DNA from: a virus | Length of the DNA stretch: 29,465 nucleotides | Strand: one strand, 5' to 3' | Virus record (IMG/VR): IMGVR_UViG_3300023281_000789 | Span: 1-29,465 of that record | In this document: one piece after another, positions 1 to 29,465 of the stretch | How positions within the stretch are numbered: the first letter of the stretch is position 1 | Layout: every line of letters begins with the position of its first letter | The notes under the pieces: model-generated | Told to the model about the DNA's origin: nothing | Database searches by the model: none | What the model saw: the letters and a program-made list of their open reading frames with translations, nothing else | Position numbers and translations under genes: made by a program

Positions 1-55
1 ACAGAGTTGACAACGTTGACTCAATACCCTTATTGTGGTATGTATAATTCTCCTT
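1..55. repeat. Terminal direct repeat, copy 1 (identical to 29411-29465): circular-closure overlap
   Basis: Bases 1-55 (acagagttgacaacg...taattctcctt) recur exactly at 29411-29465. The reading frame is continuous across the join. Confidence 0.95.
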
Positions 56-1056
56 ATGACGCTACAGAAGACTTAGGTTTTAGTAGAACAGACAAAATAT
101 ATTGGGATACCCAAACATTTCCTGTAAATAACCTATATGAGAAGTACCATAAATCAACCATATTAAGTATAACAGATATAAATTCTCGTTTATTAGAGGC
201 ATCATTTAGATTAACACCTTCAGATATATCAGAATTTGACTTCAGAGACATAATATTCTTATTAGGTTCTTATTGGAGGGTTAATAAAATCATAGGATAC
301 AATCCAGTTGGTAGTGATAATGTCACAAAAGTGGTATTATATAGGTTAAATGACGTAGAGATATTCAATTTAGATGAGGTAAGTATACCTTCCAGTAATG
401 GTAGTTGTCCTGTTGATTTACAATCTATAGTTGGTAAGGGTGGTGAAGTAACTGTAGTATCTCAATCTGGAGTAGAGGTTACCTCTGATTGTTGTAATTC
501 ATTAGGTGGACAATATTTTAACGGAAGATGTATAATGAGACCTGTAGGTCCTGTCGGTCCGATAGGTTCAAACCCAGTAGAATCAAATCAGTTCAATTCA
601 AAGACACAACAAAAGTATAGTTATACCTCAGTTGGTGTAATCCCTTATCAAGAGAAACAAGGTGATGTAACTCAGACAAAGAATAACAACTCATACAACA
701 CTTCTAAGACAACAATTATTGGTAGTAGTAATTACACCTCAGAAGAGACTGGAAACTCCCTTATAGTGGGAGATAATAATTCTTCATTAGGGAACAATAC
801 AATTATTATTGGTGATAATATTACCGCTACAGAAGAAGGGATATATATTGGTAACATCACTATCAATGGTGATGGAGATATATTAGATACAAGACCTTAC
901 ATTATTGATGGTGGTTTAGATGAGGTTATAAGAATAAATAGAACCAATCTAATAGAGAATTTAGATGGTGGTTTAAATAGTGTTAGAAATACAGGTGGTG
1001 ATAGTAAATTAAGACCTATCATTATGAACTCTGATTTTGGTACACAAATAAGTTAA
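1..1056 (+). CDS. 3' part of the wrap-around ~1012-aa tail/baseplate-fibre protein (continues from 27428..29465)
   Basis: Position 1 is in the same codon phase as the open frame starting at ATG 27428 (29411 = 1). The track ORF 7..1056 starts at an internal TTG. The C-terminal part has GPVGPVGPIG and ~14-aa IIGxxN repeats typical of fibre/adhesin heads. Stop is TAA at 1054-1056. Confidence 0.8.
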   Translation, partial: TELTTLTQYPYCGMYNSPYDATEDLGFSRTDKIYWDTQTFPVNNLYEKYHKSTILSITDINSRLLEASFRLTPSDISEFDFRDIIFLLGSYWRVNKIIGYNPVGSDNVTKVVLYRLNDVEIFNLDEVSIPSSNGSCPVDLQSIVGKGGEVTVVSQSGVEVTSDCCNSLGGQYFNGRCIMRPVGPVGPIGSNPVESNQFNSKTQQKYSYTSVGVIPYQEKQGDVTQTKNNNSYNTSKTTIIGSSNYTSEETGNSLIVGDNNSSLGNNTIIIGDNITATEEGIYIGNITINGDGDILDTRPYIIDGGLDEVIRINRTNLIENLDGGLNSVRNTGGDSKLRPIIMNSDFGTQIS

Positions 1057-1093
1057 TAATAAATATATATTCTATTACCTATTCTTCTTCTTC

Positions 1094-1111
1094 ATTATAG
1101 TGTGTAGGATT
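1094..1111 (-). promoter_or_regulatory. Class I element AATCCTACACACTATAAT (minus orientation); extended 36-bp copy at 1076-1111
   Basis: The reverse complement of 1076-1111 equals 21014-21049 exactly (36/36). It lies in the gap between the tail gene stop (1056) and the fibre gene start (1157). Confidence 0.6.
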
Positions 1112-1132
1112 TTAAAAACAGAATATGAGAAA

Positions 1133-1149
1133 TAATATTTTATAATAAA
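1133..1149 (+). promoter_or_regulatory. Class III element TAATATTTTATAATAAA (variant with T4)
   Basis: Ends 7 nt before ATG 1157. Near-identical to 21068-21084, 27404-27420 and 6485-6499. Confidence 0.5.
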
Positions 1150-1156
1150 GAAAATT

Positions 1157-2407
1157 ATGTCAGATAAAATAGAATATAGTAGATTAATTTTAAAGAGAAG
1201 TGATGTATCGGGTGTAACACCGACAGTAACGTCAGCAACAACTCTAAATGAATTTACAGAAACCGATTTATTTAGTGGGGAGATGTTCCTCAATACAGTA
1301 GATGAGAAAGCGTATGTTAGAATGAATAATAATATATTAGAATTTGATTTGGTATCCAGTGGTGGTACTGATTATAATTTCTGTGATACAGGTATTCAAA
1401 CATCAGCCATAAGTGGTTGTACTCCAGTTGATATATACGACAACCTTAATTTCCAATCTCAAAAAAATATAACCACATCCAATGGTAGTGGTGAAATATC
1501 TTTAGATACTGATGGTTTTTCAGACTCAATGAGTATAGGTGTGTCAGCAGCGACATATCAAGATTATCTAAGAATAGACCCCAATGGTAATTTAGGTGAT
1601 GGTAATGGTACTGAATTAGCCTCAACAGATTTTACGGATACAACTAGTATTGTTGTAAACCCTAATTTTTTGAATATCTATATGAGAGACACTGATGAAC
1701 TTTTATATACTGATTTTACAATGTCGACATCGGTAGGTAAATCTGGTTCACAAGCGGAGGTAATTTTGGGGGGTAGTGATGGAACATCAGATGGTACCTT
1801 TGGTATTGATGGAAGTTCGAATGGTGTTAGTGGTGTTAGTAGACTTAATTTTGCCGCTAAGGAATATTTCTTCACCACAGACCCAGACAGAGACATTATA
1901 TTTTCAAATGGTTTAAATATGGATTGTCAACTTGATAGCCAAACTGTTAATTTTTTCAATGGGGACGCTGATAATACCCAAATAAACATTGGTAAACCAA
2001 ATGGTAGTATTAGTCTAAGTGCTGATACTTCAGTAACTGGTGACTTAACTATGACAACAGGTAAAGGTATTAAATTTGGTAATGGTGTTCCGAGAGTATA
2101 CGTAGAATTAGAAATAGGTGATTGGGATATGGATACTACCGCATCAGTTAATGTGTCACACGTATTATCATTAACTGAATGGAAAACAATTAGACAAATA
2201 GATGTTATTATTAGAAATGATGGTGATACAGGATATTATCCACTTAGAAAAGGTTATGATGGTGTAACTGGAAACGGTTTTGTTAATGTTATAGGTTCTA
2301 CCAATATTACATTAAATAGAGTAACAGGTGGTGATTTCGATAATGTCAATTTCGATTCAACATCTTACAATAGAGGTTGGATAGGGTTTTGGTATCAACC
2401 AGATTAA
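1157..2407 (+). CDS. Tail fibre protein
   Basis: N-terminus LILKRSDVSGVTP...LFSGEMFLNTVDEKAYVR follows the (L)xxRRG...P..L..GE..(D/N)T.. pattern of many phage fibre N-termini. The rest is G/S/T/N/D-rich. It lies between tail genes. Confidence 0.6.
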   Translation: MSDKIEYSRLILKRSDVSGVTPTVTSATTLNEFTETDLFSGEMFLNTVDEKAYVRMNNNILEFDLVSSGGTDYNFCDTGIQTSAISGCTPVDIYDNLNFQSQKNITTSNGSGEISLDTDGFSDSMSIGVSAATYQDYLRIDPNGNLGDGNGTELASTDFTDTTSIVVNPNFLNIYMRDTDELLYTDFTMSTSVGKSGSQAEVILGGSDGTSDGTFGIDGSSNGVSGVSRLNFAAKEYFFTTDPDRDIIFSNGLNMDCQLDSQTVNFFNGDADNTQINIGKPNGSISLSADTSVTGDLTMTTGKGIKFGNGVPRVYVELEIGDWDMDTTASVNVSHVLSLTEWKTIRQIDVIIRNDGDTGYYPLRKGYDGVTGNGFVNVIGSTNITLNRVTGGDFDNVNFDSTSYNRGWIGFWYQPD

Positions 2408-2432
2408 TAAAGAGATTTAAAACAAATATATA

Positions 2433-5348
2433 ATGGCTAAAACAGTATCGATTAATGTTAATATAAACACTAAGAAAGCGATTAAATCAATCGCTGACTT
2501 AAACAATGAGATAGGGGATACTATTTCGACTGTAACTGACTTACGTATGACTGTTGATACCCTTCAACAAGAATTAGAATCAACGGAAGTTGGTACTGAT
2601 AGGTTTAAGGAACTTAAAGCGGCCTTAATAGACGCTAATACGGAGTTAAAAAACTATGAGTTAGGTATTGAGGCGTTAGACAATGAACAAGTAGCGTCAG
2701 AGATTAAATCAGTAGTCGGAGGATTAACTGATATGGCTGGTGGTTTCGTATTAGTAGGAGCTAGTGGAGCGAAGATGGAGGAATTAGTTCAAACCTTCGC
2801 TATGGTAGAAGGGGCTTCTCGTATAGTAACAGGAGCGATGGAGGGATACAACTCTATTATGAAACTTCAAAATACGATTACAACAAGAGTAATAGCGTTG
2901 AAAGAAACTATGACTGCCGCTACATTAGGACAAGGTGTCGCAGCGAAGGTAGCGTCCGTAGGGATGGGAATTCTAAACGCAGTAATGGCGATAAATCCAG
3001 TCTTCCTACTTATAGCGGGACTCGCAGCGTTAGTCGCTGGACTAGCGATATTCTTCACCTCTACCAATGAAGCAGCGGAAGCACAAGAGAGATTGAATAC
3101 TGAGATGGAACATAATCAGAGACTCCAAGAAACTGCCAATAATCAATCCAAAAGAAAACAAGAATTAGATACACAAGAAATATCCAATCAACAGAAATTG
3201 TTAGAGGGGGAAATCAAACTATTGGAATCTAAGAAAGAATTAACTGAAGAGGAAAAGAAATCGTTAGAAACCCTCAAACTCAAACAAGAAGAACTAAAAG
3301 GAGAAGAACAACAGATATTAACAGACGCAGCGGTAGATGCGGTTAAACAGAACGCATCCGCTATTAATGAACAGTTCGCTCTTATTAGGTTAGGTATTTT
3401 GGCAACTGATGAAGAAGATGCTATGGGTGATAATATTACTCAGGGTTATACTGGACTTTTAGGTACATTACAAAGTGTTCAAACCTCTTTTAATAATATT
3501 AAAAGGGCACAGGAATCTGGACAAATTAGTAATCAACAATATTTGGAAGGTATACAAGACTTAGAAAATAAAGGTAATGACTTAATAAGAACATATACAA
3601 ATGTACAAACCCAATTGGGAGCAGACTCTTCTGAAGGGGAACAATTCGCATCTGCGTTAGCTGGAGCGACATCATTACAAGCGAAGTTTAAAGACGCAGC
3701 GGATGACGCTAAGACTCTTATATCAACCCTATCCAGTGGTGAGGCAGACGCAGCGTTGAGAGAACAAGAGAAAGCGTTAGAGGACTTAACCAAACAACAA
3801 GAGGCCGCTGATAAGGCCGCTAAGGATAGAGAAGAAAGAGTTAAAAAGTATTTAGAAAGACGTAAAAAGTTATTGGAAGAAATCAATAGTATATTAAACA
3901 GACAAGAAAAAGCGTTACAAGATTTACAAAAGACTCGTATCGAACTTGTAGAAGATGAGTTTGAACAACAAAGAAAATTAGCGGAGTTCGCTTATGGTAC
4001 TCAGAAAGACCAATTGATTAAAGGGGCTATCGCTAGAGAGAAAGGATTATTAGAAGAGAAATTTGTTAATGGTAGAATCTCTGAACAACAATATAGAGAT
4101 GGTGTAGTAGAGATAACTAAGAATGGTATAGATAATCTATTAGAAGAAGAAGTTAGACTCTTAGACGCAAAGAAAGAAGTATTAGATAAATCCTTAGAAG
4201 ATATAGATGAGTCTGAGAGATTAGAATTAGAGAGTAGAAAAGTATTCCTTCAACAGAGAGATGTAGTTGAACAGGAGGGACGTATGACTAAACTACAGAT
4301 GTTAAAAGAAGAAGCACAATTTGTAGCTACACAAACCATTAAAGATGAAGAACAATTACAGAAACGTTTATTAGAAATCAATAAACAATTTTTAGATAGA
4401 GAAGTAGAACAAGTTAGACAATCTCAAAAGGAATTGATAGACGCTAGAAAGGCACAATATGAGATAGACATACAAGATAAAGAATTATCTGTAGAAGAAA
4501 AGAAATTATTAGAAGCGGAGTATAATAGAGATATAGTTCAACTAAACGCAGACGCTCAGACAGAGATAGTTGGTTTATATGAAGGAACCAAAGAAGCGAT
4601 TAAAGAAAGTACATTAGTATTAACTGAACAACAACAATTGATATTTGATACGGTAGTTAATGGTATTACACAATCCCTTCAAATAATCAATGATGCGTTA
4701 GCAGAGTCCGCAGAGAGAGCGAACGCTGAAAGAGAGAACAACTTCAATAAGGAACAAGAAGGGTTAAATCAGTTATTGGCTAATAAGACATTATCACAAG
4801 AACAATTCGACCAAAAATCAAAGGAGTTAAATCAGAAGAAATCGGTTGAAGAAACCAAAGCGAAGAGAAAACAATTTAAGGCTGATAAAGCCAATAATAT
4901 AATACAAGCGATTATATCTACCGCTCAATCAGTCCTACAAGGTTTAGCGTCAGCACCACCACCCGTAGGGGCGATATTAGGAGCGATTAACGGAGCGTTA
5001 GGGGCGGCACAGATAGGTGTAATATCATCACAACAATTTAGAGCGGCAAGAGGTGGGGTAGTACCTGGTTCTCCTTCAATGACAGATTCAGTATCTTCAC
5101 TATTAGCACCGGGTGAAATGGTTATAAACTCAACATCAGCGGGTATGTTTGGTAATTTACTATCAGCGGTTAATCAAGCGGGTGGTGGAATACCATTAAC
5201 CCCTTCTACACCTACAGAGGTTAGACCTCCATCACCTACATTTAGAGATAACTCTCAACAATCAACCGTTAGAGCGTATGTAGTAGAGACTGATGTAACA
5301 CAGAAACAAGAGAAAGTAAGTAGAATTCAGAGAAGTTCTGAGTTTTAG
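2433..5348 (+). CDS. Tape measure protein (candidate)
   Basis: 971 aa. It has Gly/Ala-rich hydrophobic segments (aa ~95-210), then a ~600-aa E/K/Q-rich coiled coil, and a C-terminus with AILGAINGALGAAQIGV and LLAPGEMVINS, a common TMP tail motif. Confidence 0.65.
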   Translation: MAKTVSINVNINTKKAIKSIADLNNEIGDTISTVTDLRMTVDTLQQELESTEVGTDRFKELKAALIDANTELKNYELGIEALDNEQVASEIKSVVGGLTDMAGGFVLVGASGAKMEELVQTFAMVEGASRIVTGAMEGYNSIMKLQNTITTRVIALKETMTAATLGQGVAAKVASVGMGILNAVMAINPVFLLIAGLAALVAGLAIFFTSTNEAAEAQERLNTEMEHNQRLQETANNQSKRKQELDTQEISNQQKLLEGEIKLLESKKELTEEEKKSLETLKLKQEELKGEEQQILTDAAVDAVKQNASAINEQFALIRLGILATDEEDAMGDNITQGYTGLLGTLQSVQTSFNNIKRAQESGQISNQQYLEGIQDLENKGNDLIRTYTNVQTQLGADSSEGEQFASALAGATSLQAKFKDAADDAKTLISTLSSGEADAALREQEKALEDLTKQQEAADKAAKDREERVKKYLERRKKLLEEINSILNRQEKALQDLQKTRIELVEDEFEQQRKLAEFAYGTQKDQLIKGAIAREKGLLEEKFVNGRISEQQYRDGVVEITKNGIDNLLEEEVRLLDAKKEVLDKSLEDIDESERLELESRKVFLQQRDVVEQEGRMTKLQMLKEEAQFVATQTIKDEEQLQKRLLEINKQFLDREVEQVRQSQKELIDARKAQYEIDIQDKELSVEEKKLLEAEYNRDIVQLNADAQTEIVGLYEGTKEAIKESTLVLTEQQQLIFDTVVNGITQSLQIINDALAESAERANAERENNFNKEQEGLNQLLANKTLSQEQFDQKSKELNQKKSVEETKAKRKQFKADKANNIIQAIISTAQSVLQGLASAPPPVGAILGAINGALGAAQIGVISSQQFRAARGGVVPGSPSMTDSVSSLLAPGEMVINSTSAGMFGNLLSAVNQAGGGIPLTPSTPTEVRPPSPTFRDNSQQSTVRAYVVETDVTQKQEKVSRIQRSSEF

Positions 5349-5395
5349 TAAACTAAATTAAACAAATAATATTATATAGTAGAAAATACGTAGTT

Positions 5396-6028
5396 ATGGA
5401 AAAGAAAGATTTACCAATAGTATACTTAGAAATCGATGTGGAGGATATGGAGAGTGGTGTAACCGCTATTTCATTTGTAGATTCACCAGCCACAGAAGTA
5501 GAATGGATGACATTCAAAGATAATAAACCTCAACAATTTGAAAAGAAGGATGTAGAGAGAATGATAACTGGACCTGTTATGTTGGCGGAGACACCTATAT
5601 ACAGATATAGTCCTGTTATTGGGGATTACTTTGTTAAATTCAGTGAGAAGACTGTATTCGATATGATGAAGAAATACTTCAAAGAGAATAGAATACATAC
5701 AGTTAACGAACAACACAATAGTAAGAGAAAGGTGAAGGAAGTATATATGGTAGAATCATATATAATTAATGAAAGAACTAAAAGTGAAGTATTTAATGAT
5801 TTAAATGACGGAACGTGGATGGCTTCATTCTTTGTAGAGGATGAGGATTATTGGAATGAGGTAGTGATGAATGGAGACTTTAAAGGATTTTCATTAGAAG
5901 GTATGTTCACAGAAAAGATGGAGGATGAGATAATTGAAGAAGTATATTCTAAGATAGAAAAGATTATGGAACACCCAGATGAGGACTATGTATTTAATGA
6001 AATAAAAAGAGTTTTAAAGATTAGTTAA
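5396..6028 (+). CDS. XkdF-like prohead protease / head maturation protein
   Basis: ISFVDSPATEVEWMTFK, ITGPVML, FSEKTVFDMMKKYF and VNEQHN...VYMVESYII match the pattern I associate with the XkdF (Peptidase_S78_2) family. It sits upstream of the scaffold and capsid genes. Confidence 0.55.
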   Translation: MEKKDLPIVYLEIDVEDMESGVTAISFVDSPATEVEWMTFKDNKPQQFEKKDVERMITGPVMLAETPIYRYSPVIGDYFVKFSEKTVFDMMKKYFKENRIHTVNEQHNSKRKVKEVYMVESYIINERTKSEVFNDLNDGTWMASFFVEDEDYWNEVVMNGDFKGFSLEGMFTEKMEDEIIEEVYSKIEKIMEHPDEDYVFNEIKRVLKIS

Positions 6029-6029
6029 A

Positions 6030-6458
6030 ATGAATAAATTTATGATTGGATTGTTTACTTCAGTGTTTGTTTTCATAGCACCCGTAATACCCTTAATATA
6101 CTTAGTACTATGTTTTATATTAATGGATACAATGGTAGGTGTTATGTCCTCATACAAATTAGGAATTGAAATAAAGAGTAGGAAACTCTCAAGGGTGGTA
6201 TCTAAACTTACTATATACTCAATGACAGTATTGTTGATTTATGGTTTAGATATATTAGTATTATCAACGTGGATTGAGACACATATGTTAGTCACCAAAG
6301 TAGGTGCTGGTGTATTGTGTTTTATAGAAGGATTCTCAATTGATGAGAATATAAGAAAATGTAATAACAATAAAGGGGTAGGATTCTACTTCAGTAAAGT
6401 GTTTGATGTTGTTAAAAGAGTTAAAGAGAAATATAACGAAATTATTAACGGAAAATAA
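6030..6458 (+). CDS. Holin (phage_holin_4_1-like)
   Basis: 142 aa with 3-4 hydrophobic helices. LMDTMVGVMSSYKLG..IKSRKLSRVVSKL and CFIEGFSIDENIRK resemble the D..tG / S.k...K / E..SI.EN signature of the TcdE/LL-H-type holin family. Confidence 0.6.
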   Translation: MNKFMIGLFTSVFVFIAPVIPLIYLVLCFILMDTMVGVMSSYKLGIEIKSRKLSRVVSKLTIYSMTVLLIYGLDILVLSTWIETHMLVTKVGAGVLCFIEGFSIDENIRKCNNNKGVGFYFSKVFDVVKRVKEKYNEIINGK

Positions 6459-6484
6459 CAAAAGTAAACACAAATAATAATAAT

Positions 6485-6499
6485 ATATTTATAATAAAA
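6485..6499 (+). promoter_or_regulatory. Class III element ATATTTATAATAAAA
   Basis: Ends 6 nt before ATG 6506. 15 nt identical to the copies at 21070-21084 and 27406-27420. Confidence 0.5.
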
Positions 6500-6505
6500 C
6501 AAGAA

Positions 6506-7309
6506 ATGAATAAAAAGAAGACTATATTAACGAAAATCAAAGAAATCTTTACAGAGGAATCTATGGATGAAGTGTTGTTCGTTGATGTTAAAACGGAAGA
6601 CGGTAGAATTCTACGAGTATCTGATATGGAAGTAGGAGCAACCGTAACTGAAATCACTGAAGATGGTGAGACTGAAGTTGAAAGTGGTACATTTGAATTA
6701 GAAGGTGGAACTACTATGATTGTAGAAGATGGTAAAATATCTGAAATTAATAAAGTAGACGAAGAGGCTTCTGAAGAAGAGAAGAAAGAGGACGAAGAGA
6801 TGGAAGAAGAAATCGAAGAGAAAGAATTTGACGAATACCTTAAATTAGAAGATGGTACTGAAATTCACGTTGTAACTAAAGTAGAAGGTGAAATCTCTGA
6901 AGGAGATATGGTTCATTTAGTAGTAGAAAAAGAAGAAGGTGGAATGGTTGACGCACCCGAAGGAGAACATACTTTAGAAGATGGACGTATCATTGTAGTA
7001 GATGGTGAGTCTAAAATAGTAGAAGTGAAAGATGTAGAAGAAGAAATAGAGGAAGAAATGTCTGAAGAGGTTTTAACTGAAGAGGTAGAGGTTGAAGAAT
7101 CTATCAAAGTTACTAACCAATTGAAAGACTTAATTTCACAAATAAAAGAATTAAAAAATTCATTCGAAGATGTAAAGAGAGAAAATGAAGAACTTAAAAG
7201 TAGGTTCAACAAATTCGCCTCTGAACCTTCAGAAGAACCTATTAAAGAAAAGATATCTTTCTCTAAAATGGAGAGAGAAGACAAACTAAAATTCTTTAGT
7301 AAAAGATAA
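6506..7309 (+). CDS. Capsid scaffolding protein (acidic)
   Basis: 267 aa, extremely Glu-rich (EEEKKEDEEMEEEIEEKE...). It has a C-terminal coiled coil and a basic tail, and lies immediately upstream of the major capsid gene. Confidence 0.55.
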   Translation: MNKKKTILTKIKEIFTEESMDEVLFVDVKTEDGRILRVSDMEVGATVTEITEDGETEVESGTFELEGGTTMIVEDGKISEINKVDEEASEEEKKEDEEMEEEIEEKEFDEYLKLEDGTEIHVVTKVEGEISEGDMVHLVVEKEEGGMVDAPEGEHTLEDGRIIVVDGESKIVEVKDVEEEIEEEMSEEVLTEEVEVEESIKVTNQLKDLISQIKELKNSFEDVKRENEELKSRFNKFASEPSEEPIKEKISFSKMEREDKLKFFSKR

Positions 7310-7343
7310 AAATAAAATAATAATAAACTAAAAAAATTAAATT

Positions 7344-8273
7344 ATGAGTTTAAATGTAGCAGCTTTAACAACTTACACAGACGAGTTGAAAATGGAGCTT
7401 ATCAAAAAGTCAGTTCTACAAGGTAGAACAACTCAGTTAATTAGTGTACAACCTGATATCAAATCAGCAGCGTCCATTAATATAATTGATTCTACGTTGT
7501 CTCTACAAGCGGGTGCTTGTGGTTGGAACGAAGCGGGTTCAACCGCATTGACACAGAGAGACCTTTCTGTATGTCCTATTAAGATTAACGAATCTATTTG
7601 TTTAGATACGTTAGAGTCTTATTACACTCAAAAGATGATGCAACCTGGTTCTTACAACGAGGAGATTCCTTTTGAACAAATGTTTTCTGAAGAGAAAGCA
7701 GGTAAAATCAACGCAGTAATCGATGATATCATCTGGAAAGGTGATACAGTATCGGGTACAGGTAACCTAGCACTATGTGATGGTTTCTTAAAACTTACTG
7801 ATGATTTGGCTGGTTCAGTTGTAACTGGTAACACATCTTCAGCTACTGCTATCAACGCAGCGAACATCATCGACTTAGTTGACGATATGGTTGAAGCTAT
7901 TCCATCAGACATTATTGACGCTGATGACTTACACATTTTTATGGGTTATGAAGTATATAGATTATACGCTAAAGCATTGAGAGACGCTAACCTATTCCAC
8001 TACACTGGAGCGGAAGACCAAGGACAAGATTTCTCTCAAATGGTACCTGGTACAAATGTAAGAGCAATCGCAGTTAGAGGTTTGAATGGAACTAATAGAA
8101 TGATTCTTTCAAGAGCAGCGAATCTTTACTTCGGTACAGATTTACTAAATGACTCTGAGGAATTCAGAATCTTCTATTCAGAAGACAATGATGAAGTTAG
8201 ATTCAGAGCGAAATGGAAAATGGGTGTACAATACGCATTTCCAGAATTCGTTGTAGACTTTACGTTAGTATAA
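7344..8273 (+). CDS. Major capsid protein
   Basis: 309 aa (XkdG/P22-coat size class). It follows the protease and scaffold genes and is followed by a perfect 9-bp hairpin. Codon usage and composition fit an abundant structural protein. Confidence 0.7.
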   Translation: MSLNVAALTTYTDELKMELIKKSVLQGRTTQLISVQPDIKSAASINIIDSTLSLQAGACGWNEAGSTALTQRDLSVCPIKINESICLDTLESYYTQKMMQPGSYNEEIPFEQMFSEEKAGKINAVIDDIIWKGDTVSGTGNLALCDGFLKLTDDLAGSVVTGNTSSATAINAANIIDLVDDMVEAIPSDIIDADDLHIFMGYEVYRLYAKALRDANLFHYTGAEDQGQDFSQMVPGTNVRAIAVRGLNGTNRMILSRAANLYFGTDLLNDSEEFRIFYSEDNDEVRFRAKWKMGVQYAFPEFVVDFTLV

Positions 8274-8287
8274 TAACTACCAACAAT

Positions 8288-8309
8288 AAGGGGAGTTCAC
8301 ACTCCCCTT
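8288..8309 (+). terminator. Hairpin after the capsid gene
   Basis: aaggggagt-tcac-actcccctt: a perfect 9-bp stem with a 4-nt loop. The T tail is short (ttt, partly inside the stem). Confidence 0.6.
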
Positions 8310-8361
8310 TATAACAAAAAGGTGAACAATAAAAAATAATAAAAAATAAAAACAAAATATT

Positions 8362-8883
8362 ATGGCATTTAATTGTATATTAGATAGTGGATATGTTTTA
8401 GATTGTAACTCAGTTGGTGGAGTTGAAAAAGTATGGTTAGGTACCTGGGATGGTGACACTACATACTCTTTTGACGTTGACTCTGTTGTTTCAGGAGCTA
8501 CTTCAGCAAACACTGTTTATAACTTTGAACAAGATATTGAATTCGCTGGTTTAGAACAAGCGGGACAATTCAGTAGAGAAAATGGTACTGTATTCTATGA
8601 ATCAAACCTATCTCTAAAATTTACGAATCTTGATAAAGATTTAAGAAATACGTTAGTCGCTATCGGTAGAGCACCGATATACGCAGTTGTAAAATCAAAC
8701 GCTGGTGAATACTACATCTTAGGTGTAGAGTCAGCGGGTAGAGCAACAGAAGGTGTAGCATCATTAGGAGTCGCTTTAGGTGATATGAATGGAGCCACAC
8801 TAACTATCCAATGGAAATCGGCTAGTGGTGCGTATCTATTAGACGAAGCGGTATTAGGAACGGATATTCCAGTAGCACCGTAA
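8362..8883 (+). CDS. Abundant virion protein, candidate major tail tube protein
   Basis: 173 aa. It is a single-gene unit bracketed by hairpin terminators 8288-8309 and 8924-8950, which implies high expression. No other ORF fits a tube protein. There is no motif I can name. Confidence 0.4.
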   Translation: MAFNCILDSGYVLDCNSVGGVEKVWLGTWDGDTTYSFDVDSVVSGATSANTVYNFEQDIEFAGLEQAGQFSRENGTVFYESNLSLKFTNLDKDLRNTLVAIGRAPIYAVVKSNAGEYYILGVESAGRATEGVASLGVALGDMNGATLTIQWKSASGAYLLDEAVLGTDIPVAP

Positions 8884-8923
8884 GGTTCTATGTAATCTCA
8901 ATATAGTTTTTCCGAACAATAGG

Positions 8924-8950
8924 AAGGGAGTCAATCGGCTCCCTTTTTTT
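8924..8950 (+). terminator. Rho-independent terminator
   Basis: aagggag(tc)-aatc-(gg)ctccctt followed by T7 (8944-8950). Confidence 0.8.
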
Positions 8951-9004
8951 ATGCAATCATAAACAAAATCAAACAATTTATATTTTATATAAAATAATAA
9001 GAAT

Positions 9005-9364
9005 ATGATTACTTTAAATCAAAACGAGGTAAATACTGTCATTTTAACATTGAACGAAAAGAAGGTTGGTAACAATCCATATTTCCTTCAACTATATTCT
9101 AATCAGAATAAGAATAATACGTTAATAAGTTTGACAGGAGACACTTCTACCAACGTTGTGAGGTATAACCGTTATGACGTAGATGAAAGTCCCTTAAATC
9201 TAATCGTAGGACAATATGATTACTTTGTACATCAATATAGTGGGGGTACAGTATCTCTATCAGCATCAACAAATATTGTAGAATCGGGTAAATGTGTTGT
9301 ATTTGGGACAGGTACTACAACTAATACGTTTACTAATAACAATGAAGAATATACATTTGTATAA
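9005..9364 (+). CDS. Hypothetical protein
   Basis: 119-aa ORF with an ATG start, followed 2 nt later by the portal gene start. No recognisable motif. Confidence 0.5.
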   Translation: MITLNQNEVNTVILTLNEKKVGNNPYFLQLYSNQNKNNTLISLTGDTSTNVVRYNRYDVDESPLNLIVGQYDYFVHQYSGGTVSLSASTNIVESGKCVVFGTGTTTNTFTNNNEEYTFV

Positions 9365-9366
9365 TT

Positions 9367-10443
9367 ATGGAAAAGGAAATAAAAAATAAGATTAAAATAT
9401 TTAACTTTAACGAAGCGTATGTCGCTCCAGAGTATAAATATAACAACAAAAGACACTTAATTGAATGGGGGAAGGATAATCAGTACCCTATATACCTATT
9501 GAACCTATATAACGCATATGGTTCTACTACTCATAAGAGTATTGTCAATAGAAAGGTTAAGTTAACAAGTGGACAAGGATGGGAAGATGTAAATAATCCT
9601 CAATTGGAGAAGTTTATGAAAGACAATAAACTCAATAAAGAGGTTAGAAAGGTATCTTTAGACTACGAATTGTACAATGGTTTTTGTTTAGAGGTTATAT
9701 ATAACAGAGAAGGTACTGAGATTAGTTCTTTAAAACACGTTCCTTTTCATAAAGTAAGGATAGGTATTCCAAATGACGAAATCAACTTTAACCATTATTG
9801 GTATTCTGATGATTGGAGTCAGTATAAAAAGAAAGGATATGAACCTTGTCTATACAGAGACTACAATCCATACCATACAACTGGTAAACAATTATACTAT
9901 CATAGTGAATATAACCCTCAAACTGATGGTTTATACCCAATTCCAGGTTACTCCACATCTATGAACTTCATTGAAATGGATTATGAGGTAGGTAAATTTC
10001 ACTTAAATCAAGTTAAACAAGGTTACGCACCATCGTTTATCTTAAACTTCGCCACAGGTATTCCTACAGAAGAAGAACAAGATGGTTTTTATAAAGAATT
10101 TAAACGTAATTATAGTGGTACGGATAACGCTGGTAAGATTATACTTACATATTCTGAGGGTGTAGAAGGAAAACCTGAGTTAATACCTATTCAATTAAAC
10201 GATTCTGATGATAGATTTATTCTATTACAAGAGATGATTGAAAGAAACATAGTTATGGGGGCAGAGATACCACCACAATTGGTAGTTCTTACACCTGGTA
10301 AGTTAGGTTCATCAGAAGAAAGAAACGAATTACAACAAGAATTTCAACAATCTTATATCTCACCTCGTCAAACAGTAATTGAAGAGGTATATAATGAGAT
10401 ATTAGGTACGGAAGAAATGATACTAAAAAAATACGAACAATAA
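9367..10443 (+). CDS. Portal protein (small, PBSX-type)
   Basis: WGKDNQYPIYLLNLYNAYGSTTHKSIVNRKVKLTSGQG, LDYELYNGFCLEVIYN, YPIPGYSTSMNFIEMDYE and FKRNYSGTDNAGKI follow the conserved blocks I associate with Phage_portal/PBSX-family portals. Confidence 0.6.
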   Translation: MEKEIKNKIKIFNFNEAYVAPEYKYNNKRHLIEWGKDNQYPIYLLNLYNAYGSTTHKSIVNRKVKLTSGQGWEDVNNPQLEKFMKDNKLNKEVRKVSLDYELYNGFCLEVIYNREGTEISSLKHVPFHKVRIGIPNDEINFNHYWYSDDWSQYKKKGYEPCLYRDYNPYHTTGKQLYYHSEYNPQTDGLYPIPGYSTSMNFIEMDYEVGKFHLNQVKQGYAPSFILNFATGIPTEEEQDGFYKEFKRNYSGTDNAGKIILTYSEGVEGKPELIPIQLNDSDDRFILLQEMIERNIVMGAEIPPQLVVLTPGKLGSSEERNELQQEFQQSYISPRQTVIEEVYNEILGTEEMILKKYEQ

Positions 10444-11018
10444 TGAGTAGAGTTAAGTTTATCAGTACAACCTTTTTAAAGGAACACAGTACATTAAGTA
10501 GAAATATTGATGATGATATCCTAATTCCCTATATCTATAGAGCACAGGACATCAATCTTCAACAAATATTAGGGACAACCTTTTACAATAGATTGGAACA
10601 AGGTGTAGTCAATAACGATTTAAATTCAGATGAAGAAGATTTGTTAAGAAATTACATCCAACAACTATTGGTAGAATGGACAACGTATTACGCAATACCT
10701 AATATCAATATGAAATTCACAAATAAGTCAGTTACACAGGACTCTTCTGAATTCGGTACACCATCATCGTTAGATGATATTAAGTATCTTAGACAAAACG
10801 TCAGAGATATGGCTGAGTTCTATTCTAAGAGGTTAACTACTTATATGTGTGACTTTGGTAATCAGAAGTTTCCACAATACGCTAATCCAGATTCTAACGA
10901 AAACTTAAGTAAAAGTGGTAGAGCGTATTTCAATGGTATATATATTCCAAATAGAACTCCAAATACTTATGGTATTAGAGTATATGACGACCCATCAGAT
11001 GATTGTCCAAACTGTTAA
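10443..11018 (+). CDS. Hypothetical virion protein (possible head-tail connector)
   Basis: ATGA-coupled to the portal gene. N-terminus FLKEHSTLSRNIDDDILIPYIYRAQDINLQQILGTTFY resembles gp6-like connector N-termini. The functional call is weak. Confidence 0.45.
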   Translation: MSRVKFISTTFLKEHSTLSRNIDDDILIPYIYRAQDINLQQILGTTFYNRLEQGVVNNDLNSDEEDLLRNYIQQLLVEWTTYYAIPNINMKFTNKSVTQDSSEFGTPSSLDDIKYLRQNVRDMAEFYSKRLTTYMCDFGNQKFPQYANPDSNENLSKSGRAYFNGIYIPNRTPNTYGIRVYDDPSDDCPNC

Positions 11019-11020
11019 TT

Positions 11021-11368
11021 ATGATACATCCATATTTAGAGTTTAAAGAATCGAAAATTCACCGTAATGGTGTATTTACACAAGGGGATTTAAAGATAGG
11101 GGAAAGAATAGAAAGGAGTTATTATACGGTATTGGATGTTGAATTAGAAAATTTGGATAGTATAACAAAACAGTATGTATTTAGTTATCCAAAACAAGGA
11201 GATAAATTAAGTTTGGTATGGGGGTTTGGTTCAATATATAACCACTCTAACCATCCAAATGTAGATTGGTACTATGATGGTGATGTTATAGTATGGGAAT
11301 GTATAAAAAATATTAATAAGGGTGAGGAATTAACCCACAATTATAAGAATACACAAAGAAAAAGATAG
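11021..11368 (+). CDS. Minimal SET-domain protein (putative lysine methyltransferase)
   Basis: 115 aa. HRNGVFTQGDLKIGERI (GxG/FA + GE block), GFGSIYNHSNHPNV (NHSxxPN) and KGEELTHNY (ELxxxY) occur in SET order and spacing. The architecture is close to the 119-aa PBCV-1 vSET (GFGAIFNHSKDPNA, GEEITISY, as I recall it). I prefer ATG 11021, just after the upstream stop, over the track's TTG 11003. Confidence 0.8.
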   Translation: MIHPYLEFKESKIHRNGVFTQGDLKIGERIERSYYTVLDVELENLDSITKQYVFSYPKQGDKLSLVWGFGSIYNHSNHPNVDWYYDGDVIVWECIKNINKGEELTHNYKNTQRKR

Positions 11369-11370
11369 AT

Positions 11371-12066
11371 ATGCCAGTAAGACATAAAAAAGACGGAGAT
11401 AAGTGTTACGCTCAATGGGGTAACCAACAGAAGTATTATTACCCTTGTGATTCTAAGATATCAAAAGAGAACGCAGAACGTAAAGCGGAGAAACAAGGTA
11501 GAATCATAGAGAGTAGAATTGGTGATAAGTATTCCAATGATACTTGTTGTACCGTAGATGAACATAAAGATTTGGTTGTTAATTATCTGGAAGAAAATGA
11601 TGTATGTATTAGTTTTGAGGAATTAGGTATTTCAGAAGAAGATGTATATAATTCAGAATACTTCTCAGAAGTCACTGAACAAGATATTGTAGACTTTGAG
11701 AAATTTGGTAAGGAAAACTTTAAACTGATTAAATTATATAGATACGTCTCTAATAAATATGGTTCGTCTAATATCGGACCTAACACTCGTCCATTCTGTA
11801 GAACACTCGCTTTGAGAACTTCCGCAGCGATGATGACGTGGGAATCCATAACCTATATGAATGGTATGAATCCTGGATTTGGTAAAGGTGGAGGAGACAG
11901 TTATTCGGTTTTCAATTATAGAGGTGGCAAGAATTGTGTTCATAAATGGGTTAAATATTTATACGACCCTCAAACAAATAATTTGGTTAAGGATGTCAAA
12001 CAACCCAATCAACAGACAGATTCTAATGGTGGAGTACCGGGAGCACCTAAACCTAAAAAACAATAA
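11371..12066 (+). CDS. MuF-like minor head / head-morphogenesis protein (candidate)
   Basis: The C-terminal half, GPNTRPFCRTLALRT...YRGGKNCVHKW, resembles the D.rtR..C..L.G ... H.nCrC signature of SPP1 gp7/Mu F domains. It lies in the portal neighbourhood. Confidence 0.4.
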   Translation: MPVRHKKDGDKCYAQWGNQQKYYYPCDSKISKENAERKAEKQGRIIESRIGDKYSNDTCCTVDEHKDLVVNYLEENDVCISFEELGISEEDVYNSEYFSEVTEQDIVDFEKFGKENFKLIKLYRYVSNKYGSSNIGPNTRPFCRTLALRTSAAMMTWESITYMNGMNPGFGKGGGDSYSVFNYRGGKNCVHKWVKYLYDPQTNNLVKDVKQPNQQTDSNGGVPGAPKPKKQ

Positions 12067-12090
12067 TAATACTATAAAAAACAAAAAAAA

Positions 12091-12456
12091 ATGAAAAGTA
12101 ATTTTGACAGTGATGTATTCACACAAACAGGAGGTCCAGAAGAAGGTATCGTAAAAATACAATATGATACTGATACAAGACTAATAAACGATATGTCAGT
12201 CGTAATACCTTATTTGGTAACTGACTATGGTTATACCGCATTATACGATTGGAGTACTTATGTATCCAACGCTAACCCACCATTTGACTTAGTTGGTAAA
12301 GCAATAAAGGAAATGGGTAGATGGTTTCGAGAAGATGGATTATGTGATGATTCACCAAAGGTATGTACACCATCTCGTAACAGACAAATGATTTTAACTG
12401 ATTTATGTAATGACGTAAATTATCAGTTTTATTTAGATGAAGCGAGAAACGCTTAA
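12091..12456 (+). CDS. Hypothetical protein
   Basis: 121-aa ORF and last gene before the structured region 12468-12511. No motif recognised. Confidence 0.55.
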   Translation: MKSNFDSDVFTQTGGPEEGIVKIQYDTDTRLINDMSVVIPYLVTDYGYTALYDWSTYVSNANPPFDLVGKAIKEMGRWFREDGLCDDSPKVCTPSRNRQMILTDLCNDVNYQFYLDEARNA

Positions 12457-12467
12457 AAAATCTTAAT

Positions 12468-12511
12468 GGGGTAGGGAACCAATAGTCACAACGACTCAGA
12501 CAATCTACCCC
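12468..12511 (+). terminator. Possible terminator / structured RNA
   Basis: ggggtag (12468-12474) pairs with ctacccc (12505-12511). The 30-nt loop contains an inner agtc...gact hairpin and is followed by ttt. Confidence 0.4.
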
Positions 12512-12562
12512 TTTAAAATAGTTTCATAGTTAATAATAACATATAGGAAAAACAAAAAAACT

Positions 12563-13222
12563 ATGGGAAGAACAACTTCACAATTTGACTTTTTTAAGAA
12601 AGTCTGTTTAGATGAAAACGGATTGTTATGTGGTATACAAGACGTTGTAGATGGATTACAGAATATTACATCAGTAGTCAGTGGTAATACGGTTGCCATA
12701 CAAAATATAGACATTAACGTACAATCTATCAATGAAGAGATGGTTGAGGTTAATTCTAATATTGAGGAATTAAACGGAATAGTAGGTGAGATACAAACTT
12801 GTGTATGTCCTCCAGAACCACCAACACCACCTACTCCAACCCCTACACCTACTCCAACTCCAAAAAAAAAGTGTTGTTGTAAGGTTCGTAAATGTACACC
12901 TCGTCCACCGAGATGTCCTCAGAATACAAAGAGTTGGGGAGGATGGACAATAGTAGTAGATAGAAGGTATCCCGATAAATACTATCCCAAACAAAAATAT
13001 ACCCCACCACCATCACCGAGATTATATCCACAATTACAAATACCTTATGGGTTTGAAAATGTAGATGGAACGTGGACTGATAGAGTACCATCAAAATATA
13101 TTGATAGTAACGGTAAGGTGATTACTGTCAGAGCCAAAGGATGGGTAGGACAACCAAATAAGTCACAAGCGTATAAACAAAAACCTGGAGTTACATATGT
13201 TAATTGGACACCAGTTAGGTAA
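12563..13222 (+). CDS. Fibre-like protein with coiled coil, PT linker, Cys cluster and basic aromatic C-domain
   Basis: 219 aa. The N-terminal QFDFFKKVCLDENGLL motif is shared with ORFs 25488 and 25283. Heptad-like repeats are followed by PPEPPTPPTPTPTPTPTP, KKKCCCKVRKCTPRPPRCP and a W/Y/P/K-rich domain. Hairpins flank the gene on both sides. Confidence 0.6.
   Translation: MGRTTSQFDFFKKVCLDENGLLCGIQDVVDGLQNITSVVSGNTVAIQNIDINVQSINEEMVEVNSNIEELNGIVGEIQTCVCPPEPPTPPTPTPTPTPTPKKKCCCKVRKCTPRPPRCPQNTKSWGGWTIVVDRRYPDKYYPKQKYTPPPSPRLYPQLQIPYGFENVDGTWTDRVPSKYIDSNGKVITVRAKGWVGQPNKSQAYKQKPGVTYVNWTPVR
12862..12870 (+). other. In-frame A9 homopolymer inside the fibre-like gene
   Basis: The tract c-aaaaaaaaa-g encodes (P)KKK between the PT linker and the Cys cluster. 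One extra A gives ...KKKVLL-stop. One fewer A gives a ~30-aa alternative tail. Confidence 0.9.
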
Positions 13223-13228
13223 AAAGAA

Positions 13229-13260
13229 AACCCTCTCACCAAAACGGAATAGAGAGGGTT
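13229..13260. terminator. Hairpin, possibly a bidirectional terminator
   Basis: aaccctctc-14 nt-gagagggtt is a perfect 9-bp stem. The T-rich tract (ttttcttttt) lies on the minus-strand side. On the + strand it is followed by atataa. Confidence 0.55.
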
Positions 13261-13322
13261 ATATAACATAACATACACATTGTAATATTAATGATTATTT
13301 AGGGTAAAGTAAATAGATAGTT

Positions 13323-13541
13323 ATGGAAAATAGTGAAGAGTTTGGTAAAGAGACTGATAAAATCAAAAAGGATATAAAGGATTTAACGAAGTCTTTAACT
13401 GATATACAAGACAAATGTACCCATAAAGATGGATACACTGTTAGATACCTTAATAAGAAGGTCTGTAGAGTATGTAACTTATGTGACAAAGACTTAGGTT
13501 ACGCATCTACAGACGAACTTAAATCTAATGGATTCCTATAA
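13323..13541 (+). CDS. Small Cys-containing protein (possible Zn-binding)
   Basis: 72 aa with an N-terminal charged helix, then C-x-H ... CRVCNLC. Confidence 0.5.
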   Translation: MENSEEFGKETDKIKKDIKDLTKSLTDIQDKCTHKDGYTVRYLNKKVCRVCNLCDKDLGYASTDELKSNGFL

Positions 13542-13615
13542 TGGAAGAGTTCACTAGATTTTTGGTATTCATAGGGATTCTGTTAATCATATTGATGTTC
13601 AGAAGAAAGGATTAG
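13541..13615 (+). CDS. 24-aa single-pass membrane peptide (below the ORF-track cutoff)
   Basis: Its ATG overlaps the upstream stop (TAATG). It encodes MEEFTRFLVFIGILLIILMFRRKD, a hydrophobic core with a basic tail. Its stop overlaps the stop of the convergent gene 13612-14604. Confidence 0.4.
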   Translation: MEEFTRFLVFIGILLIILMFRRKD

Positions 13616-14604
13616 TATTCTAATTTGAATTCTATATCAGTTGTCATCTTAACAATATTGAGAACTCTCTCTAAATCTGACTCTTTAAAGATAACTGAGT
13701 CGTGCATTGGTAGGAAGTCGATACTATTCATTCTTAACATCTGATATATGTCAGTCATTAATTTCGTCTCACACAACTGATAAATGTAATGAACCATCTT
13801 ATACCCATACTTCTCTTTAAAAGTCCTTAGAGAACTCCAAAAGTTACTTACATCCATATCTCTTAGTTGTTGTCTTTGGTGACAGAATACTTGTTTGAGT
13901 AATTCTTCTTTATTTAAACCAAATTCCCTCTCCATTTGTCCATAGAAATCGTTATATAAATCAATATCATAATTTCTTGATATACCTTCAATCTTATTTT
14001 TTGATAATAACTGGAATATAGAGAATTTAATATCTAATGATTTAGTTCTCTCACCACCAATCTTTAATCTTCTTCTATCATTCTTAGACATTTGTGAATA
14101 AGGGCCGTAGTATCTACCTCTTTTGTATTTGATATCAGTACCAATAGACTCACCATCCAAAGTAGTTCTACTTAGAGTTTCTTCAATCATCTCTGTTAAC
14201 CATTGGTATTCATCTTTTGTTTTAATTTTATTATATAATGAATTAAGATATCTATTTTCTTGTAATGTTTTACTCATCTTACTATCAGATACAGTCTTAT
14301 CAATCTCAAAAATGTTTGGTGAAGACACATATTGTTGTGTACCATCTTCAAATCTAATTTTGATAGTAGAGGATTGTTTTTTCATTTTAATGAATCCATC
14401 ATCTAATAAAACGTTTGTGAAGTCTTTGGCTTTATCTGTAAACGCTAACCTTAGAACTCTTTGAGATACTTTACCCTTCATCTTTGTAATTAGGTAAGAA
14501 TACGTTTCTAATACTTGTTCGTAATTGATACGAGGTGATTTGATTGGTTCACCTGTTTTAGAAAGGTAGGTGTGTCCTTTTAGTTTTTCAATAGTTTTTT
14601 CCAT
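13612..14604 (-). CDS. Only minus-strand gene: replication/transcription-initiation candidate with polymerase-like motifs
   Basis: 330 aa. KRGRYYGP (aa 161-168), LDIKFSIFQLLS (190-201) and FLPMHDSVIF (297-306) occur in the order of the T/DxxGR, A and C motifs of Pol A / T7-like polymerases. It is divergent from the early operon across a region holding two class I elements. Coding is confident; function is not. Confidence 0.75.
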   Translation of the reverse strand: MEKTIEKLKGHTYLSKTGEPIKSPRINYEQVLETYSYLITKMKGKVSQRVLRLAFTDKAKDFTNVLLDDGFIKMKKQSSTIKIRFEDGTQQYVSSPNIFEIDKTVSDSKMSKTLQENRYLNSLYNKIKTKDEYQWLTEMIEETLSRTTLDGESIGTDIKYKRGRYYGPYSQMSKNDRRRLKIGGERTKSLDIKFSIFQLLSKNKIEGISRNYDIDLYNDFYGQMEREFGLNKEELLKQVFCHQRQQLRDMDVSNFWSSLRTFKEKYGYKMVHYIYQLCETKLMTDIYQMLRMNSIDFLPMHDSVIFKESDLERVLNIVKMTTDIEFKLEY

Positions 14605-14700
14605 TTTGTTTGTATTTTAAATTATGTTATATTAATAAATATACAGTAATTTTCAAAAGTTGTCAATATTATAAAAAAAGTTTTATTTTTTTTTGATTAG

Positions 14701-14718
14701 AATCCTACACACTATAAT
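14701..14718 (+). promoter_or_regulatory. Class I element AATCCTACACACTATAAT (plus orientation, faces the early operon)
   Basis: Exact 18-mer shared with 21014-21031, 25220-25237 and rc(1094-1111). Confidence 0.65.
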
Positions 14719-14778
14719 AGTAAGTAAGTACAAATACATAATAATATATATAAATTATATTATTGTTTCTATCCCTTC

Positions 14779-14796
14779 ATTATAATGTGTAGGAAA
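14779..14796 (-). promoter_or_regulatory. Class I element variant TTTCCTACACATTATAAT (minus orientation, faces gene 13612-14604)
   Basis: 15/18 match to the core. The downstream leader, GAAGGGATAGAAACAATAAT, parallels GAATAGGTAGAAACATAAAT after the 21014 copy. Confidence 0.55.
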
Positions 14797-14829
14797 AAAC
14801 AAAACCAAATACTGAATATTTATATATAT

Positions 14830-14979
14830 ATGAGATTAGGAGATATAATAGAAAAAATAACAATCATTACAGGTATTAAGAGATTCACCAATTGGGTAAC
14901 AGGTAATTCCTGTGGTTGTGATAACAGAAAAGAAAAACTAAATAGATTATGGGACAGAGTAAGAGGCAAGAAGAATTAA
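14830..14979 (+). CDS. Small hypothetical protein (CGC motif)
   Basis: MRLGDIIEKITIITGIKRFTNWVTGNSCGCDNRKEKLNRLW. I prefer ATG 14830 because the track start at 14785 lies inside class I element 14779-14796. Confidence 0.5.
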   Translation: MRLGDIIEKITIITGIKRFTNWVTGNSCGCDNRKEKLNRLWDRVRGKKN

Positions 14980-15137
14980 GAAAGGATACCAATATCATTA
15001 AATTCACACTGATATCTAAAAAGATTATTCCCAGTGACAAAGAATATATCAAATTGATAGAGGATGAATTAGAGACATTGAAGATGAACTTCGAAAAAAT
15101 AACAAAAGATTTAAATGAGATGAGAGGAAAAATATGA
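14949..15137 (+). CDS. Hypothetical small protein, ATGA-coupled to the sigma-like gene
   Basis: 62-aa charged helical ORF. Its stop overlaps ATG 15134 (ATGA). It overlaps the upstream ORF by 31 nt, so the start is uncertain. Confidence 0.4.
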   Translation: MGQSKRQEELRKDTNIIKFTLISKKIIPSDKEYIKLIEDELETLKMNFEKITKDLNEMRGKI

Positions 15138-15850
15138 GAGATGAAGAACTATTAGGACATATCAAAGAAAGAATAACAAAGAATCCTTACTACTACCAAA
15201 TAAAAGATGAGACAGATAGACAAACTATCATCAACGATTTATTTATTAATGTATGGGAAAAGATTCAAAAAGGTGAGATGATACCTAAGTGGGAAGAAAT
15301 AAAGGGTTATGTATTTATATCTGGAAGAAATAATTGTTTAAAGTATCTAAGAGATAAACAAAGACATACCAATACGTCCGTAGACATAGATATAAGTGAT
15401 TCTAACAACTTTAGATACGATGATGGTACAGATACTATGGAATACTTCAATAGACAAGAGGAGATGTTAGAATTCTTAAATAATAATATTGACGAAGGTA
15501 TAGATAAAGTATTATTTGATTTAAGAAGAGAAGGTATGACTCTACCAGAGATATCAGAATACCTCAATATGGACTTATATCAATTGGAAAAGATTAACCG
15601 TACTGTTATAAGATATCTAAGAAGCAGATGGTTTTATCCAGATTGGAAGAATAGAAAAGGTAAATGGGGTGATGGTAATGATTTTTTCTATAGAGTTTTT
15701 GATACATATAAGAATACGGAAAAAGATTATACTGTAAAAGCAAGAATATGTGAAGATATAGATATCAAACAGAACTCTATTAATAACCATATAGGCAACG
15801 GTAAACTAATAAAAGGAAGATATTATGTAAAAATTATAAAAAAAAAGTAA
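15134..15850 (+). CDS. Sigma-70/ECF-like factor with a C-terminal NUMOD1-like extension
   Basis: Region-2-like DLFINVWEKIQ...GYVFISGRNNCLKYLRDKQRH. Region-4-like VLFDLRREGMTLPEISEYLNMDLYQLEKINRTVIRYLRS. The extra ~70 aa, YRVFD...YTVKARICEDIDIKQNSINNHIGNGKLIKGRYYVK, resemble NUMOD1/IENR1 HTH modules of homing endonucleases. Confidence 0.6.
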   Translation: MRDEELLGHIKERITKNPYYYQIKDETDRQTIINDLFINVWEKIQKGEMIPKWEEIKGYVFISGRNNCLKYLRDKQRHTNTSVDIDISDSNNFRYDDGTDTMEYFNRQEEMLEFLNNNIDEGIDKVLFDLRREGMTLPEISEYLNMDLYQLEKINRTVIRYLRSRWFYPDWKNRKGKWGDGNDFFYRVFDTYKNTEKDYTVKARICEDIDIKQNSINNHIGNGKLIKGRYYVKIIKKK

Positions 15851-15860
15851 AATAAATCAG

Positions 15861-15886
15861 ACTTTTAAAAATTTCTACATATTTAT
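15861..15886 (+). promoter_or_regulatory. Class II element copy a (ACTTTTAAAAATTTCTACATATTTAT)
   Basis: 23/26 identical to 15975-16000. It is followed by TATAAT (15886-15891) and lies between the sigma gene stop and terminator 15918-15953. Confidence 0.5.
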
Positions 15887-15917
15887 ATAATGAGTTTAAT
15901 AAATTTATGTTAAGAGA

Positions 15918-15953
15918 CCCCTAAGATTTCCCATTTTTCTTAGGGGTTTTGTT
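15918..15953 (+). terminator. Rho-independent terminator
   Basis: cccctaag-13 nt-cttagggg followed by ttttgtt. Confidence 0.8.
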
Positions 15954-15974
15954 ATTAATTTAAAGTTTTTTTGA

Positions 15975-16000
15975 ACTTTTGGAAATTACTACATATTTAT
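15975..16000 (+). promoter_or_regulatory. Class II element copy b (ACTTTTGGAAATTACTACATATTTAT)
   Basis: Contains TTTG, a Bacteroidota -33-like element. It is followed by TAGTATAAT and lies 35 nt upstream of ATG 16035. Confidence 0.5.
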
Positions 16001-16034
16001 TAGTATAATAACATAAATTAAAACACACACAACA

Positions 16035-16496
16035 ATGGGTACAACATTTAAAGAGTACGAAACAAGAGAAAGAAAATTTATGGATTGGTACATCAATATG
16101 AAACCAGAACATAAAATGGAAGAAGAGTCAGAGATTGGTTCATTCAAAAGAAATGATTTTATAATGATGAGTGGTAACTCATACGTAATGGGAGAAGTAA
16201 AGGTAAGAACATTCGACCACGATAAGTATCCAACCGCAGTTATAGAGTTAGATAAGGTGAACGCACTGATGGAACTATTCCAACCATATAATCAAATGGG
16301 TAAAGACGTTAACAAATTATATTACTACGCAGCGTATCCGATGAGTCGTAAAGTCCTAATATTTGACATTATAAAGACTCCTACGACACTTTCATACGAA
16401 TGGTGTCCTATCGCTACCGCTGGACCGAATAGAGGTAGTAAATGGAAAGCGATGGTAAACTATAAAATTGAAGACGCTATAGTATTAGAATATTAA
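16035..16496 (+). CDS. PD-(D/E)xK-like nuclease (candidate)
   Basis: 153 aa. An N-terminal acidic helix, then NDFIMMSG...VMGEVKVRT, gives a D...(E)xK arrangement typical of the restriction-endonuclease fold. Confidence 0.4.
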   Translation: MGTTFKEYETRERKFMDWYINMKPEHKMEEESEIGSFKRNDFIMMSGNSYVMGEVKVRTFDHDKYPTAVIELDKVNALMELFQPYNQMGKDVNKLYYYAAYPMSRKVLIFDIIKTPTTLSYEWCPIATAGPNRGSKWKAMVNYKIEDAIVLEY

Positions 16497-16522
16497 TAAC
16501 AACTAAAATAAAAAAAGGAAAA

Positions 16523-16762
16523 ATGACAAAAGAAGAAGTAGTAAATTTAACAAAACAAGTATCAACATTAAACTCATTATTAACATCAACGTTAGTAAGA
16601 ATGAAAAAAGGTGAAGAGATATTCATAGAGGATATTGATGTATTGACAGATGAAGTAGAGAAATTAGATGAAGAGATATCATACACCAAATATCTAATGT
16701 TTAGATACAATGAGATTGAAGGGGAAGACATAACCATAAAAAAACAACAATTAAATGATTAA
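16523..16762 (+). CDS. Hypothetical early protein
   Basis: 79-aa helical acidic ORF. It overlaps the next gene by 8 nt. Confidence 0.5.
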   Translation: MTKEEVVNLTKQVSTLNSLLTSTLVRMKKGEEIFIEDIDVLTDEVEKLDEEISYTKYLMFRYNEIEGEDITIKKQQLND

Positions 16763-17279
16763 TGATGAATTTGAAGACCACATAGACAAGATATTGGCTA
16801 AGTGGGTAGAAATAGACGAACAGATGAAAGAGTATACAAGTAAATATAGAGATGAACATTGGGAGAGTTTGATACAAAAACACCTCAATGGTAAGGATAT
16901 GTCAGATGACTTATATAACTTCCTTAGAGATGAATTAAATGATGTCTTTGATAGATGTCATTTAAAATATAATATGATGAATCTATTTGAATTGGAAGCA
17001 GATGAATTAGAGAAGTCACACGATAAGTCAATAGATATATTATACAACCTACTGACAAAGGTGACAACAACATTAGTAATATTCAATAAGATGGAGAAAT
17101 ATGAAGAGTCCAAAGTATTACATACACAGTTAAAAGATTTATATATATTGATTAATTGTGGAATTTCTTTGGAATATACCTCACCAAAACTATTAACAAA
17201 AGAGTTTTATCAATTGTTTGAGAACACTACAGATGTAATAACTGAAACAAAATACTTTAAAGATTATATAAATAAATAA
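16755..17279 (+). CDS. Hypothetical acidic early protein
   Basis: 174-aa ORF, D/E-rich and helical. No motif recognised. Confidence 0.55.
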   Translation: MINDEFEDHIDKILAKWVEIDEQMKEYTSKYRDEHWESLIQKHLNGKDMSDDLYNFLRDELNDVFDRCHLKYNMMNLFELEADELEKSHDKSIDILYNLLTKVTTTLVIFNKMEKYEESKVLHTQLKDLYILINCGISLEYTSPKLLTKEFYQLFENTTDVITETKYFKDYINK

Positions 17280-17283
17280 AAGA

Positions 17284-17838
17284 ATGGAATTAACTATAGA
17301 AAAGAGAGAAGTGAAAATAAACGACATACTTAAAGAGATTACAACGGAGGGTACCATATGGGATGAGATTATTGAGAATATAATACATCCCAATTCTCAT
17401 TTAAAACCAGAACTAATAAGTGAGATATCATTAGGATACTTAGAAAATAAAGAAAAGATAGAGGGAGTATGGGAAAAAGGATATTTCAAATATTACTTCA
17501 TTAAGACGGTTACAAACCAAATAAGGAGTAAGACATCCAGTTTTCATAAAAACATCCGTATAACTGATTATAGTACCTTTGACGATGGTGTAGACATTAT
17601 GGATGAAAGTAATAATGATGATATACTACAGAAGATAGAAAAAGAACATAAATTAGGTACAATAAAACATATACTAAATAGATTACCAATCAGCTGGTTT
17701 GAACATCAGATGTTTAATGAGTATTATTTCAACAATAGAACATATAGGAATATAGAGGAAGAATATAGTTTAGACCACGTATTAGTATGGAAAACAGTAA
17801 AGAAGGTAAGGGAGATGGTAATAAATGAATTAAAATAA
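17284..17838 (+). CDS. Second sigma-70/ECF-like factor
   Basis: Region-2-like GYFKYYFIKTVTNQIRSKTSSFHKNIR. Region-4-like LPISWFEHQMFNEYYFNNRTYRNIEEEYSLDHVLVWKTVKKVREMV. Confidence 0.5.
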   Translation: MELTIEKREVKINDILKEITTEGTIWDEIIENIIHPNSHLKPELISEISLGYLENKEKIEGVWEKGYFKYYFIKTVTNQIRSKTSSFHKNIRITDYSTFDDGVDIMDESNNDDILQKIEKEHKLGTIKHILNRLPISWFEHQMFNEYYFNNRTYRNIEEEYSLDHVLVWKTVKKVREMVINELK

Positions 17839-17843
17839 GGAAA

Positions 17844-18956
17844 ATGATTATAGAAGAGATTATAGAGTATAAAGATGATTTAGTAAGATGGTATGATTCA
17901 ATAGAGAATATCGTTGATTATTTCATTTATAAAAAAGAAGAAAAGGTAGAGAACCTAAATAACTTACATATTGGTAAAGATATGTTTAATGATTGGACAA
18001 TGGAACCAAAGGATATGGATATTAGTATAGAAGTAACTGATGGTAGTTTTCATAACCTACATACCCAAACAGTATGTTCAATGCCATTGGAATCACAAAT
18101 AGGTAGACAAGTTAATATAGGGATAAAAGAAAACAAAACTGGTAAATGGTTAGGGTTTACGAGAATAGCGTCACCAATATTAAGTATCAGACCTCGTAAT
18201 GAGATGTTTGGACAACAAGTAGATAATAAATTAGTTAATCAACATATGGTGAATGGATGTCAAATCATTCCTGTACAACCATTTGGATATAATTGTTTAG
18301 GAGGTAAGTTAATTGGTTTAATAAGTAATTCACACGAAGTAAGAGATATCTACAATAAGAAGTATAATACTAATGTTATACATTGGGAAACTACTTCACT
18401 ATATGGTGATATAAAGAACGTAAGTCAATACGATGGATTAAAACCATTTATTAGATATATAGGAATGACAGAGAGTAATAACTTTCTATTCCCTACCAAT
18501 AAGGTATATTATCCACTCTTAGACGCTTTCAGAGAATATTATGGTATGGAGGAATGGGATGGACGTTTAGTTAGTCCTAAAGGAAGTGGTCCTAAGATGA
18601 GAGAGTTTACAAAAGTGATATCAATTATAAAGTCAAATCTTAAACAATGGGATGAAGAACAATATAATGAGTTCCATAAATTCACAAAAGAGAAAATGAA
18701 GTCATTTACCAAAAAACGTTTCTATTACTCTAATTATGGATATGAGAATGTTATAGAACATATAACAAAAGGTGAAGAACTAAGAGAAGGACAGAACTTC
18801 CATAAACATAAATTAGATTATATAATAGAATGGTGGAAGAAGAAAGCACAGAAGAGATGGGAGAAACTAAATAGAGAAGGTAGAATAAGAACTGAATTAG
18901 AGATATATACCAAAGATACGGTAATGAATAAAGATAGAAACGATATAATAAGATAA
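17844..18956 (+). CDS. GNAT-like / DUF4338-like protein (candidate)
   Basis: 370 aa. IIPVQPFGYNCLGGKLIGLISNSHEVRDIYNKKYNTNVIHWETTSLYGD...YDGLKPFIRYIGMTES resembles, from memory, the P.v..NL.S..L ... Y ... ETFVd ... Y.a.nW...G.T.G core of DUF4338 (DruA-type) proteins. Confidence 0.35.
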   Translation: MIIEEIIEYKDDLVRWYDSIENIVDYFIYKKEEKVENLNNLHIGKDMFNDWTMEPKDMDISIEVTDGSFHNLHTQTVCSMPLESQIGRQVNIGIKENKTGKWLGFTRIASPILSIRPRNEMFGQQVDNKLVNQHMVNGCQIIPVQPFGYNCLGGKLIGLISNSHEVRDIYNKKYNTNVIHWETTSLYGDIKNVSQYDGLKPFIRYIGMTESNNFLFPTNKVYYPLLDAFREYYGMEEWDGRLVSPKGSGPKMREFTKVISIIKSNLKQWDEEQYNEFHKFTKEKMKSFTKKRFYYSNYGYENVIEHITKGEELREGQNFHKHKLDYIIEWWKKKAQKRWEKLNREGRIRTELEIYTKDTVMNKDRNDIIR

Positions 18957-19141
18957 TGGAAGATAAAGAAAGAAATACAAAGATAATCTCAATCATAATG
19001 TTGGTTGGGATTCTTTACATTCTATGGGGTAATGTAAAATATAAAGAAACGATAAACCAAATGGAACTCCAGTTACAAGACACAGAACAAAAATATATTG
19101 ATATTCAACATAAAATAGACAGTATCAAAACAAAACTATAA
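18956..19141 (+). CDS. Single-pass membrane protein with coiled-coil tail
   Basis: 61 aa with TM segment IISIIMLVGILYILWG followed by a Q/E/K-rich helix. ATGG/TAATG-type coupling to the upstream gene. Confidence 0.5.
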   Translation: MEDKERNTKIISIIMLVGILYILWGNVKYKETINQMELQLQDTEQKYIDIQHKIDSIKTKL

Positions 19142-19171
19142 AATTTATATTTAATAATAAACTATATAACA

Positions 19172-19456
19172 ATGGAAATAAACGATTATAAAGAATCACA
19201 AAGATTATTCTCTTTAAGTAGATTTACTAAAGAAGACGCTTTCTCATTACAGACACTAATGAATAAGTATGTTGATAAACATTGTGTAGTGTGTGGTAAG
19301 TGTAGAGGACAAATAAGGTTCACCATTAAGAGATATAAGAATTGGTTTAACCATAACAATATCACTGTAGACGAAGTAAAAGAGACTAAAGGTACTTGTA
19401 CAGAGTGTGGTACTAAACTAAACGATAAGAGACGAAAGAAGTGTAAAGACTGTTAA
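19172..19456 (+). CDS. Zinc-ribbon protein
   Basis: 94 aa with CVVCGKC and CTECG...CKDC Cys pairs. It lies directly upstream of TerS. Confidence 0.5.
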   Translation: MEINDYKESQRLFSLSRFTKEDAFSLQTLMNKYVDKHCVVCGKCRGQIRFTIKRYKNWFNHNNITVDEVKETKGTCTECGTKLNDKRRKKCKDC

Positions 19457-19457
19457 G

Positions 19458-19844
19458 ATGACATTGAAACAACGACAATTTATTAAAGAATACTTAGGTA
19501 ATGGTGGTAACGCTACACAAGCGGCCATCGTATCTGGTTACAGTAAAAAGACTGCGTATTCGAGTGGACAACGGTTGTTGAAACAGGTTGAAATCAAAAA
19601 ACAGATAGATGAACATCAACAAAGACTTCTTAAAGACTCAGATACAAAGGTTACGGATTTATTAAATATATTGAAAGAGATTACGGAAAACGAAATGGAA
19701 AGACGACCTACCGCATCAATCAAAGCCATAGAGGTGATGTGTAAAATATTAGGTTTAAACGCCACAGAGAAACAGGAAATCACTCATCAGTATCAACCCT
19801 TATTCGGACCGAAGAAAGATGATAAGGATGGAGGAACAAAATAA
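19458..19844 (+). CDS. terS: Terminase small subunit (Terminase_2 / P27-type)
   Basis: LKQRQFIKEYLGNGGNATQAAIVSGYSKKTAYSSGQRLLKQVEIKKQI is the classic N-terminal HTH signature of this family. It overlaps TerL. Confidence 0.85.
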   Translation: MTLKQRQFIKEYLGNGGNATQAAIVSGYSKKTAYSSGQRLLKQVEIKKQIDEHQQRLLKDSDTKVTDLLNILKEITENEMERRPTASIKAIEVMCKILGLNATEKQEITHQYQPLFGPKKDDKDGGTK

Positions 19845-21015
19845 ATTCGTCTATACAACCGCTATAGATAAAATCAGAGATTTAAGTAAGAGAAAAAAAA
19901 TTATACAAGGAGGAACATCCGCTGGTAAAACTTTCGGTATTCTCCCCATTCTCATAGACAGAGCCATCAAAGAACCAAACTTAGAGATAAGTATAGTATC
20001 AGAGAGTGTCCCTCACCTCCGTAGAGGATGTCTCAAAGACTTTCTAAAGATAATGGAACTAACCCATAGGTTTAACTCAGAAGACTTTAATAAGACACAT
20101 TTAAAATATAAATTTCATAATGGGAGTTATATAGAATTTTTTAGTGTTGATGATGAATCCAAACTCAGAGGGGCGAGAAGAAATATTCTCTATATCAATG
20201 AAGCGAACAATGTATCCTATGAAGCGTACCTACAATTATCTATTCGTACCAACAAAGATATCTATATCGATTTCAACCCTACCCATAGATTTTGGGCACA
20301 CAATGAAGTATTAAAGGAAGAGGATTCAGAGTTACTCATTCTTACCTATTTGGATAATGAGGCGTTAGACCCTCAGATAGTTAAACAATTAGAGATAAAC
20401 AGAGATAAAGGTATTACATCAAATTATTGGTACAACTGGTGGAAAGTTTATGGTGAAGGTTCTATCGGGACTTTAGAGGGCGTCATCTTTGATGATTGGA
20501 ATGAGGTAGATAAGATACCTATGGACGCTAAACTAATTTGTTATGGAATGGATTTTGGGTTTACCAACGACCCCAGTTCCCTTATTGGTTTGTATAAGTA
20601 TAACGATGAATTAATTATCGATGAGGTATTCTATAGGAAAGGGTTGTTAAACTCCGACATATCGAATATAATGAAGTCTGAGGGGATTGTAGGAGAAGTG
20701 TTCGCTGATAGTAGTGAACCTAAATCTATACAAGAGTTAAAAAGGTACGGACATAATGTTAAACCTGTAACCAAAGGTAAGGATAGTATTATCTTTGGAA
20801 TTAATATCTTACAACAATACCCCCTTAAGATAACTAAACGTTCTGTAAATCTTAAAGATGAATTAACCAAATATAACTGGAAGAAAGATAAAGAGGGTAA
20901 TACACTTAATGTTCCAATCGATTCACACAATCACGCTATTGACGCTATGAGGTATGGAGCGATGATGAAGTTAGGTAAGAGAACCACAGGTACACGTCCA
21001 TTTAGAATTGGATAA
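19819..21015 (+). CDS. terL: Terminase large subunit (PBSX/Terminase_3-like)
   Basis: Walker A-like IQGGTSAGKTFGILP, Walker B-like ILYINEAN, and a C-terminal nuclease block MDFGFTNDPSS ... DSHNHAIDAMRY. An alternative start is at ATG 19828. Confidence 0.9.
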   Translation: MIRMEEQNKFVYTTAIDKIRDLSKRKKIIQGGTSAGKTFGILPILIDRAIKEPNLEISIVSESVPHLRRGCLKDFLKIMELTHRFNSEDFNKTHLKYKFHNGSYIEFFSVDDESKLRGARRNILYINEANNVSYEAYLQLSIRTNKDIYIDFNPTHRFWAHNEVLKEEDSELLILTYLDNEALDPQIVKQLEINRDKGITSNYWYNWWKVYGEGSIGTLEGVIFDDWNEVDKIPMDAKLICYGMDFGFTNDPSSLIGLYKYNDELIIDEVFYRKGLLNSDISNIMKSEGIVGEVFADSSEPKSIQELKRYGHNVKPVTKGKDSIIFGINILQQYPLKITKRSVNLKDELTKYNWKKDKEGNTLNVPIDSHNHAIDAMRYGAMMKLGKRTTGTRPFRIG

Positions 21016-21031
21016 TCCTACACACTATAAT
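21014..21031 (+). promoter_or_regulatory. Class I element AATCCTACACACTATAAT (plus orientation); extended 36-bp copy at 21014-21049
   Basis: Starts inside the TerL stop codon. It lies 64 nt upstream of ATG 21096. Confidence 0.65.
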
Positions 21032-21067
21032 GAAGAAGAAGAATAGGTAGAAACATAAATAGGATAA

Positions 21068-21084
21068 TAATATTTATAATAAAA
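21068..21084 (+). promoter_or_regulatory. Class III element TAATATTTATAATAAAA
   Basis: 17/17 identical to 27404-27420. It ends 11 nt before ATG 21096. Confidence 0.5.
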
Positions 21085-21095
21085 GGAAAAGACAT

Positions 21096-21695
21096 ATGAT
21101 AAAAGTAAATTTTAATATTGATGATGATACACAATCATTCAATGTCCCAGAGAATTGGGATGAGGTTACTGTAGAACAATTTATGGAATTAGTAGAATTA
21201 CAGAACAACGCTAAAGAAGAGAAGAACCCTCTTAACACCGTTATAAAGATGACACATATAATGACAGGTATACCAATGGACATCATAGAGATGGTACCAG
21301 TAGACCAATTTCATTTAATACAAGATACTCTATTGTATACCAAAGAAGAGGTGAATATAGAGAAGAGTGATTATGTAGAGATAGATGGTGATACGTATTG
21401 GGTTAAGAATGATTTTAATAAATTAACAATGGGTGAAACGATTACGATTGAAACATTGATTAAGGACACCCCTAATGAGAACGTTATGAATGTGTTCGAT
21501 AAATTATTAACAGTCTTTTTAAGAAAGAAAACTAAAAAGGGTAATTTAGAATCCTTTAAATCTTCATTCTTAGAAGAGAGAGTAGAGGTATTTAGGAGGT
21601 TACCAATATCACAGGTATACGCCATTATGGTTTTTTTTTCAGATGGCGGGAATGGATTAGAGGTTCCTACAAATCATTATTCGGAAAACCAATAA
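21096..21695 (+). CDS. Tail assembly chaperone, short (G-like) form
   Basis: 199 aa. YVEIDGDTYWVKNDFNKLTMGETITIE resembles the v.i.G..y.l....n core of TAC proteins. It contains a T9 slippery tract 19 codons before its stop. Confidence 0.55.
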   Translation: MIKVNFNIDDDTQSFNVPENWDEVTVEQFMELVELQNNAKEEKNPLNTVIKMTHIMTGIPMDIIEMVPVDQFHLIQDTLLYTKEEVNIEKSDYVEIDGDTYWVKNDFNKLTMGETITIETLIKDTPNENVMNVFDKLLTVFLRKKTKKGNLESFKSSFLEERVEVFRRLPISQVYAIMVFFSDGGNGLEVPTNHYSENQ

Positions 21696-21916
21696 TAACA
21701 AAGAAGAAAAAAAGTAGATTTGATAGTATAACAGGACCGACAGAATTAAACGCACAATTCAAATGGCATAAGATTATTCATCTTCTCATCAAAGAACTAA
21801 ATTGTACAGATGAGGACATATATGAAAAGAATTATATAAGTTGTTTAAATTGGTTGGCGTACCTACACGAAGATTCAAAGGTTAGAGAAACATTAATGAA
21901 ACAAAAAACAAGATAG
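21096..21916 (+). CDS. Predicted -1 frameshift fusion (GT-like long form, ~273 aa)
   Basis: The -1 frame is open from 21596 (after TAG 21593-21595) to TAG 21914-21916 and has no usable start codon. It fills the otherwise ORF-free 223-nt gap 21696-21918. Confidence 0.55.
21631..21639 (+). other. T9 slippery tract (candidate -1 frameshift or transcriptional slippage site)
   Basis: g-ttttttttt-c is read as GTT TTT TTT TCA in frame 0. T TTT TTT fits the X XXY YYZ heptamer. Confidence 0.7.
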
Positions 21917-21918
21917 AT

Positions 21919-22422
21919 ATGGCGTTAAGTGGAACCACAAAGATAGTAACAATGAATGAACTGATAAAGAAGTTTGATACCTTCTCTCAGAATCATCAAC
22001 AATTAAAAGATTTCGGATACGGACCTACATCAGAAATAGGGGTATCTCGTAAAATGGATTTCCCTTATATGTGGATTACACATAGAGGACCTTCTACTAT
22101 TGTAGTATCCAACAAAGCACAGATACCAGAGATGTCATTAACATTTATCATAGTAGACCAAATAAACTCTCAGAAGAATTATTTGGATGAGAATGGATTA
22201 GATAGTGATAACCAACAAGAAATCATCTCAGATTGTTTTCAGATAGTACAAGACCTCATCAATTACATCTCCTCTCAGTTAGGGGTACAAGGTGTTAAGT
22301 TAATGGATGAGAGTGTAACTGTTGAACCAACGTTTGATGATACAGATGATAGGGTAACTGGATGGGTAGCGGATGTACCCTTAAAACTAATACACTTTAA
22401 TTGTTCAACACCAATAGTATAA
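21919..22422 (+). CDS. Hypothetical virion (neck/tail-completion?) protein
   Basis: 167-aa ORF, TAATG-coupled to the next gene. It is located between the TAC and a gp10-like gene. Confidence 0.5.
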   Translation: MALSGTTKIVTMNELIKKFDTFSQNHQQLKDFGYGPTSEIGVSRKMDFPYMWITHRGPSTIVVSNKAQIPEMSLTFIIVDQINSQKNYLDENGLDSDNQQEIISDCFQIVQDLINYISSQLGVQGVKLMDESVTVEPTFDDTDDRVTGWVADVPLKLIHFNCSTPIV

Positions 22423-22877
22423 TGGCGAAGATAACACTATATGATAAGAAGTTGATGGATGAGTTTGGTAAGGACTATGTTAAAATCCTTATAAGGTTAC
22501 TTAAACAAAGAGGTAAATCAGCGTCAGGAGCGTTAATCAATTCAATCAGTTATAAGTTAAGGGATACCGCTGATATAATACAATACCAACTAATATCCAA
22601 TGATTACTTACAATGGGTAGACGAAGGTAGAAGACCAGGTTCATACCCACCAATGAGAGCGATATCAGATTGGGTAAGAGTAAAGGGGATTAGTAAGGAC
22701 GCAGTATTTCCGATTATGAGGAGTATATATAAATTTGGTATAGAACCAACAAACGTTATTAAAGATACAATGAAAGAGATTCAAACCTCACCAACGTTAC
22801 GGAAGAAATATGAAGAAACCTTAGTAGAACAAATGGAAAAGTTATTACAGGCGGAGTTAATAAAATTAGAACAATAA
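22422..22877 (+). CDS. HK97 gp10-like head-tail / tail-completion protein (candidate)
   Basis: SASGALINSISYKL ... YLQWVDEGRRPG ... ISDWVRVKGI resembles the tG.L..SI ... y...ve.G ... W...KG pattern of that family. I prefer ATG 22422 over the track's TTG 22401. Confidence 0.45.
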   Translation: MAKITLYDKKLMDEFGKDYVKILIRLLKQRGKSASGALINSISYKLRDTADIIQYQLISNDYLQWVDEGRRPGSYPPMRAISDWVRVKGISKDAVFPIMRSIYKFGIEPTNVIKDTMKEIQTSPTLRKKYEETLVEQMEKLLQAELIKLEQ

Positions 22878-22889
22878 AATTATAGATAG

Positions 22890-25220
22890 ATGAATGTAAT
22901 CACACAACCTTCAGAACATATGGGAGCGTATTCAGCGATACCCCTAAGAGTATTCGATACAGACGCTGAGTTATCGGACAATTATAAATACATCATTAAC
23001 ATCCTTTGGGATAAGGTTGAATTCAGTGGAACCTCATCCGCTAATATAAATGGTATAGTATTAACGTCCCTACTCACAACCACCCCTCATAGTTTCACTA
23101 AGGGTGATACAGTATTTGTTAATGATATAGATAATGGTGATGAACACACCAATTATTATATCGTCAGAAGTATTATAGATGAGTATACGATAGTATTAGA
23201 TATATTATGGGAAATACCCTACGGACCTAATTTAGAATCTACTGTGAGTAGAGTTATAAAATATAAATTAAACCCAGATTTAGAGAATGAATGTAAATTG
23301 GATTTATCAAATACATTAAAAGATTTTGTATCACAGAACTTAGATGATACCATTTCTGATTTACCCTTCTTAGGGGACACCACAAGATTTGATTATGATT
23401 TATCAATAGGTAGTGAATCACAATATGTATTACGATTTGAAGATAATAGATTTGAGGGTGGTAATGTAGGTTTCTTAACAGAGTCATTTACAGGTGTTAC
23501 AGACACACCATTCCAAATAGGAGACCAAATACAAGTATCACAAGATATAGAGGAGTGGCCTTACACAGATAATTTCTTCTTTGGTGGTAACATAGGTTTC
23601 ACAGGTACTACTAATCATAACTTCTTAAGTGGACAAACGATACAAGTGGTAGGACAGGTTACCAACCCACAATATAATGGATTTACAACAATAGTTGATG
23701 TACCTACTTCAGACTCATTAGTAACGAGTGTAGGATTTGGATTTAGTTCACCAGTGGAAGGGGGTAGTATATATGGTACAAGTCGTCCTTCTTATAATGG
23801 TGTATCAACGATTATAGATATTGTTACCGCTACAACTGGAGTTATATTGGTTGTAGATAAACCATTTACTACCGCTAGTGGTGAGATAGGTGGTTCGATT
23901 CGTTTCGCTGATGGTAGGATAACCCCTATATTTAATGAAGCGTCTATATCAGATTTAAAGTGTTATAACGCACATATAAACAGATTAGATTATACAGTAG
24001 ATTCTTTTGAACCATATTACATAGACCCAGTTGATTGTACAGGTTCTACTTTTGATAATAAGATATCTACATTCTTAACACATAACAACCCTTCACAGAA
24101 ATATAGAATAGAACCTTCTACAAAATCATTCCTATTGACTCACACAGACACAGGGAGTACTTCTAATGGATTAGGATTTGATTTCTATAATAGTAATAAC
24201 GAACTCTTAGGAAAGGTGTCACAACAAAGTATTTTCTATGAGGATATGTATTCACCAATTGGATTAGAACAACTCGCTACGAACATAGGTAGTTACATTC
24301 AACTTAGTGGTGTAACATCAGACCCCTTTACAAGTTATAGTGGTAGTGTTGATAATTACTCAGTATATCTGTCATCCGATTGTGGTGACTGTTGTGAGTG
24401 TGATATCTACTTCGATGCGTATTACAAAGATTTAACAACAGAGTTAGAAATACTCTATACCAAACAGAGTGGTACTTTAGGAGGTTATAATTACTTTTAT
24501 GGGACTTTAAGTGGGGGAACGATAGAAACACAACTATGGTATATAGATGATATCACACCCGCACCCGATAGAGGATGGTATTTAACAGAAAGAGGTGTAA
24601 CAGAATTTTCAGCGGTAACTCAGTTCTACGCTTACGATAAAGCCAATGACACATTCTGTCCTGTATTAACTGATACCCAACAAGAGTGGGCAGCACCAGT
24701 AAGTTCAATAATCGGATTAAATATAAATCAAGGTTTTACATTTATCTTAGATAGTGTAAGAGCGATATCAGAAAAAGTATGGTTTGAAATCAATGATGAT
24801 TGTTCTGATTATGAAGTATATCATTTGATGTGGAAGGACAGATATGGTAGTTGGTTAAGTTACCCCTTCATTTATTGGAGTAAGGACTTTACAGAGGTTG
24901 AGAGAAGTACCTATTACAAAACTGAGGGTAATTGGAATGATGATACATATGGTTACGACCCTTATGGTAGAGGTGAGACTCAATACTTTGGTAGAAGTAG
25001 AGATAAGGTAACAATCAATAGTGGATGGGTTAAAGATTATGAGAATGATTTGATTAAAGATTTATTAGAATCGACATCAGTATATTTACAAGACCCAGAA
25101 GGTAGACTATTGGCTTGTATATTAGAAGAAAAATCATTAGAGTTCAAAAAGAACAACCAAATAATGATATACAATTATACAATGTCAGTACGATTAAGTA
25201 ACAATGAAGTAAGATTCTAA
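22890..25220 (+). CDS. Large virion tail/baseplate protein
   Basis: 776-aa ORF in the tail block, G/T/S/N-rich, with Cys cluster DCGDCCECD. No enzymatic motif recognised. Confidence 0.6.
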   Translation: MNVITQPSEHMGAYSAIPLRVFDTDAELSDNYKYIINILWDKVEFSGTSSANINGIVLTSLLTTTPHSFTKGDTVFVNDIDNGDEHTNYYIVRSIIDEYTIVLDILWEIPYGPNLESTVSRVIKYKLNPDLENECKLDLSNTLKDFVSQNLDDTISDLPFLGDTTRFDYDLSIGSESQYVLRFEDNRFEGGNVGFLTESFTGVTDTPFQIGDQIQVSQDIEEWPYTDNFFFGGNIGFTGTTNHNFLSGQTIQVVGQVTNPQYNGFTTIVDVPTSDSLVTSVGFGFSSPVEGGSIYGTSRPSYNGVSTIIDIVTATTGVILVVDKPFTTASGEIGGSIRFADGRITPIFNEASISDLKCYNAHINRLDYTVDSFEPYYIDPVDCTGSTFDNKISTFLTHNNPSQKYRIEPSTKSFLLTHTDTGSTSNGLGFDFYNSNNELLGKVSQQSIFYEDMYSPIGLEQLATNIGSYIQLSGVTSDPFTSYSGSVDNYSVYLSSDCGDCCECDIYFDAYYKDLTTELEILYTKQSGTLGGYNYFYGTLSGGTIETQLWYIDDITPAPDRGWYLTERGVTEFSAVTQFYAYDKANDTFCPVLTDTQQEWAAPVSSIIGLNINQGFTFILDSVRAISEKVWFEINDDCSDYEVYHLMWKDRYGSWLSYPFIYWSKDFTEVERSTYYKTEGNWNDDTYGYDPYGRGETQYFGRSRDKVTINSGWVKDYENDLIKDLLESTSVYLQDPEGRLLACILEEKSLEFKKNNQIMIYNYTMSVRLSNNEVRF

Positions 25221-25237
25221 ATCCTACACACTATAAT
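25220..25237 (+). promoter_or_regulatory. Class I element AATCCTACACACTATAAT (plus orientation)
   Basis: Begins at the last base of the stop codon of 22890-25220. It lies 45 nt upstream of ATG 25283 and is followed by GAATAGGATAAT, as in the 21014 copy. Confidence 0.65.
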
Positions 25238-25282
25238 AGTAGATAAACAGAATAGGATAATATATATTTTAAATAAAAGATT

Positions 25283-25462
25283 ATGAATTTATCAGAATAC
25301 TGGAAAGAATTATTTGAAAGGGTATCGTTAGATGATAATGGTAACTTAAATTGTGTAATAGTCACCCCTCAGAATCCTATAGTAAAAGGGGTATCTGAAT
25401 ATGGTACTATCAAATTAGTAGAATTATCACCAGAGGGATATATATACATCTATCTAGCGTAA
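25283..25462 (+). CDS. 59-aa protein carrying only the shared fibre N-terminal motif (below the ORF-track cutoff)
   Basis: MNLSEYWKELFERVSLDDNGNLNCVIV... aligns with the N-termini of ORFs 25488 and 12563. ATG start, TAA at 25460-25462. Confidence 0.5.
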   Translation: MNLSEYWKELFERVSLDDNGNLNCVIVTPQNPIVKGVSEYGTIKLVELSPEGYIYIYLA

Positions 25463-25487
25463 TAAAAAGTATTAAAAAAAATAAGAA

Positions 25488-27329
25488 ATGAGTGAAAACG
25501 TAAACAATCAATATGACTTCTTTAAGATAGTAAACCTATCAGCGGATGGAGCCATAGGAGTAAATGTCATCAGTGGAGGAACTGGTGGAGGTGGAGGTGT
25601 AACCAATACCGTAGTAGGAACTAATGGAATAACAAATGTAGGAACGAATGTGAACGCTGACTTAACTCCAACCTATGGTACGTTAGCGAACACAGTCTGT
25701 GAAGGTAATGATGTTAGACTTAGTGGTGTTAGGTCTGTTACAGGATTAAATACAGATAACACAGACCCTCAAAACCCTATAGTTCAAATAAGGGTAGATG
25801 GTTCAACAATTACAGGAGCGGGTACTCCAGCTGACCCTTTGGTTAGTGTTGGTGGTACAGATACTTTTGTAATATCTGGAACTTATGTAGATTCTACAGA
25901 TACTTTAGCGTTATTAAGAAATGATGGGAACTTTGTAAATGTAACAGGAATTACAGATTCATTTGTAACAGCTTCAACATTAAACGTTACTACTTTAGAG
26001 TTAGCTAGAAACAATGGACTACCAACTCTAACAACAGATTTATCTTCACTATCAACTGGAGGTGGAGTATTAACCCCTACAATTAACAGTAATACAATAA
26101 AAGAAGTTTCAGTAGAATCTGACTTTGGGGTTGTTAGTGGTGGAATAATTTCATTGTCAGCAAACACAACATATATTGTAAGAGGACAGGTCAATATTAC
26201 AAATACCCTTGATGTTAGTTTAGGTAATATTATAATGGGGTTCAATAGAGATGTTGATGGTTTAATGTATTTAGGGACTGGGAATATGATTACTGTTACA
26301 GATGAGGATTTTACTCTTAGAAATCTTAAATTAAAAAGTAGTACAGCTGCAGGTAAATTATTGGACGCTACTAATATAACAGTAGCTTCAGCTGATAACA
26401 ATGGTAGAACTAAGATTTTAGAATTGGATAGTCTATTAGTAGAAAGAGCTAGTAATGTTTGGACTATAAGAGGGTTTGAACTTGTAGATGTATTTAATTG
26501 TTTATTCCGTTTTATAGCTGATGGAACTATTGGTTGTCAATTTCAAAGTAATAGACATTTAGAAATTACTTCGTGTGAGTTTTTTAATTGGTATGAAGAA
26601 GGTAACTTCTCTAATTTAGATTTATATAGACTGATAGAACTCTTACCAAATTGGACATCTGGTGTAGGATTTGGAGCCACTAACATTAATGGTTCAATCG
26701 TACATCCCCATACCATTCAGACAGGTTTGTATGTAGATAGTGGTAGTACAACGGGGTTTGGTGTAGTAGCTTCAAATACATTTACTGATACAGATTTAAC
26801 TACTGGTGTATTAAAAAATATGGATTACGATTTACAAAACACTTTTATAGTACAATCAAATCAAGGGATACCTAACGCTAACGCAGTATCAACAATGTCG
26901 TTAGTTGGTAATTTAGTTTATTTAGAAAATTCAGTTACCAACCCAATCACATTTAATGGTGGAAGTACTGTTGGTGGTGGAGGGTTTACAACCCCAATTA
27001 CATTCCCCACATCAAGAAGGGTAATCACTAGTGAACCTAACGCAAGTTTAACATACAACACACTTATACCATCTACCTTTTTTGTAATGGTTACAGCAAC
27101 AGTTCAACAATCTGGTAATGGGGTAATTACAATGAGACTTAGAGGTAATGGTGTACCAATAACATCATCTATTGGAACGACACAGATAAGGTCTGGTAAT
27201 TCTGAGTTATTATCATTTAGTGTTATAGGTGAAGCAGCGTTTGGAGATGTATTTGATGTAGAGGTTCAAAGTTCTACTGCGGCTAATGTATTAGTTAGTA
27301 ACTTCACATTAAACGGATACCAAATATAA
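25488..27329 (+). CDS. Tail fibre / receptor-binding protein
   Basis: 613 aa with N-terminal QYDFFKIVNLSADGAIGV motif and Gly run GGTGGGGGV. The body is T/N/G/V-rich and beta-rich. It is followed by a strong terminator. Confidence 0.6.
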   Translation: MSENVNNQYDFFKIVNLSADGAIGVNVISGGTGGGGGVTNTVVGTNGITNVGTNVNADLTPTYGTLANTVCEGNDVRLSGVRSVTGLNTDNTDPQNPIVQIRVDGSTITGAGTPADPLVSVGGTDTFVISGTYVDSTDTLALLRNDGNFVNVTGITDSFVTASTLNVTTLELARNNGLPTLTTDLSSLSTGGGVLTPTINSNTIKEVSVESDFGVVSGGIISLSANTTYIVRGQVNITNTLDVSLGNIIMGFNRDVDGLMYLGTGNMITVTDEDFTLRNLKLKSSTAAGKLLDATNITVASADNNGRTKILELDSLLVERASNVWTIRGFELVDVFNCLFRFIADGTIGCQFQSNRHLEITSCEFFNWYEEGNFSNLDLYRLIELLPNWTSGVGFGATNINGSIVHPHTIQTGLYVDSGSTTGFGVVASNTFTDTDLTTGVLKNMDYDLQNTFIVQSNQGIPNANAVSTMSLVGNLVYLENSVTNPITFNGGSTVGGGGFTTPITFPTSRRVITSEPNASLTYNTLIPSTFFVMVTATVQQSGNGVITMRLRGNGVPITSSIGTTQIRSGNSELLSFSVIGEAAFGDVFDVEVQSSTAANVLVSNFTLNGYQI

Positions 27330-27353
27330 AATATTTATATGTATATGAAATAA

Positions 27354-27380
27354 CCCCTACTATTACAGTGGGGGTTTTTT
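27354..27380 (+). terminator. Rho-independent terminator
   Basis: cccctac-tattaca-gtggggg (7 pairs including one G-U) followed by T6. Confidence 0.75.
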
Positions 27381-27403
27381 GTTTAAAAACATTATCACAG
27401 ATT

Positions 27404-27420
27404 TAATATTTATAATAAAA
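27404..27420 (+). promoter_or_regulatory. Class III element TAATATTTATAATAAAA
   Basis: 17/17 identical to 21068-21084. It ends 7 nt before ATG 27428, just downstream of terminator 27354-27380. Confidence 0.5.
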
Positions 27421-27427
27421 GAGTAAT

Positions 27428-29465
27428 ATGAATAAGTATATTATAGAAGCCAACGGAAAACCCTTAGATACCTTTGATGATTTTAATATATCCTTAAACT
27501 ATCAAATTGAGGATATTATGGATATCACCAAAAGGAAGACTAACTTTTCTAAAACGATAGAATTACCAGGTACAAAGAATAATAATCTATTCTTCCAACA
27601 GATATTTGATGTCAACATTGACAATATAAACTTCAACCCCAATATAAGGATACCAGCCAACATCAGAATAGGGGATAATGATATTCTGAATGGTAACCTT
27701 CAATTGATAAATATAATCTCTGAGAACGAAGATGTTAGATATGAGGTTGTGGTAGCGGGTACACTTAAAGATATTATAAATACATTTCAAGATTATTATA
27801 TTTCTGATTTGGATTATAGTGAATACAATCACGAAAGAAATCGACAGAACATTATAGATAGTTGGACTCATTTATTACAGATAAATGGATTAGAACAACA
27901 AACAGAAATTGGTAAGGGTTATGTATACCCTTATATAGTTACAGGTGGTAATGATGATATCACTGATAATTGGTACGTCTATGACGCTTATCCAGCGGTG
28001 TACGTTAAAGACATTATGGATAGGATATTTAGGTTCTCAGACTTCACCTATACGTCTGATTTCTTAGACTCAGATTATTTTAAAAGTTTGATTATACCCT
28101 TTTCAGAAAATAAACTACAAATTAATAAGGAAGAACAGGAAGAGAGAAAGGTATTTGTTGGTGTAGATGGTTCATTACCAGAATTTGATGGTGGTAGTAC
28201 AGGTAGTGGGTATAGTGATTTATTTGGTAATAAAGTAATTCTGTGGGGACAACCTTGGTTTTACAATAATTCTCTTAATTATAGATTCAGACTTAATAGA
28301 GATAGTGGTACTGTAGGTGATATTGAATTTCAAGATTTATCAGACCAATGGGATGAATTGGCTTTCACATCTCAGAATCAAGGTTATTACGATGTTAGTT
28401 TGGACGCTCAGTTGGTACCTAAATGGTTCTCACAACAAGGACAAGATATAAGATGGAAAGGTGATGGTAATGTAGAGTATATATATTATCTCTTAAAGGT
28501 ACCAGCGAATGGTTCTCCATCATCAATAATAGATAGTTCACAAGGTGACTACGACCCAGCGAATGGAGTATATCCTACACAACTATATCAACCCTCAAAT
28601 TCAATTGATAACTCGTCACCTTGGTATGATACTGACGCCAATTTAAATATTGGTTTATCAGCGGAGAATCTATGGATGGAAGAAGGTGATAGACTTGTGG
28701 TTAGATTTGGTGTACGTTGGCCTGATGATGTCAGATGGGATATTGATGGGATTATTACAGGACAAAATGAGAAAATGAGGTTACGTATGACGTTAGCGGA
28801 GTCTGTTAATGGTACCCCTACCAAATTAGAAGTTACTACGGCGTCTAACACATCCTATGGTAATGAAGATATCAATATAAATCAGATTGTACCTAAGATA
28901 AAGATGAAAGATTTCTTTATGAATATTACAAAGATGTTTAACCTCATCATACAAGACAATCCAAACGTACCAAACGATTTGATTATTGAACCGAGGGATG
29001 ATTTCTTTAACAGTCGTAATAAGGTAAAAGATTGGACACAGATATTAGATAACGATTCAGAGATTAAAATCACTCCTATGAGTGAATTGGACGCTAATAC
29101 ATATAGATATAAATACAAAAAAGATACTGATTTCTTCAATGAGAAGTATTTGAGTGAGACTGGAAAGGAATATGGTGAAGTTAAGATAGATGTAATTAAC
29201 GATTTCTCTGAAAAAACTGTAAAGAATGAGTTGATATTCTCCCCTACACCAAATTCAGAGTTGTTTATTAAGGATAGAGTGGCTCCGTTTTTTGTAGATA
29301 TACAGAATCAGAACAATTTATCACCAAAGAAAGTCAATCATAGGATACTTTTCTATAGTGGTTTATTGGATTGTGAGACATTTACACTCGCTGATGATGA
29401 GAATACTACCACAGAGTTGACAACGTTGACTCAATACCCTTATTGTGGTATGTATAATTCTCCTT
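27428..29465 (+). CDS. 5' part of the wrap-around ~1012-aa tail/baseplate-fibre protein (continues at 1..1056)
   Basis: I translated the frame from ATG 27428 to the window end by hand and found no stop. It is absent from the ORF track only because it has no stop inside the window. The N-terminus (NISLNYQIEDIMDITKRKTNFSKTIELPGTKNN) is reminiscent of distal-tail/baseplate proteins. Confidence 0.8.
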   Translation, partial: MNKYIIEANGKPLDTFDDFNISLNYQIEDIMDITKRKTNFSKTIELPGTKNNNLFFQQIFDVNIDNINFNPNIRIPANIRIGDNDILNGNLQLINIISENEDVRYEVVVAGTLKDIINTFQDYYISDLDYSEYNHERNRQNIIDSWTHLLQINGLEQQTEIGKGYVYPYIVTGGNDDITDNWYVYDAYPAVYVKDIMDRIFRFSDFTYTSDFLDSDYFKSLIIPFSENKLQINKEEQEERKVFVGVDGSLPEFDGGSTGSGYSDLFGNKVILWGQPWFYNNSLNYRFRLNRDSGTVGDIEFQDLSDQWDELAFTSQNQGYYDVSLDAQLVPKWFSQQGQDIRWKGDGNVEYIYYLLKVPANGSPSSIIDSSQGDYDPANGVYPTQLYQPSNSIDNSSPWYDTDANLNIGLSAENLWMEEGDRLVVRFGVRWPDDVRWDIDGIITGQNEKMRLRMTLAESVNGTPTKLEVTTASNTSYGNEDININQIVPKIKMKDFFMNITKMFNLIIQDNPNVPNDLIIEPRDDFFNSRNKVKDWTQILDNDSEIKITPMSELDANTYRYKYKKDTDFFNEKYLSETGKEYGEVKIDVINDFSEKTVKNELIFSPTPNSELFIKDRVAPFFVDIQNQNNLSPKKVNHRILFYSGLLDCETFTLADDENTTTELTTLTQYPYCGMYNSP
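29411..29465. repeat. Terminal direct repeat, copy 2 (identical to 1-55)
   Basis: Exact 55-nt match to the window start. This is typical of an assembler overlap on a circular or circularly permuted molecule. Confidence 0.95.

Follow-up and report, generated by a model that had tools for sequence, protein, structure and literature searches.

Introduction

Lysine methylation by SET-domain enzymes is a central regulatory mechanism in eukaryotes. To our knowledge, the only viral member of the family that has been well studied is vSET (A612L of the chlorovirus Paramecium bursaria chlorella virus 1, PBCV-1), which methylates lysine 27 of histone H3 as a dimer and thus has a histone of its host as its target. 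In SET7/9 and other SET enzymes a C-terminal flank helps to wall the lysine channel and the cofactor pocket; this flank is an accessory feature of many SET enzymes and falls outside the Pfam domain.

Among prokaryotes, the Go1-SET protein of Methanosarcina mazei methylates the archaeal chromatin protein MC1-alpha (PMC3980110), so a SET enzyme borne by a prokaryote can act on nucleoid-type proteins. Phages go unmentioned in the 2014 review of bacterial SET proteins (PMC3980110), and the literature that we searched yielded no paper on a tailed-phage SET enzyme, its substrate or its role. Here we describe a gene for a minimal SET protein in the head-gene block of a small phage genome, compare the site that it occupies across related genomes, and weigh the functions that its product may have.

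A complete phage genome with a SET-domain gene among its head genes

The window, by which we mean the whole stretch of 29,465 nucleotides analysed (IMG/VR record IMGVR_UViG_3300023281_000789), begins and ends with the same 55 bases; the assembly is therefore circularly closed, and the window is a complete circular phage genome of ~29.4 kb. Related genomes are similar in size (29,532 bp, 29,150 bp in the case of a Tara Oceans scaffold, and ~28 kb), and no DNA-level relative was found among 50,697 GenBank phage records. The phage is small and of marine type, and nearly all of its genes lie on the + strand. Its terminase shares 55% identity with the terminases of Flavobacterium psychrophilum phages, and its DUF6712 protein matches only phages of Nonlabens (Flavobacteriaceae). 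The nearest relatives in culture are phages of Flavobacteriia, and on the strength of these two relationships the host is probably a member of that class. The following genes serve as landmarks (positions in the window).

5396-6028: XkdF-type prohead protease
6030-6458: holin-family gene
7344-8273: major-capsid-like protein
9367..10443, + strand: portal gene (Pfam Phage_portal, 54 bits; PHROG portal families)
10443..11018, + strand: DUF6712 protein, 191 aa, upstream neighbour of the SET gene (Pfam PF20459, 79.6 bits)
11021..11368, + strand: SET-domain protein gene, 115 aa (ATG at 11021, stop codon TAG at 11366-11368)
11371..12066, + strand: putative portal-associated head-module protein, 231 aa, downstream neighbour of the SET gene
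19458 / 19819: small terminase / large terminase

An earlier, sequence-only reading of this DNA had placed the SET gene within the head-morphogenesis block, separated from each neighbour by 2 nt, and both statements hold. The last base of the upstream stop codon is 11018, and the downstream ATG begins at 11371; a TTG-started variant of the ORF (121 aa, from 11003), which overlaps the upstream gene, is also listed. The gene sits in a tightly packed run of head genes on the same strand. Only two terminator-like sites were found on the + strand, at 5453 and 14550, neither of them near the SET gene, and promoter scans around it revealed neither a sigma-70-like enrichment nor a Bacteroidota -33/-7 pattern, the sigma-70 scan being one that covers Bacteroidota promoters poorly. 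An own promoter and terminator, as in a classic moron, is thus a possibility that the sigma-70, terminator and -33/-7 scans led us to set aside. Given the tight packing and the lack of own signals, late co-expression with the head genes may fairly be inferred.

The identities proposed for the two neighbours fared less well. The upstream gene had been called connector-like. Its product belongs to DUF6712, an uncharacterised Pfam family: a profile search against PDB sequences returned nothing meaningful as a solved structure, and we found no paper mentioning the family, so that a known connector was rejected as its identity. The sole hint in that direction is position. The gene follows the portal gene in all relatives and in Nonlabens phage P12024L, where it precedes tail-fibre-like genes, a placement compatible with a head-tail joining role.

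The downstream gene had been described as MuF-like. Neither its product nor three orthologues matched any Pfam family at E<=5, its product matched no NCBIfam family, and none of the 12 homologues found carries a Pfam domain; as a positive control, the Phage_Mu_F profile scored the portal-MuF protein of haloarchaeal virus HRTV-28 at 42.9 bits. PDB sequences gave no support for a MuF protein (PF04233) either, and the AlphaFold2 model of the protein (pLDDT 68) found only weak matches in BFVD, to XkdF-domain fusion proteins (TM about 0.35). What the gene does have is kinship with portals. Its conserved C-terminal domain (residues 123-206) shows 28% identity to residues 440-516 of the P12024L portal (560 aa; E=2e-7), a protein that over its N-terminal 350 residues aligns with the portal of the window, and one PHROG portal family is matched weakly in its C-terminal part. 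In addition, orthologues of the protein carry an extra module of ~100 aa that shares 45% identity with part of the HRTV-28 portal-MuF fusion. A MuF domain is not demonstrable by these searches, while homology to the C-terminal extension of the P12024L portal, and the module that relatives share with the haloarchaeal fusion, preserve part of the original idea. From these relationships we regard the gene as encoding a putative portal-associated head-module protein. The slot is variable in content, relatives differing in whether they have the SET gene, the ~100-aa module and an extra ORF of 121 aa.

A SET core with conserved motifs and a shortened C-terminus

The 115-aa product matches the Pfam SET profile (PF00856) at 40.8 bits (gathering cutoff 22.4; E=3.2e-10) over profile positions 3-105 of 105. 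The match covers residues 17-109, and the protein thus comprises the SET core only, with no pre-SET or post-SET domain. A phmmer search of PDB sequences retrieved Set7 of Schizosaccharomyces pombe (5h6z, E=1.1e-5) and vSET (1n3j, E=6.4e-4). An AlphaFold2 model built on a 120-sequence alignment reached a mean pLDDT of 88 and a pTM of 0.80; Foldseek returned 315 PDB matches to it at E<=0.001, and all 50 of those listed are SET-domain structures, with vSET (3kma_A, TM 0.79/0.86), Set7 (5h6z, TM about 0.8) and Plasmodium PFL0690c at the top. At the level of a predicted model, these matches support the SET beta-fold, in which motifs III and IV would form the pseudoknot. The hallmarks from which the gene had originally been recognised (RNGVF at residues 15-19, GE at 28-29, GFGSIYNHSNHPNV at 68-81 and GEELTHNY at 101-108) are all present, and with a profile score above threshold and a confidently predicted fold whose best match is vSET, the ORF is confirmed as encoding a true SET-domain protein, chance resemblance being ruled out. 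Small and close to neutral in charge, the protein ends in a basic tail, and the GC and GC3 values of the gene are like those of the phage.

The motifs are numbered as in PMC3585878, where the pseudoknot consists of motifs III and IV, and their conservation was read from alignments of 17 and of 120 sequences. They lie as follows.

11063..11077, + strand: motif I region, R15-N16-G17-V18-F19, in which the first Gly of GxG is Arg in the window allele
11174..11176, + strand: motif II tyrosine Y52, invariant in the 17- and 120-sequence alignments, pairing with the Tyr of vSET 'EDYLFS'
11222..11263, + strand: motif III, GFGSIYNHSNHPNV (N74-H75-S76...P79-N80), one strand of the pseudoknot
11267..11269, + strand: W83, a Tyr in nearly all relatives (Y83 in at least 90% of the 120-sequence alignment)
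11321..11344, + strand: motif IV, GEELTHNY, ending in the active-site tyrosine Y108 (G101, E103 and Y108 invariant)
11345..11365, + strand: basic tail KNTQRKR, standing where relatives have an aromatic C-terminal flank

Twelve residues are invariant across phage proteins, bacterial proteins and vSET (G17, F19, E31, Y52, F54, G68, N74, H75, N80, G101, E103 and Y108), and all twelve are kept in SET alleles of only 49-62% identity. Motif III reads Y73-N74-H75-S76-N77-H78-P79-N80, with G68, Y73, N74, H75 and N80 invariant in the alignments; in motif IV (E102-E103-L104-T-H-N-Y108), Y108 aligns with the final Tyr of vSET 'EEITISY'. By the definitions of PMC3585878, motifs II (Y52), III (NHSxxPN) and IV (ELxxxY) are intact.

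Two positions of the window allele depart from the family. Motif I has two invariant residues, G17 and F19, while at least 90% of the family keep G15; the window has R-N-G here, the alleles of L007, L063 and L152 have G-N-G (those of L007 and L152 at 97% identity to the window), and L001 has N-R-G. Tryptophan at position 83 occurs only in the allele type of the window, L007, L063 and L152. This is probably the Phe/Tyr-switch position, presumably equivalent to that of Y305 in SET7/9.

The C-terminus differs more widely. Bacterial homologues end in tails of 17 aa with a W...WF pattern (NGDW...VWF, nearly invariant), and most other viral SET proteins have tails of 12-15 aa with G-x-x-Y-W, which in vSET reads GDDYW. 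Looked for in the alignments, this aromatic flank is missing throughout the present phage clade, in which only 7-9 aa follow Y108 (7 residues in the window), with no Y-W among them. The resemblance to vSET drawn in the sequence-only reading thus extends to minimal size and fold and stops short of the layout. Since the flank is missing, the activity of the protein could be weak or could need a partner, and is not to be presumed. On the other hand, the tail of vSET is disordered in crystals (105 of the 119 residues are present in chain 3kma_A), so a short tail need not abolish the SET fold. Over its last ~12-20 nt the SET ORF is similar to the intergenic spacer of relatives that lack the gene, which suggests that part of the K/R-rich tail is encoded by what was the A-rich leader of the next gene and that an ancestral C-terminal flank was lost at the junction with it.

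Presence, loss and exchange of the SET gene

The presence or absence of the gene was scored at all loci in which both flanking genes could be read. It lies between the DUF6712 gene and the next gene in seven lineages (the window, L001/L002, L004, L005/L006, L007, L063-L066 and L152), always in the same slot and with gaps of 2-15 nt, whereas in five lineages (L054/L158, L055, L062, L150 and L153) DUF6712 is followed directly by the next gene. The SET gene is accessory and non-essential. Its absence from about half of the close relatives argues against an essential role in morphogenesis.

One pair of genomes is especially informative. L055, which lacks the gene, and L005, which has it, are 97.7% identical over 2.67 kb upstream (97% in the portal and 98% in the DUF6712 protein). 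In L055, 311 nt and a further 20 nt of the SET ORF are missing, and what remains is the first two bases of the start codon, an internal 6-nt TACATA and the last 17 nt including the stop codon. This pattern of remnants marks the L055 state as a recent deletion of SET, and a deletion in so nearly isogenic a background implies that the gene is dispensable for making particles. With respect to the properties of moron-type genes, presence or absence at a fixed site between near-identical genomes is seen for L005 versus L055, and four more lineages are without the gene; a promoter and terminator of its own are not, the gaps in the window being of 2 nt and bracketing sites absent from scans that are crude for Bacteroidota.

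Where the gene is present, it comes in three allele types. Type A (the window, L007, L063 and L152) shows 90-97% mutual identity, type B (L001) is 62% identical to the window, and type C (L004 and L005) is 49-53% identical to it. These types cut across the relationships of the flanking genes. Between the window and L001 the flanks are 85-93% identical in DNA and the SET genes 66-73%; the corresponding proteins are 96% (DUF6712) and 91% (portal) identical, as against only 62% for SET. Between the window and L007 the order is reversed, with flanks at 71-80% and SET genes at 94-99% in DNA, and with SET proteins at 97% and DUF6712 proteins at 79-80%. In sliding-window comparisons of the DNA, identity switches at the borders of the SET gene. 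Alleles that do not track their flanks and change over at the gene borders point to a SET gene that is swapped between related phages as an allele cassette. Its dN/dS is 0.13-0.40, compared with 0.05-0.22 for the portal and DUF6712 genes, which indicates purifying selection on a gene that is evolving faster than its neighbours.

Relatives beyond the phage clade

A profile search placed the protein in a family of small stand-alone SET proteins with 4,996 cluster representatives at E<=0.001, and a word-indexed search found >6,700 relatives, mostly of 127-130 aa, from Chitinophagales and other Bacteroidota, at 28-38% identity. When one genome per species was searched (185,579 genomes), matches came from many phyla and the best was no more than 42% identical; none of the 80 best cellular SET loci in this set carries a Flavobacteriales label. 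Together with a base composition that is fully ameliorated, these values led us to discard a recent capture from a cellular genome. Two other sources of information were of no help in identifying a substrate: the order DbpA helicase-DPBB_1-SET is found at three Chitinophagales loci and is absent from a fourth, which makes the bacterial gene neighbourhood uninformative, and charge and pI do not discriminate.

The nearest kin outside the clade are phage proteins (L008, L009 and L012), 45-52% identical to clade members and encoded on IMG/VR contigs of 68-254 kb. Their genes adjoin a PhoH-like gene, near a T4-type late sigma factor, and are not in structural modules. In all, small SET genes were found in 41 IMG/VR contigs and one 735-kb megaphage, the latter giving the only SET match, in two records, in a tblastn search of GenBank phages. 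The best match in a viral structure library is A0A6J5L8Y2, 'SET domain containing protein [uncultured Caudovirales phage]' (TM 0.85, 33% identity). As this annotated entry, the 41 contigs and the megaphage make plain, phage SET genes are already in the databases, and a phage SET gene is not new as an annotation.

Discussion

The explanation that we put first is that the gene encodes a minimal stand-alone SET enzyme, which would move a methyl group from S-adenosylmethionine to a lysine of a non-histone protein. The gene is accessory and stands outside the core assembly machinery. It was inserted into the head operon with the DUF6712 gene before it and the portal-associated gene after it and, having no detectable signals of its own, would be expressed late, alongside the head genes; it can be deleted without loss of the phage, and its alleles are exchanged as a cassette among related phages. 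The target would be a protein of the host cell, modified during infection, rather than a dedicated component of the virion. We hold this explanation, taken as a whole, with moderate confidence. It has to accommodate the missing aromatic flank of the clade, and an allele in the window in which Arg has taken the place of the leading Gly of motif I, and Trp that of Tyr83; nevertheless, the protein is probably catalytically active, as far as its sequence allows us to judge.

The sequence-only reading had held that in a phage the substrate cannot be a histone. For a host of the Flavobacteriia type this is reasonable; as a general statement it is too absolute, since a few bacteria encode histone-fold proteins. 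As to where the non-histone target is to be sought, a protein of the host cell is somewhat more likely than one of the virion, because the gene can be lost and its alleles vary independently of the flanking structural genes, and because its nearest kin lie outside the structural modules of unrelated phages and its deeper kin are cellular enzymes. Two considerations pull the other way: late expression is an unusual time at which to act on the host, and a fixed place in the head operon would suit a virion-related role equally well.

The latter consideration is the starting point for the first alternative, that the enzyme acts during assembly on lysines of the phage's structural proteins, be it the capsid, the portal, DUF6712 or the product of the downstream gene. 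Such methylation would be non-essential and would tune particle stability, adsorption or recognition by host sensors. In all seven lineages that carry it, the SET gene is found in the one slot beside the DUF6712 and portal-associated genes, and its product would be made together with the head proteins in time and place, the gene having no signals of its own. Yet the gene is dispensable, five relatives doing without it, one of them near-isogenic with a carrier, and its alleles fail to follow those of the structural genes on either side. The same SET subfamily occurs outside structural modules in unrelated large phages, and the literature searched contained no description of tailed-phage virions with enzymatically methylated lysines. 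We consider this alternative rather unlikely.

The head of phage T4 carries a packaged ADP-ribosyltransferase, Alt. On that model, the SET protein would travel inside the capsid, be ejected together with the phage DNA, and methylate host proteins, such as those of the nucleoid, of translation or of defence, at the very start of the next infection. Late synthesis with the head proteins is compatible with this, as are the neighbouring portal-associated protein, whose counterpart in P12024L is fused to the portal, a slot that behaves as a hot spot of variable, cargo-like content, and the small size, near-neutral charge and basic tail of the protein itself. What is missing is any extra N- or C-terminal segment that could serve for capsid targeting or docking: the protein is a bare SET core that aligns end to end with its cellular homologues. 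Nor can the downstream gene be demonstrated to encode a MuF protein. An ejected effector is on balance unlikely.

The same features of the active site that trouble our preferred explanation raise a further alternative, in which the protein has no efficient methyltransferase activity and serves as a module that binds S-adenosylmethionine or peptides, sequestering the cofactor or holding a lysine-bearing partner. Loss of the aromatic flank from the whole clade, G15R in motif I and W83 for Tyr in the window allele, and the ease with which the gene is lost would all be in keeping with this. Set against it are the invariant active-site residues, which persist under purifying selection in alleles 49-62% identical, the G-x-G retained by sister alleles, and the disordered tail of vSET, which shows that a short tail need not abolish the fold. 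A mere binding function is, we believe, improbable.

It is equally improbable that the protein is a lysine methyltransferase of counter-defence or takeover, either loaded into the capsid beside the portal and ejected, to methylate nucleoid or immune proteins of the host on entry, or methylating the portal or capsid of the phage and so masking them from host sensors. In that case the active site, unusually open for want of the flank, would suit lysines of folded proteins, and the shuffling and frequent loss of alleles would reflect an arms race.

Finally, delivery into the capsid as a fusion with the downstream head protein, made by programmed frameshifting or stop readthrough, is highly improbable and was rejected: there is an A-rich run before the SET stop codon, and the next gene lies in the -1 frame, open across the junction, in the window, L001 and L004, but in L005 and L007 it shares the frame of SET, so that readthrough would be needed instead, the frame relation is not conserved (-1 in three lineages, 0 in two), there is no canonical slippery heptamer in common, and A-rich spacers are expected before start codons in this genome and occur in SET-less relatives too.

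Whatever the target, the locus is a natural experiment, in which one fixed site is occupied by any of three divergent alleles of SET or, in several clean variants, by none. Because the genomes are small and complete (~28-29.5 kb) and natural SET+/SET- pairs exist, comparing them would make the role of a phage lysine methyltransferase directly testable. Were the target a host protein, this would be a new kind of post-translational host manipulation in phage biology; were it a virion protein, we know of no earlier example of lysines in a tailed-phage particle being methylated by an enzyme. The novelty is bounded by the facts that the domain family is well known and that phage copies have already been annotated.

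Comparison with known SET enzymes

The closest described counterpart is vSET (1n3j/3kma). It too is a virus-encoded stand-alone SET core of ~115-119 aa; it is the best structural match, and its motifs II-IV align with those of the phage protein residue for residue. At 27% identity (E=6e-4), however, the phage protein, whose nearest kin are phage and bacterial SET proteins, is not its orthologue. vSET has the C-terminal GDDYW segment that the phage protein lacks, and it is the enzyme of a eukaryotic virus, whereas the probable host of the present phage should have no H3-type histone. Among solved structures, Set7 of S. pombe comes first by sequence and second by fold (TM about 0.8), and has the 'GLGSMFNHDRHPNV' type of motif III in common with the phage protein; it differs in being a histone methyltransferase of a eukaryote and in its length of 169 aa, which includes additional residues at the C-terminus, and its identity to the phage protein is 26%.

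The stand-alone SET proteins of Bacteroidota (Chitinophagales and Saprospiraceae, ~127-130 aa) and of other bacteria share family and length class with the phage protein, to which they are 28-38% identical from end to end; they number in the thousands, and they come from the phylum of the probable host. They are encoded by chromosomal genes, often beside genes for a DbpA-type helicase and a DPBB_1 protein, are acidic (median pI 4.9, compared with 6.4-7.8 in the phage alleles) and have kept the W...WF flank. Small and phage-encoded like the present protein are the SET proteins of uncultured tailed phages (A0A6J5L8Y2; IMG/VR L008, L009 and L012; megaphage LR756501), but these lie beside PhoH or in glycosyltransferase-rich regions of genomes of 68-254 kb or larger, and most have a tail of 12-15 aa with Y or Y-W. 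Go1-SET and the SET effectors of Chlamydia, Legionella and Bacillus anthracis offer a parallel of another kind, being prokaryotic enzymes for which non-canonical or cross-kingdom substrates have been demonstrated, although they are cellular or secreted proteins and not the products of phage genes. Within the known SET family, what sets the present proteins apart is the combination of a lost C-terminal flank with an optional, cassette-like existence in a head operon.

Genome completeness and a probable early-region boundary

Bases 1-55 of the window are exactly identical to bases 29411-29465, and terminal identity of this kind is the signature of circular closure. On this terminal sequence, the window is a complete phage genome of ~29.4 kb; the genomes of its relatives are 28.0-29.5 kb in size.

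Three genes are found in and beyond the region downstream of the head genes:

13612-14604, minus strand: 330-aa gene, no family match
15134-15850: sigma-factor-like gene, following the 330-aa gene
17844-18956: 370-aa protein with a match to DruA (the Pfam domain of Druantia defence protein A; 42.7 bits)

The 330-aa gene is the only sizeable minus-strand gene of the window and adjoins the part of the genome where GC content is lowest (about 27%; 14000-16000). The combination of a minus-strand gene, the lowest GC content and a sigma-factor-like gene indicates that the regulatory or early-region boundary is probably here. The 370-aa protein also matches a PHROG of unknown function (E=3e-86); a DruA defence-system domain is odd for a phage replication or early region.

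The SET allele and its cellular relatives

The SET allele of the window departs from the family at two residues. The first Gly of family motif I is replaced by Arg (11063-11065); the alleles of L007 and of the Tara Oceans scaffold L152, 97% identical to that of the window, retain the Gly. Residue 83 is Trp (11267-11269), as compared with Tyr83 in nearly all relatives, a position that probably corresponds to the Phe/Tyr switch, which sets the degree of methylation.

In three of the four bacterial loci (L003, L050 and L053; Chitinophagales chromosomes), the small SET gene comes after two others, one for a DEAD-box helicase of the DbpA type and one for a DPBB_1 protein, an order that may represent a conserved neighbourhood of the cellular SET family.

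Genes and modules around SET

The head module and the genes close to SET, in the window and in relatives, include the following:

6030-6458: holin-family gene (PF05105, 35.7 bits), inside the head module
12091-12456: 121-aa ORF, no family match
12563-13222: 219-aa protein in which a Pro/Thr repeat (PPEPPTPPTPTPTPTPTP) precedes a Cys- and Lys/Arg-rich stretch
L063 1977-2564: 195-aa gene between portal and DUF6712, weak NUMOD3 match
L001 10360-11361: orthologue of the 231-aa protein, carrying a ~100-aa module

The holin-family gene has an XkdF-type prohead protease (5396-6028) on one side and a scaffold-like gene (6506-7309) on the other. The 219-aa protein, for which no family match was found, is conserved in L001, L152 and the SET-less relative L055. 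The 121-aa ORF is present in the window and L152 and missing from the otherwise syntenic L001, making it another variable gene of the same region. In the related phage locus L063, the weak NUMOD3 match suggests that the 195-aa insert encodes a homing endonuclease; in its place, the sister contigs L064-L066 have a gap, and their DUF6712 call is shortened.

The window 231-aa protein (11371-12066) lacks an internal module of ~100 aa (SYDDYPKAASENA...RANQL...TIARMASFKRHQ...WGG.EG) that is present in its L001, L004, L005 and L063 orthologues. Other phages have this module in genes that carry a prohead protease or capsid protein annotation, and the module of the orthologues is 45% identical to part of the portal-MuF fusion of haloarchaeal virus HRTV-28.

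Follow-up and report, generated by a model that had tools for sequence, protein, structure and literature searches.

divPolA2, described by Yutin et al. (2024, Virol J, PMC11348598), is a divergent polymerase of family A found in barbaviruses as well as in ICP1-like and other phages. The phages that encode it are large (80–140 kb), carry a regular PolB or PolA as well, and show variable gene neighbourhoods around it; it is the presence of their own PolB, together with this variability, that led to the suggestion of a repair role for divPolA2 (PMC11348598). We found in the literature no biochemistry for any divPolA2. The TV-Pol family, defined in 2008 by Iyer, Abhiman and Aravind, has a core made of an Arg hairpin, two palm Asp and fingers carrying an Asp and RxxxK, with a thumb of two antiparallel helices (PMC2579912). 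The TV-Pol group includes a minimal Pol A with an established activity: CCPol-MP of SCCmec, in which CCPol, paired with MP, both primes de novo and polymerises (Bebel et al. 2020, PMC7581432). At the opposite, the inactive RRM-only relatives found in Pol-SSB pairs have lost the catalytic Asp residues (PMC10061031).

The window, i.e. the whole stretch of 29,465 nucleotides analysed here, holds a complete phage genome of 29,410 bp with a circular junction. A first, sequence-only reading had singled out in it a sole divergent gene, for a 330-aa protein with polymerase-like motifs. The gene is indeed there (Table 1), no other long minus-strand ORF occurs in the window, and the four motif blocks lie at the residues announced: KRGRYYGPYSQMSKNDRRRL at 161–180, TKSLDIKFSIFQLLS at 187–201, K232-x7-F240, and DFLPMHDSVIF at 296–306. 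The T7 RNAP blocks used for comparison, with their numbering (421, 535, K631/Y639, 808), match the translation of T7 gene 1. The polymerase-like gene is monocistronic and divergent in the window phage. L213 and L223, which are syntenic with it, likewise have no other long ORF on that strand; in L224 two genes upstream of the polymerase-like gene are oppositely oriented, and in L225 the genes after it run in its own direction.

Table 1. Coordinates in the window of the polymerase-like gene, of the parts of its product and of the neighbouring features discussed in the text
Feature	Position	Strand	Description
Mini Pol A-type protein gene	13612..14604	-	330 aa, ATG start, stop codon included; ORF list
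Winged-helix-like N-domain, residues 28-101	14302..14523	-	Putative DNA-binding or origin-recognition module; AF2 secondary structure
Two helices before Arg hairpin, residues 118-145	14170..14253	-	Putative reduced thumb remnant; AF2 helices 118-125, 134-145
Palm and fingers core, residues 147-330	13615..14166	-	divPolA2-type Pol A superfamily; hhalign, AF2, Foldseek
Arg beta-hairpin, residues 161-180	14065..14124	-	R164 = T/DxxGR equivalent (TGR668), plus R177; strands 159-161, 164-166
Motif A, residues 187-201	14002..14046	-	Strand 185-192 ends in D191, then helix; I196 = steric gate
D191 codon	14032-14034	-	Aligned to Pol I D705, T7 RNAP D537
D-F-Y, residues 219-221	13942..13950	-	Fingers Asp; Pol I D732-I-H equivalent
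Shortened O-helix (motif B), residues 232-240	13885..13911	-	K232 and F240
YQLCETKLM, residues 275-283	13756..13782	-	Pol I Q849 'QGTAADIIK' helix equivalent; Q276, E279
Motif C beta-hairpin, residues 296-306	13687..13719	-	H301-D302 at turn; strands 297-300, 303-307
H301-D302 codons	13699-13704	-	Aligned to Pol I H881-D882
Housekeeping-sigma-type promoter-like site TTGACA-N17-TATATT	14638..14666	-	Predicted; 11/12 consensus; 34 nt upstream of start codon, points into gene
Inverted face-to-face pair of phage element (T/A)CCTAC-N-CA-Y-TATAAT	14701..14796	14701-14718 +, 14779-14796 -	Upstream of gene
ECF-type sigma factor gene	15134-15850		TIGR02985 E=2e-11
ECF-type sigma factor gene	17284-17838		TIGR02937 E=1e-6

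Compared directly with Pfam, PHROGs, NCBIfam and PDB sequences, the 330-aa protein gives nothing significant, PF00476 of Pfam included, and the whole window has no megablast match among GenBank phages. The protein is not an orphan: it has nine homologues at 48–92% identity and 168 distant relatives, and the family to which it belongs was named divPolA2 in phages in 2024 (PMC11348598). A protein search with the core alignment, limited by its word index, returned 6 proteins; searches for related loci in IMG/VR with the close-clade alignment, and for family members on plasmids, found none.

The family alignment gathers 135 sequences at about 20% identity. D191 and D302, which the sequence-only reading had placed at the two catalytic Asp positions, do align to D705 and D882 of Pol I and are invariant (135/135 each). 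R164 is kept in 132 sequences, R177 and H301 in 126 each, Y221 in 122, Q276 in 110 and D219 in 99; E279 is found in 126, the nine others having Asp. K232 and F240 are invariant within the 10-member clade of the window protein. F240 aligns to Pol I Y766, where Phe is the majority residue of the family. The O-helix of this clade carries a four-residue deletion with respect to the family consensus RxxxKxxFxxxxFG: K232 sits in the column of R754, yet it stands 8 residues before F240, as K758 does before Y766. The deletion removes the canonical R...K spacing, so that dNTP binding may be altered. At the steric-gate position, aligned to E710 of Pol I and to G542 of T7 RNAP, the window protein has I196 and 92 of the 135 relatives have Gln.

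The relationship to Pol A is established at the level of profiles. With the window protein as master, the family core matches a Pol A alignment by hhalign over 162 columns (Prob 96.8%, E=2.4e-10). Residues ~160–325 are thereby placed on residues 666–908 of E. coli Pol I with all motifs in register: R164 on R668, D191 on D705, D219 on D732, F240 on Y766, Q276 on Q849 and H301-D302 on H881-D882. A separate local profile run gave P=1.2e-5 against Pol A, reversed and shuffled controls staying at P=0.3–0.9. The link runs via the wider family, the window clade by itself giving P=0.21 against the Pol A profile. Both profiles, that of Pol A and that of RNAP, have little depth, because the T7 DNAP and RNAP loci gathered were close relatives only. 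Besides, tblastn with the core of P0021, a family member, matches bona fide phage Pol A genes (best E 6e-5), and one distant relative matches PF00476 (E=0.005). Against PDB sequences, the family-core HMM found designed helical repeats and an insignificant match to N4 RNAP2 only.

The predicted structure leads in the same direction. An earlier AF2 model, built from 10 close homologues, reached a pLDDT of 68, and its Foldseek search told nothing beyond a hint of polymerases. The present model has a pLDDT of 83 and a pTM of 0.74, with values mostly above 90 in residues 147–330, and its best 11 Foldseek matches in the PDB are all family A DNA polymerases, with probabilities of 0.57–0.96 (at least 0.80 for 10 of the 11), E-values from 1.7e-3 to 4e-2, none reaching 1e-3, and TM around 0.3. 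In BFVD the matches go down to E=2.7e-10 and are phage proteins of ~400–450 aa, among them the barbavirus divPolA2 of Rheinheimera phage Barba31A. The miniaturised right-hand palm enzyme of Pol A / T7-type lineage that had been proposed from the motifs is thus borne out by the profile match, the motif register, the AF2 model and the invariance of the Asp residues. We consider the fold well supported: the 330-aa protein is a pared-down relative of DNA polymerase I that has kept its catalytic residues.

Ahead of this core, the N-domain has in the AF2 model the topology H-b-H-H-b-b plus an extra hairpin. Foldseek gives for it weak matches to winged-helix domains (JetA cWHD at a probability of 0.75, DnaD-N, ScpB, MarR), and profile comparisons, PDB and Pfam included, reveal no sequence relatives of this domain outside the window clade. 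Its resemblance, at low confidence, to initiator or DnaD-type DNA-binding modules, the shortening of the O-helix and the fact that no curated family model matches the protein could together be read as the mark of a non-catalytic initiator, of Rep or winged-helix type, whose polymerase motifs would be coincidental or decayed. Such a protein would hardly have kept both metal-binding Asp without exception in 135 sequences that share ~20% identity, and five more motif residues in above 80% of them, nor would its profile and fold be significantly similar to those of active Pol A enzymes; the inactive RRM-only relatives, unlike this family, did lose their Asp residues (PMC10061031). Since both Asp are invariant and the Pol A profile matches, we reject the ordinary Rep with coincidental motifs, which the sequence-only reading had kept as its alternative; a non-catalytic initiator of either type now appears hardly credible.

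Among the described enzymes, divPolA2 is homologous in its catalytic core. Our family matches it with Prob 99.7% and P=2e-25 (P=7e-9 for the window clade alone), the family HMM scores 49–97 bits on six divPolA2 proteins, and between the predicted structures the E-values run from 1e-7 to 1e-10. Both lack an exonuclease and a canonical thumb while keeping motifs A and C, and motif B in a form that is shortened in the window protein. The window protein is however shorter, 330 aa against ~420–445, and is set apart by its O-helix deletion; divPolA2's N-terminal globular domain is absent, residues 1–150 of the window clade being unrelated to it (P=0.49). The genomic settings differ too: unlike the divPolA2 phages, the window phage is small (29.4 kb), has no other DNA polymerase detected and carries the gene beside an AT-rich inverted repeat.

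As for the TV-Pols, their motif set (Arg hairpin, two palm Asp, fingers Asp, RxxxK) is present at the level of the family, the RxxxK spacing being altered in the window protein, and both groups are at home in viruses and integrative elements. The family HMM also gives a weak match to gp030 of Ma-LMM01 (19 bits, E=5e-6), the sole match in 50 kb, a protein presumed to be a TV-Pol because it adjoins transposases. TV-Pols however reach 400–600 aa and have a real thumb, where the window protein has two short helices (118–125 and 134–145). These helices occupy the position of the Pol A thumb, and in the model residues 118–145 may represent a strongly reduced remnant of it; the alignment to a subfamily from Bacteroidota integrative elements, discussed below, reaches back to residue 132. 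CCPol, for its part, retains three exonuclease helices, depends on the OB-fold protein MP and has a helicase after it; nothing of the kind was recognised in the window phage. With the canonical family A enzymes (Klenow fragment of E. coli Pol I, Taq, T7 gp5, the apicoplast polymerase), which are the top PDB matches, the window protein shares the motif order and register, but its polymerase domain has ~180 residues instead of ~400. It has no 3'-5' exonuclease, almost no thumb and a shortened O-helix, Gln or Ile replaces the steric-gate Glu, and Ser replaces the Glu that follows HD.

The comparison with T7-type RNAPs is less favourable than had been supposed. The superfamily is the same, D191 corresponds to D537, motif C reads HDS in both and the K-x7-aromatic spacing is that of K631-Y639. 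However, the window protein has neither Gly at the G542 position (I196) nor Tyr at the Y639 position (F240), is about a third of the size, and the promoter-recognition and promoter-opening modules are absent. The T7 RNAP profile does align motif A correctly, for a match over 36 columns with Prob 1.3% and P=0.041. Of the proposed affinity to Pol A and T7-type polymerases, the Pol A part therefore stands, in a divPolA2/TV-Pol-like form, while a specific affinity to T7 RNAP is not supported (P=0.04 over 36 columns).

The idea of a T7-like enzyme also drew on the promoters. The genome carries phage-specific elements of 16–18 nt, the CCTACACACTATAAT or CCTACNCAYTATAAT elements, which end in a perfect TATAAT; four copies are identical, a conserved -35 is lacking, and they are located at operon starts. 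The gene had been described as flanked by them. It does not have them on both sides: two inverted copies stand together upstream of it, and the other three copies are elsewhere in the genome. The inverted pair sits in the most AT-rich of the intergenic regions (180 nt, 16% G+C). L213, L223 and L224 have such a pair upstream of the gene too, the starts of the two copies being 55–106 nt apart; for the second copy of L225, a match is obtained only at the limit of 3 mismatches. The gene itself is preceded by a promoter-like site of housekeeping type (Table 1). By eye, in unaligned sequences, a similar TTGAC...TATATT site is found at the same gene of L224, and weaker ones in L223 (TTGACT..TACTTA), L213 (TTTAAA..TATATT) and L225 (TAGAC..GATATT).

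From these elements one may build a minimal single-subunit RNAP: made by the host RNAP, it would transcribe the phage from the CCTACACACTATAAT elements, as the T7, SP6 and N4 RNAPs do from their own promoters. Promoter cores of SP6 and T7 contain ACACTATA, and so do the phage elements, which are moreover short, identical in four copies, without a conserved -35 and placed at operon starts. The separate sigma-70-like promoter of the gene, with its comparable but weaker counterparts in the relatives, would fit this scheme, as would S303, which makes motif C 'HDS' as in T7 RNAP, and the alignment of motif A by the T7 RNAP profile. The protein would then be the smallest known promoter-specific, DNA-dependent RNAP, its winged-helix N-domain reading the CCTACACACTATAAT elements and its mini Pol A core transcribing the phage, which we judge quite improbable; in a variant, the promoter-specific transcript would prime replication at the inverted pair beside the gene. 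If true, this would mean a T7-like strategy squeezed to about a third of its size. The weight of the profiles is nevertheless on the other side, P=0.04 over 36 columns for T7 RNAP against E=2.4e-10 for Pol A. The steric gate is Ile or Gln, not Gly, and the Y639 position has Phe; a Phe at Y639 of T7 RNAP relaxes rNTP selection. We see in 330 aa no counterpart of a promoter-specificity loop or an N-terminal promoter-opening domain. Finally, the element ends in a perfect TATAAT, and two genes for ECF-type sigma factors give the phage a conventional means of reading promoters of its own; these factors can account for the 'T7-like' elements. The bulky steric gate and the two sigma genes thus weaken the minimal RNAP, which we regard as improbable. 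In the contigs L224 and L225, both partial, no copy of the first sigma-like gene (15134–15850) was detected; the second (17284–17838) has a counterpart in L225, a divergent relative.

The inverted pair itself could represent divergent promoters and/or a candidate initiator binding site or origin. Since the elements also stand at operon starts, they serve, in part at least, as promoters and not as initiator sites. GC skew tracks the coding strand of the genome, so that it is uninformative and points to no origin.

The other early observation, the lack of any further polymerase, primase or helicase in the genome, was upheld by Pfam, PHROGs and NCBIfam searches. The only Walker A motif is that of the terminase, and sequence searches of the gene neighbours give no signal of an OB-fold (MP-like) protein or a helicase. 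A helicase hidden in the junction-spanning ORF was considered and set aside: this ORF is without Walker A and structural-looking, with a long Asn/Ser/Thr/Gly-rich C-terminal part, and its 349-aa C-terminal part (7–1056), the portion covered by the searches, has no Pfam or PHROGs match.

What could a thumb-less polymerase do in such a phage? One answer is an auxiliary DNA polymerase for gap filling, lesion bypass or recombination-dependent synthesis, initiation being left to the host or to an unrecognised phage protein. The protein does belong to the superfamily of divPolA2, for which a repair role has been proposed (PMC11348598), and its bulky steric gate favours dNTPs. Conserved early ORFs without assigned function, e.g. 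16035–16496, could hide an initiator; compared with the PDB, this ORF and 17284–17838 returned nothing. On the other hand, a thumb-less and non-processive repair enzyme would be of little use to a 29-kb phage devoid of any other replication gene, and the gene is kept in all five related phages examined, always beside the AT-rich inverted-repeat region. A dedicated N-domain that looks sequence-specific suits targeting more than general repair, and the relatives in integrative elements occupy a primase slot next to a helicase. We therefore hold the auxiliary polymerase to be unlikely, though it deserves to be weighed.

These relatives form a ~400-aa subfamily of Bacteroidota integrative elements, related to the window clade at P=4e-18. 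Their gene lies directly downstream of a same-strand gene of ~320–550 aa, in a conserved operon. The most frequent Pfam families among the neighbours pooled over 25 loci are AAA_25 (14 ORFs), HTH_17 (11), Phage_integrase (8) and DUF5906 (7); D5_N (2) and DnaB_C (2) also occur, the helicase being explicitly assigned to the upstream ORF in L168 only. The position of the subfamily looks like the slot usually held by a primase. These relatives adjoin D5-like/AAA_25 helicases and integrases as TV-Pols do, whereas the window phage is without such linkage to a D5-like helicase or to an integrase, resolvase or transposase.

Our best reading, drawn from context and analogy, is that of a primer synthase for replication initiation, one of the options of the sequence-only reading. 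The protein is probably the replication-starting enzyme of the phage. More precisely, we would give about even chances to a two-part enzyme, in which the N-domain and the mini Pol A core together would act as an origin-proximal initiator primase-polymerase. The host RNAP would read the gene early from its own housekeeping-type promoter, and the N-domain would then direct the protein to DNA at, or close to, the divergent intergenic region, rich in AT, beside the gene. There the Pol A core, by two-metal chemistry at D191 and D302, would start and briefly extend a primer, from deoxynucleotides as the bulky steric-gate residue suggests. As the phage has no helicase, clamp or replicative polymerase of its own, the host replisome would presumably take over. 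In this scheme the catalytic activity, the priming, the preference for one sugar, the DNA target and the hand-over to the host are all predicted features.

ColE2 Rep, the prim-pol ORF904 of pRN1 and P4 alpha are origin-specific initiator-primases with the palm of an archaeo-eukaryotic primase (AEP). They likewise are small proteins in which a DNA-targeting domain goes with a primer-making palm, and their genes lie beside the presumed site of action, in a replicon that for the rest depends on the replication proteins of its host. The analogy is functional only: their palm is AEP, not Pol A, and neither sequence nor fold relates them to the window protein, whose function would be that of a ColE2-Rep, prim-pol or CCPol-MP initiator-primase, with Pol A supplying the palm.

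An initiator primase-polymerase is favoured by two observations, namely that no replication-type enzyme other than this protein was recognised in the genome and that its gene abuts the AT-rich inverted-repeat region; by analogy, the primase-like slot of the Bacteroidota subfamily and the CCPol precedent (PMC7581432) point to the same role. Against it, the O-helix is deleted by four residues, the gene has beside it no MP-like partner or helicase, unlike CCPol and the Bacteroidota elements, the inverted elements recur at operon starts, and the plasmid search gave no family member. Moreover the coexistence of divPolA2 with PolB, in variable neighbourhoods of large phages, indicates that not every member of the family acts as an initiator (PMC11348598).

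The divPolA2 superfamily was already known; what is distinct here is the smaller size, the unrelated N-domain and the four-residue deletion of the O-helix. If active, the protein would be among the smallest family A cores seen, ~180 residues of palm and fingers with essentially no thumb, and would help to define the minimal needs of this ancient enzyme class. A compact, single-chain and possibly sequence-targeted primase-polymerase could also serve as a tool enzyme. An active protein would moreover be the first divPolA2-type enzyme to stand as the sole replication-type protein of a small tailed phage, and it would carry the CCPol-MP precedent of a Pol A-based primase beyond staphylococcal islands, to phages and Bacteroidota. 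A function, origin-proximal priming, would thus be suggested for a family present in hundreds of phages, ICP1 and barbaviruses included, and in many Bacteroidota integrative elements.

The window represents one complete phage genome, assembled as a circle: positions 1-55 and 29411-29465 are identical (a 55-nt end overlap), which leaves 29,410 bp of unique sequence, and the gene set includes portal, terminase, holin, XkdF-like protease and tail genes. The 330-aa protein is the product of the only long minus-strand ORF, the gene that the sequence-only reading had called the sole divergent one. The four peptide blocks quoted in that reading lie at exactly the residues indicated, and the blocks of T7 RNAP that it set beside them agree, numbering included, with the real T7 gene 1 product. 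It had also stated that the genome has no other polymerase, primase or helicase, and this holds within the reach of Pfam, PHROGs and NCBIfam: helicase, primase, SSB and second polymerase are all undetectable in the genome. Only the terminase carries a Walker A motif; the large ORF across the circular junction, whose sequence looks like that of a tail/baseplate-like structural protein, has none, and its 349-aa C-terminal part gave no Pfam or PHROGs match. Tail-to-tail with the polymerase gene lies a Cys-rich ORF, kept in the syntenic related phage contigs L213 and L223, whose product may bind zinc. Beside the portal module of L213, a 117-aa product (11030-11383) gives a Pfam SET-domain match; the window has an ORF at a similar place, a correspondence by position alone.

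Features of the window and their positions
Feature	Position	Strand	Remarks
Mini Pol A-type gene, 330 aa	13612-14604	-	ATG start; ORF listing
Junction-spanning ORF, 1012 aa	27428 -> 1056, across circular junction		linear listing gives only a 349-aa fragment, 7-1056
AATCCTACACACTATAAT copy	1094-1111	-	
AATCCTACACACTATAAT copy	14701-14718	+	
AATCCTACACACTATAAT copy	14779-14796	-	
AATCCTACACACTATAAT copy	21014-21031	+	
AATCCTACACACTATAAT copy	25220-25237	+	
ECF-type sigma gene 1	15134-15850	+	TIGR02985 'Sig70_bacteroi1' E=2e-11; TIGR02937 E=1e-9; phrog_1740 E=5e-7
ECF-type sigma gene 2	17284-17838	+	TIGR02937 E=1e-6
Early protein gene, 153 aa	16035-16496	+	no family detectable
DruA-like protein gene, 370 aa	17844-18956	+	Pfam DruA (Druantia defence protein A) E=5e-11; phrog_19197 E=3e-86
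Cys-rich ORF, 72 aa	13323-13541	+	C-x16-C-x2-C-x2-C
ORF, 121 aa	11003-11368		place similar to SET-domain gene of L213

The 330-aa protein finds no match in curated family libraries or among PDB sequences. Its nine close homologues (48-92% identity), all from metagenomic contigs, keep invariant G163-R164-Y-Y, K174, R177, D191, K232 and F240, and each of them long enough to reach H301 and D302 has both. Profile searching among 1.84 billion representative proteins brought 168 relatives, of 200-600 aa, which have in common only the unit of residues ~158-320. In a 135-sequence alignment of this module (~20% identity), D191 and D302 are present in 135/135 sequences, R164 in 132, R177, E279 and H301 in 126 each, Y221 in 122, Q276 in 110 and D219 in 99, with the consensus GR...R...D....QP.LL...D.Y...RxxxKxxFxxxxFG...LQxxE..M...FL.VHD.IIVK. 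The three residues D191, H301 and D302 on which the sequence-only reading relied are therefore conserved among homologues and, judged from the sequences, the polymerase-like motifs are not due to chance. One further member of the family is a gene of Pinkberry virus LS07-2018-MD00 (OP947160.1, 19.6 kb; 1695-2762), scoring 188 bits with the family HMM and 45% identical to the core of the member P0021; its annotation as 'DNA methyltransferase' looks wrong.

Four independent lines, i.e. tblastn, profile-profile comparison, structure prediction and fold search, agree in pointing to a relationship with family A DNA polymerases. P0021 is linked with the window profile (E=2.6e-11), and a plain tblastn search with its core reaches E-values as low as 6e-5 against annotated family A enzymes of Pelagibacter, Erwinia, Klebsiella and Vibrio phages, the matched stretch covering the region of the GR hairpin, motif A and the O-helix. 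For the profile-profile comparison, real Pol A sequences (E. coli Pol I, T7 gp5, T7-like enzymes and four further phage Pol As) were aligned and set against the family core, whose master sequence was the window protein: the local run gave P=1.2e-5, and hhalign on a fresh alignment matched 162 columns at Prob 96.8% and E=2.4e-10. Reversed or column-shuffled control templates gave P=0.3-0.9. The register to Pol I pairs R164 with R668, D191 with D705, I196 with E710, D219 with D732, F240 with Y766, Q276 with Q849 and H301-D302 with H881-D882. The AF2 model built on a deep alignment (pLDDT 83, pTM 0.74, residues 140-330 mostly >90) places R164 on a hairpin, D191 at the end of a strand followed by a helix, a helical fingers insert, and H301-D302 at a hairpin turn before a helix and a strand; the predicted core is an RRM-type palm with inserted fingers. 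When this model was searched against the PDB with Foldseek, the best 11 matches were all family A DNA polymerases (among them the apicoplast Pol, Bst and Taq fragments and Pol nu; T7 DNAP ranks 19), at probabilities of 0.57-0.96, at least 0.80 in 10 of the 11. The E-values, all >=1.7e-3, and TM of ~0.3 are modest, as one would expect of a protein one third as large. Predicted viral structures match strongly, with E down to 2.7e-10, the hits being ~400-450-aa phage proteins of which several are labelled DNA polymerase. We thus hold the assignment to the Pol A fold and superfamily with high confidence.

Among the BFVD matches are proteins of Aeromonas phage 4L372D and Rheinheimera phage Barba31A. 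Homologues of the former occur in 290 phage records, among which are ICP1 and 115 barbaviruses; they make up what Yutin et al. 2024 call 'divPolA2' and describe as having an active palm and a novel N-terminal domain without the canonical thumb, its function being unknown, with a repair DNAP or an RNAP suggested (PMC11348598). The divPolA2 alignment meets the family core at Prob 99.7% and P=2e-25, and the window clade (the protein and its close homologues) alone at P=7e-9; six divPolA2 proteins score 49-97 bits with the family HMM. The same motif set defines the older TV-Pol concept: a two-helix thumb, an Arg hairpin, two palm Asp, and fingers with Asp and RxxxK (PMC2579912). CCPol, the biochemically characterised TV-Pol, synthesises DNA primers de novo in complex with MP, an OB-fold protein (PMC7581432, PMC10061031). 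Ma-LMM01 gp030, a presumed TV-Pol beside transposases, is the sole family-HMM match in 50 kb, but at only 19 bits, which leaves the family a candidate for TV-Pol membership. By contrast, the specific affinity to T7 RNAP put forward from sequence was not borne out: the T7-type RNAP profile reaches only P=0.04 over 36 columns, yet on the correct motif A. The proposal of a miniaturised palm enzyme of the Pol A/T7 lineage with catalytic D191 and D302, probably a primer synthase, largely stands, stripped of this T7-RNAP flavour.

At 330 aa, the protein is shorter than divPolA2 (~430 aa) and TV-Pol (400-600 aa), and gives a new and more compact architecture to a family that the literature has noticed, though never assayed. 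No relationship links its residues 1-150 to the N-region of divPolA2, of Pol A or of the Bacteroidota subfamily discussed below, and neither PDB nor Pfam yields a relative. Their predicted topology (helix 28-41, strand 45-47, helix 48-68, then two hairpins) and weak fold matches to JetA cWHD, DnaD-N, ScpB and MarR suggest a winged helix; two short helices at 118-145 occupy the expected thumb position. Four residues are missing from the O-helix of the window clade, and K232 aligns in the Arg column of RxxxK, but lies 8 residues before F240. As this K-x7-aromatic spacing is that of Pol I K758/Y766 and T7 RNAP K631/Y639, the earlier proposal of an O-helix remnant at K232-x7-F240 is reasonable in helical register. 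At the steric-gate position (Pol I E710, T7 RNAP G542) this protein has Ile and 92/135 relatives have Gln, and the Y766/Y639 equivalent is Phe; from what is established about these positions, the residues suggest an enzyme that uses dNTPs rather than an RNAP, although this is not decisive.

The 18-mer AATCCTACACACTATAAT occurs in four exact copies and one with three mismatches, against 0.15 expected. This phage-specific element of 16-18 nt ends in a perfect TATAAT, lacks a conserved -35, and is kept in related phages with small changes; in two of the copies the shared sequence extends for another 16 nt downstream (GAAGAAGAAGAATAGG). Copies stand at operon starts, and four of the five are directed into downstream genes, the one at 1094 opposing the surrounding plus-strand genes. 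A phage polymerase might in principle read such elements, and the protein could then be a minimal RNAP. The genome, however, encodes two ECF-type sigma factors, probable readers of the elements, and since these explain the elements conventionally we consider a minimal RNAP very improbable. The first has its nearest match in TIGR02985, the Bacteroidetes-type subfamily, the second also occurs in the divergent relative L225, and these factors suggest a Bacteroidota host. The DruA-like gene, found in L213 (82% identity) and absent from L223, is accessory. The early protein is 85-88% identical in related phages, against 63-69% for the polymerase, and is also found in L225 (45%), a candidate partner or replication factor.

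A subfamily of ~400 aa, linked to the window clade at P=4e-18, is common in Bacteroidota genomes, where an integrative element widespread in genomes and MAGs (L168-L206) carries such a gene. The conserved operon runs from a ~95-aa ORF through a same-strand ORF of ~320-550 aa to the polymerase-like gene and a small ORF. The commonest Pfam domains among neighbours of 25 loci are AAA_25 (14), HTH_17 (11), Phage_integrase (8) and DUF5906 (7), followed by 2 each for D5_N and DnaB_C; these counts pool all neighbours, a helicase being assigned to the upstream ORF explicitly in L168 only. It looks as if the polymerase-like gene takes the place of the usual primase. In the five related phages inspected, a very AT-rich intergenic region (16% G+C in the window) adjoins the gene. 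It contains a face-to-face inverted pair of (T/A)CCTAC-N-CA-Y-TATAAT in the window, L213, L223 and the related contig L224, whereas the second copy in L225 is recognised only if the scan allows its maximum of 3 mismatches. A site that resembles a housekeeping-type promoter, TTGACA-N17-TATATT, is directed into the gene; comparable sites are readable in relatives, weaker in L213, L223 and L225. Genome content, the apparent primase slot in Bacteroidota, this gene neighbourhood and the precedent of CCPol lead us to favour, at even odds or slightly less, an initiator primase-polymerase, which would start synthesis near its own gene and then hand over to the host replisome.

Follow-up and report, generated by a model that had tools for sequence, protein, structure and literature searches.

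A repeated 18-nt element beside a small polymerase-like gene in an uncultured marine phage: a possible initiation site for the encoded protein

We identified in the genome of an uncultured phage a repeated 18-nt element, AATCCTACACACTATAAT, which is conserved and phage-specific and, with its promoter-like anatomy, is predicted to be functional. The sole universally conserved arrangement is an inverted pair of this element around an AT-rich spacer beside the gene for a 330-aa protein. The best explanation, to which we assign a probability of roughly 0.4, is that the copies are cognate initiation sites of the 330-aa enzyme, the pair most likely being a bidirectional replication origin, with the solitary copies serving as additional start points.

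The window, the complete stretch of 29,465 nt that was analysed, represents a whole circular or terminally redundant genome of ~29.41 kb, since bases 1-55 are identical to bases 29411-29465. The host is probably a flavobacterium, because TerL shows 55% identity to Flavobacterium phages, Shine-Dalgarno sequences are missing and TAAAA stands ahead of start codons. The source group consists of uncultured marine phages, probably of flavobacteria, that are present in Tara Oceans and other metagenomes. Cultured phages gave no match to a 25-kb megablast query, and in tblastn against them the 238-aa protein and the capsid protein were unmatched while the 330-aa protein gave a single non-significant match (E = 0.4). 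In IMG/VR nothing was found for the 238-aa protein, alignment A2, P0016 or P0014.

Pfam and PHROG scans covered the products of at least 119 aa except those at 6030-6458, 8362-8883, 9005-9364, 10443-11018, 11003-11368, 12091-12456, 21919-22422 and 22401-22877. Among the scanned products we found no canonical T7-type RNA polymerase, as the preliminary description had stated for single-subunit RNA polymerases, and apart from the 330-aa protein no polymerase, helicase or primase. The 776-, 613-, 971- and 1012-aa products had no polymerase match in Pfam or PHROG; the 971-aa product matched only weakly to PHROG tape-measure and endolysin families and the 1012-aa product belongs to a PHROG family of unknown function. 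Neither an integrase nor a repressor was detected among the scanned products. Known RNA families and tRNAs were also considered for the element, and none was found.

The element is present in four exact copies and one copy with 15 of 18 matching positions. The proposal that this exceeds chance holds: 0.15 matches are expected, and none of 100 shuffles reached five. A weight-matrix scan gave no further sites above noise. All five copies end in the -10-like hexamer TATAAT and, as had been described, all are intergenic, two of them starting in the preceding stop codon (terL and the 776-aa gene), and two stand face-to-face with a 60-nt spacer and their TATA ends inward. The copies and the spacer are:

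Copy I, 14701-14718, plus strand: exact 18-mer, arm of the inverted pair pointing rightward to the early operon, followed by AGTAAGTAAGTA.
Spacer, 14719-14778, between the arms: 60 nt, 18% GC, purine runs at both ends (each on its own strand), alternating AT in the middle.
Copy II, 14779-14796, minus strand: three-mismatch variant TTTCCTACACATTATAAT, the other arm, pointing leftward to the 330-aa gene, followed by GAAGGGATAGAAAC.
Copy III, 21014-21031, plus strand: exact, beginning within the terL stop codon (TAA 21013-21015).
Copy IV, 25220-25237, plus strand: exact, its first base being the last base of the TAA of the 776-aa gene (25218-25220), ahead of the 59-aa and 613-aa genes.
Copy V, 1094-1111, minus strand: exact, pointing leftward, antisense to the 3' end of the 1012-aa tail gene.

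Place and strand of the five copies are kept across more than 20 related metagenomic contigs. Orthologues of copy I occur in L067-L079, L081, L088, L091, L098 and L101; the TTT prefix of copy II and its C/T at position 12 recur at the same site in relatives; copy III is exact in relatives of 81-99% DNA identity, and copy IV is kept in L006, L072, L084, L089 and L102. Since place and strand of copy V are likewise kept (L082, L089, L094), this fifth, "wrong-way" copy is no accident.

An information profile of 42 non-redundant instances shows a single sharp block of conservation at positions 1-18, so that the earlier view of one contiguous block instead of a -35/-10 layout is borne out. Positions 1-3 are W, positions 4-11 are invariant or nearly so, and TATAAT follows; position 19 is a purine in 42/42 instances (G in 32, A in 10) and purines make up 87% of positions 19-28. 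Ahead of the block the information content is close to zero, hence there is no -35 box: no such element is conserved 16-18 nt upstream, and a TGn extended -10 is also absent, the hexamer being preceded by CAC or CAT. The initiation unit of ~19-30 nt comprises W-W-T, CCTACACA, Y-TATAAT, the obligatory purine and a purine run. In relatives the TATA part varies, with TATAGT, TATAAC, TATATAT and ATATAAG besides TATAAT. This variation is easier to reconcile with a melting box than with a sigma -10, in which particular A and T positions are fixed. As only one chance match to the motif was found among 185,579 species genomes, the element is by its sequence not a host motif, and a host promoter or a prophage remnant was rejected.

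The face-to-face pair adjoins the 330-aa gene in every contig with enough upstream DNA (homologues of 39-92% identity), a co-occurrence that is partly by construction because all loci were fetched through homologues of the 330-aa protein. The spacer measures 60-63 nt in L069, L070, L077, L079, L104 and L106, 70 nt in L067, 39 nt in L074 and 90 nt in L076, and from its composition is a candidate unwinding region. No DnaA box was found within one mismatch in the intergenic region 14605-14829 that holds the pair. L074, L076 and L109 have the pair and no solitary copies, which marks pair and gene as the core module; the three solitary copies are limited to the clade of this phage. In L076 and L074 15-16 of the 18 bases of the element are kept. 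L107 and L108 are too short upstream to be informative (no pair within the 309 nt of L108).

The Pinkberry virus, which encodes a more distant family member, has no such pair. Another more distant member is encoded by Aeromonas phage 4L372D, of which the annotated genes were inspected. Relatives identified by TerL (L010-L066, 55-61% identity) have structural genes in common with the phage and possess neither the 330-aa and sigma-like genes nor the element; repeated 12-mers in these loci are tandem arrays unrelated to it. Single exact 18-mers in L002, L004 and about 12 metagenome loci were rejected as chance matches with no gene similarity.

The gene adjoining the pair and its promoter are:

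330-aa protein gene, 13612-14604, minus strand: product with a predicted winged helix (residues ~1-100) and minimal family-A polymerase core; proposed reader of the element.
Host-type promoter of the 330-aa gene, 14638-14666, minus strand: TTGACA-17-TATATT, 11/12 matches, between copy I and the gene, kept in relatives.

The 330-aa protein had previously been described as having polymerase-like motifs, and its conserved catalytic residues, a structure model and fold matches now strengthen this assignment. An earlier model from 10 sequences was poor (pLDDT 68) with non-significant fold matches, and was replaced by one from 125 sequences with a pLDDT of 93.9 and a pTM of 0.86. The top solved structure in Foldseek was KlenTaq (4bwm_A, probability 0.98, E = 1.2e-3), followed by an apicoplast family-A polymerase, and profile alignment aligned motifs A, B and C with Pol theta (whole-sequence E = 0.11) and the N-terminus with MarR-type winged helices; both solved-structure E-values (1.2e-3; 0.11) are marginal. 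Viral structure matches reached 2e-10 and were phage proteins of 400-450 aa, some of them labelled DNA polymerase. Across 125 homologues no substitution occurs at D191, K232 or D302, and R164 is at least 90% conserved. The hairpin 159-166 contains R164, the strand 185-192 ends with D191, and H301-D302 stand at the turn of the hairpin 297-307. Motif B has the family consensus RxxxK with the invariant K232, and reads FGLNK without the Arg in this clade. We interpret the confidently modelled protein as a winged helix fused to a minimal family-A, TV-Pol-like polymerase core. Relatives are numerous (168 at E <=0.001 among 1.84 billion cluster representatives), and none of ten such relatives matched a family in a Pfam scan. 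As a conserved host-type promoter serves the 330-aa gene itself, synthesis of the enzyme can come first.

A co-variation of site and winged helix was observed in L106/L109. The homologue there is only 13% identical to the 330-aa protein in the winged helix and 35% in the polymerase part, and its pair consists of perfect inverted copies of the 21-nt sequence AAAAGGGGGGCATATAAGCAG, which stand 62 nt apart and are followed by a host-type promoter and the gene. The pair architecture is unchanged and the specificity block is different. In L104 (34% identity) the helix motif LR..FTD and the block AATCCTACACA are both kept. The specificity switch represents one independent event; an IMG/VR scan for the L109-type arm returned only L109 itself and a chance match. 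Taken as features of an origin, we find repeated sites flanking an AT-rich region, an adjoining initiator-type gene and, in one switch, co-variation of site and winged helix.

On this basis we propose that the winged helix would bind the outer duplex half of the site, WWT-CCTACACA, that the TATA(A/T) box next to the bound half would melt, and that the polymerase core would begin a chain de novo at the invariant purine, so that a product rich in purines is copied from a pyrimidine-rich template. The inverted pair would be the ancestral core, where primers could be made on both strands and passed to host polymerases. The solitary copies are oriented as forks would leave the pair and may also, or instead, start transcripts. 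Within this proposal we weigh primers against mRNAs as the product at about 60:40. Furthermore, the length of the site would fit the footprint expected of a 38-kDa protein and not that of a sigma holoenzyme. Several observations speak against the proposal: two solitary copies are located exactly at the expected promoter positions of the downstream genes, TATAAT is perfect within the clade, as a -10 element would also show, the motif-B Arg is missing from this clade of the protein, the E-values for solved structures are marginal, and no pair is present in the Pinkberry virus or in the 309 upstream nt of L108.

The preliminary description had stressed a likeness to promoters of the T7/SP6 group. 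In its architecture this likeness stands: like the promoters of T7, SP6 and K11, the element is a contiguous block of ~20 nt with an A/T-tolerant 5' edge, an invariant specificity block and a TATA box, a purine start, a purine-rich initial region and identical copies within one genome. The sequence identity with SP6 does not: the 8 nt ACACTATA, which the SP6 promoter also has, are lost in sister lineages (...ACATATATAT and ...GGCATATAAG). In addition, the box of the element is TATAAT, two bases longer than in SP6, its core takes the form of an inverted pair, an arrangement that T7-group phages are not known to use, and a T7-type RNA polymerase (~800-900 aa) is missing among the scanned products. 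From the sequences, the likeness is one of architecture and not of homology.

Parallels also exist for the protein. Iyer, Abhiman and Aravind (2008, PMC2579912) predicted the TV-Pol enzymes to be primase-polymerases, and A-family CcPol-MP is described in Rice 2023 (PMC10061031) as an experimentally shown primase. Together with the 330-aa protein, TV-Pol and PolA-type primases have helices before an Arg-bearing beta-hairpin, two palm Asp and probably inserted fingers, with an invariant Lys; they are encoded by mobile elements or viruses, contain no exonuclease domains and have a proposed priming role. This likeness is one of fold and motifs. However, the 330-aa protein is much smaller than these enzymes (400-600 aa), carries a winged-helix fusion and has no link to a D5-like helicase or SSB partner; a neighbourhood link to such a helicase was not found, there being no helicase among the scanned products. 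CcPol-MP primes on single-stranded DNA, and the introduction of that paper describes no cognate duplex site (PMC10061031). Because proteins of this kind are predicted or shown to be primases (PMC2579912, PMC10061031) and the inverted pair is universal, replication initiation is at least as likely as transcription. The suggestion of an undescribed transcription system is thus retained in part: the element is conserved and functional-looking in a phage with no T7-type RNA polymerase among its scanned products, and replication initiation is at least an equal candidate for its role.

The mechanism proposed here is the same as that of ColE2-type Rep and its origin. Rep is an origin-specific primase of ~300 aa encoded beside a short duplex origin, which it binds sequence-specifically and where it makes a short primer at a fixed position that host polymerases elongate. 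It differs from the 330-aa protein in its catalytic domain, which has no family-A palm, and ColE2 has one origin per replicon as opposed to an inverted pair and three solitary copies. Promoter-primed origins are known from the T7 primary origin (promoters 1.1A/1.1B and an AT-rich region), ColE1 RNA II and the mitochondrial light-strand promoter. They also combine a promoter-like site with an AT-rich region, and the purine-rich transcript could form a stable primer hybrid; there, full-size RNA polymerases act, whereas the candidate here is a minimal polymerase of 330 aa. Face-to-face promoters ~60 bp apart between divergent early units occur in coliphages 186 and P2. These are two different sigma-70 promoters in a lysis-lysogeny switch, in contrast to inverted copies of one sequence.

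The strongest alternative, possible but rather unlikely in our estimate, is that the copies are phage-specific promoters read by host core RNA polymerase with a phage sigma-like protein. Two such proteins are encoded:

238-aa sigma-like protein, 15134-15850, plus strand: PHROG sigma factor match at 4.7e-7, weak LuxR-type HTH match.
184-aa sigma-like protein, 17284-17838, plus strand: without a family match of its own, main candidate reader for this alternative.

The 184-aa protein is the most plausible reader and would be made early from a host-type promoter upstream of the 153-aa gene, where a block 85% similar to the promoter of the 330-aa gene is located. TATAAT would then serve as the -10, with the 12 nt upstream as an extended -10 of unusual length. 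The middle transcripts would comprise the operon of the 238-aa sigma, additional transcripts of the 330-aa gene, the block from the 199- to the 776-aa gene, the 59-/613-aa genes and an antisense RNA at 1111. This reading accounts for the perfect -10 hexamer at the end of the element, for the downstream genes in line with four of the five copies, and for the three motif classes (host-type, 18-mer, AAACA-N19-TATAAT), which suit a cascade from host sigma to two phage sigmas. Sigma genes are also present in L076 and L074 (the latter matching Sigma70_r2 at 1.7e-5 and phrog_351 at 6e-19), and the L076 orthologue of the 184-aa protein (33% identity) matches Sigma70_r4_2 at 0.0024, below the curated cut-off. 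Searches of both proteins against solved-structure profiles gave weak LuxR-type HTH matches or nothing. As every lineage with enough sequence has a sigma-like gene, co-occurrence cannot decide against a sigma.

Single-block, -10-only promoters are moreover known for the phage sigmas T4 gp55 and phiEco32 gp36: the T4 late promoter TATAAATA is -10-like, has no -35 and is read by a diverged phage sigma on host core. Those motifs comprise 8-9 nt, however, to which the element adds 12 invariant bases, the obligatory purine and the inverted-pair rule. Eighteen contiguous invariant bases without a -35 box are atypical of any sigma, and the variants TATATAT and ATATAAG are without the usual fixed -10 positions. 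The 238-aa protein, one of the readers suggested earlier, is absent from L072, a relative that keeps four copies, and is therefore not the reader. The element retains 15-16 of 18 bases in L076 and L074 although the 184-aa protein is only 33% identical or swapped for a different sigma. A sigma also leaves unexplained why the pair recurs at ~60 bp beside a polymerase-like gene.

Both sigma-like proteins resemble sigma2-plus-sigma4 factors, which normally read bipartite promoters, and a second, bipartite motif, AAACA-N19-TATAATAAA, suits them better. It stands ahead of at least nine genes, including those downstream of the copies at 21014 and 25220, and by its sequence is more plausibly their target than the 18-mer. 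This motif did not figure in the preliminary description, in which four of the five copies pointed at the next transcription unit. Four copies do point to such units. The 330-aa and 153-aa genes have conserved host-type promoters of their own, and because the bipartite motif precedes the genes after 21014 and 25220, these need no 18-mer promoter. Downstream of copy III come a purine run, the AAACA-N19-TATAAT motif and then the 199-aa gene; copy V, which has 36 nt in common with copy III, is separated by 4 nt from the AAACA of the bipartite motif ahead of the 416-aa gene.

Another alternative is that the copies serve solely as operators. Bound there, the winged helix of the 330-aa protein, or a different regulator of the phage, would repress or insulate neighbouring promoters, namely the host-type promoter of the 330-aa gene and the AAACA-N19-TATAAT promoters, and no chain would be started. 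At four of the five copies the 18-mer is located 3-19 nt upstream of AAACA, in either orientation, and the pair sits upstream of the 330-aa gene's own promoter, a position in which plasmid Rep proteins have autoregulatory operators. Co-variation of the N-terminal domain suits binding as well as initiation. Nevertheless we regard this as improbable, since binding alone would not require the asymmetry of the site, its conserved TATA box and obligatory purine or the purine run confined to one strand, and since the 330-aa protein retains all catalytic residues. The varying distance of 3-19 nt, which shifts by a 12-nt indel between close relatives, also argues against operators, and a fixed-distance activator site for the bipartite motif was rejected on account of this spacing.

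Ordinary host promoters, in which the housekeeping sigma reads TATAAT and the upstream block is conserved for a secondary reason, are very improbable: the hexamer is perfect and the sites are intergenic, but a -35 box and a TGn extended -10 are lacking, the clear host-type promoters of the phage differ (TTGACA-17-TATATT), the main sigma of flavobacteria, the likely hosts, uses TTTG / TAnnTTTG, bacterial genomes essentially lack the motif, and the block is wholly replaced in L109. A pac/cos or terminase site was rejected because no copy lies close to terS and such a site would not account for the TATA box and the purines, and a recombination site because there is no recombinase among the scanned products.

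Even if the copies were read by a sigma factor, they would define a promoter programme of three classes in a marine phage group that is so far uncultured. If the link between the element and the 330-aa enzyme holds, it would represent a new replication start for a very small phage with no other replication gene among its scanned products, in which a family-A core is aimed at duplex DNA by a winged helix, and it would provide a defined, testable substrate for the widespread TV-Pol-like proteins. We found no description in the literature of such a pairing of a site with a miniature polymerase. It is conceivable, if doubtful, that no smaller sequence-specific single-subunit polymerases with de novo initiation are known than the 330-aa protein and its relatives. 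They would recognize an 18-bp T7-like duplex promoter with a fixed-purine start, act as origin primases and perhaps as middle-gene transcriptases, and represent a minimal, ancestor-like form of T7 RNA polymerase/Pol I with portable specificity. The polymerase and its site (~38 kDa and 19 bp) might also be of use as a pair in biotechnology. Beyond this phage group, the link would bear on the origin of RNA-polymerase-like promoter recognition in the Pol I / T7 RNA polymerase superfamily.

The five copies of the element were found again where the preliminary description had placed them:

1094-1111, minus strand, solitary exact copy of AATCCTACACACTATAAT
14701-14718, plus strand, exact copy, one arm of the face-to-face pair
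14779-14796, minus strand, TTTCCTACACATTATAAT, matching at 15 of 18 positions, the other arm
21014-21031, plus strand, solitary exact copy
25220-25237, plus strand, solitary exact copy

Only 0.15 matches to the 18-mer are expected by chance and no shuffle reached five. A weight matrix from 40 instances found no further site above noise in the window. As described before, all five copies are intergenic and two of them start within a stop codon (terL and the 776-aa gene); the copies at 1094(-) and 21014(+) have 36 nt in common. A degenerate look-alike at 13269-13286(+) (TAACATACACATTGTAAT, 5 mismatches, matrix score within noise) lies upstream of a 72-aa gene, in a region kept in L077 and L079 (L numbers denote contigs and loci retrieved for comparison, most of them metagenomic).

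More than 20 related contigs were gathered from IMG/VR, JGI, ENA, Logan and Tara Oceans by exact-match scans and by look-ups via homologues of the 330-aa protein, the product of 13612..14604(-). Position and orientation of all five copies are kept among them; for the “wrong-way” copy, located between the tail and 416-aa genes, this is seen in L082, L089 and L094. Relatives at 81–99% identity show no change in the 18-mer and the GAAG after it at the terL stop codon, and a 12-nt indel directly downstream. We built an information profile on 42 non-redundant instances, which confirmed a single contiguous block: information is limited to positions 1–18, and there is no conservation where a -35 box would lie. 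Positions 1–3 are W, and no variation occurs in CCTAC, C10, A11, TATA and T18. All instances have a purine at position 19, and positions 19–28 are 87% purine. More distant lineages carry the variants AAACCTACTCAYTATAAT (L074, L076), ...TATAGT (L072) and AATCCTACACATATATAT (L104); from 185,579 bacterial and archaeal species genomes the element is essentially absent.

The first 55 bases of the window (1-55) are repeated exactly at 29411-29465, indicating a complete genome, circular or terminally redundant, with a unit of ~29.41 kb (about 29,410 bp). The 1012-aa tail gene (27428..1056) crosses the junction of the ends. All genes but one of this small tailed phage (32% GC) lie on the plus strand; among the structural genes are those of a tape-measure-like protein, protease, capsid protein and portal. 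The early block (14830-19456) encodes two sigma-like proteins of 238 aa (15134..15850) and 184 aa (17284..17838) and a Mom/DruA-like protein, and is followed by terS and terL. Searches against cultured phages found no close relative, the nearest TerL (window TerL, 19819-21015) being that of Flavobacterium psychrophilum phages with 55% identity. Gene starts in the window show A-rich or TAAAA stretches ahead of the start codon and no Shine-Dalgarno sequence. TerL kinship and start-codon context together suggest that the host is probably a marine flavobacterium or member of the Bacteroidota.

Several further features of the phage and its relatives were noticed. The 370-aa protein (17844-18956, plus strand; Pfam DruA 5e-11, phrog_19197 3e-86) has 35–42% identity to proteins encoded by T4-like cyanophages and by pelagiphage HTVC008M, one of them annotated as Mom methylcarbamoylase. 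Its gene may function in DNA modification, and some relatives lack it (L069, L072, L077). A Pfam SET domain (lysine methyltransferase) is present in the orthologues of the 121-aa protein (11003-11368, plus strand) from L067, L070 and L073, an unusual feature for the structural block of a small phage. Phages related through TerL alone contain tandem 12-mers, TTGACTACAACA in 4–5 copies and AGGGGGTTCGGT in 3 copies; these resemble iterons and have no relation to the 18-mer:

L035, 2967-3030, tandem 12-mers
L040, 1738-1790, tandem 12-mers
L047, 333-368, tandem 12-mers
L051, 1081-1116, tandem 12-mers

Among the products scanned with Pfam and PHROG, the complete genome yielded no RNA polymerase, helicase or primase, consistent with the earlier statement that a canonical single-subunit RNA polymerase is lacking. 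The sole polymerase-like gene is the minus-strand gene of the 330-aa protein. When 1.84 billion representatives were searched with a profile of this protein, 168 relatives scored E of 0.001 or better. They have its C-terminal 160 residues in common, and none of the ten scanned family members had a Pfam match. Ten close homologues share GRYY, S.DI...QLLS.N, K232 and LP.HD. In a 125-sequence alignment D191, K232 and D302 are invariant and R164, R177, Y221, E279 and H301 nearly so, and the AlphaFold model based on 125 sequences is confident (pLDDT 93.9, pTM 0.86). Compared with solved structures it matched KlenTaq best (probability 0.98), followed by the apicoplast family-A polymerase and reverse transcriptases; predicted viral structures matched at up to 2e-10 and were phage proteins of 400–450 aa, some named DNA polymerase. 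The polymerase-like motifs noted previously are thus borne out by a family-A fold match with invariant catalytic D191 and D302. The profile aligns to Pol theta over motifs A, B and C (E = 0.11); its N-terminus aligns to winged helices of the MarR type (E = 0.02). DNA polymerases of family A exclude ribonucleotides by a glutamate; it is missing at the aligned position of the 330-aa protein, which may therefore use either dNTPs or NTPs. The TV-Pol family is likewise a minimal family-A core, with predicted primase and polymerase activity (PMC2579912). That core is defined by an Arg in a hairpin, two Asp in the palm, and inserted fingers bearing RxxxK. The 330-aa protein has the hairpin Arg and both Asp; of RxxxK it keeps the Lys (K232), and the motif-B Arg is missing from its clade. 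It is also far smaller, with a fused winged helix and without a helicase partner. An A-family catalytic domain acts as primase in the SCCmec CcPol-MP complex, as shown experimentally (PMC10061031).

Two copies of the element, TATA ends inward, lie beside the 330-aa gene in every lineage with enough sequence. Their spacer is AT-rich and measures 60–63 nt in most loci and 39, 70 and 90 nt in three others. L074, L076 and L109 have the pair and, within 10–14 kb, no solitary copies, which makes the three solitary copies a feature of the window's clade. A host-type promoter, which reads TTGACA-17-TATATT in the window, is conserved between pair and 330-aa gene. This promoter and the entire leader to the ATG are spanned by a 65-nt block (14602-14675, minus strand) that is 85% similar to one before the 153-aa gene (15955-16037, plus strand); the two are probably immediate-early promoters. 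L068, L069, L070 and L091 have an extra, very basic 38–41-aa ORF (MKKIIVTIEEIQ...KKYYRK...) between pair and promoter of the polymerase-like gene, which is absent from the window.

The preliminary description had named the two sigma-like proteins and the 330-aa protein as candidate readers and proposed to look for co-variation in relatives. When this search was run, the element was found to be kept beside the 330-aa gene. L072 keeps four copies and lacks the 238-aa gene, with no assembly gap at that place. The element retains 15–16 of 18 bases in L076, where the 184-aa protein is down to 33% identity, and also in L074, which has a different sigma. The homologue of the 330-aa protein in L106/L109 is only 13% identical in the winged helix and 35% in the polymerase part; here too, a face-to-face pair with arms 62 nt apart and a host-type promoter lie upstream of its gene. 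Each arm reads AAAAGGGGGGCATATAAGCAG, in which an A-rich edge is followed by another specificity block, a box resembling TATA, and G. The architecture is that of the window and the specificity differs. Both the helix motif LR..FTD and the block AATCCTACACA are kept in L104. These observations favor the 330-aa protein over the sigma-like candidates as the protein that the element tracks, which is suggestive and not conclusive because it involves one independent specificity switch.

This bears on the possibility that the element is a sigma-dependent promoter, which we consider unlikely. The 238-aa protein has a PHROG sigma match and a LuxR-type HTH resembling sigma region 4, and the 184-aa family a sub-threshold region-4 match; both look like two-domain sigmas, the type that reads bipartite promoters. 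Besides the persistence of the element where these proteins are absent, diverged or replaced, a second motif, AAACA-N18-20-TWTAATAAA, would fit such sigmas better. Four exact copies (0.03 expected) and five looser ones are present in the window; they are listed here together with hairpin terminators:

1116-1149, plus strand, exact second motif
6466-6498, plus strand, exact second motif
21051-21083, plus strand, exact second motif
27387-27419, plus strand, exact second motif
5350, plus strand, looser copy
8961, plus strand, looser copy
14800, plus strand, looser copy
19128, plus strand, looser copy
25245, plus strand, looser copy
27352-27376, plus strand, hairpin terminator (10-bp stem and T run) after the 613-aa gene
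8288-8309, hairpin terminator after the capsid gene
8924-8945, hairpin terminator after the 173-aa gene

All nine places end 7–16 nt before start codons (tail, 416-aa, protease, scaffold, 119-aa, 94-aa, 199-aa, 59-aa and 49-aa genes). Within the clade the exact motif is conserved at the orthologous 416-aa, scaffold, 119-aa, 199-aa and tail gene places; it is absent from L074, L076 and L109. The strong hairpins appear to mark off transcription units, and the two motif copies following 27352-27376 and 8924-8945 probably restart transcription. The second motif probably represents either a class of phage-sigma promoters or a leader that is conserved, and being bipartite it seems a more natural phage-sigma target than the 18-mer. 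It lies 19 and 7 nt downstream of the 18-mers at 21014 and 25220, and 4 and 3 nt, inverted, from those at 1111(-) and 14796(-), giving genes downstream of 18-mers another candidate promoter. A role of the 18-mer as phased activator site was rejected, given this variable distance and orientation. Just before the first early gene, 33 nt (14804-14836, plus strand) are 85% identical to 27319-27351(+), the end of the 613-aa gene immediately before the strong terminator.

That the element serves as an operator only is improbable, and a plain host promoter is very unlikely, as the element lacks the -35 box of a sigma-70 promoter. The proposed likeness to T7/SP6-group promoters holds for the architecture and not for class membership, given that a T7-type polymerase is missing from the genome.

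Our main reading, tentatively held at a probability of about 0.4, is that the element is the cognate site of the 330-aa enzyme. Host RNA polymerase would produce the protein from that gene's own promoter. Each site would be bound in its outer half by the winged helix and would melt at the TATA box, and the family-A core would begin a chain at the obligatory purine, using a pyrimidine-rich strand as template. Where two copies are paired, both strands would receive primers across the AT-rich spacer, creating a bidirectional origin, with elongation by host polymerases since the phage has no other replication gene. Origin priming is known from ColE2-type origin-specific primases and promoter-primed origins, and the pair is proposed to work likewise. 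The solitary copies are all oriented with forks leaving the pair (plus at 21.0 and 25.2 kb, minus at 1.1 kb), which is weak evidence, being expected in one of eight cases by chance. Their role may be additional priming, the start of transcription, or both.

The literature searched contained no description of a winged helix and minimal family-A polymerase with a cognate duplex site. We rate the finding as belonging with polymerase or primase start sites and origins, which are known kinds; that element and 330-aa protein form a really new minimal promoter-specific polymerase system is doubtful. A 434-aa member of the same family is encoded by Aeromonas phage 4L372D (gene 150, L110); according to the depositors, this protein resembles a hypothetical one from Vibrio phage ICP1. 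With this member, found in Aeromonas phages of 120–140 kb, the minimal family-A polymerase family extends to cultured, tractable phages.
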